A stretch of DNA of 64,000 bases, taken from an uncultured Gammaproteobacteria bacterium (GTDB lineage Bacteria > Patescibacteriota > Patescibacteriia > Magasanikbacterales > GWA2-37-8). This document shows, piece by piece, positions 1 through 64,000 of the stretch. The stretch spans positions 27,167-91,166 of the forward strand of contig CAZWKA010000005.1 of the NCBI GenBank assembly GCA_964634875.1, in the 5' to 3' direction. How positions within the stretch are numbered: position 1 is the stretch's first letter; each line of letters begins with the position of its first letter. The notes under the pieces were generated by a model that saw nothing but the letters and a program-made list of their open reading frames with translations, did no database searches and had not been told where the DNA came from. The position numbers were made by a program, and so were the translations under genes.

Positions 1-1
1 G

Positions 2-112
2 GCAACGAAAGAAGAAGTTATTGTGGAGGCTCGAGTGAATGCCGACAAACAGGTGAAGCAGCTCCTTAGGTATGTGTTTCCGGATAGGGAAGTGGTGGTA
101 AGTTTTAAATAA
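2..112 (+). CDS. 3' end of an upstream CDS of unknown function, truncated by the window edge
   Basis: Frame 2 reads ...ATKEEVIVEARVNADKQVKQLLRYVFPDREVVVSFK* with no stop before the window edge and a stop at ~110. Not in the ORF track because it is partial. Confidence 0.3.
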   Translation, partial: ATKEEVIVEARVNADKQVKQLLRYVFPDREVVVSFK

Positions 113-117
113 AAACT

Positions 118-1053
118 ATGTCCGAGAAAGAAGTCTCTTATTTTGAAAATAAGTCTAGTGTAGCATTGGAGCGTTTATTTAATGCGCCTGTAAAACTAGC
201 TTCGAGTTCGGCGTATCGCCGCGACCAACTTGTCGTCGTTGGTTTTAAACAAGAAAATATTTCAACTGTAGCGATGCCAGACGAAGAGGAGAACAAAGTG
301 CAGCAAAGATTAAAAGAAGAAAAGTATGGGCGTGGTATTTCCGCAGGAATTGCAGCAGCAAAAGTTGGCTACCTGGCTGAGCGCGCAGATCCTGGGGATA
401 TGGTGATTGGTATGGATACGCTGCCAGTGTTTTTTGCTCCCGAGCCGACTGATGAACGACTCTTTACACCAGGTTTTTTTAATAAGCCTGAAAATGCCGA
501 GGATGCCAAGCGCATGATACAGGAAGCCTTTACCAATATTGTTGCGGGGTATCGAAATTATATGACAATTACTGGTGGTAGTTGGGGGCAGGATGATTTT
601 TCTTATGACCCCCATAATGATTCTGAAAATGATGAAATGACGTCGAGTGAAAAACATTATACACTGATTGGAAATTATCGTTCTGCCACAGTACGCGTTG
701 AAACAGGTGTAGCGATTCGTTTTCCTCACGAATCTAAAGTCGATTCCTTTGTCAGTGCTGTGACGCTGTTGCCGCGAGCGCTGTATCGCATTGCTCAGAC
801 CAAAAACCTCGAAGAGCAACAGGGAGCGATTGACGCGCTGGTGGAAAAAGTTATGAACGAGCTTGGGTCCCAGTCGCTTAAAATTACAGGCGCAGTAAAT
901 TGGGGAAACAAAAAAGTGCGTACTATTTTAGATGTACAAGAGTATTTGCCGCACAGTGATGAGTCAGCGGTTGAGAAAGGCGTTTATTTAGGTGCCCCAG
1001 AAAAAGCAATTAAAGATTTTTTACTCAAAAAGTTTAAAACTCCATCACGTTAG
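118..1053 (+). CDS. hypothetical protein, 311 aa
   Basis: Long ORF directly upstream of dnaJ on the same strand. Codon usage resembles its neighbours. No motif I recognise; it is not GrpE or DnaK. Confidence 0.5.
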
Positions 1054-1058
1054 ATTGT

Positions 1059-2168
1059 ATGTCCAAAGATTATTACAAAATTCTCGGTATCGACAAAAAC
1101 GCTTCGACCGATGAAGTAAAGAAAGCGTTCAAAAAAGCCGCGATGCAGCATCACCCGGATAAACCGACCGGGAACGAGGCAAAGTTCAAGGAAGCCAATG
1201 AGGCCTATCAGATTTTGTCCGACAAAGAAAAGCGTGCCCGTTATGATCAGTTTGGTTCTGACTTTGAACAGCAGGGTGGTTTTGGTGGTGGCATGAGTTG
1301 GGAAGATTTGATGCGCGCTTCACGCGGCCAAGGTGGCCAGGGCGGCGGATTTGAATTTAATTTTGGCGGACAAGATTTTGGGGATATTTTTGGCGACCTG
1401 TTTGGTATGGGTGGTGGACGGAGTCGTGGCAGTGCTCGTCAGTCACGTGGCCGCGATATTCAGGTTGATGTCGAACTCGATTTCAAAGAAGCGGCGTTTG
1501 GCGTGGAGCGTGATGTGCGTTTGCGCAAGCAAGATACGTGTGACGTCTGTAAAGGAAATGGTGCTGAGCCGGGCACTAGCATGGAAAAGTGTGAAACATG
1601 TAAGGGTCAGGGGCAGGTGGTGCAAAACCAGCGCACGTTCTTGGGGAATATGCAGACAGTGGCGACTTGTCCGACGTGCCAAGGGCGCGGCGAACATTCG
1701 ACAAAGAAATGCAAGCATTGCGGTGGAGACGGTGTGCTGTCGAAGGAGTCGACAATTAAAGTAAAAATTCCAGCAGGTATTGATGAGGGGCAGTCGATTC
1801 GTATTACGGGTAAAGGCGAAGCCGCCCCGCATGGTGGCACGAGCGGTGACCTCTATGTGTTGACCCATGTTAAACCAAGCAAAGAATTCCATCGTGAGGA
1901 TTTTGATGTATATGTAGATAAAGAAATTTCGTATCCGCAAGCAGTGCTCGGCGACACGATCGAGGTGCCGACGCTTGAAGGAAGTGTAAAGATTTTGGTG
2001 CCCGAAGGAACCGAGTCTGGTCAGTTGATCCGTTTAAAAGGCAAGGGGATTACGCATCTTGGTAGCACGACTCGCGGAGACGAGTTTGTGCGGGTCAAAA
2101 TTCGGGTTCCAAAGAAAGTCAGTAAAACGGCTAAAAAGCTTCTGGAAGAACTCAAAACCGAAGTTTAA
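1059..2168 (+). CDS. dnaJ: molecular chaperone DnaJ
   Basis: N-terminal J-domain (DYYKILGI...HHPDK), a Gly/Phe-rich linker, and four CxxCxGxG zinc-finger repeats ([32 protein letters not shown]). Confidence 0.95.
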
Positions 2169-2197
2169 AATTGGCTATAATTAGCCAAAATAGTGCG

Positions 2198-2228
2198 AAA
2201 AGGCCTTGACAAAAGGCCTTTTTTGTGC
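2198..2228 (+). terminator. rho-independent terminator of dnaJ
   Basis: Stem AAAAGGCC / GGCCTTTT with loop ttgacaaaa, followed by a T-run. Confidence 0.6.
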
Positions 2229-2234
2229 TATACT
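2206..2234 (+). promoter_or_regulatory. consensus sigma-70-type promoter (TTGACA, 17 bp, TATACT) embedded in the dnaJ terminator and facing the GC-rich island
   Basis: TTGACA at 2206-2211, a 17-nt spacer, then TATACT at 2229-2234. The same -10 hexamer recurs upstream of several genes in this window. Confidence 0.5.
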
Positions 2235-2285
2235 ATTTTGTTCGTCAAACAGACGAATTTTTTGTTTATAAAGCTCTTTAATAAT

Positions 2286-2329
2286 TTCTTACGGTGGAAA
2301 CAGGGTATCCCTTGTTTCCACCGTAAGAA
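2286..2329. repeat. perfect 17-bp inverted repeat hairpin at the left edge of the GC-rich island
   Basis: ttcttacggtggaaaca ... tgtttccaccgtaagaa, with an inner GGG/CCC pairing. Lies 30 nt upstream of the GGAGGG RBS and the ATG at 2359. No T-run follows. Confidence 0.65.
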
Positions 2330-2358
2330 CCAAACCGTTCACTGGAGGGAATTTCGTC

Positions 2359-2910
2359 ATGAAGACTGAGTCTGTCCTCGAGAGTGCCCGCAACCTCGGC
2401 CACATCACGATCACGCTCGGCTTCGCCGCGTTCATCGCTGCGATGGTCGCGAGCGGGTGCGGCACAGAGCCGGTCGGACAGGGCGACGTCGAGGTCGCGA
2501 CCCCCGCGCCCGCGCCGGATCCGCGCTTCACAGCGCCGGGCAACCCCGATTCTCCGCCTTGCTTGGGCTGCGGTTACGCAGCCACGGCTGGCGAGAGCAA
2601 GTCTGTCGCGCCGCCTGCGTCCGTCACCGTTCCCAGCGGCTTCACGCTTCCGCTCGACCTCTCCGGCACGCCCCTCAAGGCCTACCCGGCCTACTCGGCG
2701 CTCTGCCGGGGTGGGGATGTGTCTATCCTCTCGGACTGCCGCAGCCAGGAGCGCGTCTGCACCGCTCCCGAGAACTCCAACGTGGCGGTCGGCTCGATCG
2801 ATCGTCTGTGGTGTTCCGACGGAACGCAGGTCCTCATCCTCATCTGCCCCCTGGACACGAGCGGGGACACGTTCACGGTTGGTACTGAGACCTTCGCTGG
2901 CTGCCGCTAG
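2359..2910 (+). CDS. GC-rich secreted lipoprotein (island gene 1), 183 aa
   Basis: RBS GGAGGG; signal peptide with lipobox (MVASGC); Cys-rich C-terminal half. G/C at most third codon positions, contrasting with flanking genes. The overlapping same-strand ORFs at 2384..2959 and 2457..2888 are GC artefacts. Confidence 0.6.
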   Translation: MKTESVLESARNLGHITITLGFAAFIAAMVASGCGTEPVGQGDVEVATPAPAPDPRFTAPGNPDSPPCLGCGYAATAGESKSVAPPASVTVPSGFTLPLDLSGTPLKAYPAYSALCRGGDVSILSDCRSQERVCTAPENSNVAVGSIDRLWCSDGTQVLILICPLDTSGDTFTVGTETFAGCR

Positions 2911-2946
2911 CCAGCCCCCCCCGAGTCTTCGGACACGGGAGCCCTA

Positions 2947-2971
2947 CGACCCGGATTAAAAACCCGGGTCG
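2947..2971 (+). terminator. GC hairpin after island gene 1
   Basis: cgacccgg attaaaaa ccgggtcg, immediately followed by the conserved AT-rich element. Confidence 0.4.
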
Positions 2972-2974
2972 CTC

Positions 2975-3010
2975 AAATAAATTTCTAAATTTTGTTTGGA
3001 AATTTTGAGA
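2975..3010. repeat. conserved AT-rich inter-gene element, copy 1 (AAATAAATTTCTAAATTTTGTTTGGAAATTTTGAGA)
   Basis: Near-identical to 4380..4414. Internal dyad AAATTTC / GAAATTT. Confidence 0.65.
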
Positions 3011-3119
3011 GTAAGTTCTTTACAACTTAAGGCTACTTACACTCCTGTGGTTAGAACAATGCTTAATGAGTCTTGTTTCAACCACGGGAGCAATCCCATT
3101 TCCTAGGGGGAAGAACACC

Positions 3120-4307
3120 ATGAATCAGACTTTTGCCTCTGCTTTCGCCATCGCCACCACTGTCCTCTTCGGCGCATGCGGCTCGTTGCCGCGGTGGGAG
3201 GATACAATCAAGGCGCCGGCCTTCCAGGCTGTGCGTGAGATCGTGGTCGCGAACGTCCAGCTGGACAGCGCCATTACTGGTACGGCCAACGGCCGTGTCG
3301 TGGTGGCCAAAGAGAAACTGTTCGACAAGACAGTGCTCCTCGGTGCACTCGAGAGCTATGACGTCGTGAGCGGCAGCAAAATCGCTGAGCGCATCCCGAC
3401 TGGTGACTGGCGCGAGACCTGGCACAGCGGCGCGCTCGTCGCTGGTGCGAAGGGTGAGGCTCTTATCGGCCTCGGCGGCGAGTTCCGGCAGATCAACAGC
3501 GATCTCGCGGACACGCAGCGCTTCGATCAGGCCTACACCTATGTGAATCCGGTCTGGACGCCCAGCGGCTGGCTCATCGGCGGGGCGGACAAGTTCGACG
3601 GTGGCGACTCGGTGAAGTACTACTTCAACGATCCGACTGGCGATTCGCCCCCGAGCTTCGCCTTCGACGGCTGTGGCTGGGTGCGGGGCATCGCGAAGCT
3701 GGGTCACACCACCTTCGCAGTTGTCTCGCGGCGCGATGGTAACGCCAAGAACTGGTTCGAGCTGCTCACCTTCACGAAGGGCGCACAGCACGTCTATCGG
3801 GCGCTCAAGACGGACACGGGACGAGTCGGAGGCTACTGCGGCGGTCTCCAGGGTCTGGAGCTTCTCGCTATCGAAGCGGATCGTGCTCGTGAAGAGGTTA
3901 TCGTCGTGTGGTCGTTCGATAAGGACGAGAACTACGAACTCCACGTTACGGCGTTCTCTGAGGACGGCCGGTTGCTGCGGGATCAGAAGCTTCTTTCCCG
4001 CTACGAGCGCGTGTATGCGGCCAAGATCTTCCGTGGGGGAGTCGCTGTCGTCGGGCTGAGCAAGCTCGGCGCTGGTGGCTTCACGCTCAAGCTGATCTCG
4101 ACCGACAGCACCATCAAGGAAGGCGAGGCAATCCCAAATAAGGATGTTGACTCGGTGAGTTCCTTCCGGATCGCCCAGGCTGACCCGAGTCACCTGGTGG
4201 TCGCCTACACCTCGCCGAGTCGGACGGCTGCCCAGGTTCGCTCCACGGTTCTCAAGGTCTACGACCTTGGACCGGGCCCGGGAGACGAGCCGCTCCACCT
4301 CGAGTAG
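3120..4307 (+). CDS. GC-rich secreted lipoprotein (island gene 2), ~395 aa
   Basis: RBS AGGGGG then ATG at 3120 (MNQTFASAFAIATTVLFGACGS; lipobox LFGAC). The track ORF starts further upstream at 3066. The antisense ORF 3078..4298 is a typical high-GC artefact. Confidence 0.6.
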   Translation: MNQTFASAFAIATTVLFGACGSLPRWEDTIKAPAFQAVREIVVANVQLDSAITGTANGRVVVAKEKLFDKTVLLGALESYDVVSGSKIAERIPTGDWRETWHSGALVAGAKGEALIGLGGEFRQINSDLADTQRFDQAYTYVNPVWTPSGWLIGGADKFDGGDSVKYYFNDPTGDSPPSFAFDGCGWVRGIAKLGHTTFAVVSRRDGNAKNWFELLTFTKGAQHVYRALKTDTGRVGGYCGGLQGLELLAIEADRAREEVIVVWSFDKDENYELHVTAFSEDGRLLRDQKLLSRYERVYAAKIFRGGVAVVGLSKLGAGGFTLKLISTDSTIKEGEAIPNKDVDSVSSFRIAQADPSHLVVAYTSPSRTAAQVRSTVLKVYDLGPGPGDEPLHLE

Positions 4308-4350
4308 CCTTCCCCCTCATCTCTTCCGCGCTTCGGCGCGCTCGAGACCA

Positions 4351-4375
4351 ACGCCCGCGATTCACTCGCGGGCGT
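4351..4375 (+). terminator. GC hairpin after island gene 2
   Basis: acgcccgcg attcact cgcgggcgt, followed by copy 2 of the AT-rich element. Confidence 0.4.
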
Positions 4376-4379
4376 CTTC

Positions 4380-4414
4380 AATTAAATTTCTAAATTTTAT
4401 TGGAAATTTTGAGA
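4380..4414. repeat. conserved AT-rich inter-gene element, copy 2 (AATTAAATTTCTAAATTTTATTGGAAATTTTGAGA)
   Basis: Roughly 31 of 35 positions match copy 1, with the same position relative to the preceding GC hairpin. Confidence 0.65.
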
Positions 4415-4428
4415 AGCATTATAACGCT

Positions 4429-4455
4429 AACACCTTTACAAAAGGTGTTTTTTGT
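4429..4455 (+). terminator. rho-independent terminator
   Basis: aacaccttt aca aaaggtgtt followed by TTTTTT. Confidence 0.5.
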
Positions 4456-4513
4456 TATCTACTACTTTAGTCTTTAAGTCTCTGCAACGCCCACTTGTCG
4501 GAGGAAATGCAAC

Positions 4514-5701
4514 ATGCATGTTTTTCGAATCATTGGTTGGTTACTGCCCGCGTGTCTTTCTGCGTGTGGCGAACCGGGTATGACCCCAGGTGCTGCTGAC
4601 CTGCCTCCCTCGGGCGATGAGCGTGGGTGTCAGTCCTTTGGTAATGAGGTTGTTGTCCGGGATGTGCCCCTCGGCGAGACGTATCGTATCGCTGCCTTGG
4701 CGAACAGCTACCTGGTCGCCTGGCACACGAATACCCGCGATGTTCCGAGGGAAGTTAACTTCCACCTGTTTGGTCTTGGCGGAGAGGCTGTCACCACGAA
4801 CCCAGTCACGATCCCGCATGGTGAGGTTGATCTCAATTTCGTGATCGCCGGCAAGGACGGGCGTTACTACGTCCAGACGGTCGAGTCGGTGGCCGGCCGG
4901 CCGTTGTATTGGCTGCATGCGTTATCGCCCGAAGACACTACCTCCATCGTTTCGGCACCGCTCACTGAGAACATGAATGTCTCGGGGATGGCTGTTAGTC
5001 CCTGGGGCCTCCTGGCTGTTTCTGGTAGTTCGACGGCGGAAGAGAGTAGCTACGCCGTTTCGACGGTGGATGAAAAAGCTACCCTGACTCATTTCGCTGA
5101 GATCCGTGAGGCGGGCACGACGTGTCCGGTCGTATCTGCGGTTGCCGCGAGCCATAATCAGCTTGCGATCGCTGCGGTGCGTGAAACGACGAGGGGTACG
5201 AGGAAGCTGAGCGTCATCATCCGTTCGGCAGACGGTTCGGTGAACGATGTTCTTATCGAGGAGCACCAGCGGGTAGCGCTCGAAGAGGCGTTCTACTGCG
5301 CGTCGTACGCTGTTTACATCAAGAAGCTCTTCGCCCTGCCCGACGGTTCGTTTGGTGTGTGGTGGTGGGACTATCGCGTCGCTGGCTACTACCTGACCGT
5401 TGTGTCGAACACTGGCGTTGCTGGTCCGGCGCGTCGAATCAAGCCGGTTCAGTTCCCGGGCATCTCTGATTTGGCTTGGGTGGAAGGTGATTTCGTTGCC
5501 AGCGTCTACCAGTACAACGGTCGGCCCGATGAAGTCGGTATTCTGCGTCTGCAGCTTGACCTGGAGGTTGAGACGAGCGACTACCTGAAGCTGGGCATCG
5601 ATAGTTGGGAGGCACCAAAGATCGCTTCCACAGGGCGACACTTGGCCGTCGTGCGCAATTCGCTTGAGTCACCCGCGGTCTACTTTCTCGCCTGCCGTTA
5701 G
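4514..5701 (+). CDS. GC-rich secreted lipoprotein (island gene 3), 395 aa
   Basis: RBS GGAGG; signal peptide with lipobox (LSACG); GC-rich codons; the antisense ORFs here are artefacts. Confidence 0.6.
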   Translation: MHVFRIIGWLLPACLSACGEPGMTPGAADLPPSGDERGCQSFGNEVVVRDVPLGETYRIAALANSYLVAWHTNTRDVPREVNFHLFGLGGEAVTTNPVTIPHGEVDLNFVIAGKDGRYYVQTVESVAGRPLYWLHALSPEDTTSIVSAPLTENMNVSGMAVSPWGLLAVSGSSTAEESSYAVSTVDEKATLTHFAEIREAGTTCPVVSAVAASHNQLAIAAVRETTRGTRKLSVIIRSADGSVNDVLIEEHQRVALEEAFYCASYAVYIKKLFALPDGSFGVWWWDYRVAGYYLTVVSNTGVAGPARRIKPVQFPGISDLAWVEGDFVASVYQYNGRPDEVGILRLQLDLEVETSDYLKLGIDSWEAPKIASTGRHLAVVRNSLESPAVYFLACR

Positions 5702-5769
5702 GCGATTTTGGCAATTTAGTGCCATCCCCAATCTATATTGGGCATGCGTGCGGACATGTTGCCCTCCGC

Positions 5770-5810
5770 TTTTCTCTTGAGCGCTTACGTATTAAGCTCT
5801 CAAGAGAAAA
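5770..5810 (+). promoter_or_regulatory. long hairpin between island gene 3 and the ECF sigma promoter
   Basis: ttttctcttga gcgcttacgtattaagc tcaagagaaaa forms an 11-bp perfect outer stem plus inner pairing. It may terminate the island transcript or act as an operator for the sigma gene. Confidence 0.4.
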
Positions 5811-5850
5811 ATTGTTTACCCTGATATTTTTTGGTAAACTACAGATTGTT

Positions 5851-6363
5851 ATGGCTTTTACTAAAAATGATTTTGAAAAGTTTTATAACGATCACTTTGA
5901 TAAAGTGTATCGTTTTATTTTCTTTCGGATTGGCAGCAACAAAGATGTGGCCGAGGATTTGGTATCCGAGATTTTTATGAAAGCGCTCAAAGCGTTCGAA
6001 ACGTATGACCCGAAGGTCAGCCAGTCAGCATGGATCATGACGATCGCAAAACATCATCTCCTTAATTACTGGAGGGATCGTAAAAATGCGGTGCCACTGC
6101 CCGGAAGCGAGATGTCCCAAGAAAATGGTGTGTTGGATAGTTTTTGGCTTAAAAGCGCTCTGTTACAGTTTGGTGTCCAAAAGGAGAAATGGCACGTAAC
6201 CGAACTTTTATTAAAATTAGAAACAAACGAGCGGGAAATTGTAACTTTTCACTACCTTTTGGGGTATAGTTATTTAGAGATTGCTGAACTGCGGGGTCAA
6301 AGCGAAGGGGCGGTAAAAGTTGCAGCCCACCGAGCGATTAAAAAAATGCGTGATTGGTTATGA
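5851..6363 (+). CDS. ECF-type RNA polymerase sigma factor
   Basis: Sigma-70 region 2 (YDPKVSQSAWIMTIAKHHLLNYWRDRKN) and region 4 HTH (EREIVTFHYLLGYSYLEIAELRGQSEGAVKVAAHRAIKKM). The ATG at 5851 follows a TTGTTT...TAAACT promoter. The track ORF start at 5719 is a GTG extension. Confidence 0.8.
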   Translation: MAFTKNDFEKFYNDHFDKVYRFIFFRIGSNKDVAEDLVSEIFMKALKAFETYDPKVSQSAWIMTIAKHHLLNYWRDRKNAVPLPGSEMSQENGVLDSFWLKSALLQFGVQKEKWHVTELLLKLETNEREIVTFHYLLGYSYLEIAELRGQSEGAVKVAAHRAIKKMRDWL

Positions 6364-7109
6364 AATTTTTACTAAAATACAATTTAAGAAAAATGGGTAA
6401 AGCCCTGAAGGCCGAGCCTGCTTTTAAGCAAATGCTGTGGGCGGTGCTCGAAAAATCTTTGGATACTTCCCGTGCGCCGAGAGTTTTGTGGTACCAAGGA
6501 TATGTTTTTCGGGTGGCAACTGCTTTTGTGCTTGCTGCTGTAGTTGTTGGTGCAACAGGCGCCTATGCTTATGCGAGTCCCACAGTTACCGAGGGTACTG
6601 TTTTGTACCCAGTAAAAAAGACACTGGAGAAAGTGGGGGAGAAATTACAGGTCACGCCCGAGAAGAAAGCGGTCTTTTTGTTAAAACAGATCGATCGCCG
6701 CGAGGCTGAGAAAAAAGTTCTGGAGACGAAGCATCAGCCCATCCAAAACATTGAGACAGCGATTGGGAGTACTGAACAAAAGCTCGAGACAGCGAGCGCG
6801 GCACTTAAGGCGACGCCAAAGAAAAATCCGGCTTTACTTAAAAAAGTTGAGAAACGTTTGACGGAGCGCCAAGAACGGCTTGAAAAAGCCAAACGTGAAT
6901 TGGAAAAACGCCTAGAAAAACGGGAAGAACGTGATGAGGATGATAGTGAGGGGAAGGAAGAAAAGAAAAGGGAAGAGAGTGGTGTTATAGAGCAGCTCGG
7001 TGAGAAATTGTTACAAGATAAACCTGTGGAGTCACGCGAGCAGAAAAAAGACTTGGAAGACGTGGTGCAGGAGAGTGTTGAGGAAAGGCTTATGGATCGG
7101 CTCAGATGA
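6360..7109 (+). CDS. putative membrane-spanning anti-sigma factor
   Basis: Its ATG overlaps the sigma TGA (ATGA). Short cytoplasmic N-terminus, one TM helix (VATAFVLAAVVVGATGAYAYA), and a charged coiled-coil ectodomain. Confidence 0.5.
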   Translation: MKFLLKYNLRKMGKALKAEPAFKQMLWAVLEKSLDTSRAPRVLWYQGYVFRVATAFVLAAVVVGATGAYAYASPTVTEGTVLYPVKKTLEKVGEKLQVTPEKKAVFLLKQIDRREAEKKVLETKHQPIQNIETAIGSTEQKLETASAALKATPKKNPALLKKVEKRLTERQERLEKAKRELEKRLEKREERDEDDSEGKEEKKREESGVIEQLGEKLLQDKPVESREQKKDLEDVVQESVEERLMDRLR

Positions 7110-7115
7110 TAGTTC

Positions 7116-7155
7116 TAAAAAAGAATGCCTCTTAGTTTAAGAGGCATTCTTTTTG
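7116..7155. terminator. bidirectional rho-independent terminator
   Basis: An A-run, the stem agaatgcctctta gtt taagaggcattct, then a T-run. It serves the convergent anti-sigma and rnhA genes. Confidence 0.65.
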
Positions 7156-7156
7156 T

Positions 7157-7564
7157 CTATCTTTTGACTGCTGCATCAAGTATTTTGTTAACCTCGGCAT
7201 CGGCTTCTTTGTTGCCCGCGCGCAGCGTGTGGCGATAGGTAACTTTTTTGAATTTGGTGGAGAGGTTATAAGCTGCGAGCCATAATTTTTGGAGCGTCGG
7301 TTCTTTGACGCGGTATTCACGACGCATCTGTTTGACAGCAAGCTCGCTGTCGAGAATGCAGTCGACTTCAGTGGCGCCGAGCTCGAGCGCTTTTTCGAGG
7401 GCGAGAATGAGTGCGGTGTATTCGGCAAAGTTGTTGGTCTGTGTGCCTAGGTATTTACCAAAGGCTGCAACGACTTCCTGATGCTCGTTTTTGACCACAA
7501 CTCCAGCCGCCGAAGGTCCAGGGTTTCCACGTGAGCCGCCATCGGTAAAAGTAATAAGTTTCAT
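7157..7564 (-). CDS. rnhA: ribonuclease HI
   Basis: ITFTDGGSRGNPGP... matches the RNase H catalytic fold pattern (DGS.GNPGP, downstream E, D..D). The likely start is M at 7564 (MKLITFTDGG). Confidence 0.8.
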   Translation of the reverse strand: MKLITFTDGGSRGNPGPSAAGVVVKNEHQEVVAAFGKYLGTQTNNFAEYTALILALEKALELGATEVDCILDSELAVKQMRREYRVKEPTLQKLWLAAYNLSTKFKKVTYRHTLRAGNKEADAEVNKILDAAVKR

Positions 7565-7707
7565 AAAAATTAGAGTTGCCATTTCCGTACAGGCTTGCCA
7601 GTACGGTAGACGGGCGGGAAGGTAAGAAGGTAGGTTGCGTGTACCAAACCCCGGATTCCCATCTGCGTGTGAATGACAGTATTAAAAATAAAAAGAGTTT
7701 TTATTTT

Positions 7708-9072
7708 TTAGTATTCCATCCGCCAGAGTCCTTCTTTTCCACTAACAGCTCCAGAAAAATAGAGGAGGCGGTTTTCGCTATCAGCCCCCAGCCCGGTGAG
7801 TTGGCTATTGCTCAAAATATCTTGAGTGACGAGGTAGTAGGGGAATAGGACGGAAATCTTGTTATCGGCACGCAGGGCGACAGTATTATACTCATCAATA
7901 AAAACCGCTTGCCGGAGTGCAATACCCGAGCGGTTGAGGAGGTATGGGTCACTGCCACCTAAAGATGACCATAATTCCCAGGGGTTCCACAGCAGCCACC
8001 AACCGCTGGCAGAAGCGGTAAAATTTTCGGTGGGCACAACAAAAGATCTTGTAGGATTAACGAGCAGCATGCGCGATCCTTGCTCTTCGCTGATAAGGAC
8101 GGTGTTATTCTGGATGAGGCGCAACCGGAGGTTGGTGCGTGTTGTTTCTTCAAGTGATTGGCTGGTAATGGTCGCGAAGGTGTTGATGAAGCCGAGTGTG
8201 TCGCGTTTGATCGTAATTTCGTTGGTGCTCGTAGTAAGATTCATTGTCCACAATTGTCCACCGTTAAAATACCAGTCAAGATACGTGTTGGTCGTGAGTG
8301 TGGTGGTCTCTTCAAGGTTGGTGTCGGCGGCGCGGATTTGGGCCGTGGTACTATAATACAGGGTATGGTCGTTTTCAGAGTCCCAGAGAAATTTGTTAAT
8401 CGGACTTTTTTCGAGTGCTGCAAGATCCCATTTTTTTTCGGGGTTGGCGGTTTTTACCACGATGAGTTGGGTATACGGCGCGAGGGTGGTGTGGATGCTG
8501 AAAAAAACATTATTTTTCGACCAACTTACTGCTGTAGAGGTCGTATAGCTAAGTCCGGTGAGGATAGTTTCTTCCTGGCTGAGTGTATTTTTTAGGACAA
8601 GATCTGGGGTAGTTTTTTTACTGTATATGAGGTAGTTTCCGTCGGGGCTGGTTGAAAGGAGTGTCGCAGCGTCTTCGGTAAGTAGTATCGGTTCGGCTTT
8701 TTTGATGAGTGTAACGTCTTTTATGTAAATAGTCTGTTTGCTTTTAACGGTGATTTCTTGTTGCCAGTCGTAATAGCCGCTTCGCTCAATGCGCAGGTTA
8801 TATGATGAGGGGGCGACATTTTTGAGGCGGACAGGGATTTTTTCGTTAATTTCTTCGCCATTTAAAAATACCGTAGCGTCTTGAGGGAGCACGTCGATGC
8901 TGAGTGCGCCAATTTCTTTGATGAGTCCGCTCTGCCAATCGTAGCGGTAACCAACGGTGTAGAGAACCAAAAGCGGAGTAATGATTAAAAAAAGACCTAA
9001 AAACAGCGCCAGCAATAATTGGCGCCGACGTTTTGTTAGGGTGCTTCCGGGGTATTCCATACAGGAACTCAA
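7708..9072 (-). CDS. membrane-anchored PEGA-domain protein with a large beta-rich C-terminal region
   Basis: N-terminal TM helix, then a PEGA-like unit (DVLPQDATVFLNGEEINEKIPVRLKNVAPSSYNLRIERSGYYDWQQEI), then ~330 aa rich in Ser/Thr/Trp/Tyr. Confidence 0.55.
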   Translation of the reverse strand: MSSCMEYPGSTLTKRRRQLLLALFLGLFLIITPLLVLYTVGYRYDWQSGLIKEIGALSIDVLPQDATVFLNGEEINEKIPVRLKNVAPSSYNLRIERSGYYDWQQEITVKSKQTIYIKDVTLIKKAEPILLTEDAATLLSTSPDGNYLIYSKKTTPDLVLKNTLSQEETILTGLSYTTSTAVSWSKNNVFFSIHTTLAPYTQLIVVKTANPEKKWDLAALEKSPINKFLWDSENDHTLYYSTTAQIRAADTNLEETTTLTTNTYLDWYFNGGQLWTMNLTTSTNEITIKRDTLGFINTFATITSQSLEETTRTNLRLRLIQNNTVLISEEQGSRMLLVNPTRSFVVPTENFTASASGWWLLWNPWELWSSLGGSDPYLLNRSGIALRQAVFIDEYNTVALRADNKISVLFPYYLVTQDILSNSQLTGLGADSENRLLYFSGAVSGKEGLWRMEY

Positions 9073-9208
9073 AAGTCTGGGAGCCTAAAGTTAAAAGTCG
9101 CACGTTGCCTTATAAAATCGGTGCCTGGGGGACTTTTGAGCTTTTGACTTTATAGTCTATTAAAGGTATAGTTAATCATAAGCTAAAAAGACTTTTCAGT
9201 CAAAACCT

Positions 9209-10516
9209 ATGCCTTATTTAGTAATACAGGGCGGTAAAAAATTACACGGCGAAATCGTTAACCAGTCTAACAAGAACTCGGCAATTTCGATTTTGTGTGC
9301 GACTCTTATGGTGCGCGGCAAGACGACTTTGACCGATGTCCCCGAAATTCAAGAGGTGGAGCGGATGGTAGAGCTCCTGACCAGTATTGGGGTGGTTGTT
9401 ACTAGGCCCAAATCCCACACGATCGTGGTCGATGCGAGCCGCGACCTCACCATGGAAACGATTGACCGTAAGATCTGCGAAAAGGTTCGAGCGTCGCTGT
9501 TGTTATGCGGGGCGTTAGCGGCGCGTGAGAAAAGTTATAAATTATACAAATCAGGTGGTTGTCGGCTTGGCGAACGCACGGTCAGGCCGCATTGGTATGC
9601 TCTTAAAAAATTGGGCGTTTCAGTTATTTCTCGCGACGCGTATTATGAAGTCGAGCGCACAAGGCCGCTCGCAGCTGCACGTATTGTTATGTACGAGTCG
9701 GGGGATGCCGCTACGGAAAATACGATCATGGCCGCCGTCCTTGCACCGGGCACAACAGTGATCACAATGGCATCGGCCAATTATATGGTGCAGGATCTGT
9801 GTTATTTTTTGGTGAAGGCCGGGGCAAAAATTAAGGGTATCGGATCGACCACACTCACGATTACCGGTGTCAAGGAATTGCGGCCGGTCAAGGAATATCC
9901 GATCATGCCAGATCCTATTGTGGCCATGACTTTTTTATCAGCGGCAATTGCAACCGGATCGACACTGACGGTCAAAAATTGTCCACTGGAGTTTTTGGAA
10001 TTAGAGCTGTGCAAACTTGAGATAATGGGGCAAAAGTTTAAGGTTGATCACGAACGGACATCTAAGAACGGACATTTTATCATTGTTGACGTTACCGTTG
10101 AACCGAGTAAGCTTACAGCGTTACCCGATAAAATTTACGGGCGTCCATTCCCGGGTTTAAACATCGATAACCTACCGTTGTTCGTACCGATTCTGACCCA
10201 AGCAAGGGGTCGTACGCTCGTTCATGACTGGGCGTATGAGAATCGGGCGATCTACAGTTTGGAGCTTCAGAAGCTGGGTGCGCAAATTACGCTCTTAGAC
10301 CCACACCGGATGTGGGTAGAAGGTCCGGTTAAATTATTGCCGAACGAAGTGATATGTCCGCCCGCCCTTCGCCCTGCAGTGAATGTGCTCATTTGTATGT
10401 TAGCTGCCAAAGGGAAATCTATTTTGCGCAACACTGCTATGATCGACCGGGGCTATGAAAATTTGTATGAAGTATTGAATAAAGCAGGAGCGGATATTAC
10501 TCTTGTGAAAGAATAG
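9209..10516 (+). CDS. murA: UDP-N-acetylglucosamine 1-carboxyvinyltransferase
   Basis: Colinear with MurA: KNSAISILCATLM matches KNAALPIL; the catalytic-Cys loop KSGGCRLGERTVRPH is present; C-terminal IDRGYENLYEVLNKAGADI. Confidence 0.9.
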   Translation: MPYLVIQGGKKLHGEIVNQSNKNSAISILCATLMVRGKTTLTDVPEIQEVERMVELLTSIGVVVTRPKSHTIVVDASRDLTMETIDRKICEKVRASLLLCGALAAREKSYKLYKSGGCRLGERTVRPHWYALKKLGVSVISRDAYYEVERTRPLAAARIVMYESGDAATENTIMAAVLAPGTTVITMASANYMVQDLCYFLVKAGAKIKGIGSTTLTITGVKELRPVKEYPIMPDPIVAMTFLSAAIATGSTLTVKNCPLEFLELELCKLEIMGQKFKVDHERTSKNGHFIIVDVTVEPSKLTALPDKIYGRPFPGLNIDNLPLFVPILTQARGRTLVHDWAYENRAIYSLELQKLGAQITLLDPHRMWVEGPVKLLPNEVICPPALRPAVNVLICMLAAKGKSILRNTAMIDRGYENLYEVLNKAGADITLVKE

Positions 10517-10519
10517 TAT

Positions 10520-11191
10520 ATGGAAGGAAATAAATTTAGGCCACGTGAAACAGTAACGCAAGGTGAGCAAGCGAGGGAATTTGTCAATCAGGCTCGAGAA
10601 AAACTTTCTGAGCTTGAAACACTTGTGGCACACCTGGAGACTATGTCTGCGGGAGATGCTGCTATGCCTGCCAAGCAAGCAGTGCGCGAAACTGATCTAG
10701 GCAAACGACTTGCTAAACTTCTTTTGACACTCGACACTTTGGCTGGTCCAGAAAAAGGGGAGCGTGAAAAATGGATGCAGGCATGTTTAACAAAGACAGC
10801 GGATGTCTTTGAAGGTAATGATTCTGTTTTGCGCATTCTTGGAAAAGATAAACATAGTTTTAGTACCTTTGAAAGGGATTTCTGGCACCGAGATAACCGT
10901 CGTTTCCCCATTCATTTTTTAGGACAACTGCTTCTCGAGGCTGAAACATTGTTTGAAAATAAGGGTATTGGACCAAAAGTGCAAGAGGTGATTGAGCTTG
11001 GTTTAGCGTCCCGAGGTTTGTCGGTGAAAACAAAATTACCTGAGGATTTTAAGCATGATTTAGTTGCTAAACTTTCTCCTTTAATAAAAGCGGAATTGCA
11101 GAAAGAAGGGTATAGCAGATATTACCAAGATCCGCGTGAAAAACCCCTAACTGTTGATGCATATTTGTCAAAACTTATTGAACCTAAATAA
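10520..11191 (+). CDS. hypothetical protein, 223 aa
   Basis: ORF tightly following murA; no recognisable motif. Confidence 0.5.
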   Translation: MEGNKFRPRETVTQGEQAREFVNQAREKLSELETLVAHLETMSAGDAAMPAKQAVRETDLGKRLAKLLLTLDTLAGPEKGEREKWMQACLTKTADVFEGNDSVLRILGKDKHSFSTFERDFWHRDNRRFPIHFLGQLLLEAETLFENKGIGPKVQEVIELGLASRGLSVKTKLPEDFKHDLVAKLSPLIKAELQKEGYSRYYQDPREKPLTVDAYLSKLIEPK

Positions 11192-11197
11192 AATTTT

Positions 11198-12454
11198 ATG
11201 GAACCTACTGTGTCACCGATCCAAGCTAAAGCAAACAAATATTTTGGCACGTACTTGGCTATTATTTTGTTTGTCGTTGCTTTTGGTCTCGGCCTTTTGG
11301 CGGGGCGCAACTTATATTTTAAAAAATACGTTACCAATGCCGAAGGTATCGTTACGACTGATAACGTTTTGGTTAACGGTACTGCTCTCCATGCAACTGA
11401 TGTTGATTTTAATCAGTTTTGGAAAGTATGGGATCAAATCAAAGCAAAGTATGTTAAGCAGCCAGTGTCAGACAAAGATTTGCTGACTGGCGCCATGCAG
11501 GGGTTGGTCGCATCGCTTAACGACCCCTATTCTTTGTTTCTTCCGCCACAAGAAGCAACGGATTTCACCAAAGACCTGGCTGGTGAACTCGAAGGTATCG
11601 GGGCTGAGATCGGGGTAAAAAATAGCCAGCTCATGATTATTTCGCCTATCCCAGAAACACCCGCAGAAAAGGCAGGGCTTCAGCCAGGGGACAAGATTCT
11701 GCTTATTAATAAAGAATCAACGGTAGGGATGGACGCGGGGACGGCGGTAAAAAAGATCCGTGGTAAAGCAGGTACGCAAGTCGTTTTGAATATTATGCGC
11801 GATAGCTGGTCGGCGCCACGGGATATTACTATCACGCGCCAGAAAATTGTCGTGCCTTCGGTTGTATTTACAATGAAACCGGGAAATATCGCGTATATCC
11901 AAGTGTTGCAGTTTAACGATACCACGATGGGTAAGTTTGGACAGGCGATTGATCAGGCCAAGAAAAATAAGGCTGTCGGGATTGTGCTCGACCTTCGCAA
12001 TAATCCTGGTGGGTACCTAGATACGGCGATTGAAATGGCGAGTGAATGGATACCGGACGGCGGGGTGATTGTGAGTGAAAAAGGGTTAAGCGCTCTCAAC
12101 AATACCCACGAAAGTATTGGTCGACACCGTTTGGTTGGTATTAAAACCGTTGTCCTTATCAACAAAGGCTCAGCTTCAGCCTCCGAGATTGTAGCTGGTG
12201 CGCTCCAAGATAATAAAGCCGCCACCTTGGTTGGTGAAAAATCTTTTGGTAAAGGATCGGTTCAGGATTACGAGAATTTCCCTGATGGATCGGCGCTAAA
12301 ATTAACCGTTGCCGAATGGTTCACGCCGAACGGTAAGAATATTAATAAAGAAGGTATCTTACCAGATGTGGAAGTAAAGGAGGATTTTGAGAAAGATAAG
12401 ATTGGGCAGGATAAGCCGCTCGATAAGGCGCTGGAGCTTTTGAAGAAAAAATAA
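11198..12454 (+). CDS. carboxyl-terminal processing protease (S41 family) with a PDZ domain
   Basis: N-terminal TM, a PDZ-like segment, and the S41 core (GIVLDLRNNPGGYLDTAIE; SASASEIVAGALQD). Confidence 0.85.
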   Translation: MEPTVSPIQAKANKYFGTYLAIILFVVAFGLGLLAGRNLYFKKYVTNAEGIVTTDNVLVNGTALHATDVDFNQFWKVWDQIKAKYVKQPVSDKDLLTGAMQGLVASLNDPYSLFLPPQEATDFTKDLAGELEGIGAEIGVKNSQLMIISPIPETPAEKAGLQPGDKILLINKESTVGMDAGTAVKKIRGKAGTQVVLNIMRDSWSAPRDITITRQKIVVPSVVFTMKPGNIAYIQVLQFNDTTMGKFGQAIDQAKKNKAVGIVLDLRNNPGGYLDTAIEMASEWIPDGGVIVSEKGLSALNNTHESIGRHRLVGIKTVVLINKGSASASEIVAGALQDNKAATLVGEKSFGKGSVQDYENFPDGSALKLTVAEWFTPNGKNINKEGILPDVEVKEDFEKDKIGQDKPLDKALELLKKK

Positions 12455-12461
12455 ACCAAAT

Positions 12462-12488
12462 AAAAAACCGCCTTTAGGGCGGTTTTTT
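12462..12488. terminator. bidirectional rho-independent terminator
   Basis: AAAAAACCGCC TTTAG GGCGGTTTTTT between the convergent ctp-like and era genes. Confidence 0.65.
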
Positions 12489-12490
12489 AT

Positions 12491-13387
12491 TTACAAGCGT
12501 TCTTCCCAACGTTTGTCGTACTCAACGTCGAGTTCGAGGAAGACTTTTTTGTTGATGGCTTGCTCAAGTTCTTTGCGAGCCGCGATGCCGATTTCTTTGA
12601 TGGCCCGGCCGCCAGCGCCGACGATCATGCCTTTATATTTTTTATTGTAGGTGTAGACAAAAGCTTTGATAACTAAGACGTCTGGCTTTTCTTCGATGGA
12701 GTCAATTTCGACGTGGGTCGAGTAGGGGATTTCTTTGCGCAGGGCTAAGAACACTTTCTCGCGGATAATTTCGGAGATCCAGAAATTTTTATCAACGTTC
12801 GTCAGTTGGTCTGGTGGGTAGAGTGGCTCTCCAATAGGTAGTAGTTCGAACACGCGTTTAACGAGTGGTTGGATGTGGCGGTTCATGAGAGCAGAGAGCT
12901 CATAGACGCCGTCAAAGTCATCGGCGAGCGCAAGGTACTCTTCTAGGTATTTTTTTTCAGTAGCAGGGAGGTCGGATTTATTAATGACCATGAGTTTTGG
13001 TACTTGCAAATGCCGGAGCAGTGATAGGATCGAGCGTTCTTCCGCGCCAATTGATTTGGTAGGGTCAGCGACATAGACGACGACGTCAATATCTTTGACA
13101 GCTTCGTGAACGGTTTTCGTGAGTTTGCTCGAAAGAATAGTGTGGCGTTCTTTGAAGACGCCGGGGGTGTCAACAAACACAATCTGTCCTTCGGCGCCAT
13201 TTAAGACACCGTGGATATTGTTGCGGGTGGTTTGAGGTTTATCGGTTACAGCCGAGATCTTGGTACCAACCAGGGTGTTGATGAGGGTTGATTTACCGGC
13301 ATTGGAACGGCCAATAATCGAGACAATGCCCGATTTTAGGTTGGTGGTTGGTTCGGCTGCCGGAGGCGGCGTAGTCTTTTTAGCCAT
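12491..13387 (-). CDS. era: GTPase Era
   Basis: G1 GRSNAGKST, G3 DTPG, G4 NKSD, and a C-terminal KH domain; ~300 aa. Confidence 0.9.
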   Translation of the reverse strand: MAKKTTPPPAAEPTTNLKSGIVSIIGRSNAGKSTLINTLVGTKISAVTDKPQTTRNNIHGVLNGAEGQIVFVDTPGVFKERHTILSSKLTKTVHEAVKDIDVVVYVADPTKSIGAEERSILSLLRHLQVPKLMVINKSDLPATEKKYLEEYLALADDFDGVYELSALMNRHIQPLVKRVFELLPIGEPLYPPDQLTNVDKNFWISEIIREKVFLALRKEIPYSTHVEIDSIEEKPDVLVIKAFVYTYNKKYKGMIVGAGGRAIKEIGIAARKELEQAINKKVFLELDVEYDKRWEERL

Positions 13388-13466
13388 AAGGTTAGAAGCT
13401 TGTCTTTTTAACGTGGGTATACTATACTACCTCTTGGAATTAAGCAAGAAATAGCCTGTTTTTGTT

Positions 13467-13931
13467 ATGAAAGTCATTCTTCTTGAGAACGTCAAAGGAT
13501 TAGGTAAAATGGACGACATTAAAGATGTTACTGATGGGTATGCCCGTAATTTTCTGTTCCCTAACCATTTAGCGGTACAGGCATCGACCCAGGCTGTTAG
13601 TGTTGTTGCGGGAAGAAAGAAAAAAGCCGCTGGCGAAGCCGAAAGTGAGCTGCAACAGACCCAACATTTGGCTGAGGCGGTCGATGGGTTTGAACTCGAT
13701 GTGCGGGCTAAGGCCAATGAAAACGACCATTTGTATGCTGCTTTAACCCCTGCCAAAATTGCTGAGTTACTTCAGGGTCAAGGGTTCAAAGTTGTTAAAG
13801 CCCATATCGTGACCGAACCGATCAAAACGACAGGTACCCACCGCGTTAAAATTAAATTGAAACACGGACTTGAAGCCGAGGTCAAAATCATTGTCTCCGC
13901 TGTACAACATAAAGAAGAAGGAACAAAGTAA
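13467..13931 (+). CDS. rplI: 50S ribosomal protein L9
   Basis: [32 protein letters not shown] matches the L9 N-domain consensus. Confidence 0.9.
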
Positions 13932-13978
13932 TACTTTGTTCCTTCTTCTTTGTTTTATGCTTTTTTTAATACGTTCGT

Positions 13979-15607
13979 ATGGCCAAAACGAAATATATCT
14001 TCGTGGTAGGCGGAGTTTTGAGTGGAGTGGGGAAAGGCGTGGCGGCTGCTTCGATTGGAAGGATTTTAAAGAATCGCGGCTTAAATGTTTCGGCCATCAA
14101 GATTGATCCCTACATCAACGTCGATGCTGGTACAATGAACCCAACTGAACACGGGGAAGTATTCGTGACAGAGGATGCGGATGAAACTGATCAGGATTTG
14201 GGTAATTATGAGCGTTTTTTGGATACCAATATCATGTCGGTAAATTACATGACAACCGGCCGTGTGTACCAAAGTGTGATCGAAAAAGAGCGAAGCATGT
14301 TTTATAAAGGGAAATGTGTAGAAGTTGTGCCCCATATTCCCATGGAAGTCGTTGATCGGATCCAGGCGGCGGCCAAAGCTTGCAAAGCCGATGTTATGAT
14401 GATTGAGATTGGTGGGACGGTTGGTGAGTACCAGAATATTTTGTTTTTGGAGGCCGGGCGTATGATGAAGCTGAAAGATCCGGACAGTGTGTTGTTTGTC
14501 CTGGTTAGTTATTTACCAGTGCCGGGGCATTTGGGTGAAATGAAAACCAAACCCACCCAATACGCAGCAAGGACATTAAATGCGAGCGGTATCCAGGCCG
14601 ATATAATTCTAGCTCGCGGACGCGAAGAGTTGGACAAGCCGCGCAAAGAAAAGTTGGCGATTTTTTGTGGTCTTCGGAGTGAAGATGAAATTATTTCGGC
14701 ACCAGACGTGGAAAGTATTTATGACGTACCGGCGGTGCTCGAGCGGCAACATCTGAGCGATTTGATTGGTAAAAAATTGAAACTTCGTTTCAAACAGGAT
14801 CGCAGCAGCGAGTGGAATGCTTTTATTAAAAAAATGAAAAATACGAACGGCTCGGTAAAAATCGCTGTCGTGGGCAAATATTTTGCAACCGGGGACTATA
14901 CCTTGTCTGATTCGTACATTTCGGTTATTGAAGCGATAAAACATGCTGCTTGGGCCGAAGGGGTTAAACCTGAGTTGACCTGGATCGATGCTGAAAAATA
15001 TGAGAGTAATCCAGGGGTGGTAAGCGAGCTCGCTAATTTTGACGCGCTGTTAGTACCGGGTGGATTTGGTACTCGTGGTATTGAAGGAATTATCAGCGCC
15101 ATCCGATACGCACGTGAAAATAATTTGCCATACCTTGGTTTGTGTTATGGGATGCAGTTGGCTTCGATCGAATTTGTACGTAATGTGCTGAGCAAGAAAA
15201 CGGCCCATACAGTAGAAGTGAATGCCAAAACAACTGATCCAGTGATTCATATTAACCCCAATCAGGCAGAAAATGTTCGTAAAGAACGGTATGGTGGCAC
15301 AATGCGTCTGGGTGCATATGATTGCACGCTCAAAGCAGGAAGCCGCGCGCGCAAATTGTATGGCACGGAAGTTATCAGCGAGCGCCATCGCCACCGATAT
15401 GAATTTAATAATAACTACCGCGAAGCGATGCAGGCAGCTGGGATGGAGTTTGTGGGTATAAACCCGGAATCCGATTTGGTAGAAATTATTGAGCTTAAAG
15501 ACCACCCTTATTTTATTGGTACGCAATTCCACCCTGAATTCAAGTCGCGGCCACTACACCCACATCCTTTATTTGTTGGTCTGGTAAGGGCAGCGTTTAA
15601 AAAATAG
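13979..15607 (+). CDS. pyrG: CTP synthase
   Basis: N-terminal YIFVVGGVLSGVGKG synthase domain and a C-terminal class-I glutamine amidotransferase domain (GLCYGMQ...HPEF). Confidence 0.95.
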   Translation: MAKTKYIFVVGGVLSGVGKGVAAASIGRILKNRGLNVSAIKIDPYINVDAGTMNPTEHGEVFVTEDADETDQDLGNYERFLDTNIMSVNYMTTGRVYQSVIEKERSMFYKGKCVEVVPHIPMEVVDRIQAAAKACKADVMMIEIGGTVGEYQNILFLEAGRMMKLKDPDSVLFVLVSYLPVPGHLGEMKTKPTQYAARTLNASGIQADIILARGREELDKPRKEKLAIFCGLRSEDEIISAPDVESIYDVPAVLERQHLSDLIGKKLKLRFKQDRSSEWNAFIKKMKNTNGSVKIAVVGKYFATGDYTLSDSYISVIEAIKHAAWAEGVKPELTWIDAEKYESNPGVVSELANFDALLVPGGFGTRGIEGIISAIRYARENNLPYLGLCYGMQLASIEFVRNVLSKKTAHTVEVNAKTTDPVIHINPNQAENVRKERYGGTMRLGAYDCTLKAGSRARKLYGTEVISERHRHRYEFNNNYREAMQAAGMEFVGINPESDLVEIIELKDHPYFIGTQFHPEFKSRPLHPHPLFVGLVRAAFKK

Positions 15608-15610
15608 ACG

Positions 15611-15641
15611 AAAAAACAACCTCTGCAGAGGTTGTTTTTTT
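15611..15641. terminator. bidirectional rho-independent terminator
   Basis: AAAAAACAACCTCTG CAGAGGTTGTTTTTTT between pyrG and the convergent sugar-transferase gene. Confidence 0.65.
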
Positions 15642-17019
15642 ATCGTCCAATCATTCTGACCAATATATTAATCGTCCGGAGCATGATAGCGAGGTCGAGC
15701 AAAGGTCCGCGATTTTTGATATAGAAGAGATCGTATTCAAGTTTTTGTAAGTTTTCATCAATAGTGCCGTAGTATCCTTTGTGGATTTGTGCCCAGCCGG
15801 TGAGGCCTGGCTTTATCAGGTGCCGGAGGCTGTAGAAAGGCATGGCGGCAGTAAGTTGCTTAACAAATTCCGGGCGTTCCGGGCGAGGGCCGATGAACGA
15901 CATTTCGCCGCGCAGGATATTAATAACCTGGGGGATTTCATCAAGACGGGTTTTGCGAAGCAATTTACCAATTGGTGTGATGCGGACATCATTTTCGCTG
16001 GCATACTGGGCTCCAGCAATTTCAGCGCTACCGTTGCCGGATAACGCTTTCATGGTGCGGTATTTGTACATCCTAAAACGTTGCCCGCGCTGTCCGATCC
16101 GTTCCTGGTGGAAAAAAATAGGACCAGACGATGTTGTTTTGATGGCTAAAGCAATGAGGGGGAAGGTGATAAGTCCGATAAAGCTGAGGAAAAGTGCAAT
16201 AAGATAATCAGTCAGTATTCGAAAGCGGTCGTACATTTTTTTCTCTTGTTCGCGTAGATTAGTTAAAAACCATGATTCTGAAAACGTAAACGGCGGAATC
16301 CGTTCCATGAGATGTTCGTAGAATTCAGCGAGGGTGATCAGCTCTACTTGATTAAAAAGATTTTCATAAATAATCCCCAACAGAGTGTTCTGCTCGGATA
16401 GTGCGGGAGCAATGACAACGAGTTCCACGCTGTTGGCAGTTATTTTGACAGATAAATCTTTGTTGGTGGTAATCAGGTGTTTTTCTAGCTCAGCTGGCAG
16501 AGCCTGGGACGAGCGTGGGTTAAAAATCCCCGCTACTTGGTAGCCGCGCTCAGGTTCGTTTTCTAATTTTTTAATTAATTCATGAGCCTCGGGTGTGGTG
16601 CCTAAAAAAATAACATTGGTTTTTTTGATAATCTCGGAGATGTAGTGGGCGTGGAAATATCGCCAGAGGGCAATAAAACTAAAGCCGGCGACGCTCGTGA
16701 GGAGCAGAATAGTTTTGGGGGTGATTTTCAGTTCGGGGTTGAGGTAAAAATACAGCGCGCCGGTAATAAGCCAGACGAGGCCGGAAATAAGGATTTTTTT
16801 ATAAAATTTCCAGGTGTTTTTTATTTTTACCAAATCATAGGCGCCGCTGATAAACAGGATGATCGGGGAAATAATCAAAAGACCATTCATGGGACCCAGG
16901 ATTTTGTATAATTCGGTGGTTGGTAATTCTTGGTAACGGATAACCAGGGCTACGTAGAGTCCTAAGTAAAGGAGGGCCATGTCCCCGATAGCGAGAATAA
17001 TTTGTTTGAGCCGGTACAT
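15640..17019 (-). CDS. polyprenyl-phosphate sugar-1-phosphate transferase (bacterial sugar transferase, WbaP/WcaJ-like)
   Basis: Four N-terminal TM helices and a C-terminal bacterial sugar transferase domain (FRMYKYRTM...GEMSFIGPRPERPEF...DLFYIKNRGPLLD). Confidence 0.8.
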   Translation of the reverse strand: MYRLKQIILAIGDMALLYLGLYVALVIRYQELPTTELYKILGPMNGLLIISPIILFISGAYDLVKIKNTWKFYKKILISGLVWLITGALYFYLNPELKITPKTILLLTSVAGFSFIALWRYFHAHYISEIIKKTNVIFLGTTPEAHELIKKLENEPERGYQVAGIFNPRSSQALPAELEKHLITTNKDLSVKITANSVELVVIAPALSEQNTLLGIIYENLFNQVELITLAEFYEHLMERIPPFTFSESWFLTNLREQEKKMYDRFRILTDYLIALFLSFIGLITFPLIALAIKTTSSGPIFFHQERIGQRGQRFRMYKYRTMKALSGNGSAEIAGAQYASENDVRITPIGKLLRKTRLDEIPQVINILRGEMSFIGPRPERPEFVKQLTAAMPFYSLRHLIKPGLTGWAQIHKGYYGTIDENLQKLEYDLFYIKNRGPLLDLAIMLRTINILVRMIGR

Positions 17020-17067
17020 ACGTAGACCTTTATCCCGAAACAGGATATACTAGAAAAATAGCTTTAT

Positions 17068-19131
17068 TTGGAATGTATGGGCAAATTTTATCACATCTTA
17101 GCTCAAAAAGCAATGATTTTTGGATTGTTGGTTTTTTTGCTGCTTCCAACCCTGGTGGCTGCTAAAACAAGCGGAGATCCCGAATACTTGGCGCAACAAT
17201 CGGTCTTTGACCAGATCAATGCCCCAAACGCCTGGGACCTGACGACCGGATCGGGTGCGGTAGTCGTTGCGGTGATCGACACGGGTATTGATACTGCCCA
17301 CCCTGATCTGCAGCTTAATACCTGGACTAATACTCGAGAAATACCAGGTAATAGCGTTGATGATGATCGGAATGGTTTCGTTGATGACATCCATGGCTGG
17401 AATTTTGTGGAAAATAACAATAATGTACAAACACCGGTTACTACTACTAATGACAATGTGGAGGCAGTTAACCACGGGAGCTTGGTTGCCGGACTGATCG
17501 GTGCGGTTGGAGATAATGGAACGTATGGAACTGGTCTCAGCTGGCGCGTGTCGCTCATGCCTCTACGTGCTATTAGTAACTCGGGCAATGGTACGACGGG
17601 TAGTGTTATTGATGCTATTAATTATGCAATCGCTAATGGTGCCGATATTATTAACATGAGTTTTGTTGGGGATTTAAATGATACTGCTTTGAAGCAGAGT
17701 TTTTTTCGTGCGTACGAAAAAGGGATATTAGTTGTGGCCGCAGCGGGCAATGACCGGGCGAAAGGCAAGGGGGATCTGGATCAGTTTCCAGCGTTTCCAG
17801 CTTGTTATGATCGTGGGGACACGGTTAATTGGATTTTAGGTGTCAGTTCAATCAATGCCCAGAATGAATTAAGTCGTTTTGCTGATTACGGTAGTTGTGT
17901 TGATCTGGTTGCCCCTGGCGAGCGGATTTTCAGTACAACGCGGTTTGCACCGGAGTTTGGGTTTACATCTCAGTTTAAGGGAAGTTTCAACGGTACTTCA
18001 TTTTCTGCACCCTTGGTCGCGGGTGCGGCAGCGCTCATTAAGTCGATTCGACCCGAATGGAAAGCTCCGGAAATAATTAAAACACTTTTGAATACTGCTG
18101 ACTCGGTAGATGCGGCAAACCCGTCGTTCGTGGGAAAACTGGGTTATGGCCGATTAAATGTTGGTCGGGCGGTTCAGGTCGCAGTGTCGAGCGCGCCTGT
18201 TGTGATCCCTCTTCAGCCGCTGGCGACATCGACATCGGATAAGCCGGTTGTGCCGACGTTTGTGCCGCTTCCTTCTCCAAGTGCTGTACAAAAATTTTAC
18301 TATAGTAGTGGTAGGCAAATGTTTAGTTTGGAAATAGAAACGGGGAAGAAATTATTTTTAGGCACAACTGTCGACGCCCCGCTTGATTTTACTTCGCGTT
18401 TTGACGCTGTTTCCGGTCAAACAACTTTGGCAACGCTTGCGAAAAAAGGTCTGGGATATGAGGTCGCGCTCTTTAATGAACAAGGGGTTCTGCTTGAGAC
18501 GTTTTCAGTTGGTACAAAACTCTTAAGTAAGAATAAAAACCTTCGCTTTGAGGGTGTCGAACTTTTGGCTATGGATGATATTTCGCAAAAGGTACTTCTC
18601 CGCGTGTACGATCCTTTGAAAAAAACGACCCAGCTTGTTGTTCAAAAACTTGGCTCAAGTGATACTGTAAGTATCGTTGGTGGCGGTGTGGTAGTGGGTT
18701 TGGATGTGTCTGAGGATGGTAGTTTGGTGATGGTGGCCGAATTAAAAAATAAAAAATTAACTCTTACCCAAATTAATCTGGCTACTCTCGATCGTCAGAG
18801 TTGGTCCTTCGTTGGTGTTGATGAAGTCCGTGATCTGAGGCTGGGGCATTTTTTTAGCGCCCTCACCTATGAAGCGGCGCTGGTGGTAAGACAGAAAAAT
18901 CAAAATTATCGCCTGGTGGTGGATGTCAACAGCAGGAGCTCTCGCCGTGAGACGCTGGGCGCGCTTAAGGCGGGGGAGGTCTGGCGAGTCTTGGCACAGG
19001 ATTTTAGCGGGGATAATATCGATGAGGTGCTTTTTTGGAAAAGTACAGGTGGCGTTTTTGCGCTGACTGACGCGAAAGGAAATAGGATTAAGGATCTCGC
19101 GCTGCCAAGCCTTAAGGCAATTATATACTAG
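17068..19131 (+). CDS. secreted subtilisin-like serine protease (S8) with a ~330-aa C-terminal extension
   Basis: Signal peptide; catalytic triad motifs VAVIDTGID, NHGSLVAG and GTSFSAPLVAG; then a long non-catalytic tail. Confidence 0.8.
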   Translation: MECMGKFYHILAQKAMIFGLLVFLLLPTLVAAKTSGDPEYLAQQSVFDQINAPNAWDLTTGSGAVVVAVIDTGIDTAHPDLQLNTWTNTREIPGNSVDDDRNGFVDDIHGWNFVENNNNVQTPVTTTNDNVEAVNHGSLVAGLIGAVGDNGTYGTGLSWRVSLMPLRAISNSGNGTTGSVIDAINYAIANGADIINMSFVGDLNDTALKQSFFRAYEKGILVVAAAGNDRAKGKGDLDQFPAFPACYDRGDTVNWILGVSSINAQNELSRFADYGSCVDLVAPGERIFSTTRFAPEFGFTSQFKGSFNGTSFSAPLVAGAAALIKSIRPEWKAPEIIKTLLNTADSVDAANPSFVGKLGYGRLNVGRAVQVAVSSAPVVIPLQPLATSTSDKPVVPTFVPLPSPSAVQKFYYSSGRQMFSLEIETGKKLFLGTTVDAPLDFTSRFDAVSGQTTLATLAKKGLGYEVALFNEQGVLLETFSVGTKLLSKNKNLRFEGVELLAMDDISQKVLLRVYDPLKKTTQLVVQKLGSSDTVSIVGGGVVVGLDVSEDGSLVMVAELKNKKLTLTQINLATLDRQSWSFVGVDEVRDLRLGHFFSALTYEAALVVRQKNQNYRLVVDVNSRSSRRETLGALKAGEVWRVLAQDFSGDNIDEVLFWKSTGGVFALTDAKGNRIKDLALPSLKAIIY

Positions 19132-19188
19132 GGTCTGGCTTTTTGGTATACTATAGCTGTTAAAGACGTACATTTTTAAGTTAATGTT

Positions 19189-20223
19189 ATGGATAGTCCT
19201 ATTTTTGAGAAGAAAAATGTCTTAGTGACCGGGGGGGCAGGTTTTATAGGCTCACATTTGTGCGAAAAGCTCCTTCGTGAGGCAAATGTTATTTGTGTTG
19301 ACGATTTTTCTAATTCCAGCCCCGAAAACATCAATCATTTGTTGCAGTACCCAGATTTTGAGTTTATTAATTTGGATGTCAACCAGCCGATCGACCTGAC
19401 CCAATTTGCCGAATTAGATAAGTTTAAGATTAAATTCCAAGGGATCCAGGAAATTTACCACCTCGCTTGCCCGACAAGTCCAGCTGATTTTGAAAAATTA
19501 AAAATGAAATCACTGCTCGCAAATTCTTCGGGTATGCTCAGTACGCTTGATTTGGCAGTAAAATACCGGGCGAAATATGTTTTTACCTCAAGTGCAGTTA
19601 TCTACGGTTCGGCAACACCAGAGAAATTTGTTTTTAAAGAGGAAGACCAGGGGATCGTTAATCACCTGTCACCGCGAGCATGTTATGACGAAGGGAAGCG
19701 TTTTGCAGAAACATGTGTGGCTACGTATAATCAAGTCTATGGACTTGATGCGAAGATCGCTCGTGTTTTTACGTCGTACGGTCCGTACATGAAATTGTTT
19801 GAAGGCCAGCCAGTAATAGATTTTATTGTTAATGCGCTCGAAGGTAAGGATGTGGTGGTGCCGGGCGGGGACAAAGACCTAACAACACTCTGCTATGTAT
19901 CAGATATGGTTGATGGTTTGATAGGCCTTATGGCAACGGATGCTACGGTAAAGGTAGTTAATTTGGGCGGGGATACGGTTATAAAGACGATGGATGTTGC
20001 TAAGAAAATCGTGGCCATGACCGAGTCTGCTTCCGCAATCGTGGCGGGTGCGGAATTATCGTTTGTAACCCATCCAGGAGTGCCTGACCTGTTTTACACC
20101 AAAAATATGCTGGGCTGGTTTCCACTGGTAACGCTGGAACAAGGGCTCACCAAAACCATTGAATACGCTGTTGCGAACAAACAATCTCTCTTGTATACTC
20201 ATTTTGATAAGCTGGGTATGTAA
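19189..20223 (+). CDS. NAD-dependent sugar-nucleotide dehydratase/epimerase, UDP-glucuronate decarboxylase (UXS)-like
   Basis: Rossmann motif VLVTGGAGFIGSHL. PRACYDEGKRFAET closely matches the UXS signature PRACYDEGKR.AET. Confidence 0.8.
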   Translation: MDSPIFEKKNVLVTGGAGFIGSHLCEKLLREANVICVDDFSNSSPENINHLLQYPDFEFINLDVNQPIDLTQFAELDKFKIKFQGIQEIYHLACPTSPADFEKLKMKSLLANSSGMLSTLDLAVKYRAKYVFTSSAVIYGSATPEKFVFKEEDQGIVNHLSPRACYDEGKRFAETCVATYNQVYGLDAKIARVFTSYGPYMKLFEGQPVIDFIVNALEGKDVVVPGGDKDLTTLCYVSDMVDGLIGLMATDATVKVVNLGGDTVIKTMDVAKKIVAMTESASAIVAGAELSFVTHPGVPDLFYTKNMLGWFPLVTLEQGLTKTIEYAVANKQSLLYTHFDKLGM

Positions 20224-20225
20224 AT

Positions 20226-20891
20226 ATGGTGTTCGTTGTCATTCCTGCGTTTAATGAAGCAAAGAATATTGGCCGCGTTATTAGCGGCCTTTTTGAACAT
20301 GGTTTCACCAAGATAGTCGTGGTTGATGATGGGTCAAGCGACACAACAGCCGAGGTGGCACTAGGGCAAGGCGCGATCGTTCTGCGGCATTTGATTAATC
20401 GGGGCCAAGGGGCGACGCTGCAAACAGGGAATGATTATGCCCTTAAAAAAGGAGCTCAGGTAGTTGTGCATTTTGACGCGGATGGTCAATTCAACCCCCT
20501 CGACATAGATGGAGCGGTGCAGTTGGTTGAAACAGGTGCCGCAGATATTGTTTTGGGCTCACGGTTTATGGATCGCCGGTCAAAATTGCCCTTTACCAAG
20601 CAGTATGTTCTGTTCCCGCTGACCCGTTTTTTGAACCGTTTGTTTACCGGCCTCAACTTAACGGATGGACAAAACGGTTTTCGTGTCCTCTCGCGCCAAG
20701 CACTTGAAAAAATTGTTATCACGCACGATGGTATGGCGCACAACTCCGAGATCATCCGTGAAGTTAATCGCTTGGCTTTGGTGTATCAAGAATATCCGGT
20801 CGAGGTAACATACCACCGGTATGGCCAAGGGCTAGGCGGTGGAATTAAGATTGTTGGCAACATTCTCCTTAGGTTTTTATACTCCGAATAA
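20226..20891 (+). CDS. family-2 glycosyltransferase (polyprenyl-phosphate sugar synthase-like)
   Basis: VVIPAFNEAKNI...VVVDDGSSD is a GT-A DxD pattern. Starts 3 nt after the epimerase stop. Confidence 0.75.
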   Translation: MVFVVIPAFNEAKNIGRVISGLFEHGFTKIVVVDDGSSDTTAEVALGQGAIVLRHLINRGQGATLQTGNDYALKKGAQVVVHFDADGQFNPLDIDGAVQLVETGAADIVLGSRFMDRRSKLPFTKQYVLFPLTRFLNRLFTGLNLTDGQNGFRVLSRQALEKIVITHDGMAHNSEIIREVNRLALVYQEYPVEVTYHRYGQGLGGGIKIVGNILLRFLYSE

Positions 20892-20897
20892 TCATAT

Positions 20898-21248
20898 ATG
20901 CTCATCATTCAATTTTTACTTAGTCTTTTTTTTCTGGTTGCCATCGTTAAGGTTGTGGTGCGATACCAGAAGAAAGAACTTTCGCTGCGCGCGGTGTTTT
21001 TGTGGGTTTTCTTTTGGCTAGCAGCAGCAGTGGCAGTGATACAGCCGAATAGTACAGCCTACTTTGCCGAGCGGGTTGGTATTGGTCGTGGAGCGGACCT
21101 TGTGGTGTATTGTTCAGTTGCGCTTATCTTCTTCATTATTTTTAGGCTCATGATTAAAATTGACCGGCTAGAACGGCAGACCACTATTTTAACGCGGGCG
21201 CTCGCATTACAAGAACCGCCTGTTAAGAAGGATGTACCGCTCACATGA
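20898..21248 (+). CDS. small 3-4 TM membrane protein, DUF2304-like GT2 partner
   Basis: 116-aa hydrophobic protein immediately after the GT2 gene, a common pairing. Confidence 0.45.
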   Translation: MLIIQFLLSLFFLVAIVKVVVRYQKKELSLRAVFLWVFFWLAAAVAVIQPNSTAYFAERVGIGRGADLVVYCSVALIFFIIFRLMIKIDRLERQTTILTRALALQEPPVKKDVPLT

Positions 21249-22384
21249 AAATAGCCCACATTATCAGCACGTTTCCGCCGCATATTGGAGGTATGGGGAT
21301 TGTCGCGGTAAATGAAGCAAAACAGCAAGTCGCCCACGGGAATACGGTGACGGTTTTTACCATGAGGTATCCGGATACTATTTACCGTGATGAACAGTAC
21401 GCTTTTCGAATTATCCGTTTGCGTCCGCTTTTTAGATTAGGTAATGCTGGTTTTTTACCGCAATTACTATCGGCATTAAAGGGTTTTGATATAGTGCATC
21501 TCCATTATCCTTTTTATGGAGGAGCAGAATGGGTTTGGCTCTTTAGTCTTATGTACCACCGACCTTTTGTTCTAACGTACCATATGGATGCGGAACCGAG
21601 TGGGCGAGGCAGACTAGTGCTCCAAAAAATATACGACCTTATTTTTCCCCGGCTTATTTTGCATCGGGCAATAAAAATAATTGCAGTTGACGCGCTCCAT
21701 GCGAATGAAACGCGTTTCCGTAAGTTTTTAACTCACGAAAAATTACGAGTTATTCATAATGGAGTAAACACAGCTATTTTCAAACCTGAGACTGTGTATT
21801 TGGGGTCAATGGATTTGGAGCATTGGGGTATGAAAAAAATTATTTTGTTTGTCGGAAACCCTATCCCAGGGAAGCGTTTAGATATATTTCTCAAGGCATT
21901 AGCAGAAATTCGGGACGAAAACATAGTGGGGCTTGTAGTAGGCGGTGGGTATTTTATTGACCGTTATAAGCGGTTGGCATCAGAACTTGGTCTTGATAAG
22001 CGGGTGCTTTTTGTAGGGGCGCTTCATAATCGGGAGCGGTTGGCACATTATTATAAGGTGGCCGCATGCTTGGCTGTACCTTCAACAGCGGAGTCTTTTT
22101 CTTTGGTTGTTATTGAGGCAATGGCCAGCGGATGCCCGGTTGTGGCCACTGATTTGCCCGGTGTGCGCGAGCGTATTATTCCAAATGTCGATGGTTTTTT
22201 GGTTGCGCCTGGTTCAGTAGATGCGCTGGTTGCCGGTATTCATAAATGTTTATCACTAACACCAGAGGAGCGTTCATTGTTGACTGATCGGGCACGGCAG
22301 AAAATGATCGAAAAATATAGTTGGGAAGAACATGCTAAAAAGTTAGAGGCAGTTTATAAAGAAATTTTATCGCAAGCGTTATGA
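21245..22384 (+). CDS. family-4 glycosyltransferase (GT-B)
   Basis: ATGA overlap with the previous gene; C-terminal EAMASGCPVVATDLPGVRE motif. Confidence 0.8.
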   Translation: MKIAHIISTFPPHIGGMGIVAVNEAKQQVAHGNTVTVFTMRYPDTIYRDEQYAFRIIRLRPLFRLGNAGFLPQLLSALKGFDIVHLHYPFYGGAEWVWLFSLMYHRPFVLTYHMDAEPSGRGRLVLQKIYDLIFPRLILHRAIKIIAVDALHANETRFRKFLTHEKLRVIHNGVNTAIFKPETVYLGSMDLEHWGMKKIILFVGNPIPGKRLDIFLKALAEIRDENIVGLVVGGGYFIDRYKRLASELGLDKRVLFVGALHNRERLAHYYKVAACLAVPSTAESFSLVVIEAMASGCPVVATDLPGVRERIIPNVDGFLVAPGSVDALVAGIHKCLSLTPEERSLLTDRARQKMIEKYSWEEHAKKLEAVYKEILSQAL

Positions 22385-23205
22385 TCGAGTTTGACTATGA
22401 AGCCTCGATTTGGGGGGCGGGGGAGGCGAGTGAGGCTTGGTCTGACCCGACCAGTTTTCGGCTCCGCCAATCATTTTCTTTGGTTGCTGGTTTGCCGGCG
22501 GGGTCTGTCGTTCTTGAAGTAGGCGCTGGTGCGGGACAGTTTATTCGGGCGGTCAAAAAAAGGTTCCCCCAGCTTAAGTGTCATGGTTCTGATATTAGCC
22601 AACAAGCCCTAGAACTGGCACGGGCAACTGACGACGGTGTTGATTACGACCTGTCGACGCCGGAACTTTTGCCCTATGCAGATGCATCAATCGATGCGGT
22701 GTTGATTTTAGATGTCGTGGAGCATGTGGAAGATCCGCTGGGCCTGCTGAGGGAAGTCGGCCGCGTTTTGAAACCAGGCGGAAAATTTTATTGTTTTGTG
22801 CCGTGCGAAGGTGATTGGTTATCGTTGTGGAATTTTCTCAATCATATCGGGTTAAAAGGAAACCTGACAAAACGCTTTGCAGGACATATAAATTATTTTT
22901 CCCGTCATAGTTTGTTTGAGTTATATGCAAAAGCCGGATTGAAACGGGTGCGGACCCGGTACAGTGAGCATTTTCTTGGTCAGGTATTGGGAGTTGTTGC
23001 TTTTAATTTAATGGCTCGAGCAGCACGCCTGACACCAGCCGGCCAGCTTAATAATGAGGCGTATTTCCAGACTCTTAATAAGAAAAATGGTCGTTTAACA
23101 CTGTTTAGCATTCTTAAGAAAATAGTAAATAGTTTGGTGTATATAGAGTCAGCCGTGCTGCAACGCCTACCTTCACCCAATGTCCATTCATTTTTGACGA
23201 AGTAG
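22381..23205 (+). CDS. class I SAM-dependent methyltransferase
   Basis: VLEVGAGAGQF (motif I) and LKPGGKFYCFVP; ATGA overlap with the GT4 gene. Confidence 0.7.
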   Translation: MIEFDYEASIWGAGEASEAWSDPTSFRLRQSFSLVAGLPAGSVVLEVGAGAGQFIRAVKKRFPQLKCHGSDISQQALELARATDDGVDYDLSTPELLPYADASIDAVLILDVVEHVEDPLGLLREVGRVLKPGGKFYCFVPCEGDWLSLWNFLNHIGLKGNLTKRFAGHINYFSRHSLFELYAKAGLKRVRTRYSEHFLGQVLGVVAFNLMARAARLTPAGQLNNEAYFQTLNKKNGRLTLFSILKKIVNSLVYIESAVLQRLPSPNVHSFLTK

Positions 23206-23208
23206 GAT

Positions 23209-23817
23209 ATGCATGCCCTCCATATCATCCCGGCAGCTTTGGGTTATTTTGAAGACATTGCAGCTGCGGCTTTTTTATTTGCTGAACGTTTGCAGGGAAG
23301 CGGTATCGACGTAGAACCGTTTACGCTCCAAACAGGGCAACCAAGCCGAGGACTGCGTCGTTCAGTAGAATCAAAAACCATTGTTTCTGGGCAGGGGTTT
23401 GCGTATAGCAACACTCTTGGGTTCAAGGGGTTAAGTCGGGCGCTCGCTGCAGCTGATATTGTTCATCTCCACGCTCCTTTTTTAGGTTTTGGCAAAGAAC
23501 TGCTTCGTTTTAAACAAGAATATCCGGAGCGCCCACTAGTCATTACTTATTACGGCAAACTTGAATACCAAGATTTTTTTAGTTTATGTATTCGCGGGTA
23601 TAACGCTTGGTATTTGCCCAAACTTATGGCCGTCACCCAGGCTGTGGTTGAACCGTGCGGCGGTGCATTTAAAAAAACATTGCCGCGCCAAAATGGCGAT
23701 GAAATTGTGACCTTGACGAATGCGGTGAGTGGGGTACAATTAAGGTACCGACAAAAGGTACAAAATTCTTTTTTTATTCATTATCTAGAGCTGCTTAAGC
23801 AGCATAGCTATTTTTAA
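23209..23817 (+). CDS. standalone GT4 N-terminal-like domain protein, 202 aa
   Basis: Resembles only the N-terminal acceptor half of a GT-B glycosyltransferase (ADIVHLHAPF...). No C-terminal donor domain. Confidence 0.35.
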   Translation: MHALHIIPAALGYFEDIAAAAFLFAERLQGSGIDVEPFTLQTGQPSRGLRRSVESKTIVSGQGFAYSNTLGFKGLSRALAAADIVHLHAPFLGFGKELLRFKQEYPERPLVITYYGKLEYQDFFSLCIRGYNAWYLPKLMAVTQAVVEPCGGAFKKTLPRQNGDEIVTLTNAVSGVQLRYRQKVQNSFFIHYLELLKQHSYF

Positions 23818-23822
23818 TTCCT

Positions 23823-24695
23823 ATGGAAGAACGACAATCACCCTCTTTATTTAATTCACTTGACCCTAAAAGCGCCCTTATGATGGGTTTGGTCGGCGGA
23901 GTCCTCACGCTCTGTACGGTCGGGTTTCTTATTTTTCTCGGTCTTTTGCTTGGTGGAAAATTAGAGCTTGCTTCGAGCGCTGGTGGTGCTAATCTGAATG
24001 ACCAGTATGCAGCGCTTGCAGGGGCAGGCACTGGCAACGAATTGCCTTCGACGCCGCCAGCAAATATTCCTAAATCTGATCGGCCGCAAGTAGAATTATT
24101 TGTCATGTCCGACTGTCCATATGGTCTCCAGATGGAAAAGGCCTATATCCCAGCATGGGATCTTTTAAAGAAAAAAGCTGATATTGATGTGAAGTTTGTT
24201 TCTTATGCAATGCATGGCAAAAAAGAGATTGATGAGAACACAGCTCAGTATTGTATCCAAAAAGAACAATCTGATAAGTACCTTTCGTATTTACAGTGTT
24301 ATACCGCTAATGGAAATTCAGCTAGCTGTTTAGCTTCCGCTGGGGTTAATGAAAAGAAATTGCAATCATGCGTTGATGGTGCCAACAAAGAGTTTGGTAT
24401 TTTGGATGAATACAATAATCAGGCTAATTGGCTGAGCGGACAGTTCCCAGTGTACCCAATCCACAAAGATTTGAACGAAAAGTACGGTGTCCAAGGATCA
24501 CCGACGCTTGTTATCAATGGCGTGCAAGCCGAAGTGAGCCGTACGCCTGAAGCCATCAAACAAGCGATTTGTGCAGCGTTCAATACTGCTCCTGAAGAAT
24601 GCTCTAAATCACTCAGTGCTTTAGCCTTAGGGGCTGGTTTTGGCACAGCACCGGCAGCGCAAGGTGGTGCTCAGGCAGCAGGTTGCGGGACTTAA
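23823..24695 (+). CDS. membrane-anchored DsbA-like thiol:disulfide oxidoreductase
   Basis: N-terminal TM, then a thioredoxin fold with a CPYG active site (FVMSDCPYGLQ), plus extra Cys pairs. Confidence 0.65.
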   Translation: MEERQSPSLFNSLDPKSALMMGLVGGVLTLCTVGFLIFLGLLLGGKLELASSAGGANLNDQYAALAGAGTGNELPSTPPANIPKSDRPQVELFVMSDCPYGLQMEKAYIPAWDLLKKKADIDVKFVSYAMHGKKEIDENTAQYCIQKEQSDKYLSYLQCYTANGNSASCLASAGVNEKKLQSCVDGANKEFGILDEYNNQANWLSGQFPVYPIHKDLNEKYGVQGSPTLVINGVQAEVSRTPEAIKQAICAAFNTAPEECSKSLSALALGAGFGTAPAAQGGAQAAGCGT

Positions 24696-24734
24696 ACTGT
24701 TTTTCAGTAAGGATTTAGCTTTAAATGTATCTGT

Positions 24735-25043
24735 ATGGGAAAGTTCAACAAGGGTTTAGTCCTTGGTGGTATGCTTGGTGCGGCACTAGTTTGGCTGAAC
24801 GTTTCACCGAAAGGCAAGGAATTGCGGGCTAAAGCTGCTCAGCATTTGGAGCCTTTGTTTGTTCAGTTGAAAGAAAGCTTGGGTCAGCTCGAAGGCCCGA
24901 CTCGCGAGATGTATGATGCCTTGGTTGAGCGGGCGGTCGAAGAATACGCGGCTAAAAAAGAGATGGCTCTTGATCTAAAGACGGCCTTAGTTCGTGAGCT
25001 TAAGAAGCGTTGGAAAGAGGTTGAGGCGGAGCTTAAACAATAA
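24735..25043 (+). CDS. YtxH-like small membrane-associated protein
   Basis: N-terminal GLVLGGMLGAALVWL helix followed by a charged helical tail. Confidence 0.45.
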   Translation: MGKFNKGLVLGGMLGAALVWLNVSPKGKELRAKAAQHLEPLFVQLKESLGQLEGPTREMYDALVERAVEEYAAKKEMALDLKTALVRELKKRWKEVEAELKQ

Positions 25044-25124
25044 ATGCTTTTCGTAGCTTACCCCAGTTGGGTTGACAAAAACCCTAATTTAGGGTAAACT
25101 AAGCGGTTATTTATTCTTAACTCT

Positions 25125-27233
25125 ATGCATGTGTTATTTTCCAAAAAAACCTTAGTAACAGCCTTTCTGGTACTGGTTGGGGTAGCGGCCGTTGCTTTTG
25201 GTGCACCGGCTCGGGCGGCCACTACCCAGACTCAGGTAGAGACAGTCATTCGAGTCTATAACGCGGCTGGAATTATTACGATCCCCGAGGTAACACTCGT
25301 TTCTGATCCAAAGAACCTGACCCAGGCTGGATTTGATTATCGCAGCGGGGAAGTTGTCCCAGCAGCGCGGGGCTCGTTTTATGTAGGTGTGCGCGGCAAG
25401 ACACCGTACCTTATTGGAAATTCTACTGGACAAGGCGGTTTATACCGTTTAAAGAAAGTCGGAACTACAACCCCGCTTCGCCGTCTCGGTAACATTAACC
25501 GGAGCGGTGTATCGTATACACGTAGCGGTCTTACCTTTGGTAAAGACACAATTTTTGCAGTGTACGATGAAAATGATGCTACCTATTTTAAAATTCGCGT
25601 CCTGAGTGTCAAATTAGTTAATGTAGTAAAACTAGAAGGAACACCTACCATTACCGCTCCAGCTAACGACGCGGCAGTTAATTCCTCGGCTACGAGCGTT
25701 CGGGTGGCCTGGAACGGTGTCACAGGAGCTACGTCGTATACGCTTGCCTTGTACTGCACTTCTTGTGAAGCTGAATGGGAGCCGCGTACCTATGGGCTAA
25801 CGGGAGCTTCCCGCAGCTTTGTGCTTCCGCTTAATAATCTTCCGTCCGGAAAACAGTACTATTACTTAACCGTTAAAGCTTCAACAGGTAGAGAGACTAC
25901 GCCGGCTTCCTTCCCGGTGTACTTCACCTATACTAATGACACTATTTCAACTGTGGGTACACCGACGATCACTTCTCCGTCAAAGGATCAGGTGTTCACA
26001 ACCTCTCCGCGTACAATCACGGTTCAGTGGAGCAATAGCACTTCCGCTGTTCGGTATGAACTGGCTGTTGATTGTGATTCCTGTGCAGGCATGACCGGAT
26101 GGAAACGGTACCAGACCTATTCAGCACTCCCGGCTAATATGACAAGCCAGGCTGTTACGCTGCCTCAGGATGGCTCCTACAGTGTTTCTGTGCGTGCTTT
26201 TGATCTGCAAGGCGTGGCGAGTGATTGGTCAGAAAAAATTATGTTCCGCTTTGGTGCCGGGATAACTCCGGGAACATCAACTATTGTTCCACCTACTATT
26301 GTCGGCCCAACAGCTGGACAAGTCTTGACGTATTATCCCCGTGCTATCCGTGCTTCCTGGTGGAAGGTGGCTGGCGCGAGCGCGTATGAATTGAGCCTGG
26401 AGTGCCAGTCGTGTGAAGCTGGGACAGCGGGCTGGAAGGAATTGAGCCAATATACCATTAATAATATGGCTGGTAACGCTAACACACTCGATATACCAGC
26501 TGTTTCGATCGATTCTGAGTACCGCCTGCGCATGCGGTCACTCGATGGGGCTAGTAAGAAAGGCCCTTGGTCAGAGTATACGTATTTCCGTTTTTCCACT
26601 ATTAATGTCGGTGTACCGGTCATTTCTTCTCCAACCATGAATCAGACGCTTACCAACAACCCCCGCACGTTTGGGGTGATGTGGAACGCAGTCAACCAGG
26701 CAGTCAGTTATGTGGTTGAGGTAAGTTGCAAGAACTGCGCTACAACAGCCTGGGGTAAGGTTGATTATTACCCAACGATTGATACTAATCCCTGGCTCGC
26801 AATTACTGCCCCCGGTGATGACATGTACCGTGTCCGTGTGCAGGCCGTGGATCAATACAATAACCATACGGCTTGGTCTGAATATGTGAATTTCTCTTTT
26901 GTGACGACGGCGGGTATGCAGATTGCAGCTCCACGTATTACTGGCCCAGCGGCTGGTGGCGAAGTAAGTAATAGCACCAAACAGGTTTCACTTTCCTGGA
27001 ATTCTGTAGGCAGCCAGTATCGTTATGAAATTTTGGTAGAATGTAATTCATGCGGTACATCCAGTGGATGGCAGTATTGGAGAGCTTATCGCACTCCGGA
27101 CGCTTCGAATTCATACATTATTACCGTGCCTCAGAATGCGTTGTATCGGTTCCAGGTTCGAGCAGTTGATGTTGATGCGAATCGGACAGGACAGTGGTCT
27201 GAATTGACGACCTTTAGCTACCGAATGAACTAA
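25125..27233 (+). CDS. secreted protein with five tandem ~100-aa Ig/FN3-like repeats, each carrying a CxxC motif
   Basis: Signal peptide and an N-terminal ~170-aa domain. Five repeats follow, each opening (T/A/V)P.I..P, then W(N/S), Y.L, C.SC (CTSCEA, CDSCAG, CQSCEAG, CKNCATT, CNSCGTS), W, and a closing R..D...W(S). Confidence 0.6.
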   Translation: MHVLFSKKTLVTAFLVLVGVAAVAFGAPARAATTQTQVETVIRVYNAAGIITIPEVTLVSDPKNLTQAGFDYRSGEVVPAARGSFYVGVRGKTPYLIGNSTGQGGLYRLKKVGTTTPLRRLGNINRSGVSYTRSGLTFGKDTIFAVYDENDATYFKIRVLSVKLVNVVKLEGTPTITAPANDAAVNSSATSVRVAWNGVTGATSYTLALYCTSCEAEWEPRTYGLTGASRSFVLPLNNLPSGKQYYYLTVKASTGRETTPASFPVYFTYTNDTISTVGTPTITSPSKDQVFTTSPRTITVQWSNSTSAVRYELAVDCDSCAGMTGWKRYQTYSALPANMTSQAVTLPQDGSYSVSVRAFDLQGVASDWSEKIMFRFGAGITPGTSTIVPPTIVGPTAGQVLTYYPRAIRASWWKVAGASAYELSLECQSCEAGTAGWKELSQYTINNMAGNANTLDIPAVSIDSEYRLRMRSLDGASKKGPWSEYTYFRFSTINVGVPVISSPTMNQTLTNNPRTFGVMWNAVNQAVSYVVEVSCKNCATTAWGKVDYYPTIDTNPWLAITAPGDDMYRVRVQAVDQYNNHTAWSEYVNFSFVTTAGMQIAAPRITGPAAGGEVSNSTKQVSLSWNSVGSQYRYEILVECNSCGTSSGWQYWRAYRTPDASNSYIITVPQNALYRFQVRAVDVDANRTGQWSELTTFSYRMN

Positions 27234-27245
27234 AATACTTTAATT

Positions 27246-27279
27246 AAAAAACAGCTTCGCATTTTGCGGAGCTGTTTTT
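27246..27279. terminator. bidirectional rho-independent terminator
   Basis: AAAAAACAGCTTCGCA ttt TGCGGAGCTGTTTTT between the repeat protein and the convergent recJ. Confidence 0.55.
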
Positions 27280-27282
27280 AGT

Positions 27283-29061
27283 TTATACTTGGCTTGGCCG
27301 GATATCTTCGATCATCATCTGGAGTTCCCGATTGCCGTTCCATTCGTTGACGCCAATCGTGAATACCATATCAATCTTATCGCCGGGATGCAGATTTTCT
27401 TTCCAGTTCTCAGGGTGACGACCTGGGTCGCCGAAACCAAAACCAATGGTTTTTTTTGCAACTTCAGAGTTGTGCTTGAGTGTAACACGAAGGTGTTTGC
27501 CCTCTGCTCCAAGCGCATCCACAGCTGCGACAGTCAGGCCGTAAGCAGCGTATTTTGGTTCTTCGTTGGCTTGGCCAAAAGGTTGGAACTGCTGTAAGAG
27601 GTCGTAGAGCTTCCAGTTGATTTCTGCCAGGTCAACTTCGGCATCAATTGTAATTTGGGGAACAAGCTCAACCCCTTTTAAGAGTTGAGTTACTGTAGCC
27701 AAGAGGGTTGTTTTAAATTTTTCTAATTGCTCTTTATCTTTAAGTGAGAAACCGCAAGCTTGTGGATGGCCGCCAAATTTATAGAAAAATTCAGGCATTG
27801 TTTTAAGAGCTTCAATCAGGTTGAGCTCTTTGACACTTCGTCCTGAACCAGTGATTTGTCCATTACTGAGCCCCATGACTAAAATTGGGCGGTAGAATTC
27901 GTCTTTGAGGCGGCTAGCAATAAGTCCGAGAATACCTGTAGCCCAGCCTTCACCCACGGCAAAGAGGATGGAGTTATTTTCTTGATTGGTAGCTTTAATT
28001 TGGGCGCGGGCTTCAGCGACTAATTGTTCGGTTAATTTTTGGCGGTCAGTATTGTTGATTCCAAGTTGAGTGGCCAATTCTTCGGCTTCAGCCTCGCTTT
28101 CGGACATAAGAAGTAAAAAGGCCACGTTGGCATGGTCCATCCGTCCAGCGGCATTGATGCGTGGGGCGATTTGAAACCCGATCGTGTGCGCGTCGTAGCT
28201 GCCACGCTTTGGTTTTCCGTTTTCATCACAAGCGCCGGCATTGATGAGAAGTTTTTGTAAGCCAATATTGCGTGTTTTATTGAGTACTGTCAGGCCATAA
28301 CGGACAAGTGCGCGGGATTCGCCTACTAAAGGAACCATGTCACCAACAGTAGAAATAGAAACCATGTCGAGTAGCCATTTTTCAAAGCCTTCGTGTGTTT
28401 CGCCGTTAGGTAAAAATTCGTTATTTTTCTGGTGGTGTTTGAGAAGTGCTTGGGCTAATTTGAAAGCTACGCCGCCTCCAGCCAGAGTTTTGTCGGGGTA
28501 TTTTTCGTCGGGTACGAGCGGATGAATGATGGCGTCGGCCGGTGGAAAAACAGCTGGCATCGCATGGTGGTCGGTAACGATTGTCTGCATGCCAAGGGCT
28601 TTGGCTTCGGTAATTTCGACGGTATTGCTGATGCCGCAATCGCACGTGATGATCAGGCTGGTGCCGTTTTCTTTAAGAAAAGTAACGGTACGGCTATTGA
28701 GTCCGTAACCGTCAGTTTCGCGGTGTGGAAGGAAGATGCCGACGTCCTTTGCACCTAACTTTTTTAAAGTTGAAACGAGTACAACCGAAGCGCAGACGCC
28801 GTCCGCATCGTAATCACCGTGGACTGTAATTTTTTTGTTATTTTGTATGCAGTCAAAAATAAGCGCAACGGCTTTTTCCATGTCATTAAACAAATAAGGG
28901 TCATGGATGTCGCTGCTATAATCGGGGTTCAGGAATTCGTCGATCTTTTCTTGGGTTCGCAAATTACGGTTCCAGAGCAGGCGCGTAACGATTGGTGGAA
29001 GCTCGGGGTGCAGAGCGGTAAATTCTGGTGGTGGCGGGGGAAGGGTTATCCATTTTTTCAT
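27283..29061 (-). CDS. recJ: single-stranded-DNA-specific exonuclease RecJ
   Basis: DHH motifs (VHGDYDADGVCAS, DHH) and a DHHA1 domain (GGHPQACG). The N-terminus aligns from MKKWITLPP (ATG at 29061). The track ORF extends to 29169. Confidence 0.85.
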   Translation of the reverse strand: MKKWITLPPPPPEFTALHPELPPIVTRLLWNRNLRTQEKIDEFLNPDYSSDIHDPYLFNDMEKAVALIFDCIQNNKKITVHGDYDADGVCASVVLVSTLKKLGAKDVGIFLPHRETDGYGLNSRTVTFLKENGTSLIITCDCGISNTVEITEAKALGMQTIVTDHHAMPAVFPPADAIIHPLVPDEKYPDKTLAGGGVAFKLAQALLKHHQKNNEFLPNGETHEGFEKWLLDMVSISTVGDMVPLVGESRALVRYGLTVLNKTRNIGLQKLLINAGACDENGKPKRGSYDAHTIGFQIAPRINAAGRMDHANVAFLLLMSESEAEAEELATQLGINNTDRQKLTEQLVAEARAQIKATNQENNSILFAVGEGWATGILGLIASRLKDEFYRPILVMGLSNGQITGSGRSVKELNLIEALKTMPEFFYKFGGHPQACGFSLKDKEQLEKFKTTLLATVTQLLKGVELVPQITIDAEVDLAEINWKLYDLLQQFQPFGQANEEPKYAAYGLTVAAVDALGAEGKHLRVTLKHNSEVAKKTIGFGFGDPGRHPENWKENLHPGDKIDMVFTIGVNEWNGNRELQMMIEDIRPSQV

Positions 29062-29214
29062 ATTTTTAGTGTCATTGCGAGGAGCAAAGCGACCTGACTG
29101 CTGACAGGTGGTGCGGTAATCCCCTGGATTTAAGTAATACTTTTTAGAACATTTTATTCTTTTACTCAACGAGATTACTTTGTTATTCGTTCATCACTTA
29201 TCGCAATGATAAAA

Positions 29215-29613
29215 TTATGCCTCCCGATTAAGTAAATTTTCAAAAGTTAGTTTCTTAAAATCCCAATATGAATCGGCCAGGTGCAGGGTAAAAATTATAA
29301 ACAGCAGATCAAACGACCAGAACCGGGCAGCGGGAAGTGGTGCTTGGTAACTGGCAAAAAGGATGGAGCCGAGGGCGATCCAGTAGATGAGGGTTTTGGT
29401 GGTGACTTCCCGGCGGTCAGCGGCACGGATATTGCGGCGAATATGCCAGAGGTGCAGGGTGTAGTAGACGATGACCGGCCCGCCGAGATACCATTGGTAG
29501 CGATCGGGGCTGAGACCGAGCCGCCCTAAACCGTATAAACTGAGCCAAAGTAGTACTCCCAGCGCAAAAAAGAGAAAAATAATGTCGAGCTGGTAGTGGC
29601 GAAGGGGGCGCAT
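29215..29613 (-). CDS. hypothetical 4-TM membrane protein, 132 aa
   Basis: Hydrophobic ORF sitting in the operon between lepA and recJ. Confidence 0.45.
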   Translation of the reverse strand: MRPLRHYQLDIIFLFFALGVLLWLSLYGLGRLGLSPDRYQWYLGGPVIVYYTLHLWHIRRNIRAADRREVTTKTLIYWIALGSILFASYQAPLPAARFWSFDLLFIIFTLHLADSYWDFKKLTFENLLNREA

Positions 29614-29640
29614 GTCATTAAAAGCTAGAATGGAAGCGTA

Positions 29641-29739
29641 TTAGTATTGAAATAATGGTAAGATAGTCAACATCAGCATGGCGAATATAGCAACTACCGC
29701 GAGTACCATGCCAAGGCGTTTAGAAGTTTTTTCTTTCAT
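29641..29739 (-). CDS. candidate 32-aa single-TM micropeptide (MKEKTSKRLGMVLAVVAIFAMLMLTILPLFQY)
   Basis: Manual translation. The ATG lies 4 nt downstream of the lepA stop. Below the ORF-track length cutoff. Confidence 0.25.
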   Translation of the reverse strand: MKEKTSKRLGMVLAVVAIFAMLMLTILPLFQY

Positions 29740-29743
29740 AAGA

Positions 29744-31558
<1,815 letters not shown>

Positions 31559-31563
31559 AGATT

Positions 31564-33174
31564 TTACAGTCCAGTCATTCCTTCTTTAAGGGGTCTCAGT
31601 TTAAGCCAGCGTTTTTTGAGGCTGCCTGCTAAAAGCCTCATTTCATCTACTTTTAGGATGTAACAAATAAGCCCGTACAGGAGAAGCCCCACTGTACCAG
31701 AAACAGTGCCGTGAATCAATATGCCCCAAAAACGGTCCATATCAACCAGGCTAGCGAGTGGGGCTTTGAGGAATTGGATGATGAGCGCCATAGGGATTGC
31801 GGCAAGAGAGAGTTTGAATAAGAGATGGGTAATTTTTTCGCCTTCAATCGGAATCATTTTGGCGCGGAGGAAGATGGTTAGCAGGGTTACGTTAATAATT
31901 GCCCCCACAGAGGTGGCTAAGGCCAGTCCGGCAACGCCGTAGGGCCGCATAAGGAGTAGGGCAAAAATAATACTAATTAGCTCGCTGATGATGCCGAGGG
32001 CAAAGGGTGTGCGGGTATCAGTGAGCGCATAAAAGCCCCGTACAATAAGCGGGATGAGCGATTGAGCGAAAAGACTAAAAGCAAAAAAAGCGAGGGCGTT
32101 AGCAGTAGTAATGGTTGCGGACCAGTCAAAGGAACCGGTACCGAGAATAATGCGTACAATTTGAGCCCGCAAGAGCAGAACGATGATCGAGGCGGGAATA
32201 ATCAAAAAAAGGATTTGGCGGGCAGTGAGAGAAATGTTTTTACTGAATTCGGCCTGGTTTCCTTCGGCTGCTGCAGCAGAAAGTACCGGAAAAACAGCCA
32301 GCGCAAAAGGGATGCCGATCAAACCGGTTGCCACACCTTGTAAGTTGTTGGCGTAGTTATAGACAGCTACACTGCCGATAGGAAGCAGTGAGGCCAAAAC
32401 GGTGATGATAACAGAATTAAATTGTGTAACGGCAAGTCCGAGTGTTCGAGGCACCATAAGGCGCCCAATCAGTCGGGTGTTGGCGTCGGTGAGATTAAAT
32501 TGGGGCCGCCAGTTAAAACCAGCTTGCCAGGCCCCGAGGGTTTGGATAAAACAATGTAAAAATGCCCCCAATACTACGCCCCAGGCAAGTCCGGGAAGGC
32601 CTAAAACGGGTACAAGCAGGGTTGCCCCAATGATAATGCCGATGTTATAGAAAACCGGTGCGAATGAGTAAAGGAGGAAATGTTTAAGCGATTGCAAGAT
32701 GCCGCCCATGACCATTGAAATACCAAGAAAGACAGGTGAGAGAAAGAGGATGCGGGTAAAAGTAATGACCAGATCCTGGTTTTGGGGTGGAAATCCAGGG
32801 GCAATGATTTTGGCGATCCAGGGTGATAGGACGATACCAATGATGGCGAGGGTGCTAATGCATACGCCAATAATGTTGAGTACGTTGCTCGCTAAGCGCC
32901 ACGCAGTTGATTTTCCATTTTCCTGGTAAAAAAGTTTGGTAAAAGTAGGGATGAATCCGGCCGTGAGTGCGCCGATAATCAGAAGGTTATAAATAAGATC
33001 AGGAATTTTAAACGCTGCATAATAAGCATCCATAACTGGTCCCGCGCCATAGTAATGGGCTAAAATACGGTCACGGACAATACCAACGACGCGGCTGAGA
33101 AGTGTCGCAAGTGAAATGATCACGGCTGCGCCAGTGATCGACTTAGAGGGTGTCGTTAAAAATTTAGGGAGCAC
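31564..33174 (-). CDS. murJ: lipid II flippase MurJ
   Basis: 14-TM MOP-family protein with a MurJ N-terminal signature (RDRILAHYYGAGPVMDAYYAAFKIPDLIYNLL). Confidence 0.9.
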   Translation of the reverse strand: MLPKFLTTPSKSITGAAVIISLATLLSRVVGIVRDRILAHYYGAGPVMDAYYAAFKIPDLIYNLLIIGALTAGFIPTFTKLFYQENGKSTAWRLASNVLNIIGVCISTLAIIGIVLSPWIAKIIAPGFPPQNQDLVITFTRILFLSPVFLGISMVMGGILQSLKHFLLYSFAPVFYNIGIIIGATLLVPVLGLPGLAWGVVLGAFLHCFIQTLGAWQAGFNWRPQFNLTDANTRLIGRLMVPRTLGLAVTQFNSVIITVLASLLPIGSVAVYNYANNLQGVATGLIGIPFALAVFPVLSAAAAEGNQAEFSKNISLTARQILFLIIPASIIVLLLRAQIVRIILGTGSFDWSATITTANALAFFAFSLFAQSLIPLIVRGFYALTDTRTPFALGIISELISIIFALLLMRPYGVAGLALATSVGAIINVTLLTIFLRAKMIPIEGEKITHLLFKLSLAAIPMALIIQFLKAPLASLVDMDRFWGILIHGTVSGTVGLLLYGLICYILKVDEMRLLAGSLKKRWLKLRPLKEGMTGL

Positions 33175-33175
33175 A

Positions 33176-33844
33176 TTATTGTTGTGGGCTTGGTAAGTTT
33201 ACTGTGAGCAGGGCATAATCAGTGCCCGGACGATTTTCTTCATCTCCCTCAGCCTCGAGGGTACCTGTTGCCCCATCCGGACCGCTAAAGGTGATTTGGC
33301 GAGAAGTTTTGCCGATAGTTTCTTCTTCAATGCTATAGCTTTGTTTGAGCAGTTCGTTTTTATAGTAGGAAATAACGAAGGACGGTTCCGCGTCCATATT
33401 GCGCCATTCTATTTGGACAGTATCATGTGCATCGCTAACTGGGGTGGTGATAAGCTGCCACATTTTTTTGGCAATGGCTCCGCTGTCTTCGTCAGCAGTG
33501 CTATTTTTATCCATTGCAAAAATAAGCGGTGAAAGGATTAACTTGGGAAACAGGGCGGCAACTTCGACGCCTCGGCTTTTATACTTACCCGAGATAAACG
33601 TGATGCGTTCGATGGCGTCGCGGTCGTAAATGGGGATGGCGGTAGGGAAGTTGGCTGGTACGGTGCTTAATGCTTCCGGACCCTTGCCGGCGGCAAAACG
33701 GAGGGCAATAATACCAAGGACAATAAAAATAATAATCGAAAAACAGCCAATCAAGCAGCCGCGTTTGAGGCTGCCATGGCCTTTGGTAAGTTCGCCAATT
33801 GGCGGATCGACAATTTCAACGTTTTGGATAAGATCGTCCCGCAT
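33176..33844 (-). CDS. hypothetical membrane-anchored protein
   Basis: One TM helix (CLIGCFSIIIFIVLGIIAL) then a soluble domain. Ends 2 nt before the murJ start. Likely start MRDDL; the track ORF extends to 33895. Confidence 0.45.
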   Translation of the reverse strand: MRDDLIQNVEIVDPPIGELTKGHGSLKRGCLIGCFSIIIFIVLGIIALRFAAGKGPEALSTVPANFPTAIPIYDRDAIERITFISGKYKSRGVEVAALFPKLILSPLIFAMDKNSTADEDSGAIAKKMWQLITTPVSDAHDTVQIEWRNMDAEPSFVISYYKNELLKQSYSIEEETIGKTSRQITFSGPDGATGTLEAEGDEENRPGTDYALLTVNLPSPQQ

Positions 33845-34035
33845 AGATGCTCTGAAGTATATACCAAAAAGCACCGAGTATGCAATTTTTAACACTCTTG
33901 CTTGGTCAGGCTAAAAAATAAGCAGGCTTCCTTCTGTGAACTTAGTAGTATGGTGGGCGATATCTAGTTTTTTTTATTATGAAGATATGCTATTCTAGTC
34001 CTTAAACCTCGTTAAATAAGGTATTTAAGTTATAT

Positions 34036-35322
34036 ATGGGTGAAAAATATCGTGGAACTGACGATTCCCAAGTTTTTCGGCCTAATGTGGAAGCCAACAG
34101 CCCTGAGGAAGTCCTCGATGTGGGGAGTTCTGCTCGCTTACGCCTTCAAGAGCGCTTAAGGGCCTCAAGGGTAGAGCCTTCTCAGGAATTTAGTATCCCG
34201 AGTCCTCTTGAAGGGCGTGATGAGTTTTTGCAAAAGTGCCAGCAGGTTTGTGGCGGTTTAAACCATTTATTGGAACGATTTTACCGGCACGATGTTAACG
34301 TCCGGCTCGCGGAAGACCGCGAATTAGTGCGCCAACAACGAAACCGTTTAGCGGTTAGGGGGCCAGTGGTCAAATCCGAACTTCTGGAGTGCTATGAAGA
34401 GCTCAGTAATCTGTTTGATAATTTTTCATCTGTTGATTTTCCAGTGCGTGACTCGAGTCGAGCGTTGGTGGAAGAAGGTTTAGCTCGTTTGCCGGAGTTA
34501 ACAAAGGAAGTTGATCGGCTTATTGGGCGAGGGCAGTCGATGGCTGAACCGTCTATGATTACTGGGAGTATTGAGCGTCCACTGGAAGTAATGGAAGAAA
34601 AAAACCAAGAACGCGGACGTCTGAAAAAGTCAGGCCAAAGTGAAGCTGGTGCAAAACTTGCCCAAGCCGTCGCGCCGGTTTTTGATAGCCAGTTCGAAAA
34701 AGCAATGCCTACGATTGAATTTGAAGTTCCTGCTCAGCTTGGTGCTAAAGTTCCCTCGCCTGTTTCAACCCCTGCACCAGCTCGTTGGTGGAAACGGGCA
34801 GGTATTCGCTCCTTGGTGGCTGGGACCGCCCTCCTTGGAGCTGATGTTGGGGTGCCATTGTCTGACACTTTAGGTGGTAGGAAGGATATGCAGCAACCAA
34901 CACCTCTGCATATTCCAAGCGAAGTGCCACCAAAAGAGCCTCGCCCTGAATATGGTATTTTTTGGGAACTTGAAGGTGTGAAAGTAGGTGAAAAAAAAAT
35001 TACTTTGCCGCTTAAAAACTTGGAACGTTCACTATACTGGGTTTTTTTGGATTCAGCCAAAGAGCGTAATATTACTAATCGTTCTTGGGTTGATAAAGAG
35101 CAGATGGAAGATCATTGTAATTGGGCGGCAAAAAAAGCTGTTGCCCTGCTGGTTGAAGGAAAAAGCACTAAGCGGCTCCGTCAGCTGGTCAACATCAAGG
35201 TCTTGAATGAGGCAACCGATCAGGACGCTGACCATTTTACTATTAAGGATCGAGCTGTTTTTTACGACGTACTTATTAAACCACTCCTCAGTTTTGAGCG
35301 AAATAATGAGCGAGTTAATTAG
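34036..35322 (+). CDS. hypothetical protein, 428 aa, with a possible central TM segment
   Basis: Long ORF with coherent codon usage; no known motif. Hydrophobic stretch RSLVAGTALLGADVGVPL near residue 260. Confidence 0.5.
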   Translation: MGEKYRGTDDSQVFRPNVEANSPEEVLDVGSSARLRLQERLRASRVEPSQEFSIPSPLEGRDEFLQKCQQVCGGLNHLLERFYRHDVNVRLAEDRELVRQQRNRLAVRGPVVKSELLECYEELSNLFDNFSSVDFPVRDSSRALVEEGLARLPELTKEVDRLIGRGQSMAEPSMITGSIERPLEVMEEKNQERGRLKKSGQSEAGAKLAQAVAPVFDSQFEKAMPTIEFEVPAQLGAKVPSPVSTPAPARWWKRAGIRSLVAGTALLGADVGVPLSDTLGGRKDMQQPTPLHIPSEVPPKEPRPEYGIFWELEGVKVGEKKITLPLKNLERSLYWVFLDSAKERNITNRSWVDKEQMEDHCNWAAKKAVALLVEGKSTKRLRQLVNIKVLNEATDQDADHFTIKDRAVFYDVLIKPLLSFERNNERVN

Positions 35323-35328
35323 TTTTGT

Positions 35329-36699
35329 ATGGAAATTACTTTTGTGGGAGCAGCAGGAGAAGTCACCGGGTCGTGCAGCCTTGTCGAAGCAGCCGGCCAG
35401 AAAATACTCATCGATTGTGGCATGTTTCAGGGTAGTGATTTTAACGAGGCTAAAAATCATGATCCGCTACCGTTCGATCCACGGGAATTGAGTGCGGTAT
35501 TGATAACCCACGCTCATTTGGATCATGTCGGCCGCCTACCGTTGCTTGTTAAAGGTGGTTTTAGTCATACTATCTACGCTACCGCTCCGACCTGTGACTT
35601 AATCGAACTTATTTTGAATGATGCCTACGCCGTCATGGAGTATAACTTTCGAAAATTGGGTGCGCCGCTGCTGTATAATGAAACCGATATCGCGCGTGTA
35701 ATGGAGTTGATTAAGCCAGTTGAATATCATGCGGGAGTAAGGCTTAAAAAAGTAGGCAGTAGTGATGAGATTGTGGCTACCTGGTTTGATTCCGGCCATA
35801 TTTTTGGGGCAGGGTTTATTCAGCTCGAAGCAGATGGCAAGAAGGTTGTCTTTACCGGAGACGTTGGCAATGCCAACATGCCGATTTTGCGTGAAACAGA
35901 AAGTTTACCCGAGGGTTTGGATTTGTTGGTGTGCGAATCAACGTATGGTAATCGCCAGCATGAGATACCCGAGGTGCGACAGCGGATAATTCAGAAAATG
36001 GTTTCCGAAGCGATTGCGCGTGGAGGTGTCCTTATGATACCGTCATTTTCGCTTGAACGTACGCAGGAGTTGATTTATGATCTTAACGACCTGGTCGATC
36101 GCAGCCATGCCTTGCCGCGAGTGCCGATTTTTTTAGATAGCCCGCTCGCTATAGGCGCGTTAAAAGTGTATCGTAAATACCCTAAGTATTATGATGAGAA
36201 GGCTTCGGCGCTGTATAAAGCAGGGGATGATCTATTCCAATTTCCCGGGCTGACCATGTGCGAAACACGAGAGGAATCAAAAAAAATTAATAATACTCCA
36301 GGTGCTAAGATAATTATTGCAGGAGCCGGAATGATGAATGGCGGGCGTATTGTTCACCACGCGTTGCGGTATTTGTCGGATGAACGCAACACCTTGTTAA
36401 TTATTGGTTACCAAGCCCAGGGTACGCTCGGGCGGCAAATTTTGGATGGCGAATCGCCGGTTAGGGTAATGAAAGAATGGGTGCAAGTAAAGTGCCAGGT
36501 AAAAGCGATCGGCGCCCTGTCTGCCCATGCTGACCAAAATAAGCTGGTAAAGTGGGTTCACGCACTCAAAGATAGACCTAAGCAGATTGTGCTTAACCAT
36601 GGTGAGCACTCGACCTCGGAGGTGCTTGCAGAACGCTTGCGAACTGAGATACATGAAAAAGTAGTGCTGGCAAAACCGCTTATGAAAATAATGGTTTAA
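35329..36699 (+). CDS. beta-CASP family metallo-beta-lactamase-fold ribonuclease (RNase J / CPSF-like)
   Basis: MBL motif HAHLDHVGRLP; beta-CASP motifs downstream (ESTYG, SAHAD). 456 aa. Confidence 0.8.
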   Translation: MEITFVGAAGEVTGSCSLVEAAGQKILIDCGMFQGSDFNEAKNHDPLPFDPRELSAVLITHAHLDHVGRLPLLVKGGFSHTIYATAPTCDLIELILNDAYAVMEYNFRKLGAPLLYNETDIARVMELIKPVEYHAGVRLKKVGSSDEIVATWFDSGHIFGAGFIQLEADGKKVVFTGDVGNANMPILRETESLPEGLDLLVCESTYGNRQHEIPEVRQRIIQKMVSEAIARGGVLMIPSFSLERTQELIYDLNDLVDRSHALPRVPIFLDSPLAIGALKVYRKYPKYYDEKASALYKAGDDLFQFPGLTMCETREESKKINNTPGAKIIIAGAGMMNGGRIVHHALRYLSDERNTLLIIGYQAQGTLGRQILDGESPVRVMKEWVQVKCQVKAIGALSAHADQNKLVKWVHALKDRPKQIVLNHGEHSTSEVLAERLRTEIHEKVVLAKPLMKIMV

Positions 36700-36722
36700 A
36701 ATCGTACTTATCCACATTTTGC

Positions 36723-36752
36723 GCACGGGCCCCTCGGTCCGTGTTTTTTTAT
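36723..36752 (+). terminator. rho-independent terminator
   Basis: cacgggcccc tcg ggtccgtg followed by TTTTTTT. Confidence 0.5.
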
Positions 36753-36797
36753 TATAAAAATGGGCTAAAAATGACTTTTTAATTTTGGGCTAAAGTG

Positions 36798-36826
36798 TTG
36801 ACCTGTGCAGCGGGGTGGTGTAAAAT
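36798..36826 (+). promoter_or_regulatory. mraZ promoter (TTGACC, 17 bp, TAAAAT)
   Basis: Near-consensus hexamers with a 17-nt spacer, ~80 nt upstream of mraZ. Confidence 0.5.
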
Positions 36827-36850
36827 GGATGTACGTGGGGAAAAGTGGTG
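36813..36850 (+). promoter_or_regulatory. three GTGG(G/T)G direct repeats on a 10-bp register (putative MraZ operator)
   Basis: GTGGTG at 36815, GTGGGG at 36835, GTGGTG at 36845. Spacings of 20 and 10 bp. They overlap the -10 region and lie downstream of it. Confidence 0.45.
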
Positions 36851-36907
36851 AAGCAGGTTTTAAGGCAATGCTTGTCTTTTAGAACTTCCACCACCTAAAA
36901 AATACTT

Positions 36908-37339
36908 ATGTTTATCGGCGAATATTCCCACTCACTCGACGACAAAGGACGAGTCGCGATTCCGGTTAAGTTCCGTGCCGAACTCAAAAAGGGCGGTGTG
37001 GTTACTCGGGGTCTTGATAACTGTTTGTTTTTTTACACTAAAACAGAGTGGGAAAAACTGGCAGAAAAACTAGCGACACTACCAATCAGCCAGTCTAACA
37101 GCCGAGCTTTTGCTCGTCTGATGCTTGCGGGAGCGATGGATGTAGAGGTCGATAAACAAGGACGCGTGATCATTCCTGAGTACCTGCGTGATTTCGCTGG
37201 TTTCAAGAAGGATGTCGTAATCGCTGGCCTCTATAGCCGACTCGAACTCTGGGATGCTGAAAAATGGTCGGCCTATAAGAAGCAGACTGAAAGTGAAAGT
37301 AGTGTTATCGCAGAGCGGATGGGGGAATTGGGGGTGTAG
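36908..37339 (+). CDS. mraZ: transcriptional regulator MraZ
   Basis: MFIGEYSHSLDDKGRVAIPVKFR... shows duplicated MraZ DXXXR half-domains; 143 aa. Confidence 0.9.
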   Translation: MFIGEYSHSLDDKGRVAIPVKFRAELKKGGVVTRGLDNCLFFYTKTEWEKLAEKLATLPISQSNSRAFARLMLAGAMDVEVDKQGRVIIPEYLRDFAGFKKDVVIAGLYSRLELWDAEKWSAYKKQTESESSVIAERMGELGV

Positions 37340-37366
37340 GAAGGTTAGTCATTAGCCTGTGGTTGT

Positions 37367-38281
37367 ATGAGCCGACATGTACCAGTTTTATTGCAAGAAG
37401 TTCTCGTAACGCTCGAGTTAAAAAAAGGGATGCGTGTTATTGACTGTACGCTCGGTGACGGTGGGCATAGCGAGGCAATTTTAGAAAAGATCGGGCCAAA
37501 TGGCAGACTCCTTGGAATTGATGCTGATACCGAGTCGCTCCTTAGGGCTAAACGGAATTTGTACCGGTTTGAAGCGCAAACGTTGTTTGTCCACAGTAAT
37601 TTTGCTGAGTTAGAAAAAAATATTGCGACCAACAGTTTCGCCCCTGTTGACCGGATCCTGATGGATCTGGGTTGGTCAACGCCACAATTTGCCGAACGGG
37701 GGAGAGGATTTAGTTTCGAAGGCAATGAACCCTTGGATATGCGCTATGGCAGCACCTTTGCCACAGCAAACCAAACAGCGTCAGATATCCTCAATGAAAG
37801 TTCAGCAGAAGAGCTGGTAAATATTTTCAAAAAGTACGGTGAAGAAGCGCTTGCGACAGAAATAGCTTTGGCTATAGTCGAAGAAAGAAAAAATAAACCG
37901 ATTACTGAAACACAGGTATTGGTTGCGCTTATTCTCGAAGTATACCGGACAAAGTTAAGAAGTACGAAAGAGATCCCGTGGATTGGCGGGCTGCATCCGG
38001 CCACAAAGGTTTTCCAGGCTTTACGTATCGCCGTTAATCATGAGCTTGAGGTGTTACAACAAGCATTGCCTCAAGCAATTGCGGCTCTGGCTCCAGGCGG
38101 GCGGTTGGCAGTAATTTCCTTCCACTCTCTTGAAGACAGGATCGTAAAACATTTTTTTCAGAGTTTGCCGGGGCAGCAGTTTAAAATCATTACCAAAAAA
38201 CCAGTGGTGGCAAGTGAAGCCGAAGTGGCTGCTAACCCACCGTCACGAAGTGCTAAACTTCGGGTCATTCAAAAAATTTAG
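37367..38281 (+). CDS. rsmH: 16S rRNA (cytosine1402-N4)-methyltransferase RsmH
   Basis: HVPVLLQEVL...DCTLGDGGHS and the C-terminal SFHSLEDRIVK motif. Confidence 0.9.
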   Translation: MSRHVPVLLQEVLVTLELKKGMRVIDCTLGDGGHSEAILEKIGPNGRLLGIDADTESLLRAKRNLYRFEAQTLFVHSNFAELEKNIATNSFAPVDRILMDLGWSTPQFAERGRGFSFEGNEPLDMRYGSTFATANQTASDILNESSAEELVNIFKKYGEEALATEIALAIVEERKNKPITETQVLVALILEVYRTKLRSTKEIPWIGGLHPATKVFQALRIAVNHELEVLQQALPQAIAALAPGGRLAVISFHSLEDRIVKHFFQSLPGQQFKIITKKPVVASEAEVAANPPSRSAKLRVIQKI

Positions 38282-38303
38282 TTTAGTTTAAACACTAAGG
38301 AGT

Positions 38304-38672
38304 ATGTCCCTTCAACGTCAGTTACGTTCACAATATGGTCAGGTCATTCATTTTTTTAATGCGCTTACCCTTCCAGCCTGGATGACAGGAGGTGGAATGC
38401 GGGCGGGTTTACTCGTTATTTTGATCGTCAGCAGTGTTGCCTACGTGCTTAAAACAAGTTCTTCAGTAGCTTTGGGATACCAAATTAAAGGTCTGGAAAC
38501 GACTATTGAAACATTGGCATTAGAACAACAAAAAATGGCGGTCGAGGTTGCTTCGTACCGTTCAATGGCGAGTATTGAGGCACGCCTGGCTGAATTACAG
38601 ATGGTACCGGTCGCAACGATTAAACATTTAGGTTCCTCTGCGGCAACCGACGTAGTGATTGCAAAGAAATAA
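38304..38672 (+). CDS. FtsL-like cell-division protein (single TM plus coiled coil)
   Basis: Position after rsmH in a dcw-type cluster. TM helix (GLLVILIVSSVAYVL) followed by a short helical domain. Confidence 0.45.
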   Translation: MSLQRQLRSQYGQVIHFFNALTLPAWMTGGGMRAGLLVILIVSSVAYVLKTSSSVALGYQIKGLETTIETLALEQQKMAVEVASYRSMASIEARLAELQMVPVATIKHLGSSAATDVVIAKK

Positions 38673-38757
38673 CGGTTTTGAAATTTTTTACTTCTATGAT
38701 ACTCTAAAATCGCACAAACTTTGTGCGATTTTTGGCAGAAAAAACTTTTGAATTACT

Positions 38758-39804
38758 ATGGCCGCGTATTTTTTTGTTTCGTGTATCCTTTCGGTTGTTT
38801 TAACATTCATTGTTCGAAAGATTGCTTTGCGCCTGGAAATTGTTGATGTGCCCGATGGCCAGCGGCACTTGCACGCTGTGCAAACTCCTCTCCTCGGTGG
38901 TGTGGCAATTTACACTACGTTTTGGTTAGCAGTGGGATATGCGGCACGTTTCACAACGCTCCTCGAGCCCCATATTACCCAGCGGCAATTATGGGGAATT
39001 TTTTTAGCCACAACGATTATTTTGATTGTTGGTGTTATTGATGAGCGGCAGTCGGTGTCGCCGTGGATTCGTTTGTTGGTAACTGCAGCAGCGGTAGTGG
39101 TGGTAATCGGTAGCGGTATTACTCTCGACGGCGTAACTAATCCTTGGGGTGGTATTTTGAGCATAGATTTTTGGAATATCCAAGTGGGTGCCCGCGAGTT
39201 TAGTATTGCCGGTGGAGTGGTAGTTTTTGCTTGGCTGATGGGCATGATGTATACCACCAAGATTTTGGACGGCCTCGACGGTCTATCTGCCGGTATTACC
39301 GGGGTTGGTTTTTTGATGATTTTTTTGTTGACTAAGACCCAGAAATTTTCCCAGCCTGATGTCGGACTGGTCGCCTTGATTGCTCTGGGTGCAATTGTAG
39401 GGTTTTTAGTTTTTAATTTTCATCCGGCAAAAATTTTTTTAGGGGAGAGTGGAAGCCTGTTGATTGGTTTTCTTCTGGGTGTCTTGGCTATTATTTCTGG
39501 AGGGAAGATAGCGACAGCGCTCTTGGTTATGGCGGTACCCATGCTTGATTTGCTTCGGGTTATCTATGTCCGTCTTAATCAGCGCCAACCCCTTTTTAAG
39601 GGTGACCGAGAACATCTCCATTTTCGTTTGCGTGATGCGGGTTTTAGTGAACGGACGACGGTACTGTTTTTATATTTGGTGGCCTTTTTGTTCGGTTTGA
39701 TCACCTTGACGCTCCAAAGCCGCATTAAGCTCGCCGCCCTTGGCTTGCTTGCTTTTGCCATGATTTTAGTGGGGGTCTGGCTTAATAAGCGTAAAAAAAA
39801 ATAG
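38758..39804 (+). CDS. MraY/WecA-family polyprenyl-phosphate N-acetylhexosamine-1-phosphate transferase
   Basis: 10-TM protein with KILDGLDGLSAG, LGESGSLLIGF and HLHFRL motifs characteristic of the family. Its dcw context suggests MraY, but WecA-like cannot be excluded. Confidence 0.7.
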   Translation: MAAYFFVSCILSVVLTFIVRKIALRLEIVDVPDGQRHLHAVQTPLLGGVAIYTTFWLAVGYAARFTTLLEPHITQRQLWGIFLATTIILIVGVIDERQSVSPWIRLLVTAAAVVVVIGSGITLDGVTNPWGGILSIDFWNIQVGAREFSIAGGVVVFAWLMGMMYTTKILDGLDGLSAGITGVGFLMIFLLTKTQKFSQPDVGLVALIALGAIVGFLVFNFHPAKIFLGESGSLLIGFLLGVLAIISGGKIATALLVMAVPMLDLLRVIYVRLNQRQPLFKGDREHLHFRLRDAGFSERTTVLFLYLVAFLFGLITLTLQSRIKLAALGLLAFAMILVGVWLNKRKKK

Positions 39805-39805
39805 T

Positions 39806-40288
39806 ATGTTTGGATTCTCAGAAAAAAAATTCCGCGCTTTTAAACCATGGCACGGTATCTTGGTTGGCGTCATTGCTCTTTTGACTTTAGGGGTATGGCT
39901 GAGATCACTGCACTGGCCCACTGCTTGGATCAGAATTAAGGATCAGGAGTATCGTGTTCTGGTCGCAGATACGCCTAAACACTGGTTTAAGGGTTTGAGT
40001 GACCGTAAGGATCTGACTGGGTATGACGGCATGATCTTTATTTTTCCAGCCCTTGAACAGCACGCCATGGTCATGCGTGATATGCATTTTCCACTCGATA
40101 TTCTCTGGATTCAAGGGGATACGATCGTCGATATGGCGCCCAACCTCGAGCCGGATCTTTCTCAAACTGAAGCTGAACTACGGGTATACCAGGGGCGCTT
40201 GCCTTCAGACAAGGTTTTGGAGCTGCCTGCGGGGTTTATCCAGGAACATGACCTGAGGGTAGGGGATGAAATTGTGGTTGCTCGGTAG
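39806..40288 (+). CDS. DUF192-domain protein
   Basis: Signal-anchor N-terminus; YDGMIFIF...MVMRDMHFPLDILWIQGDTIVDM matches the DUF192 core. Confidence 0.65.
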   Translation: MFGFSEKKFRAFKPWHGILVGVIALLTLGVWLRSLHWPTAWIRIKDQEYRVLVADTPKHWFKGLSDRKDLTGYDGMIFIFPALEQHAMVMRDMHFPLDILWIQGDTIVDMAPNLEPDLSQTEAELRVYQGRLPSDKVLELPAGFIQEHDLRVGDEIVVAR

Positions 40289-40366
40289 GACTTGACGGGA
40301 TCGCGGGTTTTATGTATACTAAGGGCACTTTTACACTTAGCATTGTTATACTTTTAAGCACTCAGT

Positions 40367-40672
40367 ATGCTCGCAGTTATTGCTACCGGTGGAAAACAAT
40401 ATTTGGTTAAGACCGGTGAACTTCTCAAAATTGAAAAATTAGCCCTTAATGAAGGCGATACAGCAACCTTTGAACAGGTTCTTTTGACCGCCGACGATTC
40501 GGGTGAAAATGTCCAAGTTGGCGCACCATACCTTTCTGGTGTCACCGTCAAGGCAAAAGTCTTAAAGCAAGGTAAGAATCGGACTGTACGCGTTGGTAAG
40601 TTTAAGAATAAGACTCGTTACCACAAAGTACATGGCCACCGACAACGCTTTACACAAGTAGAGATCCAATAA
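40367..40672 (+). CDS. rplU: 50S ribosomal protein L21
   Basis: MLAVIATGGKQYLVKTGELL matches the L21 N-terminal consensus; 101 aa. Confidence 0.9.
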   Translation: MLAVIATGGKQYLVKTGELLKIEKLALNEGDTATFEQVLLTADDSGENVQVGAPYLSGVTVKAKVLKQGKNRTVRVGKFKNKTRYHKVHGHRQRFTQVEIQ

Positions 40673-40689
40673 AAATTTTAAAAACTCCT

Positions 40690-40726
40690 CTGACCTGGGT
40701 CAGAGGAGTTTTTTTATCGTGAGTTT
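40690..40726. terminator. bidirectional rho-independent terminator
   Basis: AAAACTCCTCTGACC tg GGTCAGAGGAGTTTTTTT between rplU and the convergent recR. Confidence 0.65.
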
Positions 40727-40729
40727 TTA

Positions 40730-41329
40730 TTACCTTTCAGTTCTCCCTTTAAGCGCATTGCTGAGTGTAATTTCATCTGCGTATTGAAGGTCGCTACCCA
40801 TGGGGAGTCCGCGAGCAAGACGGGTAATGCGGATAGTTGGTTTTAGTTTTTTAATAGCCCGCTCGAGGTACAGGGTGGTTGTTTCACCGGGTAGATTTGG
40901 ATTGAGCGCAAAAATTATTTCTGCAGGAGGTTCGTTTTGAATGCGTTTGAGAAGCTCGGCTATCTTTGTCCTCCCCAAACTCGTATCGTCGCTGGAATCA
41001 AGCAGGCTGCGTAGGATATGATAAACGCCTTTGTATTCGCTGGTATTCTCAATCGCTTGCAAGTCTTGCGGATCCGTAACAACGAGAATTGTTGAGTGGT
41101 CGCGTTTTACATTACTACAAATGCTACAGGGGCTAGTATCGCTAAAATCAAAACATATTTCACAGCTTTTGACGTTTTCGATTAATTCTTTGAGGGCGAG
41201 CATGAGTTCGGTCACATCCTTTTTGCCGGATTTGAGCCAATAAAAAACATACCGTTCGGCAGTGTGCTGGCCGACTGACGGTAATTTTTTAAGTTCGGTA
41301 ATCAGGTTGTTAATGGAAGGGGAGTACAT
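40730..41329 (-). CDS. recR: recombination protein RecR
   Basis: HhH, a C4 zinc finger (CEICFDFSDTSPCSIC) and a Toprim domain; 199 aa. Confidence 0.9.
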   Translation of the reverse strand: MYSPSINNLITELKKLPSVGQHTAERYVFYWLKSGKKDVTELMLALKELIENVKSCEICFDFSDTSPCSICSNVKRDHSTILVVTDPQDLQAIENTSEYKGVYHILRSLLDSSDDTSLGRTKIAELLKRIQNEPPAEIIFALNPNLPGETTTLYLERAIKKLKPTIRITRLARGLPMGSDLQYADEITLSNALKGRTER

Positions 41330-41371
41330 GCGTGAAGCAGTGTAAGTGCTTATTTTGCTTAGAACTTCAAA

Positions 41372-41680
41372 TTACTTTCCCATCCCTGGCAAATCAAAGC
41401 CGCCCATTTCTTGCATCTTGGTTGCGATAGTACGTTGCATTTTTTTGAGGGCATCAGCGTGGGCGTCTTTGATGCCGTTCTGAAGTTTTTCTTTTTGGGC
41501 TGGGTTCAAGAGTTCATCGTCGATCGCGAGAGCAGTGATTTCAAGGTTTCCATTGAGTGAGAGGACTACCTTGTCGCCTGCGGCGCTGGTGGTAATGCTT
41601 TCACCACCCAATGCTTCCTGAAGTTTTTTGCCTTGGTCGCGGAGGTCTTTGAATTCTTTGAGCTTGGAGAACATCGACAT
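41372..41680 (-). CDS. ybaB: nucleoid-associated protein YbaB/EbfC
   Basis: ~100-aa YbaB family protein in the conserved ybaB-recR pairing. Confidence 0.9.
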   Translation of the reverse strand: MSMFSKLKEFKDLRDQGKKLQEALGGESITTSAAGDKVVLSLNGNLEITALAIDDELLNPAQKEKLQNGIKDAHADALKKMQRTIATKMQEMGGFDLPGMGK

Positions 41681-41735
41681 AGTGTATTTAAATTAAGCTT
41701 AAGTTAAAGGATGTTTTTGTTTATTATGTTTTTTT

Positions 41736-41790
41736 CACATAACACGTATCACGTAACACAATCAATATGTTACGTGATACGTGTTATGTG
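41736..41790. repeat. perfect 23-bp inverted repeat, CACATAACACGTATCACGTAACA (9-nt loop) TGTTACGTGATACGTGTTATGTG
   Basis: Checked base by base. Sits between the dnaB stop and the ybaB start. Contains tandem ACGT cores. Confidence 0.7.
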
Positions 41791-41800
41791 CTATGTGTTT

Positions 41801-43249
41801 TTAAAATTCAGGATCGCCACCATCCTGCTTGCGGAAAGCGGACTTTGGTTTAAGTTCCTGGACCATGTTGGATTGTGGTACAAAATTGGTATCAAGGTTC
41901 CGGAAAGAAGCCATTGCATCGACAAAAACCATTTTTACTATCCCAGTCGGGCCATTGCGGTGTTTCGCGATATGGATTTCAGCCAAATTGCGTTCGTCGG
42001 GCGGAATTTCTTCGGGTCGGTAGTTGCGGTCGGCAGATTTGCGGTAAATAAACATGACGATGTCGGCGTCCTGTTCGATAGACCCGGATTCACGGAGGTG
42101 GGATAGCTTAGGGATAGCGGGTTTGCTTTGTTCGACGGTACGCGAAAGCTGGGAGAGGGCGATAACAGGCACATTCAATTCGCGGGCGATACTCTTGAGG
42201 CCGCGGGTAATTTCTGCGACTTCTTGAACACGGTTTTCAATATTACCTCGTGATTGCATGAGTTGTAAGTAGTCGATGACAATGAGTCCGAGGCCATGTT
42301 CGGCTTGGAGACGGCGCGCCTTGGTTCTGATTTGCATGATGTTAACATCAGCTGAGTCGTCAATGAAAATAGGCGCTTCAGAGAGAGTACCGATGGCGTG
42401 ACCGATGCGCGGAAAGTCGTCGTCTTCTGGCCTGTCGGACAAGCGTCCCGTGCGTAGTTTCCACAGGTCAATATTCGCTTCGGAACAAAGCATTTTATCT
42501 ACCATCTGTTCCTTGCTCATTTCGAGTGAAAATAGGCCGACTGGTACTTTTTGGCGCGTGCCAATATACCGGACGATATCAAGCGCCAGCGAAGATTTTC
42601 CCACACTCGGACGGGCGGCGATAATAATAAGGTCGGATTTTTGAAGGCCAGCCATGAGATTATCAAGTCCGGTAAAACCAGTCGGTACACCGCGTAATTG
42701 TCCTTTGTTTTTATGCAATTCGTCAATACGGTCAAAAGCGTCGGCGAGAACGCCGCGGATAGGAGTAAAGGCTTGTTTAAAATAAATCTGAGAAACACCA
42801 AACAGATGCTGCTGCGCCTGATCAAGGATTTGTTCGATATCTTCTTGATCTTCCTGGAAGGACAGGCGGGTAATCTCTTGTGAAGCCGCCAAGAGTCGCC
42901 GTCTGGTCGCTTTGCGGTGGATAATATGGGCGTAGTGTACGATGTTCGAAGCGGTCGGCACGGCGTTGGTAAGCGCCGCTAAGTAGCTACGCCCCCCGAC
43001 GCGTTCAAGTTCGCCTTTTTCTTCGAGTCGGTTGCTGAGCGTCAAGAGGTCGAGCGGCTCATTTTTATCGTAGAGTTCAAGGATGGATTCAAAAATCCGG
43101 CTGTGCGCATCTTTATAAAAATCCTCCGCCCGTACAATATCAGCAATTTTAAGCATTGCTTCTTTGTCAATCAAAATAGAGCCGAGGAGCGACATTTCAG
43201 CTTCCAGGCTCTGTGGTGGTATGCGGTCAACATTTTCACTCGATGACAT
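41801..43249 (-). CDS. dnaB: replicative DNA helicase DnaB
   Basis: N-terminal DnaB domain; Walker A RPSVGKSS; RecA-like C-terminal domain; 482 aa. Confidence 0.95.
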   Translation of the reverse strand: MSSSENVDRIPPQSLEAEMSLLGSILIDKEAMLKIADIVRAEDFYKDAHSRIFESILELYDKNEPLDLLTLSNRLEEKGELERVGGRSYLAALTNAVPTASNIVHYAHIIHRKATRRRLLAASQEITRLSFQEDQEDIEQILDQAQQHLFGVSQIYFKQAFTPIRGVLADAFDRIDELHKNKGQLRGVPTGFTGLDNLMAGLQKSDLIIIAARPSVGKSSLALDIVRYIGTRQKVPVGLFSLEMSKEQMVDKMLCSEANIDLWKLRTGRLSDRPEDDDFPRIGHAIGTLSEAPIFIDDSADVNIMQIRTKARRLQAEHGLGLIVIDYLQLMQSRGNIENRVQEVAEITRGLKSIARELNVPVIALSQLSRTVEQSKPAIPKLSHLRESGSIEQDADIVMFIYRKSADRNYRPEEIPPDERNLAEIHIAKHRNGPTGIVKMVFVDAMASFRNLDTNFVPQSNMVQELKPKSAFRKQDGGDPEF

Positions 43250-43376
43250 ATGAACGATAAAAGAAGTGTCCGTATGGTAGCCTACTTAGGGCCTTAGGGG
43301 CAAGGCCGGGGTGGGGAAGGAATGGGGGTAAGTCGGTGGATAGCTAAGCAATAAAGGTGGTATACTCGATTATACT

Positions 43377-45536
43377 ATGCAAAAACTTTATTTTTTACTC
43401 CTTTGCCTCTTGCTTGCGGCGCTCGGTGCCAATAGCATTTGGTGGCAAAGTTGGGCTGTGGGCGCGCTGGGACTTGTTTTTTACTTTTGGTTGACTGCCC
43501 GGCCTGCTGGCAGGTGGTTGCAGCATTTTTTTTGTTATACAGAGAATATCCCGCAGCGTTTTTGGGGGGTGTTTGGAAGTTTTTTATTAGTGAGCAGCTT
43601 GTCCGGAGGATTAGTTGTGACCGGTTTTTTTTCAAGTTCAGCGGTGATCGTTGTTTTAGCTCTTAATGCTTGTTTTTGGCCGTTAGTGTGTCGAATGCTC
43701 CCAATCAAAAAAAATGAAATTGAGTTTTATGCTGCTCAGGAAAAATTTTTTATACATGCAAAATTAAGCTGGGGACTTGGTTTGGCATATGCTGTTTTGG
43801 TGCTGCTAGGGCTGGGACTGCTGCTTAGTTCCCGTTCTTCCGGTGTGATTAGTGCGCCCTGGCAAGTAATTCATCCGATTTTTATCTATGTTTTTGCGGC
43901 AGCAACCTTTATTTTGGGGCTACTTATTTTTTCCCGGCTAGGAAGTCGTTTGCTTTTAGTTTTGTTCATGGTGCATGGGCTCCTCATGCATAGCTACCTG
44001 CCGTTGACGCATACGCTCTTGTATGGCGCAGATAGCTGGCGACACCTCGCGACAGAAGAGCGCTTAGTCAGAGGCGAGGGCACCTTTAAGCCGGAAATTA
44101 GCGACACGGTAAGTGCACCTAACCAAGATATTGATTTAGGGCTCGTTTCGTATAGCCAGTTGTGGGGGATAACAAGTGTTTTAGCTGGTTTAACGGGAGC
44201 GTCGCTTTTGTGGCTCAATCAGTGGCTTGTGCCAATCCTGTGGGCATTGGTACTACCACTTCTCCTCTATGAGTTTGCCTGCACGCTTCGTTGGAGCCGG
44301 GAGCTTACCTTTGGGCTTATTTTCTTAAGTTTTTTGCCGTTTGCCTTAACGAGCGCTGGTTCGTTTACTTTGCCGGTTAGTTTTGGTTTTTTAAGTTGGC
44401 TTTTTTTTATTCTGCTGCTTGTTAAGCGCCTGGTGAAACCTGAGACCGGTCAACGAATTGTGCTCGGATTTTTATGTATTCAGTTATGCGGTGGGTATGC
44501 ACTCTATGCGCTTTTGGCCGTTATCTTTTTTATCGTGGCAGAATTATTTTTGCAGCTTCAGAATAAAGCGCAACGACATTTTAACGGATTTTTTGCGGTA
44601 ATAGTTGGATTGAGTATTGTTGGAATCACTGTGTTCATTCCGCTGTTAGAATATTTTGCCGGCTATAACACGCTTGTGCCAACTACTCTATGGTTTGGCC
44701 AGCTGAAGCAGTTCGTGGGTAATTTTACAGCTGCGTATGTGGCTGCCGGTCCTCGTCCACACGATATTGCCACAGGTAATATTATTTTTAACCAAGTTCC
44801 GTTGGCTAGTTTTGTGACCAACCTTTTTACCTGGACACGCTGGCCGCTGGTTGGGTTTATGCTGGCATGGTGGGGTTTATGTATTCGTGGCTGGTATTAT
44901 TTGTTGCAGCAGCGAGGGGCGGTATCGCATTGGTTCGCTGTGGTGAGTGGTGGAGTGTTCGGTGCTTATGTCCTGGGGCGTTATTTTTTTCAGGGTGAGC
45001 AAGTGCTAACGCGTCGGCTTGAAGTGGTTGTGGCTTTAGCGGCTATTTTTTTAGTGTGCAGCGCAGTTCTTGGTTTGTCGGATCGGTATAAGTTGCGCTA
45101 TAGTAAAAATTGGCTGTTGGTTGTGTTGGGGGTGGTTAGCCTGGCCACGAGTGCTTCGTTCACGCTTGGACCAGATACGCTGACGGTTAGTAATGATCAA
45201 TACCAGGCCATGAAATGGGTACATGAGCGAGTTGGGCAAAATCAGGCGAAGTGTGTGCTTGCCGAGACGTTTCCGCTCCTAGCGCTCGAAGCCCTCAGCC
45301 GTAAGGAAATTATTGGAGGAGGTTTTCCAATCTCGCATGATTTTGAGCAGCCGGAACAGCAAAAGTTGTATACCCGATTAGCCGCCGACCCGCTTGATAA
45401 CGTGGCAGTCGGTGAAGCATTGCAGCTAACGGATGCCGAACACTGTTTCTTGGTTGCGCCGCTGAATGAGGAGGTGGTCGCTGTAGAGCCGGCTGCAAAG
45501 TTTGGCACTGTGGCGGTTTGGGAATACGGTAAATAA
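43377..45536 (+). CDS. large polytopic membrane protein (at least 12 TM) with a ~190-aa C-terminal soluble domain; possible GT-C-type glycosyltransferase
   Basis: Highly hydrophobic N-terminal 520 aa; a loop with YGADSWRH near residue 220. Family not recognised. Preceded by a TATACT -10 and a G-rich tract. Confidence 0.5.
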   Translation: MQKLYFLLLCLLLAALGANSIWWQSWAVGALGLVFYFWLTARPAGRWLQHFFCYTENIPQRFWGVFGSFLLVSSLSGGLVVTGFFSSSAVIVVLALNACFWPLVCRMLPIKKNEIEFYAAQEKFFIHAKLSWGLGLAYAVLVLLGLGLLLSSRSSGVISAPWQVIHPIFIYVFAAATFILGLLIFSRLGSRLLLVLFMVHGLLMHSYLPLTHTLLYGADSWRHLATEERLVRGEGTFKPEISDTVSAPNQDIDLGLVSYSQLWGITSVLAGLTGASLLWLNQWLVPILWALVLPLLLYEFACTLRWSRELTFGLIFLSFLPFALTSAGSFTLPVSFGFLSWLFFILLLVKRLVKPETGQRIVLGFLCIQLCGGYALYALLAVIFFIVAELFLQLQNKAQRHFNGFFAVIVGLSIVGITVFIPLLEYFAGYNTLVPTTLWFGQLKQFVGNFTAAYVAAGPRPHDIATGNIIFNQVPLASFVTNLFTWTRWPLVGFMLAWWGLCIRGWYYLLQQRGAVSHWFAVVSGGVFGAYVLGRYFFQGEQVLTRRLEVVVALAAIFLVCSAVLGLSDRYKLRYSKNWLLVVLGVVSLATSASFTLGPDTLTVSNDQYQAMKWVHERVGQNQAKCVLAETFPLLALEALSRKEIIGGGFPISHDFEQPEQQKLYTRLAADPLDNVAVGEALQLTDAEHCFLVAPLNEEVVAVEPAAKFGTVAVWEYGK

Positions 45537-45557
45537 AATAATTTTTTAATATTTTTT

Positions 45558-45965
45558 ATGGACTGCATTTTTTGTAAAATTATTGCTAAAGAAATTCCAA
45601 GCCACCTAGTTTATGAAGATGATTTTGTGGTTGCGTTTTTAGACAAGTTCCCTTGCGCCAAAGGCCATACGGTCGTCATACCTAAGCAGCATTTTGCTTC
45701 ACTGTGGGAAATGAATAGTGAGGATTCAACCCGTATGGGGGCTGCACTATGGACTGTGGCTGGCAGGGTTCAAACAAAACTCAAGCCCGATGGTATGAAT
45801 ATTGGGCTTAATAATGGTAAGGCTGCTGGGCAAGCTGTACCACATTTGCATTGGCATATACTTCCGCGTTACGAGGGGGATGGAGGGGGAAGTATACATT
45901 CAATAGTTAAGAACCCGGGTGAAACAGAGGTGAAGGAGTTGGCAAAACTTTTTAGTACACCCTAA
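45558..45965 (+). CDS. HIT-family nucleotide hydrolase
   Basis: Histidine triad VPHLHWHILPR. Confidence 0.85.
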   Translation: MDCIFCKIIAKEIPSHLVYEDDFVVAFLDKFPCAKGHTVVIPKQHFASLWEMNSEDSTRMGAALWTVAGRVQTKLKPDGMNIGLNNGKAAGQAVPHLHWHILPRYEGDGGGSIHSIVKNPGETEVKELAKLFSTP

Positions 45966-46151
45966 GATTTATGGACGACTCAACTCGAAAAGTGCTGCTC
46001 AGATTTTCATAAGAAAAGTCTGCTGGAAAAGTTGAAATGGTATTTGCAACTCCAGCTGAGTTTGACGCAATGGTGCGGTGCGGTGAAATTTGGGATGGTC
46101 AGACATTGGCTGCTTGGGCGCTGTGTCGTCATTATTGTATGAATTAATTTT

Positions 46152-46739
46152 GTGAAAAATATATTTAAAAGTAAAAAGTCAATTTGGGCACTGATTAATG
46201 CAATTGTTTTTATTATTTTGTCTGTTATTTTGTATCTGCGGCAAGGTAGCTTCGAATCGCCTTTGTCGAGTTCACGCTTGGATGTTGTCCAGGACGACAG
46301 CGAGACGCCCGGGCAAAGCGTACAAACGATTGAGACGACTACTACGAGTGTGGCTGTTGTGGTGCGGGTAATTGATGGGGACACTGTCGAACTATCAACG
46401 GGCGCACGCGTCCGGTATATCGGCATTAATACTCCCGAGACTGTTGATCCACGCAAATCGGTTGAATGTTTTGGCAAAGAGTCGTCGGCCTACAACAAGC
46501 AGTTGGTGCTGGGTCAAGAGGTTCGTCTTGAAAAAGATGTTTCCGATACTGACCGTTACCATCGACTGCTCCGGTATGTCTATTTGGAAGACGGGACTTT
46601 TTTGAATTTGAAACTTATTGAAGACGGCTATGCGGATGCGGCTACGTATCCACCAGATACCAAATACAGCGAGCAATTTGTTACAGCTGCCAAGGTCGCG
46701 CGTGAAACCGGCAAAGGGCTCTGGGGGAAATGTAAATAA
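46152..46739 (+). CDS. membrane-anchored staphylococcal-nuclease-like (SNase) thermonuclease
   Basis: N-terminal TM helix; SNase core RVIDGDTVEL...RYIGINTPE...DRYHRLLRYVY. The opposite-strand ORF 46007..46477 is rejected. Confidence 0.8.
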   Translation: MKNIFKSKKSIWALINAIVFIILSVILYLRQGSFESPLSSSRLDVVQDDSETPGQSVQTIETTTTSVAVVVRVIDGDTVELSTGARVRYIGINTPETVDPRKSVECFGKESSAYNKQLVLGQEVRLEKDVSDTDRYHRLLRYVYLEDGTFLNLKLIEDGYADAATYPPDTKYSEQFVTAAKVARETGKGLWGKCK

Positions 46740-46992
46740 TGTCCAAATATTCACAGTGAAGACTTTTATTCGCTCGACAAGACGAAACAGCCCCCGATGA
46801 AGCTCAGGGTTGAAAAAATCGCCAAGAATGAAGAAGAATATGAAAGTGATGTAGATGACATTAAAAGCGGATTTGGTTTTCGCCCTTTACTATTTAGGGT
46901 ACATAAAAGACTCTCCCAAGGTTTGAGCACGTTCGAATGACATTTCCTGAGCGTTTTCCAGATGAAGCCCTAGAATAAGGCAGCGGTTTACC

Positions 46993-47021
46993 TTGTTAAT
47001 TTTGGCTAATAGCTGTATACT
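46993..47021 (+). promoter_or_regulatory. promoter TTGTTA, 17 bp, TATACT
   Basis: Ends 10 nt upstream of the ATG at 47032. Its -35 is the TTG alternative start of the over-extended track ORF. Confidence 0.45.
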
Positions 47022-47031
47022 AGGGGTAAAT

Positions 47032-49254
47032 ATGGATAGTATCGACCAAACAGAAAACGAAAAGCTGGCTGCCTCAATTGATCCGACAATCAATTTTTTT
47101 GGCATGACTAATTACCGGAACCAGAACCGGCGTTTTGGTATTAAGATTGATGACCGGCGCCGTCATATGTATTTGGTGGGGAAGACAGGTATGGGTAAAA
47201 CCACCATTCTTGAGAACATGGTTATTAACGATATTTATTCCGGCCACGGTATTGGGCTGGTAGATCCGCATGGCGACTTTGCCGAAAAGGTGCTTAACTT
47301 TGTTCCCGCTAACCGTATTAACGATATTGTCTATTTCAATCCTTCGGATATTGATTATCCGATTGGGTTTAATATTTTGGAATCAATTAACCCCGATTAC
47401 AAACACTTAGTGACCTCGGGTCTGATGGGTGTCTTTAAAAAGATTTGGCCAGACGTCTGGAGTGCCCGTATGGAATATATTTTGAATAATACGATTTTGG
47501 CGCTGTTAGATTTTCCAGGTACGACACTCTTGGGTATTAACCGTCTACTTGCTGATAACGAGTACCGCAAGCGAGTGGTTGCCAACCTAAAAGATCCGGT
47601 GGTCAAAGCTTTTTGGCAAACTGAGTTTGCGGGATACAGCGATAAATATAAGCAAGAAGCCGTTGCGCCTATCCAAAACAAGATTGGTCAATTTTTGTCA
47701 GCATCAATTATCCGCAACATTGTGGCTCAGGTCAAATCGCGTATCGATATCCGCGAGATTATGGACAGCAAGAAAATTTTTATTATGAACTTGTCCAAAG
47801 GGCGCATTGGTGAAGATAACTCGCGCCTCCTGGGCGGTATGCTTATTACCAAGATCCAGCTTTCGGCCATGGAGCGTGTCGATATAATTGAAAAAGACCG
47901 TAAAGATTTCTTTTTGTATGTTGACGAGTTCCAAAACTTTGCCACGGAAAGTTTTGCGAATATTTTGTCCGAAGCCCGTAAGTACCGCCTTGATTTGATT
48001 ATGGCACACCAGTACATGGAACAGCTTGATGAAAAGGTGTTGGCGGCGGTTATTGGTAACGTTGGTACTATGGTTACCTTCCGAGTAGGATCGAGTGATG
48101 CCGAAATTTTGGCTAAAGAATTTATTCCAACATTTGTGGAAGAAGATTTAGTTAACTTGCCCAAGTACCATGTTTATTTAAAACTCATGATTGACGGTGT
48201 TGCGTCGCGACCATTTAGCGCAATGACCTTGCCGCCTATTGGCAGTCCAACCGGAAGCTTGGAGAAAGTAATACGCGTTTCGCGTGAACGCTATGCAGTT
48301 AATCGCAATACCATTGAAGATAAGATTGCAAAATGGAGTGGTATGCTTATAAATGCCGAAGACGTTGAGGCAGAAATGGCGCTTGGTCCCGATGTAGTTA
48401 CTTTTAAAGAAGATTTACCTCCGAAGCCAGCGGTTGTGCCTCCACCTCTGGCTAATGTCTCAACTCCACTTCCTGTCGTACCGCCCGCTCCGGCTAGTGT
48501 CCCAAAACCGGCTGAAAACCGTACTCCAGCTGCCCCAGCATCGCCGGTTCCGCCGAGTTTGGTAAGTGCTCAGCAGCAACGTGCCGTGTATGTTAATCGG
48601 ACTACTCCTTTGCCAGCATCTTCGCCTGCTGTAAGGTCGCCGCAATTACAGCCAATGCGTGAGCCGCAGCGGGATACTTTTCAGCGTCCGCCGCAGCTTC
48701 GTGATCAATCTGCCGCTGGTTTAGGCTCTGCAATGGGTGCAGATGGCGAGCGAAGAAAAAAGCGGCGGCGCAAAAAGAAAGGTTCTGGTTCGGGCTCCTT
48801 GCCCTCACAAGGGGAACAAGTGCTCTTGGTTGATCCGGCACAACAGGGGATATCGCTTAGCGCCATGCTTCCTAAAAACGCGCCGCAGAATGACCGGTCG
48901 CGAGACATTCGTCCGCCTCGGCAGCCGCAGGCACCACAACAGCCAACGAGCATGCCCGAACAACGCCAGGGTGAGCGCCGCGAGCAGTCGGGTGCACCTG
49001 AGCCAATTAATTTGGGTAGCCCGGTACAGCCTCGTGAACAACCGCCAGTACAACCACCTGCGCCTGCTGCACCCCGTCCAGCGCCAGTTGCACCACCGAC
49101 ATCAGCTGTTCCGACGGCTCCGCCACCACCTGCTCCAATGGCACCGCCACCGCAGCCTCGGCCCGAACCGCCACCAACACCGCCAGCTCTTCGTCCCGAA
49201 CAGCAACCAACCCAATTACAGCCGGGGCAAGTCGTAAAGCTTGATATACATTAA
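47032..49254 (+). CDS. orphan VirD4/TraD/TrwB-like (FtsK-HerA superfamily) P-loop ATPase with a ~300-aa Pro/Gln/Ala-rich disordered C-terminal tail
   Basis: Walker A LVGKTGMGKTT and Walker B FFLYVDEFQNF, ~430-aa core. The tail (from ~aa 450) is low-complexity PPAPA-type with an RKKRRRKKK cluster. Confidence 0.65.
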   Translation: MDSIDQTENEKLAASIDPTINFFGMTNYRNQNRRFGIKIDDRRRHMYLVGKTGMGKTTILENMVINDIYSGHGIGLVDPHGDFAEKVLNFVPANRINDIVYFNPSDIDYPIGFNILESINPDYKHLVTSGLMGVFKKIWPDVWSARMEYILNNTILALLDFPGTTLLGINRLLADNEYRKRVVANLKDPVVKAFWQTEFAGYSDKYKQEAVAPIQNKIGQFLSASIIRNIVAQVKSRIDIREIMDSKKIFIMNLSKGRIGEDNSRLLGGMLITKIQLSAMERVDIIEKDRKDFFLYVDEFQNFATESFANILSEARKYRLDLIMAHQYMEQLDEKVLAAVIGNVGTMVTFRVGSSDAEILAKEFIPTFVEEDLVNLPKYHVYLKLMIDGVASRPFSAMTLPPIGSPTGSLEKVIRVSRERYAVNRNTIEDKIAKWSGMLINAEDVEAEMALGPDVVTFKEDLPPKPAVVPPPLANVSTPLPVVPPAPASVPKPAENRTPAAPASPVPPSLVSAQQQRAVYVNRTTPLPASSPAVRSPQLQPMREPQRDTFQRPPQLRDQSAAGLGSAMGADGERRKKRRRKKKGSGSGSLPSQGEQVLLVDPAQQGISLSAMLPKNAPQNDRSRDIRPPRQPQAPQQPTSMPEQRQGERREQSGAPEPINLGSPVQPREQPPVQPPAPAAPRPAPVAPPTSAVPTAPPPPAPMAPPPQPRPEPPPTPPALRPEQQPTQLQPGQVVKLDIH

Positions 49255-49283
49255 TTTTTCTTACCTTTTCTGTTATTCGTGAT

Positions 49284-50534
49284 ATGCGTTATTCACATCT
49301 GTTTGGAAAAACCAGTAAAACAGCTCCGGCTGACGCCGAGAGTCGGAATGCACAACTCTTGACCCAAGGTGGATTTATTTCTAAGCAAATGGCAGGGGTC
49401 TATAATTATTTGCCGCTCGGTTTGAAGGTGCTTAGTAAAATCCAAAATATTATTCGTGAGGAATTGTCTGTGATTGGTGCGCAAGAAATTTTGATGCCGG
49501 CAATGAGTCAGGAAGAAAGTTACGTTACTACTGGCAGGCAGGGGATGGATGTTTTGTTCCACATGCTTGGTCAGGGTGATACACAACTTGTTTTGAACCC
49601 GACGCACGAAGAAGTGGTGACGCCGCTCGTTCAGAAATATACTTTTTCATATCAAGATCTGCCAACTGCGGTGTACCAGATCCAGAATAAATTCCGTAAT
49701 GAAGCGCGGGCGAAGTCTGGGTTGTTGCGTGGTCGGGAGTTTAATATGAAAGACCTGTATTCATTCCATACTTCAAATGAAGATCTGGATGCCTATTATG
49801 AAAAAGTACAGCAGGCTTATCATAAAATTTACCAACGCCTCGGTATTGGAGAGCGAACACTTTTAACCTACGCTTCAGGCGGGGATTTTAGTAAGTATTC
49901 GCACGAGTTCCAAACCCTTTCGGAGATTGGTGAGGACACAGTACATGTGTGTGAAAAGTGCCGAGTAGCTATTAACCAAGAAATTATTGCTGAACAACCA
50001 GGCTGTTCTTTGTGTGGCAACACCGAACTGGTTCCCCAGAAAGCAATTGAAGTAGGGAACATATTTAAATTACACCAGCGTTATTCAAATGCCTTTGGTT
50101 TTACATTTCAAGATAACGCTGGGGAGCAGAAGCCGGTCGAGATGGGGTGCTATGGTATTGGGCCCTCGCGCATTATGGGTACCTTGGTAGAAGTATTTAA
50201 TGATGAAAAGGGAATTGTTTGGCCGGCAGCCGTCGCTCCCTACCAGGTGCATGCGGTGGTGCTCGGTCCGGACGAGGCCGTCTTTGCGGCCGGTGAAACG
50301 TTATACCAAACACTCCTTGAAAAAGGTGTTGAAGTCCTTTTGGACGATCGGCCTGATGTTTCGGCTGGGGCAAAATTTGCCGACGCAGATTTAATTGGTA
50401 TTCCGCTCAGGATTGTTATTTCTAAAAAAACTTTGGCTCAGAATTCATTTGAGCTTAAAAAGCGTTCAGAAAAAGAAGCGCGTTGTATACCGCTCGAAGA
50501 AGTAGCGGGCGCAGTTATTTCCGCTATCGTATAA
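49284..50534 (+). CDS. proS: prolyl-tRNA synthetase (short bacterial type lacking the insertion/editing domain)
   Basis: Its N-terminus aligns with ProRS (TSKTAPADAESRNAQLL...YNYLPLGLKVLSKIQNIIREE), plus class II motifs and a C-terminal anticodon-binding domain. Confidence 0.85.
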   Translation: MRYSHLFGKTSKTAPADAESRNAQLLTQGGFISKQMAGVYNYLPLGLKVLSKIQNIIREELSVIGAQEILMPAMSQEESYVTTGRQGMDVLFHMLGQGDTQLVLNPTHEEVVTPLVQKYTFSYQDLPTAVYQIQNKFRNEARAKSGLLRGREFNMKDLYSFHTSNEDLDAYYEKVQQAYHKIYQRLGIGERTLLTYASGGDFSKYSHEFQTLSEIGEDTVHVCEKCRVAINQEIIAEQPGCSLCGNTELVPQKAIEVGNIFKLHQRYSNAFGFTFQDNAGEQKPVEMGCYGIGPSRIMGTLVEVFNDEKGIVWPAAVAPYQVHAVVLGPDEAVFAAGETLYQTLLEKGVEVLLDDRPDVSAGAKFADADLIGIPLRIVISKKTLAQNSFELKKRSEKEARCIPLEEVAGAVISAIV

Positions 50535-50537
50535 ACT

Positions 50538-50771
50538 ATGAATACTGTTACCATATACTCCACGCCGTCATGTGGTTTTTGCCATCAGGCTAAAGACTAT
50601 TTAACCGAAAAAGGGGTGGCTTTCACGGACATTGATGTCGCCGACGATCAAGTGAAAGCTGAAGAGATGGTCCAAAAATCTGGTCAGATGGGTGTGCCGG
50701 TGATCGACATCAATGGTCAGATCATTGTTGGTTTTGACAAGCAAAAAATTAATGCGTTGCTCCACCTATGA
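50538..50771 (+). CDS. glutaredoxin/NrdH-like redoxin
   Basis: 77 aa; CGFC active site (TIYSTPSCGFCHQAKDYL). Confidence 0.75.
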   Translation: MNTVTIYSTPSCGFCHQAKDYLTEKGVAFTDIDVADDQVKAEEMVQKSGQMGVPVIDINGQIIVGFDKQKINALLHL

Positions 50772-51361
50772 AGAATCAGATTGTCTTTGATATTGAAACC
50801 CAAAATACGTTTGCTGATGTTGAGAATGACTTCAAGAAATTGCGTGTTTCGGTAGTGTCGCTCTATTATTATGCCACTGACAAGTACGAAAGTTTTACCG
50901 AAGATGAGTTACCAAAGCTGTGGCCGATTTTTGAACATGCCGATTTGTTAATTGGGTATAACAGCGAGCATTTTGATTTGCCGGTTTTGAATAATTATTA
51001 CTTGGGTGATTTGCTGCAGTTTCCTAACTTGGATTTACTTAGAAAAATCAAAGAAAGTCTGGGTATTCGGCTTAAGCTTGACGATGTAGCACAAGCGACG
51101 CTTGATAATGTCAAGAAAAGCGCTGAGGGTCTACAGGCAATCCGGTGGTGGAAAGAAGGAAAAATTGATGAGATTAAAAAGTATTGCGAACAAGACGTTT
51201 TAGTAACCAAAGAAGTGTACGACTTTGGGCGTAAGAATAAGCAGTTATTTTACAAGTCGTTGACGAATGAGGTGCTGCCGTTTGCGGTTGATTTTTCTTT
51301 CCCCAAGCAGCATGCGGAGGCACAAACAAAGAAAAGTATTAATTTAACCCTGCCTTTTTAA
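50768..51361 (+). CDS. DEDDy-type 3'-5' exonuclease-fold protein
   Basis: Exo I FDIETQ, Exo II YNSEHFDLPVL, Exo III YCEQDVLVTKEVY. ATGA overlap with the glutaredoxin gene. Confidence 0.55.
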   Translation: MKNQIVFDIETQNTFADVENDFKKLRVSVVSLYYYATDKYESFTEDELPKLWPIFEHADLLIGYNSEHFDLPVLNNYYLGDLLQFPNLDLLRKIKESLGIRLKLDDVAQATLDNVKKSAEGLQAIRWWKEGKIDEIKKYCEQDVLVTKEVYDFGRKNKQLFYKSLTNEVLPFAVDFSFPKQHAEAQTKKSINLTLPF

Positions 51362-51367
51362 CCAGGT

Positions 51368-52549
51368 ATGGAAAAAAAAGCTGTTTACTTGGACCATGCA
51401 GCAGCAACACCGCTTCTTCCCGAAGTGTTGAAAAAAATGATGCCGTTTTTAACGGATCAGTTTGGTAATCCGTCAGCGCTCTACGGCCTCGGGGTAGCTG
51501 CCCACGACGCAGTTGAAAACAGCCGTGAAAAAGTTGCGCAAGTACTAGGGGCAGTTCCGGAAAACATTATTTTTACAAGCGGAGGAACGGAAAGTAATAA
51601 TTTAGCTATCCTTGGTGTGGCACGGGCACACGCAGGAAGCGGCAACCATGTTATTGCCATTGGTATTGAACATTCGTCAGTGCTTGAGCCGCTCAAAGAA
51701 TTGACGAAGCAGGGTTTTGAAATTACGTATGTACCTGTCGATCGCAGCGGGCTAGTCTCGGCGGAAGCTGTTTTGGCTGCATTAAAACCGGAAACGATTT
51801 TGGTAACTGTACTGTATGCCAATAACGAAATTGGTTCGATCGAACCGATCGCTGACATTGGTCGGGTGATTCTTAAATACCGACAGCATAATAAAACACA
51901 CTATCCGTATTTCCACACCGATGCCTGCCAGGCGGGTAATTATTTGGACTTGAATGTCGAGCGACTACATGTCGACCTGATGACGCTTAATGGTAGCAAG
52001 ATCTATGGACCTAAAGGGAGTGGGTGTTTGTATGTACGCCGCGGAGTGAAATTAGAAAAACTCGTGCATGGTGGAGGGCAGGAGCGTAATTTTCGTTCTG
52101 GCACAGAGAACGTAGCCGGAATAGTTGGTTTTGCCGAGGCGTTGTCCAAGGTACAATCAGAACGAGAAAAAGAAACAGAGCGTTTGCAAAAATTGAGCGC
52201 CTATTTTTGGGAAGAGCTATATCGATTACTCCCAGAAGCTGTGCTAAACGGCCCCATGTTTGGGATAAACCGTTTACCTAATAACGTTCATGTTACTTTG
52301 CCCGGTGTTGAGGGTGAGCGATTAGTGCTCTACTTAGGTGAAACAGGAGTCAGCTGTTCAGCCGCATCAGCATGTGCCAGCGAAAAGGGAGAAACCTCGC
52401 ATGTTTTACAAGCTATTGGAATTAGTGAAACGAATGCGAATCAAAGTGTTCGCTTTACCTTGGGGCGCGGCACGACGAAATCCGTTGTTGAGCATGTAGT
52501 AGGAGTAATTGCTCGGTTGCATAAAAAATTATTCAATCATGCTTTTTAA
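51368..52549 (+). CDS. cysteine desulfurase (class V aminotransferase, NifS/IscS-like)
   Basis: PLP-lysine region and the active-site loop GSGCLYVRR; 393 aa. Confidence 0.9.
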   Translation: MEKKAVYLDHAAATPLLPEVLKKMMPFLTDQFGNPSALYGLGVAAHDAVENSREKVAQVLGAVPENIIFTSGGTESNNLAILGVARAHAGSGNHVIAIGIEHSSVLEPLKELTKQGFEITYVPVDRSGLVSAEAVLAALKPETILVTVLYANNEIGSIEPIADIGRVILKYRQHNKTHYPYFHTDACQAGNYLDLNVERLHVDLMTLNGSKIYGPKGSGCLYVRRGVKLEKLVHGGGQERNFRSGTENVAGIVGFAEALSKVQSEREKETERLQKLSAYFWEELYRLLPEAVLNGPMFGINRLPNNVHVTLPGVEGERLVLYLGETGVSCSAASACASEKGETSHVLQAIGISETNANQSVRFTLGRGTTKSVVEHVVGVIARLHKKLFNHAF

Positions 52550-52566
52550 TTAGTTTACATTTTTGT

Positions 52567-53385
52567 ATGCAAGAAGCGTATGCAATGCGTCATGAGCCTC
52601 CGCAGGAAAGTGTTGATCGGCACTTTCCGTTTACCCGCTTTAAGGATTTTTTGCACGGTACATTATATAGCTTAAAACTTGATCCGAATTTAGCAGAACG
52701 GCACGCTAGCATTATTTACGGTATTAAAGGTGTAAAAAATATACTTGAGTATGTAAAGCGTAACTTTGGTCTGGATCGACTACAGGCCGAAGAATTTGCC
52801 CGTAAAATTATTCGTGAAGAGTTTAAGATTTTTTTAACTAAACCCCTTATGGGTTTTAGTGAGGATTTTGCTGATACATTTGGTGATGATTTGTATCAAG
52901 CGCCCAGCGTACAAGAAATTGAGCGCATACTTCGAGAAAATTTGCCTGTAAAGTTACGAAGTGATAGTAAGCGAAAGGCTTTGACTATTGCCCTGGCTGT
53001 TAAGGCGCAAGTGGCTGAGGCCTTGCCATCTTCGCCCAATGATTTGGATATAGGCGGTTCTGGCTCTCCGCTTAATGAAGATGAGTTAAAGAATGCTGGT
53101 CTGCAAATGGGCGCTATAGTGCCGGAACCTTATTTGGCTACCGAAACAATAGCGCAATCAAACCGCGAGCGAAGAATGACTATGCAGGCTGCCGGACGTA
53201 TTAAAACTCAGCCAAGTTATAGGCAAGATTTTGGTGATCAGGTGACTGCTGTAAAAACCGTGCAACTTGATTCAGGGCTTTTTGTAGACGAAGATACAGA
53301 CGTGCCGCGTTTAACTAATGACCACGAGGACACGACAATGCGGACTTTCGACCCCGCAAATCGGAAAAAAAAGAAAAAGAAGTAG
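52567..53385 (+). CDS. hypothetical protein, 272 aa, with a C-terminal poly-Lys tail
   Basis: Coherent ORF between the desulfurase and dnaG genes. No known motif. Ends in KKKKKK. Confidence 0.45.
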   Translation: MQEAYAMRHEPPQESVDRHFPFTRFKDFLHGTLYSLKLDPNLAERHASIIYGIKGVKNILEYVKRNFGLDRLQAEEFARKIIREEFKIFLTKPLMGFSEDFADTFGDDLYQAPSVQEIERILRENLPVKLRSDSKRKALTIALAVKAQVAEALPSSPNDLDIGGSGSPLNEDELKNAGLQMGAIVPEPYLATETIAQSNRERRMTMQAAGRIKTQPSYRQDFGDQVTAVKTVQLDSGLFVDEDTDVPRLTNDHEDTTMRTFDPANRKKKKKK

Positions 53386-53440
53386 TCCTTTCGTTCCGTA
53401 TTGACAGAACTGCCTGTAATAGTACTATTGACGTACCTCT

Positions 53441-55237
53441 ATGACTGATACGCAAGCGATAAAAGACCGGGTGAGCGTTGTCCAATTAATCCAGGAGTAT
53501 GTGCCTCTTAAGAAATCCGGGGCCAACTGGAAGGGGCGCTGTCCGTTTCACAACGAAAAATCTCCCTCATTCATGGTGCATGAAGAAAAGCAAATGTGGC
53601 ATTGCTTTGGCTGCAGCAAAGGTGGGGATATTTTTGCATTTATCCAAGAAATTGAAGGGATAGAATTTCCGGAAGCGCTCAAACTTTTGGCAACACGCGC
53701 AGGGGTACAGCTCGATACTTTTAAAAGTGAGATCAACGCGAGTCAGCGCAATCGCTTGCTGGATATCCAGGCTAAAGCAACACATTTTTTCCATCGTATT
53801 TTGCTTGATTTGCCACAAGCTAAACCAGCTCGGGATTATTTGGAAAAAAGAGGATTGACGCGGAGCGTCATTGAATTATGGAATATTGGTTTTGCGCCGG
53901 AGCAGTGGGATTTGCTAACTAAATATTTACGAGGCAAGGGTTTTACTTTAGACGATTTGGTTGCCAGCGGCCTCGTTATTCGCCGCGAAGACGCCGATCC
54001 TGCTAGTGGTCGGGGATTTTATGACCGTTTCCGCGGAAGGATCATGTTCCCTTTGGCTGATGTGCAGGGGGCAGTAGTCGGTTTTACCGGGCGGGTATTG
54101 GTTGAAACTGAGCGCTCCGGAGGAAAATATGTCAACAGCCCGCAAACACTCGTGTATGATAAGTCGCGTTTATTGTTTGGGCTGAACAAGGCAAAAACAG
54201 CTATTAAGGCCCAAGGTTTTGCGGTCGTTGTGGAAGGCCAGATGGACGTGATCGCTTGCCACCAAGCTGGGATGCAAAATGTGATTGCCGCTTCCGGAAC
54301 AGCTCTGACGGCTGAACAATTAAAGTTGTTGAAACGGTACACGACGACCCTGTGTATTTCTTTTGATGCAGACAGCGCTGGTTTAGCGGCAGACAAGCGA
54401 GGGATCGATGCGGCGCTTGAAGCTGGTGTGGCAGTAAAAATTGTCACTATTCCTGAGGGTGCAGGTAAAGATGCGGATGAATGCCTTAAAAAAGATAAGG
54501 CAGTTTGGTTTAAAGCGGTCGAAGAGGCTAAAGGGGTTATGGAATGGTACTTTGAGATTGCTTTTAAGGGTAAAAATATCGCTTCACCAGCAGGAAAACA
54601 GGGGGTTGCAAGCATTCTGTTGCCTCAAATTAATCGTATTGCGTACCCGGTAGAGCGGGATCACTGGCTGCAGGAATTAGCCTCGCGGCTTCAAGTTGAG
54701 CCACGAGTTTTGGTGGAAGAAGGGAAGCGGCTTAAGGAGCCGGTGGTTAAAAATCGTTTTGTGGGCTCTCGGGCTCCTGAGCCACCTAAAACCATCACTT
54801 TACGCCAGGAACGGCTAGAATTGCTGCTCAGAGCGCTATGGTCGCTCCTGAGTGCCTATCCGGAACATTTTACCGCTTTAAAAAATAAAGGGTTACGGCG
54901 GGTATTTGTGGCTGGTTCAGCGTTTGAAGCCCTTTACGATTTATATGAAAAGCACTATACTATGAGCCAAGGAAGCCCTTCTGACTGGCTTTTGTCCTAT
55001 GTTCCGCCTATTCCGGAAGCGTCACTGACTGTTTTGCAACTTAATAGTGAACGCGAGTACCCGAGCACAACTGCGGATAGTGCTTTGAAAGAACTTGAGA
55101 GTTTAGTTGTAGTAGTAGGTGAGGAATGGCGTAAACGCCGCCGCCGCGACCTTCAATTTCAGATTGAGCAGGCTGAAAAGGAGAAGAATGACCGTCTCCT
55201 CAAGGAACTCCTGAGTGAAATCCAGAGTTTGGCTTAA
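53441..55237 (+). CDS. dnaG: DNA primase DnaG
   Basis: CHC2 zinc finger (CPFHNEKSPSFMV...HCFGC) and a Toprim domain (VVVEGQMDV...DAD). Confidence 0.95.
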   Translation: MTDTQAIKDRVSVVQLIQEYVPLKKSGANWKGRCPFHNEKSPSFMVHEEKQMWHCFGCSKGGDIFAFIQEIEGIEFPEALKLLATRAGVQLDTFKSEINASQRNRLLDIQAKATHFFHRILLDLPQAKPARDYLEKRGLTRSVIELWNIGFAPEQWDLLTKYLRGKGFTLDDLVASGLVIRREDADPASGRGFYDRFRGRIMFPLADVQGAVVGFTGRVLVETERSGGKYVNSPQTLVYDKSRLLFGLNKAKTAIKAQGFAVVVEGQMDVIACHQAGMQNVIAASGTALTAEQLKLLKRYTTTLCISFDADSAGLAADKRGIDAALEAGVAVKIVTIPEGAGKDADECLKKDKAVWFKAVEEAKGVMEWYFEIAFKGKNIASPAGKQGVASILLPQINRIAYPVERDHWLQELASRLQVEPRVLVEEGKRLKEPVVKNRFVGSRAPEPPKTITLRQERLELLLRALWSLLSAYPEHFTALKNKGLRRVFVAGSAFEALYDLYEKHYTMSQGSPSDWLLSYVPPIPEASLTVLQLNSEREYPSTTADSALKELESLVVVVGEEWRKRRRRDLQFQIEQAEKEKNDRLLKELLSEIQSLA

Positions 55238-55268
55238 CTTTTAGTATCTTATATCTAATTTTACAAAC

Positions 55269-56630
55269 ATGACTGCCAAGGCCAATCTTTCTTCGCTGGC
55301 TCGTCCTAAAAAGAAGGGCAAGCCCGTCGTTTCCAAACCAAAGGCAGTTTCGATCAAAAAGAATGCCTCAAAACCCGCCAAAAAACTTTTAGTCCGCAAA
55401 GCTGTCTCCAAAATAGCAAAAAAAGTTATTAAGAAAATTGCCAAGCCGGTGCCTAAAAAGGTTTTAGCAAAGGCGGTAAAAGAAGCGGTAAAAGGCCCAA
55501 TAAAAAAGTTTATCCCGCCGCCACCGGAAGTCGTCGTTGAGCCTACCATGGAGCAGGTGTGGGAGATTTTGCTCAAAGGCCGTAACCGTGGGTTTGTGAC
55601 CGAAATTGAACTGGGCAGAGTTATGCCCCGGCCTGAATATTACCTCGATTTGTATGAGGGCTTTTTGGATTTGACTGATAAGAATGGGGTAACGATTGTG
55701 GAAACTGCTACCAACCTCTTGGGTGTTTCGGGTGAGCAAAAGATAACGCTCAAACAATTTCAGGGTGCTCAGCCTGACATGGATGTGCCGTTTGACCTCG
55801 GTCAAATTTCTTCAGACTCGATCCAGATGTATTTGCGTGAAATTGGTAAGATCCCGCTCTTAAATACTGAAGATGAAGTATCGCTCGCAAAACGCAAGGA
55901 ACGCGGTGACAAAGCGGCAGAACGTAAACTTATCGAAGCGAACTTGCGTTTGGTTGTTTCGATTGCGAAAAAATTTGTCGGTAAAAGCTTGTCGCTCCTT
56001 GATTTGATCCAAGAAGGCAATATTGGTTTGTTCCGTGCAGTTAAGAAATTTGATCACCGCAAGGGTTATAAATTTTCAACCTACGCCACGTGGTGGATCC
56101 GTCAGGCGATTACGCGTGCGCTCGCTGATCAGTCGCGTACCATCCGTATTCCGGTGCATATGGTGGAAACCATCAACCGGTTCCAACAAGTCCGTCGCCG
56201 TCTTTTGCAAGATTTAGGCCGTGATCCGACTGTCGAAGAATTAGCTGCTGAAATGGGTGAAGAGGTGGAAAAGATCCAGCATATTATCAAAATTTCACAG
56301 GACATGGTGTCGCTCGAAGTATCGGTTGGTGACGACGATGACGATACGCAGCTGAGTGACTTTATTGAAGATGTTAAAAATATTTCTCCCGACCGCGCTG
56401 CCGCACTCCAGATTTTGCGTGACTATGTTCAGTCCGCGGTCAAAGATTTAGTGCCTCGCGAGCAGAAAATCTTGGAAATGCGTTTTGGTTTGACCGATGG
56501 CGTTACCCATACACTTGAAGAAGTGGGGCAGGAATTTGGTGTTACCCGTGAACGTATCCGCCAGATCGAAGCTAAAGCGCTTGAACGTATTCAGCAATCG
56601 GATATTATTACGAAACTTCGGGATTATTAA
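55269..56630 (+). CDS. rpoD: primary RNA polymerase sigma factor (sigma-70) with a Lys/Ala/Pro-rich N-terminal extension
   Basis: Region 2 ([18 protein letters not shown]...[13 protein letters not shown]), regions 3 and 4. Sits in the conserved dnaG-rpoD arrangement. Confidence 0.95.
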
Positions 56631-56637
56631 AAACACA

Positions 56638-56665
56638 CGAGCCCGCCTGGAGGCGGGCTTGTTTA
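56638..56665. terminator. terminator hairpin after rpoD
   Basis: AGCCCGCCT gg AGGCGGGCT followed by TTGTTT. Confidence 0.5.
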
Positions 56666-56962
56666 GATGCTCGAATCTTTCGGGCTGAACCAGCGGCCTG
56701 GATCCTGAAGCACGAAGACGAGCAGAAAGAAGATGTGGCAGGACACAAGCAGTCCAATCCCAATGACCCAGCTCAGCGTGACGTTGCTTGTGGAGGGTGG
56801 GTAGACTATTGGAAAGGTGGTAGCACCCGTAATCAGAAAAATTTTTGCCCAGACAATCAGGCAGAATTTTCGATCGAAGAGTCGGTTGATGAGGGTGATC
56901 CAGCCGACCGCTGTGTAGCAAAAGGCTGTGAAAATAAGGGCACAGAGCGCTTGAGTCATCAT
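56663..56962 (-). CDS. possible small 3-TM membrane protein, 99 aa
   Basis: Hydrophobic ORF divergent from murG. Preferred over the overlapping plus-strand ORF 56735..57100, which runs into the murG start. Confidence 0.3.
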   Translation of the reverse strand: MMTQALCALIFTAFCYTAVGWITLINRLFDRKFCLIVWAKIFLITGATTFPIVYPPSTSNVTLSWVIGIGLLVSCHIFFLLVFVLQDPGRWFSPKDSSI

Positions 56963-57026
56963 GGCAGCTCCTCCAAATCTTGTTCGTATTTAATAGCACT
57001 TAGCCAAATAAAGCAAGCCCAAGCCT

Positions 57027-58106
57027 ATGAAAATTATTTTTTCCGGCGGAGGAACACTGGGGCCGGTGACTCCACTTTTGGCAGTCGCTGCCGCCTATAA
57101 ACAAGCGCACCCCGATGCTGAATTTGTTTGGGTGGGAACCAAATTTGGCCCGGAACGCCAGGTTGTGGAAGAAGCGGGGATGACATTTTATCCGCTCAAC
57201 GGTGGCAAGTGGCGGCGGTATTTGTCGTTTTGGAATATTGTCGACATGATTAAAATAGCTATTGCTTTTTTTCAGGCGATGATTTTTATTTGGTATGAAA
57301 AGCCGGACTTGCTGGTTTCCGCGGGTGGGTTCGTAAGCGTGCCCTTGCATTGGGCGGGGGCATTCTTGGGGATACCAACTTGGGTGCATCAGCAGGATTT
57401 ACGGGTTGGTTTGGCGAATAAATTGATGTTTCCTGTGGCAACAAAAATTACAGCGACTTTAGAGCAGACTGCTCGTCAGTTACCTGCTAAAAAAACTGAA
57501 TGGATCGGAAACCCGTCGCGTGAATTGTTGTGCCAAAATGCCAACCAGGCCTGTACACATTTTAATATTCCGCCCAACAGTGTAGTTATATTTGCCGTTG
57601 GTGGGGGAACAGGTTCAAACGCTATAAACCGCATGATTGTGGAAGCGTTGGGGAATTGGCCCAAAGATTGGCATGTTATCCATTTGACAGGGAAGGAGCG
57701 GTCGAGTGAATTAGCTGAACGGGTGGCAGCAGTTTTCCCGAATTACCATGCGTTTAAATTTTTTACCGGTGAAATGGCCTGTGCGTATGCCTTGGCAACA
57801 GTAGTAGTAGCGCGGGCTGGATTCGCGACGCTTACCGAGTTGGCAGCGCTTTCAAAGCCCGCAATTATTTTGCCAATGGCGGGTACCCACCAAGAAGAAA
57901 ATGCTTCGTTTTTTGCCACGCATAACGGTGTTATTCAATTCCACGAAACCATGGATAACGGTCTCAAGTTGGCACAGGTGATTAAAGATTTGGTTGAACA
58001 CCCCGAGCGGCGGCAGATGCTTGGGTCAAATCTGCACGAACTCTTGCCTCAGACAGAAAGTAAAAAGATCGTGGAGATTATCGATACTCTTATTAGTAAT
58101 TCCTAA
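57027..58106 (+). CDS. murG: undecaprenyldiphospho-muramoylpentapeptide beta-N-acetylglucosaminyltransferase MurG
   Basis: MKIIFSGGGTLGPVTPLLAVA, a GT28 N-terminal motif, and a C-terminal GT-B domain; 359 aa. Confidence 0.9.
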   Translation: MKIIFSGGGTLGPVTPLLAVAAAYKQAHPDAEFVWVGTKFGPERQVVEEAGMTFYPLNGGKWRRYLSFWNIVDMIKIAIAFFQAMIFIWYEKPDLLVSAGGFVSVPLHWAGAFLGIPTWVHQQDLRVGLANKLMFPVATKITATLEQTARQLPAKKTEWIGNPSRELLCQNANQACTHFNIPPNSVVIFAVGGGTGSNAINRMIVEALGNWPKDWHVIHLTGKERSSELAERVAAVFPNYHAFKFFTGEMACAYALATVVVARAGFATLTELAALSKPAIILPMAGTHQEENASFFATHNGVIQFHETMDNGLKLAQVIKDLVEHPERRQMLGSNLHELLPQTESKKIVEIIDTLISNS

Positions 58107-58116
58107 ATATATTTGT

Positions 58117-58656
58117 ATGGCAGAGTCGATTGTATTTGGTGGTGGGTGTTTTTGGTGCACCGAAGCAGTATTTCAAATGCTTGAAGGTGTTACAGGTGTT
58201 TCGTCTGGGTATACGGGCGGCACAGTACCAAATCCGACATATGAACAGGTCTGTAGTGGGCGTACGGGTCATGCTGAGGCAATTAAGATAGAGTATGATC
58301 CAAGCAAAGTAAAAGTATCAGACCTGCTTGCAGTATTTTTTTCGAGCCATGATCCGACAACTTTAAATCGGCAAGGAAATGATGTGGGTACGCAGTACCG
58401 TTCGGCGATTTTTTATTCGACGCCTGAACAAAAAACAGCTGCTGAAGCTTTTATTGCCGAGCTTGTGGCTGAAAAAACATTTGTTGATCCAATTGTTACG
58501 ACCCTTGAACCGGCAGCAGAATTTTTTCCAGCTGAGCAGTACCATCAAAACTATTACCAGAATAACCAAAGCCAGCCGTATTGCCAGTTTATGATTGATC
58601 CTAAAATTGCTAAGCTCCGGCAGAAATACGCGCATTTACTCAAAAAATCCATGTAA
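58117..58656 (+). CDS. msrA: peptide methionine sulfoxide reductase MsrA
   Basis: MAESIVFGGGCFWCTEAVF is the active-site GCFWC. The true start is M at 58117; the track ORF is extended upstream into murG. Confidence 0.9.
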   Translation: MAESIVFGGGCFWCTEAVFQMLEGVTGVSSGYTGGTVPNPTYEQVCSGRTGHAEAIKIEYDPSKVKVSDLLAVFFSSHDPTTLNRQGNDVGTQYRSAIFYSTPEQKTAAEAFIAELVAEKTFVDPIVTTLEPAAEFFPAEQYHQNYYQNNQSQPYCQFMIDPKIAKLRQKYAHLLKKSM

Positions 58657-58658
58657 GG

Positions 58659-58687
58659 TTGCCTGGTTTTCATTTTTCCGCTATACT
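58659..58687 (+). promoter_or_regulatory. promoter TTGCCT, 17 bp, TATACT
   Basis: Lies between msrA and the ATG at 58740. Confidence 0.4.
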
Positions 58688-58739
58688 AATTAAATGTGTA
58701 TCGGTTCCTGCCGAGATTAATTACGTAACTTTTGTTCCT

Positions 58740-59309
58740 ATGAGTCAAAAAAATATTTATAAGGCCTTTCTTCTTTTTACCCTTATGGTCGTGGCCATGG
58801 GTGCTGGTTGTAGTCCTGCGACTGACCAACAGCCGACTGACACCATGCCCGGTGCAATGACACCTTCAGATTCAAGCCCGTCAGGCGTCATGACACCTGG
58901 GGAAGGAGCGATGGTCGCCCCACCGGCTACTGAGCCGACGCCAACCACGCCAGCACCAACAACTCCGCCGGCAACAGAGCCTGCAGCAGTGACGCCTCCG
59001 GCAAAGAGTTCATTTAAGGATGGTACCTATTCTGCCGATGGCACATATATGTCCCCGGGTGGCCAGGAAGCAATTGGTATAACAATAACCCTTAAGAATG
59101 ATGTTGTAACTGCGGTGAGTGCCGTTTCTAAGACGTCCCGCCCAATGTCACAGCGTTACCAGGGAATGTTTATTGGTGGCTTAGAGGAAGTGGTTGTTGG
59201 TAAGAAAATTACCGAGGTTAGTTTGACGAAAGTTTCCGGTTCTTCATTGACTCCGGCCGGTTTTAATGACGCTGTAGTTAAAATCCAAGCCCAGGCAAAA
59301 AATTCATAG
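58740..59309 (+). CDS. secreted lipoprotein with a putative FMN-binding (NqrC/RnfG-type FMN_bind) domain
   Basis: Signal peptide with lipobox (MGAGCS); a Pro/Thr-rich linker; then a ~100-aa domain with the character of FMN_bind domains (DGTYSADGTY...GITITLKNDVVTAVSAV). The canonical D..SGAT flavinylation motif is not exact here. Confidence 0.45.
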   Translation: MSQKNIYKAFLLFTLMVVAMGAGCSPATDQQPTDTMPGAMTPSDSSPSGVMTPGEGAMVAPPATEPTPTTPAPTTPPATEPAAVTPPAKSSFKDGTYSADGTYMSPGGQEAIGITITLKNDVVTAVSAVSKTSRPMSQRYQGMFIGGLEEVVVGKKITEVSLTKVSGSSLTPAGFNDAVVKIQAQAKNS

Positions 59310-59320
59310 CTATCCGCGGT

Positions 59321-60190
59321 ATGTCTTCGGCAGTTTTTGAAGCAATAGGGACGCACTGGCAAATTGATATTTTTGATCCCTTGGCAGAAGACGTGCAGCA
59401 AAGAATTATTGAGAGCATTAAAGCCCGTATCGATGCGTTCGATCGGGCTTATTCTCGTTTTAGGCCAGATTCATTAGTTACTGAAATGTCGCTTAAAGCA
59501 GGGGAGTACACTTTACCGCCTGATGCGGAGCCGCTCCTCGACCTCTATAAAGAGCTCTACGACCGCCTGGGAGGGTCGTTTACACCCTTGATCGGGCAAA
59601 CGTTAGTTGAGGCCGGGTATGATGCTGTATATTCACTAGAGCCTAAAATACTGAGTCGGTTGCCAACGTGGGAAGAGGCGCTTGATTATCGGTATCCAAA
59701 GCTGGCGCTTAAAAGGCCGGCTGTGCTCGATTTTGGAGCTGCTGGTAAGGGGTACTTAATTGATATTGTTGCTCAAATTCTCTATACTGAAGGTGTCCAG
59801 TCATTTTGTGTGGATGCGGGCGGCGACATGTTTTATGCGCATCCACAAAATAAGCTGCTCGATGTCGGGTTAGAAAATCCGCTCGATACCACCGAAGTAA
59901 TTGGGATTGCGACTATTGCGAATGAAAGTATTTGTGGATCAGCGGGAAATAGACGGACGTGGAAGAATTTTAATCATATTATCAATCCGTTCACGCAGGA
60001 GTCACCAAAAAATATTTTGGCAGTTTGGACTATTGCAGATACCACGCTCCTCGCGGATGCCCTGTCGACCTGTTTATTTTTTGTCCCGGGCAAGACGCTG
60101 ACGCCACATTATGATTTTGAGTACGTAATTTTGTATCAAGATTTTTCGATTGAGAAGTCCCAGTACTTTCCAGCGACATTTTTTAAATAA
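59321..60190 (+). CDS. apbE: FAD:protein FMN transferase ApbE
   Basis: ApbE-family signature blocks (FGAAGKGYLID, VDAGGDM); no signal peptide. Confidence 0.8.
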   Translation: MSSAVFEAIGTHWQIDIFDPLAEDVQQRIIESIKARIDAFDRAYSRFRPDSLVTEMSLKAGEYTLPPDAEPLLDLYKELYDRLGGSFTPLIGQTLVEAGYDAVYSLEPKILSRLPTWEEALDYRYPKLALKRPAVLDFGAAGKGYLIDIVAQILYTEGVQSFCVDAGGDMFYAHPQNKLLDVGLENPLDTTEVIGIATIANESICGSAGNRRTWKNFNHIINPFTQESPKNILAVWTIADTTLLADALSTCLFFVPGKTLTPHYDFEYVILYQDFSIEKSQYFPATFFK

Positions 60191-60210
60191 ATTTTATTTG
60201 TATAGCAGCG

Positions 60211-60290
60211 TAGGCAGAGTAAGTACTAAGCAGAGTAAGTAATTTTTCGCAACTTAATCTGCCTACTCTGCGTAATCTGCCTAGTACTAT
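60211..60290. repeat. repeat/dyad cluster: direct repeat GCAGAGTAAGTA twice (16-bp register) and TAATCTGCCT twice (18-bp register) in inverted orientation
   Basis: Checked by eye. agtactaagcag (60222-60233) is a one-mismatch reverse complement of ctgcctagtact (60279-60290). Lies between apbE and the oxidoreductase gene. Confidence 0.45.
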
Positions 60291-60293
60291 TTT

Positions 60294-61814
60294 ATGCACT
60301 TTATCGATAATCTGCTCAATAAATTTACGATGTATCGCGTGGTATTGTACGGACTAACGCTTCTCGCGGCCTGCGCATTTATTCTCAGCGCCTTCAAACT
60401 AATTTTTTTTACACCTCTTGAACTCGCTGCTTCGCTCGTAACACTCCTCGTTACCTGTGGTTTGGTTAATTGGGTTTTTGCTAAATTATTTAAAATTCCT
60501 GCCAACGTTGAGTCAGTTTTTATTACGGCGTGGATTTTGTTTTTGGTGTTAGCGCCAAGCACTGCTCGGGCAGATATCTTATGGATAGCTGCAGCCGGTG
60601 CGATTGCCATGGCTTCCAAATATGTTTTAGTTTTTCGTAAACATCATATTTTTAATCCGGCAGCTATCGGCGTGCTTATTCCGGGGCTTTTGGGTAGTGG
60701 CCTCGCTATCTGGTGGGTGGCGACACCGCTTATGTTCCCGCTTGTCCTCGTGGTTGGGTTTTTAGTGGTTCGAAAAGTACATCACTTTAATTCAGTTATC
60801 GCCTTTTTAGCAGTTAGTCTTGGCTATCTGATGCTGACCGGAATTATGGCTGACCGAAGCGTGTGGCCGCTTTTTAAAGAACTGATGCTTTCGTGGCCGA
60901 TTATCTTTTTTGCTTCAGTTATGTTTACCGAACCTCTGACAATGCCTGCTCGGAAGCATCTGCAGATTGTGTACGGAGCGTTGATCGGTTTCTTATTTTC
61001 CATCCAGTTTCATGTGGGGCCGGTGTATTCTTCGCCAGAACTCGCCCTCGTGCTCGGTAATATTTTTTCGTTCATCGTGAGTCCTAAGCAGCGTCTTATT
61101 TTGAAGTTTAAAGAAAAGACGCAGCTGGCGGCGAATATGTTTGAATTTATTTTTACTGCTCCTCAGCGGCTACAGTTTTTGCCAGGGCAATATTCGGAAT
61201 GGACCCTCTTTCATGAAAAACCAGACACCCGTGGGAATCGGCGTTACTTTACGATTGCCTCTGCACCCGAAAGTAACGATATTGCGATTGGTATTCGTTT
61301 ATCTGACCCGTCGAGTAGTTTTAAACAGCAGCTGGCGAATTTAAAAACAGGGGATGCTATTATGGCTTCTTCAGCAGCCGGGGATTTTGTGCTACCAAAA
61401 AATAAAGAGAAAAAAATAGTCTTCATTGCCGGTGGCATTGGGGTAACACCGTTTGCCAGCATGCTTCGTCATCTTTTAGAAACTAAAGAAAAACGTACAG
61501 CAACTATGCTGTACTCAGTGCGTACGTGTGCGGATATTGCTTATCAATCGGTTTTTGACCAGGCCGAAAAGGAGCTGGGTATTAAAACTCATTATATTGT
61601 CACTGATGTTTCGTGTTTACCACCAGGTTGGACAACACCAACGGGCTATATCTCTGACCCAACAATTCGCCAGCTCGTGCCAGATTTTAAAGAACGCCTC
61701 TTTTATATTTCTGGGCCATTTGTAATGGTCGATGCAACGGAAAAGTTACTCAAAAAAATGGGTGTACCAAGCAGTCAGATTAAGACCGATTTCTTCCCAG
61801 GGTTTGCCGGGTAA
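60294..61814 (+). CDS. polytopic membrane domain fused to a C-terminal FNR-like FAD/NAD(P)H-binding oxidoreductase domain
   Basis: N-terminal ~270 aa with at least 7 TM helices and a duplicated RK.HHFN(P/S) motif (RKHHIFNPAA; RKVHHFNSV), possibly RnfD/NqrB-like. C-terminal FNR motifs RRYFTIAS (FAD) and GGIGVTPF (NAD). No Fe-S cysteine cluster seen. Confidence 0.7.
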   Translation: MHFIDNLLNKFTMYRVVLYGLTLLAACAFILSAFKLIFFTPLELAASLVTLLVTCGLVNWVFAKLFKIPANVESVFITAWILFLVLAPSTARADILWIAAAGAIAMASKYVLVFRKHHIFNPAAIGVLIPGLLGSGLAIWWVATPLMFPLVLVVGFLVVRKVHHFNSVIAFLAVSLGYLMLTGIMADRSVWPLFKELMLSWPIIFFASVMFTEPLTMPARKHLQIVYGALIGFLFSIQFHVGPVYSSPELALVLGNIFSFIVSPKQRLILKFKEKTQLAANMFEFIFTAPQRLQFLPGQYSEWTLFHEKPDTRGNRRYFTIASAPESNDIAIGIRLSDPSSSFKQQLANLKTGDAIMASSAAGDFVLPKNKEKKIVFIAGGIGVTPFASMLRHLLETKEKRTATMLYSVRTCADIAYQSVFDQAEKELGIKTHYIVTDVSCLPPGWTTPTGYISDPTIRQLVPDFKERLFYISGPFVMVDATEKLLKKMGVPSSQIKTDFFPGFAG

Positions 61815-61834
61815 ACTTATAGTGTCTCCAAAAT

Positions 61835-61868
61835 AAAAACAACCTTATTCGAGGTTGTTTTTATTTTC
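61835..61868 (+). terminator. rho-independent terminator
   Basis: aacaacct tattcg aggttgtt followed by TTTTATTTT. Confidence 0.55.
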
Positions 61869-62005
61869 AAGGCTGCTCTCGCTCAATGTTATAGCGTGTA
61901 AAACACTGAGCGAGGTCGAGCAGTCTTGGGAGTTTTTTGCAGCGAGAGGGAGTGGCCAACTTGGTTTTCGGCCGCTCCCTCGTTGTATGAGGGGGTGAAA
62001 TTTGT

Positions 62006-63112
62006 CTAGGCTGGGGGTCCGAGCTCAGCCGTCTCCACGCGCGAGCTGAGGAACGCGCCCAGGTGTCGCCGGAGCGTTGTGATACCCGGCTTGATCAGCT
62101 CGGCATAGTCAACGAGGGCGCTGCCGATCATCGCATACTCCTTGGTCATTCCCGAGAGCTGATAGGTGGAACGCCCAAGCTTGAGCGGGTACTCGATCTG
62201 CTTCTTGTTGGTCGAGTGCCGAGCGACGTTCGGCTTGAAGCCTAGGTTGTTTCTCAAAAAGCCGAGCCCGCGGCTCGGGCGCTGCGAGATGTCATGCTCG
62301 TTGTACAGCGAGAGCTTGGCCGAGGTGAGCTCGCCATCTTTCAGAACCGTCTCAATGGCGTAGCGCTCTGTATAGACGATCTCCGGCAGAAGCGAAGGGT
62401 TGTTCATGAGCTCGTGGAACTCGGGCGGCAGAACAGCACGAACGCAATTCTCATAGAGATCGAGGTCCAGCAGCTCAGGACCGTCGAGCGGCTCTTCACC
62501 CCGCCAGATCGGCCGACCGAGCGGGATGCCGGTCAGGCGCTTGATCGTCTTCAGGATCGACTTGCGCTCCTCGTCGAGCAGGTGGCTCACGTTCGCCGTG
62601 AAGAAGGTGCGACCACGCTCTACCCTTCGCTTGAGCGCACCCCACTGCTGGATGATCCAGAGCGCGCCGTGGTCCGGCGAGATCGGGCGACCGTCATCGA
62701 AGGTCCAGCTGCAGGTTACGTAGTTTTCGGACTTTCTCTGCTTTAGGCTGAACCCGACGCGAAAACTCTTCGGGCCGATACCTACCTGATTCATGCCGCT
62801 GTAGCTCAGTTCCACCGGACCGTAGGTGACCGTGTCGCGCTGCCCCGAGAACGCGGAGTTTCCGACCCCCTCTCGGATAGTGTAAGGAGCGAGGTGATCA
62901 CCCGGCCGATACTCAAGGAGCCAGCTGGTCGGCAGGAGTGCGCTCGAAGGCTCCACCCACACGTGATCGCCCATGTTGTGGATCATCAGGTGCCGAGAGC
63001 CTGTCTCGTGGTGGTCCTCCGGCCGCAGCTGCCACTCACCCCGTATACGTAGGAGCGGCGTTGGGCTCGGGAACCGGACCTGGTTTGCGAAAAAATAGTT
63101 CTGACCATTCAT
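62006..63112 (-). CDS. GC-rich orphan hypothetical protein, ~368 aa
   Basis: Visibly GC-rich ORF with GC at third codon positions in an AT-richer genome. RBS GAGGAAAAG upstream of the ATG at 63112. The track ORF extends to 63211. The plus-strand ORFs inside it are artefacts. Confidence 0.55.
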   Translation of the reverse strand: MNGQNYFFANQVRFPSPTPLLRIRGEWQLRPEDHHETGSRHLMIHNMGDHVWVEPSSALLPTSWLLEYRPGDHLAPYTIREGVGNSAFSGQRDTVTYGPVELSYSGMNQVGIGPKSFRVGFSLKQRKSENYVTCSWTFDDGRPISPDHGALWIIQQWGALKRRVERGRTFFTANVSHLLDEERKSILKTIKRLTGIPLGRPIWRGEEPLDGPELLDLDLYENCVRAVLPPEFHELMNNPSLLPEIVYTERYAIETVLKDGELTSAKLSLYNEHDISQRPSRGLGFLRNNLGFKPNVARHSTNKKQIEYPLKLGRSTYQLSGMTKEYAMIGSALVDYAELIKPGITTLRRHLGAFLSSRVETAELGPPA

Positions 63113-63291
63113 GAACTTTTCCTCTGCTCTCCCTTTCCATTCAAGGCTCCGGTCAGGGCACTGCCTGACATGCGGAGGAGTCTTGGTAACTCTCAGGAGT
63201 AGCTCGCGCATAACAAATTTATTGTGCTCGAGCTCATCCGGAAAACTCTTAAGAGTATACTTTTTAGATCATTTTGTCAATATACTGGGGT

Positions 63292-63324
63292 AAAAAACAC
63301 GACGTCGATTGACGTCGTGTTTTA
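63292..63324. terminator. bidirectional rho-independent terminator
   Basis: AAAAAACACGACGTC gatt GACGTCGTGTTTT, a perfect 13-bp stem, downstream of gpmA on the minus strand. Confidence 0.65.
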
Positions 63325-63341
63325 GACTTAGACCATGCGCA

Positions 63342-63947
63342 TCAAAGAATTTTTTTAATTGGTTTTTGATTTTTGTCATTGAAATAATAGACCCACGGAA
63401 TTCCCGTTGGAATCTCAAGCGTAATTATTTCTTCGGGCGTCAGTCCTTCTAATTTCATGACAAGTGCACGCAGACTATTATGGTGAGCAGTAACTAAAAT
63501 ATTTTTTCCTTGCGCTAGCTCTACTGTTATTTTTTCTTCAAAGTGTGTGTGGACGCGAGTAGCAGTATCGGCCAGGCTTTCACCTTCGGGCGGGCGTGTG
63601 TGATAGCTTCTGCGCCATAATTTAACTTGCTCCTCGCCGTGCAGGGCAATAGTCTCAGCATGGGTTTTGCCCTGAAGCGCTCCGTAATGGCGTTCGTTGA
63701 GTGCTCTGTATGATTGTAGGGGTAAATGACTTTTATTGCTCGATTCCAAGGCGATTTTTGCTGTTTCTATGGCGCGAGTCAGTAGGGAAGTGTGCACGAG
63801 TGAAATATCAAAATCAGCTAACTTTTCGCCGGCCCGGCGAGCCTGGAGTTCGCCTTCCGGAGAGAGGGGGATATCGGTTTGGCCGGTAAAGCGACCCTCG
63901 GCGTTCCAAAGGGTTTTACCATGACGTAGGAGGATGAGAGTAGACAT
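63342..63947 (-). CDS. gpmA: histidine-phosphatase-family phosphoglycerate mutase
   Basis: LILLRHGKTLWNAEGRFTGQTDIPLSPEGE contains the catalytic RHG motif; 201 aa. Confidence 0.8.
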   Translation of the reverse strand: MSTLILLRHGKTLWNAEGRFTGQTDIPLSPEGELQARRAGEKLADFDISLVHTSLLTRAIETAKIALESSNKSHLPLQSYRALNERHYGALQGKTHAETIALHGEEQVKLWRRSYHTRPPEGESLADTATRVHTHFEEKITVELAQGKNILVTAHHNSLRALVMKLEGLTPEEIITLEIPTGIPWVYYFNDKNQKPIKKIL

Positions 63948-64000
63948 AGAAAGTTGTTAAAGTATTCAATACAGTGTACCACGGGTTAAAAATAAAAACA

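Follow-up and report, generated by a model that had tools for sequence, protein, structure and literature searches.

To our knowledge, reports of intergenic heptamer repeats in cyanobacteria, Xanthomonas and Beggiatoaceae go back decades, without a mechanism that would account for the repeats. The kind closest to the element described here comprises the tandem heptanucleotide repeats of the cyanobacterium Calothrix PCC 7601 together with the inverted heptamer pairs of Xanthomonas (GGGAATC) and Nostoc (GGGGAYT) (PMC4692102). A Xanthomonas genome carries 70-75 inverted pairs of GGGAATC arrays, mostly located between aligned ORFs, mostly within 50 bp of a stop codon and mostly transcribed (PMC4692102). 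Direct repeats of the heptamer TAACTGA occur in intergenic regions of Beggiatoaceae, Cyanobacteria and Bacteroidetes and show indels in 7-nt steps; in relatives that share the gene neighbourhood the spacers are shorter and repeat-free, and no mechanism of spreading is known (PMC4679880). Degenerate heptamers (TDNGATT or NNTGAGT) also form the P6b stem of the group I intron in the Nostoc tRNA-Leu(UAA) gene. This stem changes in length by whole units and by insertions, and at a given site one repeat class may be exchanged for another between related strains (PMC4476775).

The intervening sequences (IVS) of 23S rRNA, for example those of Coxiella burnetii and Leptospira, carry an S23p/PF05635 ORF between terminal repeats, which form a stem (28 bp in Coxiella) that is cut by RNase III (PMC4990558). 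Insertions in the rRNA genes of CPR bacteria encode GIY-YIG and 23S_rRNA_IVP proteins, and many of them are short and ORF-less (10.1101/2024.02.27.582315). REP/BIME, REPIN and MITE elements are, like the palindrome studied here, short extragenic palindromes whose presence varies among relatives. Co-transcription is frequent in these elements, and they can stabilise mRNA; such a REP-like function at a 3' end has been seen in malE-malF.

In this work we analysed a palindrome located between dnaB and ybaB in a 64-kb stretch of DNA, which as a whole will be called the window. We place the palindrome among the inverted heptamer-repeat hairpins, a known kind of element, to which it adds a phylum and a unit. 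It is real, it is built of tandem units and it is absent from the nearest relative, and its sister elements are dispersed and flank genes of the PF05635 family.

The palindrome and its genomic context

The DnaB and YbaB searches place the window in CPR/Patescibacteria, close to Magasanikbacteria and Uhrbacteria. At the species level the best match of DnaB was 75% identical, and the best YbaB match (P0001) 88%; the YbaB of the closest relative compared at the DNA level (L163/L164) was 84% identical. The gene content of the window is that of chromosomal housekeeping (dnaJ, a murA-like gene, rplI, pyrG, lepA, murJ, mraZ/mraW, dnaG, rpoD), and among the window genes scanned there was none for a transposase, a RAYT protein, a ribbon-helix-helix regulator or RNase III. 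No PF05635 gene was found anywhere in the 64 kb by tblastn and HMM searches, and no other regulator gene was found near the palindrome. As the GC skew is positive and monotonic over the entire window, there is no replication origin or terminus in it, and the palindrome was ruled out as either.

Pfam confirmed the flanking genes named in the first-pass annotation, dnaB, ybaB and recR on the minus strand (Table 1). The palindrome lies between the co-oriented dnaB and ybaB genes; the dnaB stop codon is 10 nt ahead of the perfect repeat and 3 nt ahead of the first heptamer, and the distance to the ybaB ATG is 55 nt.

Table 1. Coordinates of the palindrome, its parts and the features around it in the window
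Feature	Position	Strand	Remarks
Second tandem-unit hairpin	9085-9160		AAAGTYN / GACTTTT units; between divergent genes
Canonical bidirectional terminator	40680-40713		3' of recR, common to convergent rplU
recR	40730-41329	-	Pfam; last gene of the dnaB-ybaB-recR unit
ybaB/ebfC	41372-41680	-	Pfam; nucleoid-associated DNA-binding protein; downstream gene
ybaB-proximal spacer	41681-41708	-	TTTAACTTA...ACACT before the ATG; common to L163/L164
Window-specific spacer	41709-41800	-	10 nt after the dnaB stop, palindrome and A-rich 27 nt
Weak sigma-70-like match	41723-41752	-	GTGATA-N18-CATAAT, 9/12; -35 inside the ybaB-proximal arm
ybaB-proximal arm	41736-41758	+	CACATAACACGTATCACGTAACA, i.e. CACATAA CACGTAT CACGTAA CA, three tandem heptamers
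Loop, 9 nt	41759-41767	+	CAATCAATA
dnaB-proximal arm	41768-41790		TGTTACGTGATACGTGTTATGTG, i.e. TG TTACGTG ATACGTG TTATGTG; complementary to 41736-41758
Fourth heptamer	41791-41797		CTATGTG on +, CACATAG on -; dnaB side only, outside the perfect repeat
dnaB	41801-43249	-	Pfam; replicative helicase; upstream gene
Third tandem-unit hairpin	60210-60287		GCAGAGTAA units; between apbE and an oxidoreductase gene

The inverted repeat (41736-41790, 55 bp) proved to be as flawless as had been claimed, its two 23-nt arms being 100% complementary around the 9-nt loop. In the RNA fold two extra pairs are possible within this loop, which reduces it to 5 nt and gives a predicted stem of 23-25 bp. The palindrome is real, far beyond chance and unique in the window: with up to 3 mismatches allowed, the 23-nt arm has only its two occurrences in the 64 kb, and 100 shuffles yielded no match. 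The folding energy is -40.2 kcal/mol (z -8.5) for the RNA of the coding (minus) strand and -25.6 kcal/mol (z -8.2) for single-stranded DNA, and in neither case was any of 200 shuffles as stable. Formation of a putative cruciform, which the first-pass annotation had also considered, is possible.

Matches to the 23-mer arm, to the 13-mer CACGTAWCACGTA and to hexamer and heptamer half-sites, searched in the 64-kb window, were confined to the palindrome, and no CACGTAW array is present in the window besides it. The arm had no match in the related loci (1.06 Mb), the spacer gave no blastn hit in plasmid and phage collections, and there was no Rfam match to the palindrome at the gathering threshold. 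Generic miRNA-precursor models, which appeared in Rfam at a relaxed E-value, were far under their thresholds and were treated as meaningless. Two 16-mer matches to the arm in viral contigs (L161, L162) were single, non-palindromic chance matches, and an origin from a phage or a plasmid was rejected.

The heptamer unit of the palindrome is CACRTAN. TRF reported an array of period 7 with 3.4 copies and the consensus CACGTAA at 41736-41759 and a second array at 41768-41799, and the identity within the arm at a lag of 7, counted from the sequence, is 13/16. On the minus strand the units follow each other as CACATAG CACATAA CACGTAT CACGTAA ... TTACGTG ATACGTG TTATGTG. The fourth unit, which exists on one side of the palindrome only, creates the alternative inverted-repeat registers I2 and I3, and indicates that units were gained or lost by slippage. 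The two arms mirror one another exactly, variable unit positions included, which suggests a recent copying event in which one arm was the template of the other. The period-7 structure of the arms had escaped the first-pass annotation.

On the minus strand the hairpin is followed 3' by A7 (AAAAAAACATAA), that is, by an A-run and not by a U-tract. Thus it is not an intrinsic terminator, and the earlier conclusion that it is no simple dnaB terminator was correct. A terminator scan left the hairpin uncalled, whereas the other terminators of the genome, with their A-run/stem/T-run structure, were called. Sigma-70-like matches such as the one that overlaps the palindrome (Table 1) are frequent, 13 being found in 3 kb.

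Variability of the dnaB-ybaB spacer among relatives

The site was compared in 82 related loci, taken from genome representatives and metagenomes, in which dnaB is directly followed by ybaB; with the window this gave an alignment of 83 spacers. The related loci conserve the order dnaB-ybaB-recR and the convergent rplU, and the spacer lengths are bimodal. Fifty of the 83 spacers are shorter than 60 nt, 48 of them being AT-rich, unstructured stretches of 3-55 nt. Another 29 measure 60-260 nt, most of them with a strong hairpin, and five are longer than 400 nt, at least two of these with identifiable cargo ORFs. Because the spacer is only 3-55 nt long in most relatives, no dedicated ybaB promoter is expected there, and the operon does not conserve such a promoter in this spacer.

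Palindromes do precede ybaB in other genomes, with about one third of the relatives having a strong hairpin at this site. The sequence of the window palindrome occurs in none of the 82 loci, in which the palindrome is either absent or replaced by unrelated sequence. In L163/L164, whose genes are the same as those of the window as far as the Glycos_transf_4 gene, the dnaB-ybaB spacer is 48 nt long and contains no palindrome (empty site). Only the ybaB-proximal 28 nt, the ancestral part of the spacer, can be aligned between the window and this relative. The 92 nt that follow the dnaB stop in the window correspond to 16 nt in L163/L164, and the window segment is therefore an insertion or an expansion. 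A high-affinity operator, one of the roles proposed in the first-pass annotation, is not supported: the palindrome is absent from a relative with identical gene order, an observation that the annotation itself had named as refuting, and its sequence is not conserved in the 82 loci.

The hairpins found at the dnaB-ybaB site can be classified in three groups: tandem-unit hairpins, GTCATTCC...GGAATGAC hairpins and GC-rich hairpins. The units of the first group are 7-9 nt long and differ by lineage, for example AAGATTA, AAAGGCTT or AACNAAC. By locus, the window has CACRTAN, L001 AAGATTAN, L002/L107 AAAGGCTTN, L116/L122 AACNAAC, L138 TGAATWA and L149 AGTGANN. The GTCATTCC...GGAATGAC hairpins were found in seven loci (L094, L095, L109, L112, L141, L151, L165), and the same repeat also brackets a GIY-YIG gene in the spacer of L123. 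It must be noted that a gapless inverted-repeat scan with at most 2 mismatches missed most of the tandem-unit hairpins, which are bulged, thus TRF-based detection was used. Tandem arrays, counted for periods of 6-10 and at least 2.8 copies, had a density of 5.5/kb in the dnaB-ybaB spacers and 6.0/kb in the spacers between ybaB and the next gene, 5-6 times the value for the remaining intergenic DNA of these loci (1.1/kb); the intergenic DNA of the window itself gave 0.8/kb. Among 29 related hairpins no asymmetry between sense and antisense was detected in folding energy or G-U content (14 sense, 15 antisense), thus nothing shows selection at the RNA level rather than a DNA palindrome.

Sister elements at other loci

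Two other tandem-unit hairpins are present in the window (Table 1). The third hairpin of the window has a homologue at a different locus, the ybaB-recR spacer of L163/L164, which is about 85% identical by eye and includes a 29-nt stretch with a single differing position. The AAAGGCTT unit family has three sites in the distant genomes L002 and L107, of which two are in dnaB-ybaB spacers and the third is upstream of dnaB, and in a Chloroflexia MAG (L040) heptamer-unit hairpins flank dnaB on both sides. The occurrence of sister elements at different loci shows that these families moved or were copied between loci and are not fixed regulatory sites.

The only other ACGT-heptamer array in the 1.06 Mb of related DNA is in L168 (YbaB 79% identical), where a pair of such arrays lies in the ybaB-recR spacer (GACGTGA AACGTGT AACGTAG ..., with the inverted GTTCTAC GTTTTAC ...). 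The sequences that flank the palindrome in the window, AAAAACACATA and AAAAAAACATA, match at 10 of 11 positions and overlap unit-like sequence; they could be a target-site duplication or merely native unit-like sequence.

Inverted arrays around PF05635 genes

One of the long dnaB-ybaB spacers, that of L124 (435 nt), contains a 29-bp inverted repeat of the AAGATTA type, which brackets an ORF of 123 amino acids matching PF05635 (23S_rRNA_IVP four-helix bundle, E = 7e-27). The YbaB of L001 shares 83% identity with that of L124, and L001 has at this site a hairpin of AAGATTA units without a gene. PF05635 genes are also located between ybaB and recR in L002, L123 and L144, co-oriented with their neighbours and with inverted tandem arrays on their flanks (e.g. 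TAGTTCN x6 / GAACTNN x4 in L002 and CTAAGTTNN in L123), and AAGATTA-type units were met again around the PF05635 genes of several lineages.

The association extends to unrelated spacers. PF05635 genes were found between a DHH gene and clpP, between rpe and a Pyr_redox gene (thioredoxin-reductase-like oxidoreductase) and, in a deltaproteobacterial context, between the genes of a histidine kinase and a sigma54 response regulator. In all three contexts the PF05635 gene is co-oriented with its neighbours, and inverted arrays of 8-nt units (AAGATTNN or GAGAATTA) start at the upstream stop codon. The complementarity of the flanks was evaluated from 70 nt on each side as shuffle z-scores, with small ORFs as controls: z was below -4 in four of seven independent PF05635 cassettes and in 0.9% of the control ORFs. 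In the remaining cassettes the arrays were farther off or AT-rich.

An element with CACRTAN units and cargo, or a second copy of the CACRTAN element, was found neither in the window nor in the 1.06 Mb of related loci nor in the plasmid and phage collections. Thus it is architecture and position, and not homology of sequence, that link the palindrome to the PF05635 cassettes. With a 9-nt loop and no PF05635 gene in the window, the palindrome can only be an ORF-less derivative of a PF05635 cassette. In the literature that we searched there was no mention of PF05635 genes bracketed by tandem-unit arrays.

Discussion

It is instructive to compare the palindrome with the inverted heptamer pairs of Xanthomonas and Nostoc. 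Both consist of convergent 7-nt arrays that can form a stem-loop, lie between co-oriented ORFs within about 50 bp of the upstream stop codon and vary in length and sequence between close relatives (PMC4692102). In the window the arms have at least three units, the arrays converge, the distance from the stop is less than 50 bp and the element is variable among relatives. The window element differs in that its units are A/T-rich with an ACGT core and not G-rich, thus no G-quadruplex is possible, in its CPR host and in being a palindrome with perfect 23-nt arms. The previously described repeats were not found associated with mobile elements (PMC4692102), whereas the arrays of the relatives studied here bracket PF05635 genes. 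The TAACTGA arrays differ in other ways: they are almost always direct (one inverted case), are located just upstream of start codons and were proposed to have a role in translation (PMC4679880). The P6b stem of Nostoc is part of a self-splicing intron and has no cargo ORFs, whereas the hairpin in the window is in a spacer between genes.

The second comparison is with the IVS of 23S rRNA, which have a terminal stem of about 25-30 bp, a small four-helix-bundle gene and ORF-less versions, and are sporadic and selfish-looking; they are tolerated because RNase III can remove their stem from the transcript. The 435-nt spacer of L124 has a similar layout, and the inserts of CPR rRNA genes (GIY-YIG and 23S_rRNA_IVP ORFs, many short ORF-less forms; 10.1101/2024.02.27.582315) make up the same repertoire as those of the dnaB-ybaB site. 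The palindrome shares the terminal stem (23-25 bp, against 28 bp in the Coxiella IVS) but not the internal PF05635 ORF, its loop being 9 nt, and it is located in an mRNA spacer, not in rRNA; its cleavage by RNase III would be by analogy. We know of no description of a tandem-unit structure in IVS stems.

Of the possibilities raised in the first-pass annotation, a REP-like element came closest. The general likeness to REP, REPIN and MITE sequences stands, whereas a dispersed, near-identical copy of the window element was not found, the arm being single-copy in the 64 kb, nor was a RAYT or transposase gene among the window genes scanned. In addition, the arms are internally tandem-repetitive, unlike REPs and the terminal repeats of typical MITEs.

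The palindrome thus has the traits of a class of hairpins that vary between lineages, consist of inverted arrays of 7-9-nt units and are located just after the upstream stop codon between co-oriented genes. We think it very probable that it is a non-conserved hairpin insert with tandem-unit arms, belonging to this class of variable inserts, which sometimes carry small selfish genes. Because the same architecture brackets PF05635 genes in related genomes, the window element would be a cargo-less form. Our preferred interpretation goes further, and we consider it, taken as a whole, reasonably probable: the palindrome would be an ORF-less foldback insert with heptamer arms, of the hairpin class known from Xanthomonas and Nostoc, co-transcribed with its neighbours and forming a putative RNase III or mRNA-stability hairpin. 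The role in RNase III cleavage or mRNA stability, taken by itself and drawn by analogy with rRNA, is tentative.

Such an insert may have arisen or spread through slippage of units combined with templating of one arm by the other, or a ready-made element may have been inserted. The palindrome would be co-transcribed with dnaB-ybaB-recR, as is suggested by the lack of room for a promoter in most relatives and by the constant co-orientation of the PF05635 genes, as if they depended on host transcription. In the RNA the palindrome would form a perfect duplex of 23-25 bp, which might be a substrate of RNase III, like the terminal stems of rRNA intervening sequences, or a barrier to 3' exonucleases, or both. 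In either case the dnaB segment of the mRNA would have a fate independent of that of the ybaB-recR segment. Any such influence on expression would be a by-product, not a conserved regulatory design.

The palindrome could also be a purely local product of 7-nt slippage and quasi-palindrome correction, in which one arm templated the other, without mobility and without relation to PF05635. Heptamer repeats are over-represented in bacteria, for which slippage has been put forward as an explanation (PMC4692102). In L163 the equivalent position is occupied by ACGTAACA, and the flanks in the window contain the unit-like AACATAA and ACACATA. The arm is single-copy in all data searched, and the mirroring of the arms down to the variable positions is what copying of an arm would produce. 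As no second CACRTAN copy was found, this origin has to be reckoned with for the window element. We nevertheless regard it as unlikely, because slippage alone leaves the inverted arrangement unexplained and because related families do occur at separate places: the 60.2-kb element of the window and its counterpart in the ybaB-recR spacer of L163, the AAAGGCTT family at its three sites in L002 and L107, and the AAGATTA family around PF05635 genes in several lineages.

A selected RNA element, i.e. a dnaB terminator or attenuator lacking a U-tract, or a 3'-end stabiliser, which sets the ratio of DnaB to YbaB/RecR, appears improbable to us. It would fit the very stable RNA hairpin 10 nt past the dnaB stop, and the strong hairpins of unrelated sequence in about one third of the relatives could reflect convergent selection for structure. 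Moreover, the heptamer arrays of other phyla are transcribed and lie within 50 bp of stop codons (PMC4692102). Against it, the minus strand has no U-tract whereas the terminators of this genome are canonical, two thirds of the relatives, the closest one included, have no hairpin at all, and there is no sense-strand bias in stability or G-U pairs. Furthermore, the hairpins at this site include the obviously selfish GIY-YIG and PF05635 cassettes along with ORF-less forms.

There remains the locus-specific operator, where a transcription factor or an autoregulating YbaB/EbfC would bind the ACGT-core repeats and control a ybaB-recR promoter. Ribbon-helix-helix regulators such as omega bind direct and inverted heptad arrays, and the heptads of the palindrome (RTAWCAC; four direct, then three inverted, with 9 nt between the arrays) resemble WWATCAC, the omega/ParG-type heptad. 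The weak -35/-10 match overlaps the palindrome, and ybaB has an excess of tandem arrays on either side. The inner units hold GTAAC/GTTAC, in agreement with the GTnAC site of the Borrelia EbfC (PMC2665219), which helps to control its own dnaX-ebfC operon (PMC9879097). However, YbaB of E. coli and of H. influenzae lacks this preference for GTnAC (PMC2720974), the dnaB-ybaB spacers of the relatives do not conserve the motif, and GTWAC has 91 occurrences in the window, thus one mirrored pair is unremarkable. We consider an operator highly improbable: the nearest relative with the same gene order has no palindrome, the units at the same site are entirely different between lineages, the spacers of most relatives are too short for a promoter, other CACGTAW arrays were not found in the 64 kb, nor was a nearby gene for a ribbon-helix-helix or other regulator among the window genes scanned, and hairpins of the same kind occur away from ybaB (in the window at 9.1 and 60.2 kb; in L040 to either side of dnaB; and beside clpP, rpe and the histidine kinase-response regulator genes).

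Returning to the interpretation as a cargo-less insert, the appropriate annotation of the palindrome is a variable repeat or a hairpin insert, not a dedicated ybaB-recR operator. The more interesting lead is the association of the arrays with PF05635 genes. The consistent bracketing of these genes, the presence of cargo-carrying and empty versions at a shared site and the copies at different loci suggest that the repeats may be the ends of small selfish cassettes, which bears on the function of the PF05635 family and on the tolerance of CPR bacteria to inserts in rRNA and mRNA. By analogy with the rRNA insertions, the tandem-unit hairpins might then be the ORF-less form of a widespread, undescribed PF05635 cassette, which inserts co-directionally just after stop codons between co-oriented genes, depends on host transcription and is tolerated since RNase III excises its stem. 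Its full form would be a PF05635 gene between inverted arrays of 7-9-nt units, possibly also present in rRNA helices, and it would amount to mRNA 'intervening sequences' in CPR bacteria, in Deltaproteobacteria and possibly in Chloroflexi and Cyanobacteria. We find this wide generalization somewhat doubtful. The AAGATTA units of three relatives (L001, L124 and L170) resemble the TDNGATT class of the Nostoc P6b heptamers.

Tandem-unit hairpins and gene cassettes

The window holds two further tandem-unit hairpins, that is, inverted repeats whose arms are arrays of 7-9-nt units, besides the palindrome between dnaB and ybaB. The second hairpin is flanked by an ApbE-family gene and a gene for an NAD-binding oxidoreductase. 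A copy approximately 85% identical to it is found at another locus, between ybaB and recR, in L163 (2808-2895) and L164, which represent the closest relative with DNA. The third hairpin lies between two divergent genes, one for a PEGA-domain protein and one of the EPSP-synthase family (murA-like).

Coordinates of repeats, cassettes and signals in the window and in related loci (L numbers)
Feature	Location	Details
Second tandem-unit hairpin	window 60210-60287	arms GTAGGCAGAGTAAGTACTAAGCAGAGTAAGTAA ... ACTTAATCTGCCTACTCTGCGTAATCTGCCTAGTAC
Third tandem-unit hairpin	window 9085-9160	arms CTAAAGTTAAAAGTC ... GGGACTTTTGAGCTTTTGACTTTATAGTCTAT
Heptamer-unit inverted repeats	L040 (Chloroflexia MAG) 3841-3961 and 5325-5401	both sides of dnaB
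9-mer arrays	L002 3651-3973	AAAGGCTT-type, upstream of dnaB
PF05635 gene cassettes	L124 559-995; L002 5842-6300; L123 2038-2543; L144 2790-3240; L170-L182	
GIY-YIG gene	L123 1291-1735	99 aa, dnaB-ybaB spacer
Repeats before ybaB ATG (examples)	L084 2475-2495; L104 356-387; L133 328-358; L102 2459-2483	
Extended sigma-70 promoter	window 2206-2234	near-consensus TTGACA-N17-TGcTATACT
20-nt inverted repeat, 95%	window 2286-2329	TTCTTACGGTGGAAACAGGG / CCTTGTTTCCACCGTAAGAA
Longest inverted repeat in window	window 13906-13956	25 nt, 92%

In L040 the inverted pair upstream of dnaB consists of four GAGGACT and four CCTCAGT units, and directly after the dnaB stop codon there are four GAGTAAC-type units and four inverted ones. 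Because it is present in this Chloroflexia MAG, the heptamer-unit inverted-repeat architecture is not confined to CPR. The 9-mers upstream of dnaB in L002, which are of the same type as those in the dnaB-ybaB hairpin of this locus, make up two mutually inverted arrays, of 5 and 4.8 copies, with ~240 nt between them in which no evident ORF was found.

The genes of the PF05635 family (23S rRNA intervening-sequence protein, a four-helix bundle) are co-directional inserts in spacers of co-oriented genes. Each is enclosed by tandem 7-9-nt units in inverted arrays, which start at the upstream stop codon. The hosts of these cassettes are CPR bacteria and one deltaproteobacterial two-component operon. 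Similarly, the GIY-YIG gene lies between inverted repeats of the GTCATTCC...GGAATGAC type; hairpins of this type lacking the gene occupy the dnaB-ybaB spacers of L094, L095, L109, L112, L141, L151 and L165, and in L177 (1590-1670) one is nested within a PF05635 cassette.

Surroundings of ybaB in relatives

In many related loci AT-rich period-7 direct repeats (units AAAAATT, AATTAAA, TTTATAA; 3-4.6 copies) are found in the last 20-40 nt directly 5' of the ybaB ATG, and no obvious Shine-Dalgarno sequence was seen at these starts. The repeats are reminiscent of the start-proximal TAACTGA repeats of Beggiatoaceae. In L166/L167 (YbaB 78% identical) a 394-aa gene without Pfam match is inserted between dnaB and ybaB (8795-9979), and the 195-nt ybaB-recR spacer has strong predicted structure (-69.7 kcal/mol).

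Other signals in the window

The sigma-70 promoter match and the dnaJ terminator hairpin overlap. The 20-nt inverted repeat, which has no T-run, lies downstream of this promoter, within the leader of ORF 2359/2384-2959, for which no Pfam match was found. The longest inverted repeat overlaps the rplI stop codon, and T-runs come between it and pyrG; it is an ordinary terminator of unusual length.

The G+C content is 0.54-0.58 at 2000-6000 and 62000-64000, compared with about 0.45-0.47 elsewhere. The 2000-6000 segment holds ORFs without Pfam match, among them, at 3066-4307, ORFs on opposite strands that overlap fully. The higher-G+C DNA may be of foreign origin.

Follow-up and report, generated by a model that had tools for sequence, protein, structure and literature searches.

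Background

The described proteins closest to the ATPase reported here are the type IV coupling proteins (T4CPs) TrwB of R388, Cag-beta of H. pylori and DotL of Legionella, which are its best matches in sequence-profile and fold searches. They share just 11-17% identity with it, and unlike them it has neither an N-terminal transmembrane domain (TMD) nor a type IV secretion system (T4SS) context. Long adaptor-binding C-terminal tails are known in DotL and in TraD of the F plasmid. A subfamily of T4CPs that lack a TMD and have a small membrane partner is also recognised, as with TraJ of pIP501 and its partner TraI (PMC7434980). For the Patescibacteria, the accessible part of the report by Quinonero-Coronel et al. 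(2025, PMC12102498) lists 5,713 VirD4-like homologues in 2,918 genomes, roughly two per genome, of which 148 are near virB4; the homologue in Southlakia is non-essential, and exaptation was considered possible.

The locus described here lies in a 64-kb stretch of DNA that is referred to below as the window. The original prediction had placed a membrane-anchored SNase-family nuclease next to an orphan coupling protein-like ATPase and proposed that the two form a pair for DNA uptake and scavenging, or for defence. Both reading frames are indeed present (Table 1), and it is the relationship between them that changes on closer comparison.

Table 1. Features of the SNase-ATPase locus, with positions in the window
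Feature	Residues	Position	Strand	Basis or remark
Polytopic membrane protein, 719 aa		43377-45536	+	no Pfam family match
HIT hydrolase		45558-45965	+	Pfam
SNase-family (thermonuclease) gene, signal-anchored		46152..46739	+	GTG start, 195 aa
SNase TM helix IWALINAIVFIILSVILYL	aa 11-29	46182-46238	+	Kyte-Doolittle 19-residue mean 2.66; preceded by KSKKS
SNase domain	aa 86-192	46407-46727	+	Pfam SNase, E=3.4e-24
SNase-ATPase intergenic gap		46740..47031	+	292 nt
Promoter-like element TTGTTA-17 nt-TATACT		46993..47021	+	9/12 consensus matches; ends 10 nt before ATPase ATG
ATPase gene		47032-49254	+	740 aa; conserved ATG start codon at 47032
ATPase core	aa 1-440	47032..48351	+	T4CP-like; Pfam and fold matches
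Walker A GKTGMGKT	aa 50-57	47179-47202	+	aligns to TrwB motif
Helical insertion, all-alpha-domain-like	aa 121-245	47392-47766	+	helices in structure model, low confidence
Walker B FLYVDEFQNF	aa 294-303	47911-47940	+	aligns to TrwB motif
C-terminal tail and stop codon	aa 441-740	48352..49254	+	disordered, Pro-rich
Polybasic patch RRKKRRRKKK	aa 574-583	48751-48780	+	sequence
Internal tail motif VLLVDPAQQGISLSAML		48820-48870	+	QKGISL-like motif in homologues
C-terminal tail motif LQPGQVVKLDIH		49216-49251	+	PGQVxKLD peptide

The ATPase and its tail

The core of the ATPase is matched by the Pfam models TrwB_AAD_bind (1.4e-8, spanning aa 39-356), DUF87 (5e-5), TraG-D_C (6e-5) and T4SS-DNA_transf (9e-4), of which DUF87, the HerA central domain, scores 23.9 bits against a Pfam cut-off of 23.2. 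TrwB_AAD_bind and TraG-D_C match all 44 ATPase family members; FtsK_SpoIIIE (PF01580) matches two of the 44, with E ~0.006, and does not match the window protein. A profile search of the PDB recovered TrwB (3.6e-4) and DotL (1.4e-3), and the spacing of about 240 residues between the Walker motifs agrees with that in TrwB. The AlphaFold2 model has a mean pLDDT of 55, with residues 301-398 below 50, so both the ranking of folds and the assignment of the all-alpha domain are soft; searched with this model, Foldseek places Cag-beta first (5.5e-5), followed by DotL, TrwB and then HerA (2e-3), with VirB4 at 0.18.

A P-loop domain with both Walker motifs is accompanied, in a model of that confidence (pLDDT 55), by an all-alpha insertion in a TrwB-like fold, as in T4CPs. 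The N-terminal transmembrane domain of T4CPs is missing: no transmembrane segment was detected in the ATPase, its 19-residue hydrophobicity peaking at 1.38. Nor is there an association with virB4 or a relaxase within the 64-kb window; a Pfam scan of its larger ORFs, roughly 50 in number, found no T4SS, relaxase or conjugation genes, and the gene content is housekeeping only. The combination of motor domain, gamma domain and N-terminal TM helices that marks FtsK/SpoIIIE is not found in the protein. Likewise a HerA-NurA pair, in which a HerA ATPase with an N-terminal barrel domain adjoins a NurA nuclease, is not present, as NurA is absent, the neighbour is a predicted outward-facing SNase, and HerA ranks below the T4CPs by fold. 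The predicted TraD-like core without a membrane anchor or nearby secretion genes is thus borne out, and the ATPase is best read as a T4CP-type motor that lacks a membrane domain and, in the window, has no genetic linkage to type IV secretion. It resembles TraJ of pIP501 in combining a T4CP domain and helical insertion with the lack of a TMD, in belonging to a family with an adjoining upstream membrane protein that could supply an anchor, and in having a variable C-terminal extension. It differs from TraJ in being chromosomal, phylum-wide and housekeeping-like, and in lacking a relaxase or T4SS operon.

The long, disordered, polybasic tail of the original prediction also stands. It consists of 23% Pro, 11% Ala and 10% Gln, contains no Cys, and has a net charge of +9; secondary structure is absent from the model, where pLDDT is ~40-50, increasing to 58-66 in the final ~50 residues. 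T4CP C-terminal domains have regions enriched in Glu and Asp (PMC7434980), whereas this tail is Pro-rich and basic. Tandem Repeats Finder detected no DNA repeats in the tail, the low complexity being present at the protein level only, and identity to close relatives is just 49-57%. Nevertheless, among the 116 homologues having tails of at least 80 aa, the C-terminal motif is found in at least 92, the QKGISL-like motif in 87 and the polybasic patch in 52, while the tails of most lineages of the family contain a treble-clef zinc finger. This sequence is not junk, and the tail appears to be a motif-bearing arm.

Conservation of the ATPase family and its usual neighbour

More than 8000 database relatives of the ATPase were scored, the top 120 having 78-100% core identity. 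A genome scan gave at least 599 species-level matches; the best 80 loci were analysed, so the frequencies that follow are estimates. Core identity is 60-84% across these best 80. In the clade relatives of the window it is 97, 95, 89, 83, 81, 86 and 82%, where DnaB at the same loci has 95, 96, 80, 75, 72, 76 and 72%. The family is chromosomal, housekeeping-like and single-copy-like and is found throughout the ultra-small Patescibacteria, with a core more conserved than DnaB. The T4CPs of mobile elements are usually far less conserved than this core is within its phylum.

The orphan VirD4-like homologues catalogued in 2025 are, like the window ATPase, widespread in the phylum and rarely near virB4, and, as far as the accessible part of that report goes, the two sets of genes are almost certainly identical (PMC12102498). 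The family is uncharacterised, its orphan homologues having already been catalogued there; the non-essential Southlakia homologue may or may not be an orthologue of the window family. The DUF8128 partner and the cluster linked to secDF are not described in that accessible part, nor are the strength of conservation and the motifs of the tail.

DUF8128 (PF26449) is encoded directly upstream of the ATPase, on the same strand, in 74 of the best 80 of at least 599 loci, with a median gap of ~9 nt. In this same set, secD-secF lie upstream in 44 of the 74 DUF8128-linked loci and a Sigma70_r4 and HARE-HTH protein is found in 51 of the 80, a frequent order being secD-secF-(sigma-r4/HARE-HTH)-DUF8128-ATPase. 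Synteny with secDF, HTH and ribosomal genes may be no more than a conserved order of housekeeping genes, without functional meaning. To judge from these gene arrangements, it is DUF8128 that appears to be truly coupled to the ATPase across the phylum.

DUF8128 is a membrane-anchored protein of about 450 aa without ATPase motifs, and a literature search found no paper mentioning it. Its model has a pLDDT of 81, and every one of its 14 best matches in the PDB is to TrwK/VirB4, with E of 3e-5 to 7e-3 and a TM-score of ~0.33; at the sequence level, no solved VirB4 was found to be similar. As ATPase motifs are lacking, the VirB4-like part of the predicted structure presumably corresponds to the VirB4 N-terminal domain. 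The colinearity of DUF8128 and the ATPase recalls a split VirB4, as in relatives such as the VirB4-N-terminal-like TrsD (pGO1-type), but for the ATPase half VirB4 is a much poorer match (E 0.18) than the T4CPs (5e-5), and DUF8128 is absent from the window. In size it is also unlike the small TraI-type partners, and in the window it is not adjacent.

Neither in the window, where DUF8128 is not found immediately upstream of the ATPase, nor in the flanks of seven clade relatives did its profile detect anything. MnmA-AlaRS and infA-rpmJ-rpsM-rpsK-rpsD-rpoA are found downstream of the ATPase in both DUF8128-linked and DUF8128-less forms, which, with the core identity, indicates that the two are orthologous; the window is additionally rearranged downstream of the ATPase, with a ProRS-like gene. 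The window ATPase may work without DUF8128, or with another partner.

The SNase and the clade-specific neighbourhood

In the clade of the window, the ATPase without DUF8128 lies behind the HIT gene. The 719-aa membrane protein and HIT (43377..45965) on one side and the ATPase on the other bound a variable slot of 0-8 genes that here holds the SNase, and the same 719-aa/HIT frame is found in L001-L003, L081-L083, L086, L087 and L092. Some clade members have an SNase in this slot, and between it and the ATPase lie 0-4 unrelated genes, for a 214-aa protein or else for PPIase, PolB-type exonuclease, AMMECR1 and radical-SAM proteins. Of 13 clade loci compared, the window and 12 relatives, 7 have no SNase, and in none of the best 80 of at least 599 species-level loci is one found within 6 kb of the ATPase. 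Because the ATPase family is housekeeping-like and the adjacency is not conserved, the proposal that nuclease and ATPase form a two-gene unit, whether for uptake and scavenging or for defence, is not supported. The genes that precede the ATPase in the same orientation in this clade include many hydrolases of nucleotides and nucleic acids (HIT, NUDIX, SNase and PolB-type exonuclease), and to this slight extent the scavenging idea survives.

The nuclease itself is a clear family member, covering positions 1-106 of the 107 in the SNase profile (PF00565), and its hydrophobic helix confirms the predicted membrane anchoring. It matches the NCBIfam NucI-like model at 1.2e-33 with 116 bits, below the equivalog cut-off of 250 bits. 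More than 4500 relatives are present in the database, with source names of 'thermonuclease family protein' or 'micrococcal nuclease'. The helix fits an N-in signal anchor, which would place the nuclease domain outside the cytoplasm; a full-length domain with an N-terminal membrane anchor is likewise found in YncB-type membrane-tethered Gram-positive nucleases of this family. The motifs DGDT, R...TPE and YHR were identified by eye. The window copy differs in having IGINTPE, with Asn for the Asp of (V/I)DTPE, where the close relatives L081 and L082 keep IGVDTPE; this Asn would be at the position of a Ca2+-ligand Asp (Asp40 of S. aureus nuclease). Identity to the SNase orthologues in L081 and L082 is 61-68%, where that of the ATPase core is 95-97%. 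The SNase is an accessory, fast-evolving, type-II-anchored enzyme of the cell surface, a type often found in Patescibacteria, and its sequence suggests that it probably degrades extracellular nucleic acid.

Alignment and gene tables show that at the position of the SNase-ATPase gap the two closest relatives, L081 and L082, have the gene for the 214-aa protein, of unassigned family, which points to a deletion in the window; a tblastn search with that protein found no remnant in the gap. Promoter-like sites in the gap region are not enriched overall relative to shuffled sequences. The block at 46993..47021 is conserved in L081 and L082 by alignment, and would constitute a putative promoter belonging to the ATPase. 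An upstream TTG at 46993 sits within this element and is not taken as the ATPase start.

Alternative explanations

The most substantial alternative is that the ATPase is the true coupling protein of a distant Patescibacteria T4SS (VirB4/TrsD/VirB3/VirB6/pilins), bringing DNA or protein substrates to its channel, with DUF8128 as a VirB4 adaptor. The T4CP-like core and the resemblance of the predicted DUF8128 fold to VirB4, a known T4SS ATPase subunit, agree with this, as do the accessible parts of PMC12102498 and PMC10633639, in which T4CP genes are often far from virB4 and the T4SS loci of Patescibacteria have no recognisable T4CP. The same part of PMC12102498 also holds what makes the idea unlikely: just 148 of the 5,713 homologues are near virB4, the Southlakia homologue is dispensable whereas the T4SS is essential, and relaxases are almost absent from the phylum. 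The conserved neighbours, moreover, are secDF and ribosomal genes, and T4SS genes were not found among the larger ORFs of the 64-kb window. Alternatively, in a weaker form of the original uptake proposal, the clade ATPase could have joined a scavenging string (HIT, NUDIX, lytic transglycosylase, SNase and PolB-type exonuclease) and power the import of DNA or oligonucleotides made by the SNase. Patescibacteria are unable to make nucleotides, and competence is dispensable in Southlakia, leaving the uptake route open (PMC11665869). The order HIT-NUDIX-SLT-SNase-...-exonuclease-...-ATPase has all its genes in one direction in L090 and L092 and is found reduced in the window, L081, L082, L086 and L091, and the polybasic patch of the tail could bind nucleic acid. 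All this nonetheless comes down to one ancestral gene order within one clade: it does not occur at the other 77 species-level loci (L004-L080, of the best 80 of at least 599), is interrupted by unrelated PPIase, AMMECR1 and radical SAM genes, and lacks its SNase at the 7 of 13 clade loci noted above. With no channel component in the string, a promoter-like element of the ATPase's own and an Asn at the putative Ca2+-ligand position of the window SNase, such a role is very improbable.

A chromosomal translocase of the FtsK/SpoIIIE or HerA type, acting in segregation or repair and with the Pro/Gln-rich region comparable to the FtsK linker, would belong to the same ATPase superfamily, and would suit the DUF87 match just above the cut-off, the HerA fold match, the RecR, DnaB and DnaG genes in the neighbourhood and the housekeeping level of conservation. 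As T4CPs outrank HerA in both sequence and fold searches, FtsK_SpoIIIE is limited to the two weak matches among 44 members, a NurA-like partner is absent and the RecR/DnaB neighbourhood is limited to the clade of the window, this is more improbable still. Transcriptome papers on Saccharibacteria (TM7x) reportedly mention ftsK; if FtsK is present, the role is probably already filled. An anti-phage module of nuclease effector and ATPase sensor is hardly credible. PADLOC matches the ATPase to mad8 of the MADS system (3e-15) and to HerA models and the SNase to the candidate 'SNc+LTD' model (1.2e-37), but only at the level of domains: the other components of these systems are absent, and neighbours and family partners give no system match. 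A single-copy-like, phylum-wide ATPase more conserved than DnaB is the opposite of defence-gene behaviour, and the nuclease domain is predicted to be outside the cell while the ATPase is inside, in an adjacency that is not conserved.

Proposed role

The explanation that we favour, and consider reasonably probable, is that these are independent genes and loose syntenic neighbours: a surface SNase and a Patescibacteria-wide T4CP-like ATPase whose family partner is DUF8128, operating by the following mechanism. The ATPase would assemble as a ring like that of TrwB on the inner side of the membrane, where DUF8128 would dock it, by analogy with the small membrane partners that dock TMD-less T4CPs. 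ATP would drive the hand-over or pumping of a macromolecular substrate, possibly nucleic acid. The tail would be a flexible arm whose motifs (the polybasic patch, QKGISL, the C-terminal PGQVxKLD and, in most lineages, the treble-clef zinc finger) recruit partners, substrate or membrane. In the clade of the window, rearrangement would have parted the ATPase from DUF8128, placing the HIT gene and the variable slot upstream; the zinc finger would have split off as the small gene that other members of the clade have, the tail would have lengthened and turned zinc-free, and loss of the 214-aa gene would have made the SNase adjoin the ATPase only recently.

A bolder and rather improbable extension of this favoured explanation is that DUF8128 and the ATPase constitute an undescribed, phylum-wide envelope translocation machine of the Patescibacteria, built from type IV secretion parts yet independent of T4SSs and possibly a nucleic-acid importer. 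The form in this clade would have been rewired to the HIT-NUDIX-lytic transglycosylase-SNase-exonuclease string, the basic tail replacing an adjacent DUF8128. If this were true, the DUF8128-ATPase machine might be a missing route of nucleic-acid import for nucleotide supply.

Family identity and conservation of the ATPase

Both genes are present where the original prediction placed them, and its domain calls are correct: a Pfam SNase domain is found in the first protein, and type IV coupling protein (T4CP) matches in the second, namely TrwB_AAD_bind (1.4e-8), TraG-D_C, DUF87 and T4SS-DNA_transf. The ATPase has a Walker A motif (GKTGMGKT) at residues 50-57 and a Walker B motif (FLYVDEFQNF) at residues 294-303, and contains no hydrophobic segment of transmembrane strength. 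TrwB_AAD_bind and TraG-D_C are matched by all 44 family members tested. When compared with solved structures, the family profile matches TrwB (3.6e-4) and DotL (1.4e-3), and the spacing between Walker A and Walker B is TrwB-like. The structure model is poor (pLDDT 55) and its input alignment shallow, with every sequence at least 56% identical; it places an all-helical insertion at residues 121-245, between the two Walker motifs. The fold matches of this poor model are led by Cag-beta, DotL and TrwB; HerA comes next, and VirB4 is found only at E = 0.18. As the Pfam, solved-structure profile and fold matches favour T4CPs, the core is filed, on this sequence and modelling evidence, as T4CP-like without a transmembrane domain. 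Such T4CPs are a recognised architecture, and use a small membrane partner (PMC7434980).

A search with residues 1-463 of the core scored 8000 candidates, all of them significant. The top 120 share 78-100% identity in the core and have lengths of 449-774 residues, and those named by source are Patescibacteria, mostly Candidatus Magasanikbacteria. Scanning one genome per species yielded at least 599 loci, of which the best 80 were kept; all 80 are from Patescibacteria, at 60-84% identity. Many third-party-annotated MAG records with a locus of this Patescibacteria type bear the titles 'uncultured Gammaproteobacteria' or 'Bdellovibrionales' (L002-L004, L013, L015, L020, L021 and others), which look like mislabels. 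Conservation of the core is extreme: in the relatives of the window it is 97, 95, 89, 83, 81, 86 and 82% identical, against 95, 96, 80, 75, 72, 76 and 72% for DnaB in the same loci, while RecR identity falls to 57-64% in four of the loci compared. This ATPase family has been catalogued before. In a 2025 survey, 2,918 Patescibacteria genomes yielded 5,713 VirD4-like homologues, of which only 148 are near virB4; the survey describes the Southlakia copy as non-essential and leaves exaptation open (PMC12102498).

Association with DUF8128

No SNase homologue was detected within 6 kb of the ATPase at any of the 80 best species-level loci by tblastn and phmmer. In 74 of these 80, the gene directly upstream on the same strand encodes DUF8128 (precomputed Pfam label PF26449), at an estimated median distance of about 9 nt, and this partnership extends across the phylum. 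The protein, ~450 residues long, has a hydrophobic helix at its N-terminus, and carries the conserved motif LNxEELATLWHFP as well as PPxNLP at the C-terminal end. It is preceded by a Sigma70_r4 and HARE-HTH protein in 51/80 loci, and this in turn by secD-secF in 44 of the 74 DUF8128-bearing loci. The full order conserved in Patescibacteria (L005-L080) is secD-secF-(Sigma70_r4 + HARE-HTH protein)-DUF8128-T4CP-like ATPase.

The AlphaFold2 model of DUF8128 is good (pLDDT 81, pTM 0.74), and its 14 best PDB matches are without exception to R388 plasmid TrwK/VirB4, with E-values of 3e-5 to 7e-3 and a TM-score of about 0.33. Because DUF8128 has no ATPase motifs, this modelled similarity is presumably to the VirB4 N-terminal domain; a PDB profile search gave no sequence-level link between DUF8128 and VirB4. 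The DUF8128 profile matches 3301 representative clusters in a library of 1.84 billion proteins. The top 150 of these matches, all 369-691 residues long, include no DUF8128-ATPase fusion, and no mention of DUF8128 was found in the literature searched. One relative's locus, L088, was considered as a case of DUF8128 without a downstream ATPase and rejected: at the end of this contig, an assembly artefact repeats part of the contig's own DUF8128 gene in inverted orientation (7402-7556), which could pass for an opposite-strand gene.

The clade without DUF8128

DUF8128 is missing upstream of the ATPase in the window and in its relatives of at least 78% core identity (L001-L003, L081-L083, L085-L087, L090-L092). 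Neither the 64-kb window nor the flanks of L001-L004 and L081-L083 gave any match to a profile built from 190 DUF8128 sequences, and none of the top 120 DUF8128 homologues could be traced to a large contig that appears to carry a clade ATPase as well. The ATPases of this clade are orthologues, not paralogues, of the DUF8128-linked ones, and both are located upstream of MnmA-AlaRS and infA-rpmJ-rpsM-rpsK-rpsD-rpoA.

The usual frame in the clade consists of RecR-YbaB-DnaB on the reverse strand, a ~700-aa membrane protein, a HIT gene, a slot of variable content (see table) and the ATPase, with L085 deviating upstream. In the window the membrane protein is a polytopic protein of 719 residues with no family match (43377-45536, forward strand); together with HIT it keeps its place directly upstream of the ATPase in the whole clade, at an identity of just 36-57%.

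Features of the window and of related loci. L001-L080 are the best 80 species-level loci of the ATPase family and L081-L092 loci of further relatives; slot, variable genes between the HIT gene and the ATPase.
Feature	Locus	Position	Strand	Details
SNase gene	window	46152-46739	+	GTG start, 195 aa
ATPase gene	window	47032-49254	+	740 aa
secD-secF-HTH-DUF8128-ATPase order	L070	3663-7620
secD-secF-HTH-DUF8128-ATPase order	L019	561-7674
secD-secF-HTH-DUF8128-ATPase order	L084	2192-11254
Separate zf_Tbcl_2 gene	L083	14674-15003		between ATPase and MnmA
Separate zf_Tbcl_2 gene	L085	9758-10042		between ATPase and MnmA
Separate zf_Tbcl_2 gene	L086	14285-14608		between ATPase and MnmA
Separate zf_Tbcl_2 gene	L090	8117-8434		between ATPase and MnmA
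Separate zf_Tbcl_2 gene	L091	2608-2934		between ATPase and MnmA
Separate zf_Tbcl_2 gene	L092	11724-12047		between ATPase and MnmA
Slot	L001, L002, L087			nothing
Slot	L086			NUDIX + lytic transglycosylase
Slot	L083			PolB-type exonuclease
Slot	L081, L082			small ORF, SNase, 214-aa unknown
Slot	L092			NUDIX, SLT, SNase, PPIase, exonuclease, AMMECR1
Slot	L090			NUDIX, SLT, radical SAM, SNase, two small ORFs, radical SAM, AMMECR1
Slot	L091			only end visible (short contig): SNase 46 nt before ATPase
Slot	window			SNase alone

The SNase is found in three of ten clade loci (the window, L001-L003, L081-L083 and L085-L087), these ten being the loci examined before any was chosen for sharing a contig with an SNase homologue. 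Its presence in only the two closest relatives would have made it a very recent insertion; this was rejected on the basis of 13 contigs shared between SNase and ATPase homologues and three further contexts. The gene is an old, often lost member of the clade's HIT-to-ATPase string. Its direct adjacency to the ATPase in the window is recent, since the 214-aa gene present in the closest relatives, with ATPase cores 95-97% identical, has been deleted from the window without trace. The adjacency in L091 arose independently.

The SNase has a basic N-terminus, a single strongly hydrophobic helix (residues 11-29), a linker of ~55 residues rich in Ser, Thr, Asp, Glu and Gln, and a full-length SNase domain (Pfam 3.4e-24). 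It evolves fast, with 61-68% identity in the relatives that have 95-97% identical ATPase cores. The motif IGINTPE (window 46428-46448) has Asn where the two closest orthologues have Asp (IGVDTPE). As this position probably corresponds to a Ca2+-ligand Asp of S. aureus nuclease, the window protein may have lower activity or altered metal dependence.

The gap between SNase and ATPase, 292 nt in length, contains the promoter-like block TTGTTA-17-TATACT, which is kept in two relatives. Conservation of the ATPase protein starts at the ATG at 47032, not at an upstream TTG; because the -10 hexamer ends only 10 nt before this start codon, the mRNA leader would be very short. Within window 46993-47031, AGGGG (47022-47026) offers an alternative, as a putative ribosome-binding site on a longer transcript.

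The C-terminal tail and the zinc finger

The last 300 residues of the ATPase are 23% Pro, 11% Ala and 10% Gln, with no Cys and with RRKKRRRKKK at residues 574-583. The tail is without secondary structure, at low confidence, in the AlphaFold2 model, and no tandem repeats were found in the DNA encoding it. Compared with the two closest relatives it is 57% and 49% identical, and beyond these it becomes undetectable. The 120 closest homologues have tails of 4-332 residues, with a median of 203, and those in the genome loci span 93-527 residues. In a set of 116 close homologues, each with a tail of 80 residues or more, at least 92 have a C-terminal PGQVxK(L/I)D-like peptide, with visible variants in most others; 87 have a QKGISL-like motif and 52 a polybasic patch. 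Distant DUF8128-linked orthologues carry related C-terminal peptides and (V/I)(S/N)LxE(L/V) motifs. This conservation of short motifs despite low complexity suggests that the tail behaves like a disordered arm with docking motifs. The C-terminal extensions of TraD and DotL play a docking-arm kind of role.

Two CxxC pairs are found in 39/48 tails of the DUF8128-linked lineages, and correspond to Pfam zf_Tbcl_2, a probable treble-clef zinc finger. In the clade of the window the tails lack Cys, and a separate zf_Tbcl_2 protein of ~100 residues, comprising two copies of a C-x2-C...LPF-x-P...RPV(Y/F)C-x2-C unit, is encoded downstream in 10 of 12 relatives' loci; the window, L081 and L082 lack this gene. 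The domain being inside the tail in most lineages, as opposed to in its own gene in this clade, looks like a domain split.

Remainder of the window

When about 50 larger ORFs from all over the 64 kb were compared with Pfam, the genes recognised were only housekeeping ones, including DnaJ, MurA-like, CTP synthase, Era-like GTPase, LepA, MurJ, MraZ/MraW, MraY-like, RecR, DnaB, a class II aminoacyl-tRNA synthetase, DnaG, sigma-70 and MurG, and no T4SS, relaxase or conjugation genes. Neither Rfam nor a tRNA search gave a hit in the window. At 2359-5701 the G+C content is 0.55-0.58, compared with about 0.45 elsewhere; the three ORFs there have no Pfam match, and two have lipoprotein-like N-termini (LFGACGS, LSACGE). 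Directly following, at 5719-7109, are a sigma factor of the ECF type and a DUF5667 protein that may be an anti-sigma factor. The region may represent an island that was acquired or that encodes surface proteins. A second G+C-rich stretch (0.54) contains a 401-aa ORF without Pfam match (62006-63211, reverse strand).

Functional interpretation

The proposal that the SNase and the ATPase form a functional unit is not supported, as the two are not neighbours in any of the 80 loci and the SNase is variable even within the clade; a defence module of nuclease and ATPase is essentially excluded, and the pairing as such is ordinary neighbourhood noise. A nucleotide-scavenging string at the level of the clade, including the SNase, is thematically attractive, given that nucleotides or nucleic acids are the substrates of HIT, NUDIX, SNase and exonuclease alike and that nucleotide acquisition by Patescibacteria is an open problem (PMC11665869), but it depends on a single ancestral arrangement. 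An FtsK- or HerA-like role is poorly supported: FtsK_SpoIIIE is matched by only 2/44 family members, at E about 0.006, and HerA ranks behind the T4CP-type structures in the fold search. [quoted passage not shown]

The preferred reading is that the ATPase would form a ring like that of TrwB, held at the membrane by DUF8128, for the ATP-driven hand-over or pumping of a macromolecule that may be recruited through the tail. We lean towards nucleic acid as the substrate, given the zinc finger, the basic patch and the HTH protein encoded nearby; the secDF neighbour and the housekeeping synteny may be functionally meaningless. The window ATPase is a lineage variant of this T4CP-derived family, unlinked from DUF8128, without the zinc finger and with a lengthened tail. 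The interesting lead is the DUF8128-ATPase pair, which is found in the relatives and not in the window.

Derived from conjugation machinery and present across Patescibacteria, the ATPase is among the most conserved proteins of its genome region, and is unlinked to the type IV secretion genes of the phylum. Patescibacteria lack nucleotide, amino-acid and lipid synthesis. As the competence machinery is dispensable in the single species tested (PMC11665869), their route of nucleotide acquisition is still open, and a conserved translocation motor, putatively membrane-docked, together with its DUF8128 partner represents a concrete two-gene target for the question of nucleotide uptake in these organisms.

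Follow-up and report, generated by a model that had tools for sequence, protein, structure and literature searches.

Gene Content of the Locus

The region analyzed here lies within a window of 64,000 nucleotides (the whole stretch of DNA under study). Four consecutive genes, encoding MsrA, a lipoprotein, an ApbE-family transferase, and a membrane–oxidoreductase fusion protein, had been described on one strand, and all four open reading frames were confirmed at the positions originally given. The genes, their domains, and the non-coding elements are as follows.

58117–58656, + strand: msrA, cytoplasmic peptide-methionine (S)-S-oxide reductase (PMSR, PF01625, E = 1.9e-67)
58659–58687, + strand: sigma-70-like promoter match TTGCCT-17-TATACT (consensus scan, 9/12 matches)
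58740–59309, + strand: predicted NqrC/RnfG-like FMN_bind lipoprotein, 189 aa (start and lipobox, profile–profile comparison, positional homologues)
58740–58811, + strand: lipoprotein signal peptide and lipobox, Cys24
about 58812–59012, + strand: Pro/Thr-rich linker of the lipoprotein, ~65 residues
about 59013–59306, + strand: predicted divergent FMN_bind domain, C-terminal, ~98 residues
59226–59246, + strand: predicted flavinylation motif T163-K-V-S-G-S-S169 (alignments)
59321–60190, + strand: ApbE-family FAD:protein FMN transferase, 289 aa, "long" leaderless type (PF02424, E = 6.2e-35)
60205–60271, no strand assigned: inverted-repeat element in the 103-nt apbE–fusion spacer, arms 60205–60224 and 60252–60271
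60294–61814, + strand: fusion gene
60294–61097, + strand: predicted RnfD/NqrB-like membrane domain, residues 1–268, ~10 helices (homologues, profile, AF2/Foldseek)
61098–61814, + strand: NqrF-like FAD/NAD(P)H-binding (FNR-type) cytoplasmic domain, residues about 269–506 (Pfam, PDB, Foldseek)
61973–61997, + strand: terminator-like hairpin, about 160 nt 3' of the fusion stop codon (consensus scan)

The Lipoprotein and Its Predicted Acceptor Motif

The true start codon of the lipoprotein is the ATG at 58740, not 58659 or 58737. Its globular part had been proposed to be an FMN_bind substrate for flavinylation. The C-terminal domain has no direct match in Pfam (none to PF04205 at E ≤ 0.1) or NCBIfam; at the level of profiles the proposal is borne out, as the subtype found in the window aligns along the full domain with the classical FMN_bind subtype (hhalign probability 97.4%, E = 1.3e-11). 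PF04205 is matched by 35 of 41 positional homologues. These comparisons support a divergent FMN_bind domain with a predicted acceptor serine.

The segment T163-K-V-S-G-S-S169 aligns with D-x-x-S-G-A-T of classical FMN_bind domains, hhalign placing SGSS on SGAT, and Ser169 (codon 59244–59246) is the predicted acceptor. Relative to the consensus D-x-x-[ST]-G-A-[ST] (PMC12052999), the motif deviates at the Asp and Ala positions. In the motif of Klebsiella pneumoniae fumarate reductase, Asp to Ala gave only minor effects, and Ala to Val kept about 50% of flavinylation (PMC12052999). Of the 120 closest homologues, 114 have S-G-S-S and 86 have Thr in place of the usual Asp; the position of the acceptor Ser/Thr is essentially invariant.

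The window belongs to a sub-lineage in which a longer ApbE accompanies T-x-V-S-G-S-S rather than the usual D-x-x-S-G-A-T. Short ApbEs are paired with [STA]GA[TS] without exception in the 46 loci that gave a clear call; long ApbEs (the window and 18 related loci) go with x-G-S-S, SSSS, or x-G-A-S, the final residue always being Ser. Because motif and ApbE subtype vary together, an enzyme–substrate relationship is suggested.

A Leaderless ApbE

The gene for this enzyme, whose proposed identity is confirmed by the PF02424 match, starts 12 nt past the lipoprotein stop codon, and its product begins directly at the ApbE domain (MSSAVFEAIGTHW). No signal peptide is present in the window protein, and no hydrophobic leader was found in the module ApbEs of 65 related loci with a phmmer hit or among the 120 closest homologues. 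The module ApbE is therefore presumably cytoplasmic. The protein it presumably modifies is either exported or held in the membrane facing outward, and the flavinylation step is thus left without an obvious place. The preliminary description had overlooked the absence of a leader.

The Fusion Protein

The FNR half was identified by NAD_binding_1 (PF00175, E = 1e-16) and FAD_binding_6 (PF00970, E = 0.013), which agrees with the fusion of a membrane domain to an NAD(P)H/FAD module as originally described. Its best PDB sequence matches are NqrF FAD domains (E about 1e-13 with a single sequence and 7e-19 with a profile), and Foldseek yields E-values down to 2.8e-17 against FNR-family structures including NqrF. 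The fusion protein lacks a 2Fe-2S ferredoxin domain.

The membrane half has no direct match to PF03116 at E ≤ 0.1 in the window protein itself; among its 120 best homologues (about 50% identity, about 505 aa), many carry both PF03116 and PF00175. A profile of the domain matches RnfD (8ahx_D, E = 9e-4) and E. coli RsxD. AlphaFold2 predicts about 10 membrane helices or half-helices, rather than the 7–8 counted earlier, and in a Foldseek comparison of the membrane-only model (pLDDT 86, pTM 0.85) with the PDB the top 15 matches are all RnfD or NqrB (TMq 0.55–0.72). Profile and predicted structure together support an RnfD/NqrB fold for the membrane half and an NqrF-like identity for the FNR half. 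A generic ferric-reductase fold was considered for this domain and rejected, given the matches of the membrane-only model to RnfD and NqrB.

Residues invariant in the membrane domain include H118, F120, N121, P122, W140, W141, K161, and M210-x-T-E-P-x-T-x-P218. Two RK.HHFN strings, previously read as a duplicated motif suggestive of an internal repeat, do occur (residues 115–122 and 160–167). Across homologues, only H118-F120-N121-P122 is conserved in the first and only R160-K161 in the second, whose "HHFN" is specific to the window sequence. The two halves of the domain have no profile similarity (hhalign probability 1.3%), and neither a conserved duplication nor a repeat is supported. The domain lacks the ~90-residue segment that in RnfD bears the flavinylated Thr187, and [ST]G[AS][ST] is found in none of 33 homologues, which argues against the suggestion that ApbE flavinylates this domain as it does NqrB/RnfD.

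Conservation of the Module

Among 73 loci informative for gene order, each with at least 1.5 kb upstream of the fusion gene, 62 have FMN_bind, ApbE, and fusion genes in this order on one strand, as anticipated for co-occurrence in related genomes. They come from Patescibacteria, Chloroflexota, Actinobacteria, Alphaproteobacteria, and Spirochaetota, and the three genes form a conserved operon. The family comprises at least 477 matched species-level genome loci and, counted separately at 50% identity and E ≤ 1e-30, 408 clusters, far exceeding the 127 clusters published. No conserved acceptor or partner gene was found near the module across related loci, and no respiratory genes among the window ORFs scanned against Pfam.

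The inclusion of msrA as a fourth component is not upheld. Only 3 of 80 related loci have it at a distance of up to 6 kb from the fusion gene, at varying positions or on the opposite strand; its product has an N-terminus (MAESIVFGGGCFWC) without a signal sequence and hence is cytoplasmic; and the 83-nt spacer between msrA and the lipoprotein gene holds a promoter-like site. We conclude that msrA is a neighbour and not part of the module.

Comparison with Known Systems and Proposed Electron Path

The three genes at 58740–61814 probably (at about 75%) encode a member of the Nqr/Rnf-like flavinylation-associated transmembrane electron-transfer system. This system was defined by Méheust et al. (2021, eLife; PMC8238504) and modelled with AlphaFold by Huang et al. 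(2024; PMC10979944), in both cases by computation only. The two papers describe the architecture of the window: a fusion of an NqrB/RnfD-like membrane part, without the flavinylated Thr of NqrB/RnfD, and an NqrF-like NAD-binding part, next to a membrane-anchored NqrC/RnfG-like FMN_bind protein and apbE, with a two-subunit model, a presumed role in moving electrons out of the cell, and occurrence mostly in the candidate phyla radiation, Actinobacteria, and Chloroflexota. Hence the unit is an already published system, not the novel fusion module first supposed, and the electron logic put forward for it, in which NAD(P)H feeds a covalent flavin outside the cytoplasm, matches the published proposal.

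The window differs from the published system in that its proteins fall outside the Pfam definition used there, with no direct match to PF03116 and PF04205, its motif is T-x-V-S-G-S-S rather than [S/T]GA[S/T], and its ApbE is of the longer subtype. Neither the available portions of the two papers nor a limited targeted literature search mention a leaderless module ApbE, a sub-lineage with longer ApbE and variant acceptor motif, or the failure of Pfam on the FMN_bind domain of this sub-lineage.

From these elements we infer the cofactors, the direction of electron flow, the covalent flavin on Ser169, and the final acceptor. NAD(P)H would reduce FAD in the cytoplasmic NqrF-like domain and, for lack of a 2Fe-2S domain, electrons would then pass directly to a flavin bound non-covalently by the fused RnfD/NqrB-fold membrane domain, from which the covalent-FMN loop of true RnfD/NqrB has been lost. 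The next carrier would be FMN, attached by the adjacent ApbE through a phosphoester link to Ser169 of the tethered, outward-facing NqrC/RnfG-like lipoprotein, and the last step would involve an acceptor for which the locus has no gene.

With Na+-NQR (NqrA-F) and RNF (RnfABCDGE) the module shares the NqrB/RnfD fold (TMq up to 0.72), an FNR half closest to the NqrF FAD/NAD domain, a putative NqrC/RnfG counterpart, and an ApbE encoded alongside. In contrast to these complexes, it consists of two polypeptides only, without NqrA/D/E or RnfA/B/C/E and without 2Fe-2S or other Fe-S domains; its membrane domain lacks the covalent-FMN site and is smaller by about 90 residues; no quinone or ferredoxin site is evident; and electron flow is predicted to be one-way outward, not semicircular. 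Listeria-type flavin-based extracellular electron transfer (Ndh2, EetA/B, DmkA/B, PplA, FmnA/FmnB) likewise combines a cytoplasmic NADH source with a surface lipoprotein carrying ApbE-type covalent FMN (predicted in the window) and a presumed disposal of reducing equivalents outside the cell. The window has no Ndh2, demethylmenaquinone genes, or EetA/B, and its membrane step would use a flavin-binding RnfD-fold protein, not the quinone pool; FmnB is an exported lipoprotein dependent on FAD export, whereas the module ApbE is leaderless. The MsrQ-like/NOX-type fusions of a ferric-reductase domain (FRD) to FNR (for example Streptococcus pneumoniae NOX, 8qt6) also join a polytopic membrane domain to a C-terminal FAD/NAD(P)H module and, in Actinobacteria, are likewise accompanied by apbE and FMN_bind genes (PMC8238504). 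The membrane domain of the window, however, does not have the six-helix di-haem FRD fold: its single invariant His (H118) leaves no bis-His haem sites, and structural matches to SpNOX in Foldseek cover the FNR half only. Finally, the ApbE of K. pneumoniae NADH:fumarate reductase also lacks a signal peptide and is encoded beside its substrate, a soluble cytoplasmic enzyme (PMC12052999), while the only candidate substrate of the module bears either the signal peptide of a lipoprotein or an anchor with N-in/C-out topology.

Alternative Explanations

The same machine could serve as an assimilatory or extracellular ferric reductase, its flavinylated lipoprotein reducing Fe(III), free or chelated, for uptake, which would put a name to the terminal acceptor. 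Genes of VIT1 ferrous-iron transporters adjoin the module in 4 of 80 loci (PF01988, E = 4.5e-68 in one of them, L049), and Méheust et al. report six clusters of this kind (PMC8238504). The association is rare, with three loci from Mesorhizobium/Phyllobacterium and a fourth (L059) labelled Chloroflexia, and neither VIT1 nor another iron-uptake gene lies near the module in the window; we regard this role as unlikely. Rather less probable is a sub-lineage devoid of a covalent flavoprotein, where ApbE would be a cytoplasmic FAD pyrophosphatase or flavin-trafficking enzyme feeding FMN or riboflavin to the membrane domain and the lipoprotein would hold flavin non-covalently, if it binds any. An exported lipoprotein combined with an ApbE that is leaderless in every locus examined would fit, as would the loss of the canonical Asp and Ala; against it stand the near-invariance of the acceptor Ser/Thr, the co-variation of the motif with the ApbE subtype, and, in the K. 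pneumoniae fumarate reductase, the minor effect of Asp to Ala and the roughly 50% flavinylation left after Ala to Val (PMC12052999).

There is a slim chance, slightly below that of the preceding case, that the two-subunit complex is a minimal redox-driven Na+/H+ pump acting through the NqrB/RnfD-type channel fold and conserving energy in organisms without a respiratory chain. The full fold, related to urea channels, is retained; an invariant acidic residue, E213 in M-x-T-E-P-x-T, aligns with the T-D-P motif of RsxD; and the Pfam scan of window ORFs gave no respiratory genes. Yet subunits A/E of Rnf (or D/E of Nqr) are absent, and it is these that hold the ion-coupling site in current structural models. 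A reading of the four-gene unit of the preliminary description in which the module would power methionine-sulfoxide repair by MsrA is highly improbable. On the shared strand msrA ends 83 nt before the lipoprotein gene, and this arrangement recurs on an independent contig (L082), but the scarcity and varying placement of msrA elsewhere, its cytoplasmic product, and the intervening promoter-like site speak against it; MsrA would use thioredoxin.

Non-Coding Elements

For the three-gene Nqr/Rnf-like module, the TTGCCT-17-TATACT site is a weak candidate for its own promoter, the consensus scan having returned 12 sites in the region versus 7.8 expected by chance. The hairpin at 61973–61997 has an 11-pair stem with 6 G-C pairs and may mark the operon end; it is only suggestive because its T-tail is weak. 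Most related loci have apbE directly adjoining or overlapping the fusion gene, unlike the window, where the inverted-repeat element occupies the spacer. Its arms are composed of short direct repeats, and its repeat unit occurs at a single place in the window. Folded as RNA, the element reaches -29.4 kcal/mol (z = -2.35), and it may act as a regulatory hairpin or an operator.

Organization of the Locus

Four consecutive ORFs on the + strand make up the locus, and all four genes of the preliminary description were recovered:

58117–58656, + strand: msrA, matching Pfam PMSR (E = 1.9e-67)
58740–59309, + strand: lipoprotein gene, starting at the ATG at 58740 (an upstream TTG is not the start) and encoding 189 residues
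59321–60190, + strand: apbE, between the lipoprotein and fusion genes, matching PF02424 (E = 6.2e-35)
60294–61814, + strand: fusion gene, whose product matches NAD_binding_1 (E = 1e-16) and FAD_binding_6 (E = 0.013) in its C-terminal half

That description was largely right about the anatomy of the locus, and mistaken about its novelty, about msrA and about a repeat within the fusion protein. The msrA product lacks an export signal, as its N-terminus reads MAESIVFGGGCFWC. A four-gene version of the unit, in which msrA is linked to the module, is suggested by the gene order in the window but is disfavoured by two observations: msrA lies within 6 kb of the module in only 3 of 80 related loci, and there at other positions, and a promoter-like site sits in the window's spacer between msrA and the lipoprotein gene. 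We therefore reject msrA as an operon member.

The spacer between apbE and the fusion gene (60191–60293) contains a composite inverted repeat with arms at 60205–60224 and 60252–60271 that are 90% complementary and are built from two copies of TAGGCAGAGTAAGTA and three copies of TAATCTGCCTA. As RNA, it has a predicted folding energy of −29.4 kcal/mol (z = −2.35). The repeat unit occurs nowhere else in the window, and because apbE and the fusion gene abut or overlap in most related loci, it looks like a locus-specific insertion, possibly a regulatory one.

Conservation of the Module

In a scan of one genome per species, a fusion gene was present at 477 or more loci, of which 80 were kept for comparison. 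By record title, which for metagenome bins is not always a reliable taxon label, these 80 loci belong to Patescibacteria, Chloroflexota (Dictyobacter, Ktedonospora), Actinobacteria (Agreia, Arthrobacter, Herbiconiux), Alphaproteobacteria (Mesorhizobium, Kaistia), and Spirochaetota. Agreia, Arthrobacter, Mesorhizobium and Ktedonobacter/Dictyobacter are cultivable carriers of the module. Among the 73 loci with 1.5 kb or more of upstream sequence, 62 have both the FMN_bind gene and apbE 5′ of the fusion gene and in its orientation, and in nearly all of these 62 the three genes directly adjoin in the order FMN_bind, apbE, fusion gene. Thus, the proposed co-occurrence of the gene triplet holds across five phyla. 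ApbE was found in 68 of the 80 loci.

Among the neighbors of the module in the 80 loci, no conserved acceptor enzyme or partner gene was found. In approximately one-quarter of loci, genes for a histidine kinase and an OmpR-type response regulator adjoin the module, with no fixed side or orientation (loci L080, at 7561–9305, L001, L026, L037, L043, L048, L049, L058, L062, L073, L077, and others), a hint of regulation in response to a signal; the window has neither of them beside its module. MacAB-like HlyD/ABC genes are non-universal neighbors. Genes for VIT1-family ferrous-iron transporters adjoin the module in four loci (L048, L049, L058, L059) from Mesorhizobium/Phyllobacterium genomes and one genome labelled Chloroflexia, matching the link with iron assimilation suggested in the eLife study (PMC8238504). 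Additional FMN_bind-like genes were seen in three loci: two paralogues of 300 aa in L010 (480–2293), whose SGGS/SAGS motifs are degenerate, a tandem pair of FMN_bind genes in L026 (4955–5955), where no ApbE lies within 6 kb, and a second, partial copy in L008 (52–941).

Fold of the Fusion Protein

The fusion protein has thousands of relatives. The best 120 of these are 46–72% identical to it and nearly all about 505 residues long (one has 435), and their named sources are mostly Patescibacteria. The correct start is at 60294: the 14 N-terminal residues (I-D-x-x-L-N-x-x-T-M-Y) do not vary among homologues. The NCBI-deposited entry for the fusion protein (P0001, 494 aa) begins at Met13 and so loses this segment (window 60294–60329), which is invariant in 33 homologues; its annotated start is probably wrong.

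For the FNR half, the nearest solved structures are those of the NqrF FAD/NAD domain (E ~1e-13 with the single sequence, 7e-19 with the family profile). The N-terminal 268 residues had no Pfam match in the scan of the window protein and a weak NCBIfam match to NqrB (E = 0.0034). Since whole-protein searches of the PDB by sequence and by profile, as well as Foldseek with the whole model (E-values as low as 2.8e-17, in the FNR half), were swamped by the FNR half, the membrane domain was cut out, searched and modelled separately. Searched by itself, it matched the representatives of 408 clusters (50% identity) at E ≤ 1e-30, the majority being about 500 residues long. Its family profile had a single match in the PDB, RnfD of Azotobacter vinelandii (8ahx_D, E = 9e-4), and aligned with E. 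coli RsxD in two blocks (profile 21–140 with RsxD 20–142, and profile 157–258 with RsxD 234–334). The AlphaFold2 model of the domain (pLDDT 86, pTM 0.85) had exclusively RnfD (8rbq_D, 8ahx_D, 9eri_D, 7zc6_D) and Vibrio cholerae NqrB among its top 15 Foldseek matches in the PDB, with probability 1.00 and TMq of 0.55–0.72. Urea transporters, which are structural relatives of NqrB, came next. Based on these profile and model matches, the membrane domain has the RnfD/NqrB fold, in line with the preliminary description.

A ferric-reductase or NOX reading of the membrane domain is ruled out by the Foldseek search of the membrane model and by the presence of only one invariant His. NOX/MsrQ-like fusions of a ferric-reductase domain (FRD) with FNR have six helices and two bis-His haem sites. 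PF01794 did not match the fusion protein, and no FRD-fold protein was present among the 50 matches listed for the membrane-only model.

Two further expectations for this domain were not borne out. Firstly, ApbE was thought to flavinylate it, as in NqrB/RnfD. The segment RsxD 143–233, which holds the flavinylated Thr187 (D-G-I-S-Q-A-T), has no counterpart in the family profile, and neither [ST]G[AS][ST] nor D-x-x-x-x-[AS]-[ST] occurs in any of 33 homologues; flavinylation of the domain was accordingly rejected. Secondly, two RK.HHFN strings were taken as a sign of an internal repeat. The first holds the invariant H118-F120-N121-P122, aligned with the F-N-P-A motif of RnfD, while the second is not kept in the family, where the consensus reads R-K-I-R-R-F. 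Profile comparison of the two halves gave no similarity (hhalign probability 1.3%), and a repeat was likewise dismissed.

The Lipoprotein and Its Predicted Acceptor Motif

The 189-residue lipoprotein has a lipobox-bearing signal peptide (…VVAMGAG-C24); a linker of ~65 residues, rich in Pro and Thr, connects it to a C-terminal domain of ~98 residues. Direct Pfam and NCBIfam scans gave no match, including PF04205, and the domain was identified via positional homologues in related loci and profile–profile comparison. Pfam FMN_bind (PF04205) is matched by 35 of 41 proteins at the equivalent position, and hhalign of the window subtype with the classical FMN_bind subtype gave a probability of 97.4% (E = 1.3e-11) over the whole domain, placing V-S-G-S-S of the window on the classical V-S-G-A-T. 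By this comparison, the lipoprotein is a divergent subtype of FMN_bind, and the assignment made initially from the sequence alone is upheld despite the missing Pfam match. No precomputed Pfam domain is assigned to 116 of its 120 closest homologues, and therefore Pfam-based surveys would miss the sub-lineage of the window.

The predicted acceptor is Ser169 (codon 59244–59246). In the published motif, D-x-x-[S/T]-G-A-[S/T], ApbE modifies the final Ser/Thr (PMC12052999). The window motif, T-K-V-S-G-S-S169, departs from it at two positions, with Thr in place of Asp and Ser in place of Ala; it retains the Gly, the Ser before it and the acceptor Ser. Hence, of the [S/T]GA[S/T]-like site that had been anticipated, the Ser-Gly pair and the acceptor Ser are present and the Ala is not. 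Of the 120 closest homologues, 114 share S-G-S-S and 86 have Thr where the published motif has Asp. In related loci, the FMN_bind partners nearly always have an N-terminal hydrophobic segment, with a lipobox in seven. In 64 of 77 partners, positive charge is greater on the N-terminal side of this segment, implying an N-in, C-out orientation.

Comparison with Known Systems

According to Méheust et al. (eLife 2021, PMC8238504), an "NQR/RNF-like system" combines, in one protein of a flavinylation gene cluster, a membrane domain resembling NqrB/RnfD and an NAD-binding domain resembling NqrF. The study counts 127 such clusters, chiefly from Actinobacteria and the candidate phyla radiation, and describes extracytosolic flavinylation as strikingly under-represented in the latter. 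In Huang et al. (2024, PMC10979944), the Ktedonobacter racemifer complex is modelled by AlphaFold-multimer with two subunits, the flavinylation site of NqrB/RnfD is not conserved in the corresponding subunit, and the covalent FMN of the NqrC/RnfG-like subunit is suggested to reach a non-covalent flavin site in the membrane subunit. The class has thus been published from genome mining and AlphaFold models only, and no experimental work on it appears in these papers.

The window shares with this system the NqrB/RnfD-like membrane domain, the adjacent membrane-anchored extracytosolic FMN_bind protein, and apbE, and its fusion protein likewise lacks the flavinylated Thr of NqrB/RnfD. The published definition combines PF03116 (NQR2_RnfD_RnfE) and PF00175 (NAD_binding_1) in one protein; the window fusion matches PF00175 (E = 1e-16) and not PF03116 at E ≤ 0.1, and both are found together, in precomputed annotation, in many full-length homologues at 46–52% identity. 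The architecture of the module fits the description, and the locus is a member of this class, known from computation. The preliminary description, which regarded the fusion and the module as novel, thus rediscovered it. The system is far commoner in Patescibacteria than the 127 clusters of the original survey suggest; the lower count likely arose because that pipeline required Pfam matches and predicted signal peptides.

Other systems differ. Unlike canonical NQR and RNF, the window has no NqrA/D/E/F with a 2Fe-2S domain and no RnfA/B/C/E with Fe-S clusters; none of these subunits was found among window ORFs of at least 180 aa (Pfam) or among conserved neighbors in the 80 loci, and no ferredoxin domain was found in the fusion protein. 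Flavin-based extracellular electron transfer of the Listeria type has genes for a type-II NADH dehydrogenase, EetA/B, and demethylmenaquinone biosynthesis along with PplA and FmnB, and no such genes were detected among the Pfam-scanned window ORFs of at least 180 aa or the conserved neighbors.

Leaderless ApbE and Co-varying Subtypes

Extracytosolic ApbE/FmnB flavin transferases carry a signal peptide or a lipobox, whereas the window ApbE has neither: its first residues already belong to the conserved start of the ApbE domain, and its gene opens 12 nt past the upstream stop codon. The same holds for the module ApbEs of 65 related loci detected by phmmer, which begin at the conserved domain start (MGMPITVEI or FEAIGTxWxI), usually a few nucleotides from the upstream stop codon. 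No hydrophobic N-terminal segment was found in any of them, the maximum Kyte–Doolittle 15-residue mean over the first 50 residues being 1.88. The 120 closest ApbE homologues (at most 1.28 in the first 45 residues) are also leaderless. The module ApbE lacks a leader while its presumed substrate is exported, a mismatch seen across five phyla. The available portions of PMC8238504 and PMC10979944 contain no mention of a leaderless, cytosolic or cytoplasmic ApbE for the module.

The enzyme occurs in two lengths that follow the acceptor motif. Each of the 46 short-ApbE (~247 aa) loci with a clear call has [STA]-G-A-[TS]. A long ApbE (~290 aa), the type found in the window, is paired with x-G-S-S, SSSS, or x-G-A-S in the window and 18 related loci, where the motif always ends in Ser. 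Such co-variation looks like an enzyme co-evolving with its substrate.

Proposed Mechanism and Alternatives

In the proposed scheme, NAD(P)H would reduce the FAD of the FNR module, and the next electron carrier would be a non-covalent flavin bound by the RnfD-fold domain. A candidate site for this flavin is the cytoplasm-facing invariant cluster H118, F120, N121, P122, K161, T212, E213, P214, T216, and P218. Electrons would then pass to the FMN on Ser169 of the tethered lipoprotein and from there to an external acceptor. Flavinylation by a cytoplasmic ApbE would have to take place before or during export, or else another ApbE, encoded elsewhere, might be responsible; this step is the weakest part of the model.

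The most novel possibility is an undescribed route to an extracytoplasmic covalent flavoprotein: a leaderless cytoplasmic ApbE, co-evolved with the T-x-V-S-G-S-S motif, may flavinylate the FMN_bind C-terminal part inside the cell before or during Sec export, or ApbE may exit by a non-classical route, the whole forming a self-contained two-protein NAD(P)H electron exporter for genome-reduced Patescibacteria. We give it a tentative probability of about 0.2. Among the alternatives, the sub-lineage of the window might make no covalent flavin at all; its altered motif speaks for this, the retained acceptor Ser and the co-varying ApbE subtype speak against it, and we hold this to be improbable. A minimal ion pump, favoured by the RnfD/NqrB fold and disfavoured by the missing canonical subunits, likewise has a low probability, and the same applies to a role as an iron reductase, which would be a special case of the proposed scheme.

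If the cytoplasmic flavinylation reading is true, FAD export would no longer be needed, and genome-reduced Patescibacteria would have what is possibly their only membrane redox device, conceivably an ion-coupled one. For these ultra-small, respiration-poor bacteria, the module may be a main surface outlet for NAD(P)H electrons. The leaderless ApbE facing an exported substrate poses a concrete puzzle about covalent flavoprotein assembly. An SGSS motif with its own ApbE subtype would widen the specificity of flavin transferases, which bears on protein engineering with ApbE tags.

Other Features of the Window

The window otherwise carries housekeeping genes (dnaJ, murA, era, pyrG, recJ, lepA, murJ, mraW, mraY, dnaB, dnaG, rpoD, murG), a content that agrees with a Patescibacteria-like host. 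As anticipated, no respiratory, quinone or cytochrome genes were present among the scanned ORFs of at least 180 aa. Rfam reported no RNA genes at the gathering threshold.

Directly downstream of the module, a 401-aa ORF (62006–63211, − strand) without Pfam or NCBIfam match has a third-position GC of 0.77, compared with 0.42–0.44 in the module genes, and may be foreign DNA. A GC-rich island at 2359–5701 (55–58%, against ~46% elsewhere) contains ORFs without Pfam match, including the antiparallel pair 3066–4307 (+) and 3078–4298 (−), which overlap almost fully; it has no sequence similarity to the GC-rich ORF 62006–63211. At its edge (5719–7109), the gene for an ECF-type sigma factor (Sigma70_r2/r4) precedes one for a DUF5667 protein, and the two products may form a sigma/anti-sigma pair. 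A 753-aa protein resembling type IV secretion coupling proteins (TrwB/TraG-D) is encoded at 46993–49254, with a 719-aa ORF without Pfam match (43377–45536) and a secreted-nuclease homologue (46152–46739) nearby.

GC skew is positive in all 2-kb bins of 1–64000 but one (−0.001, 48001–50000). Cumulative GC skew climbs almost monotonically, and the + strand carries most genes. Given this near-uniform skew and gene orientation, the whole window appears to lie on the leading strand of one replichore.
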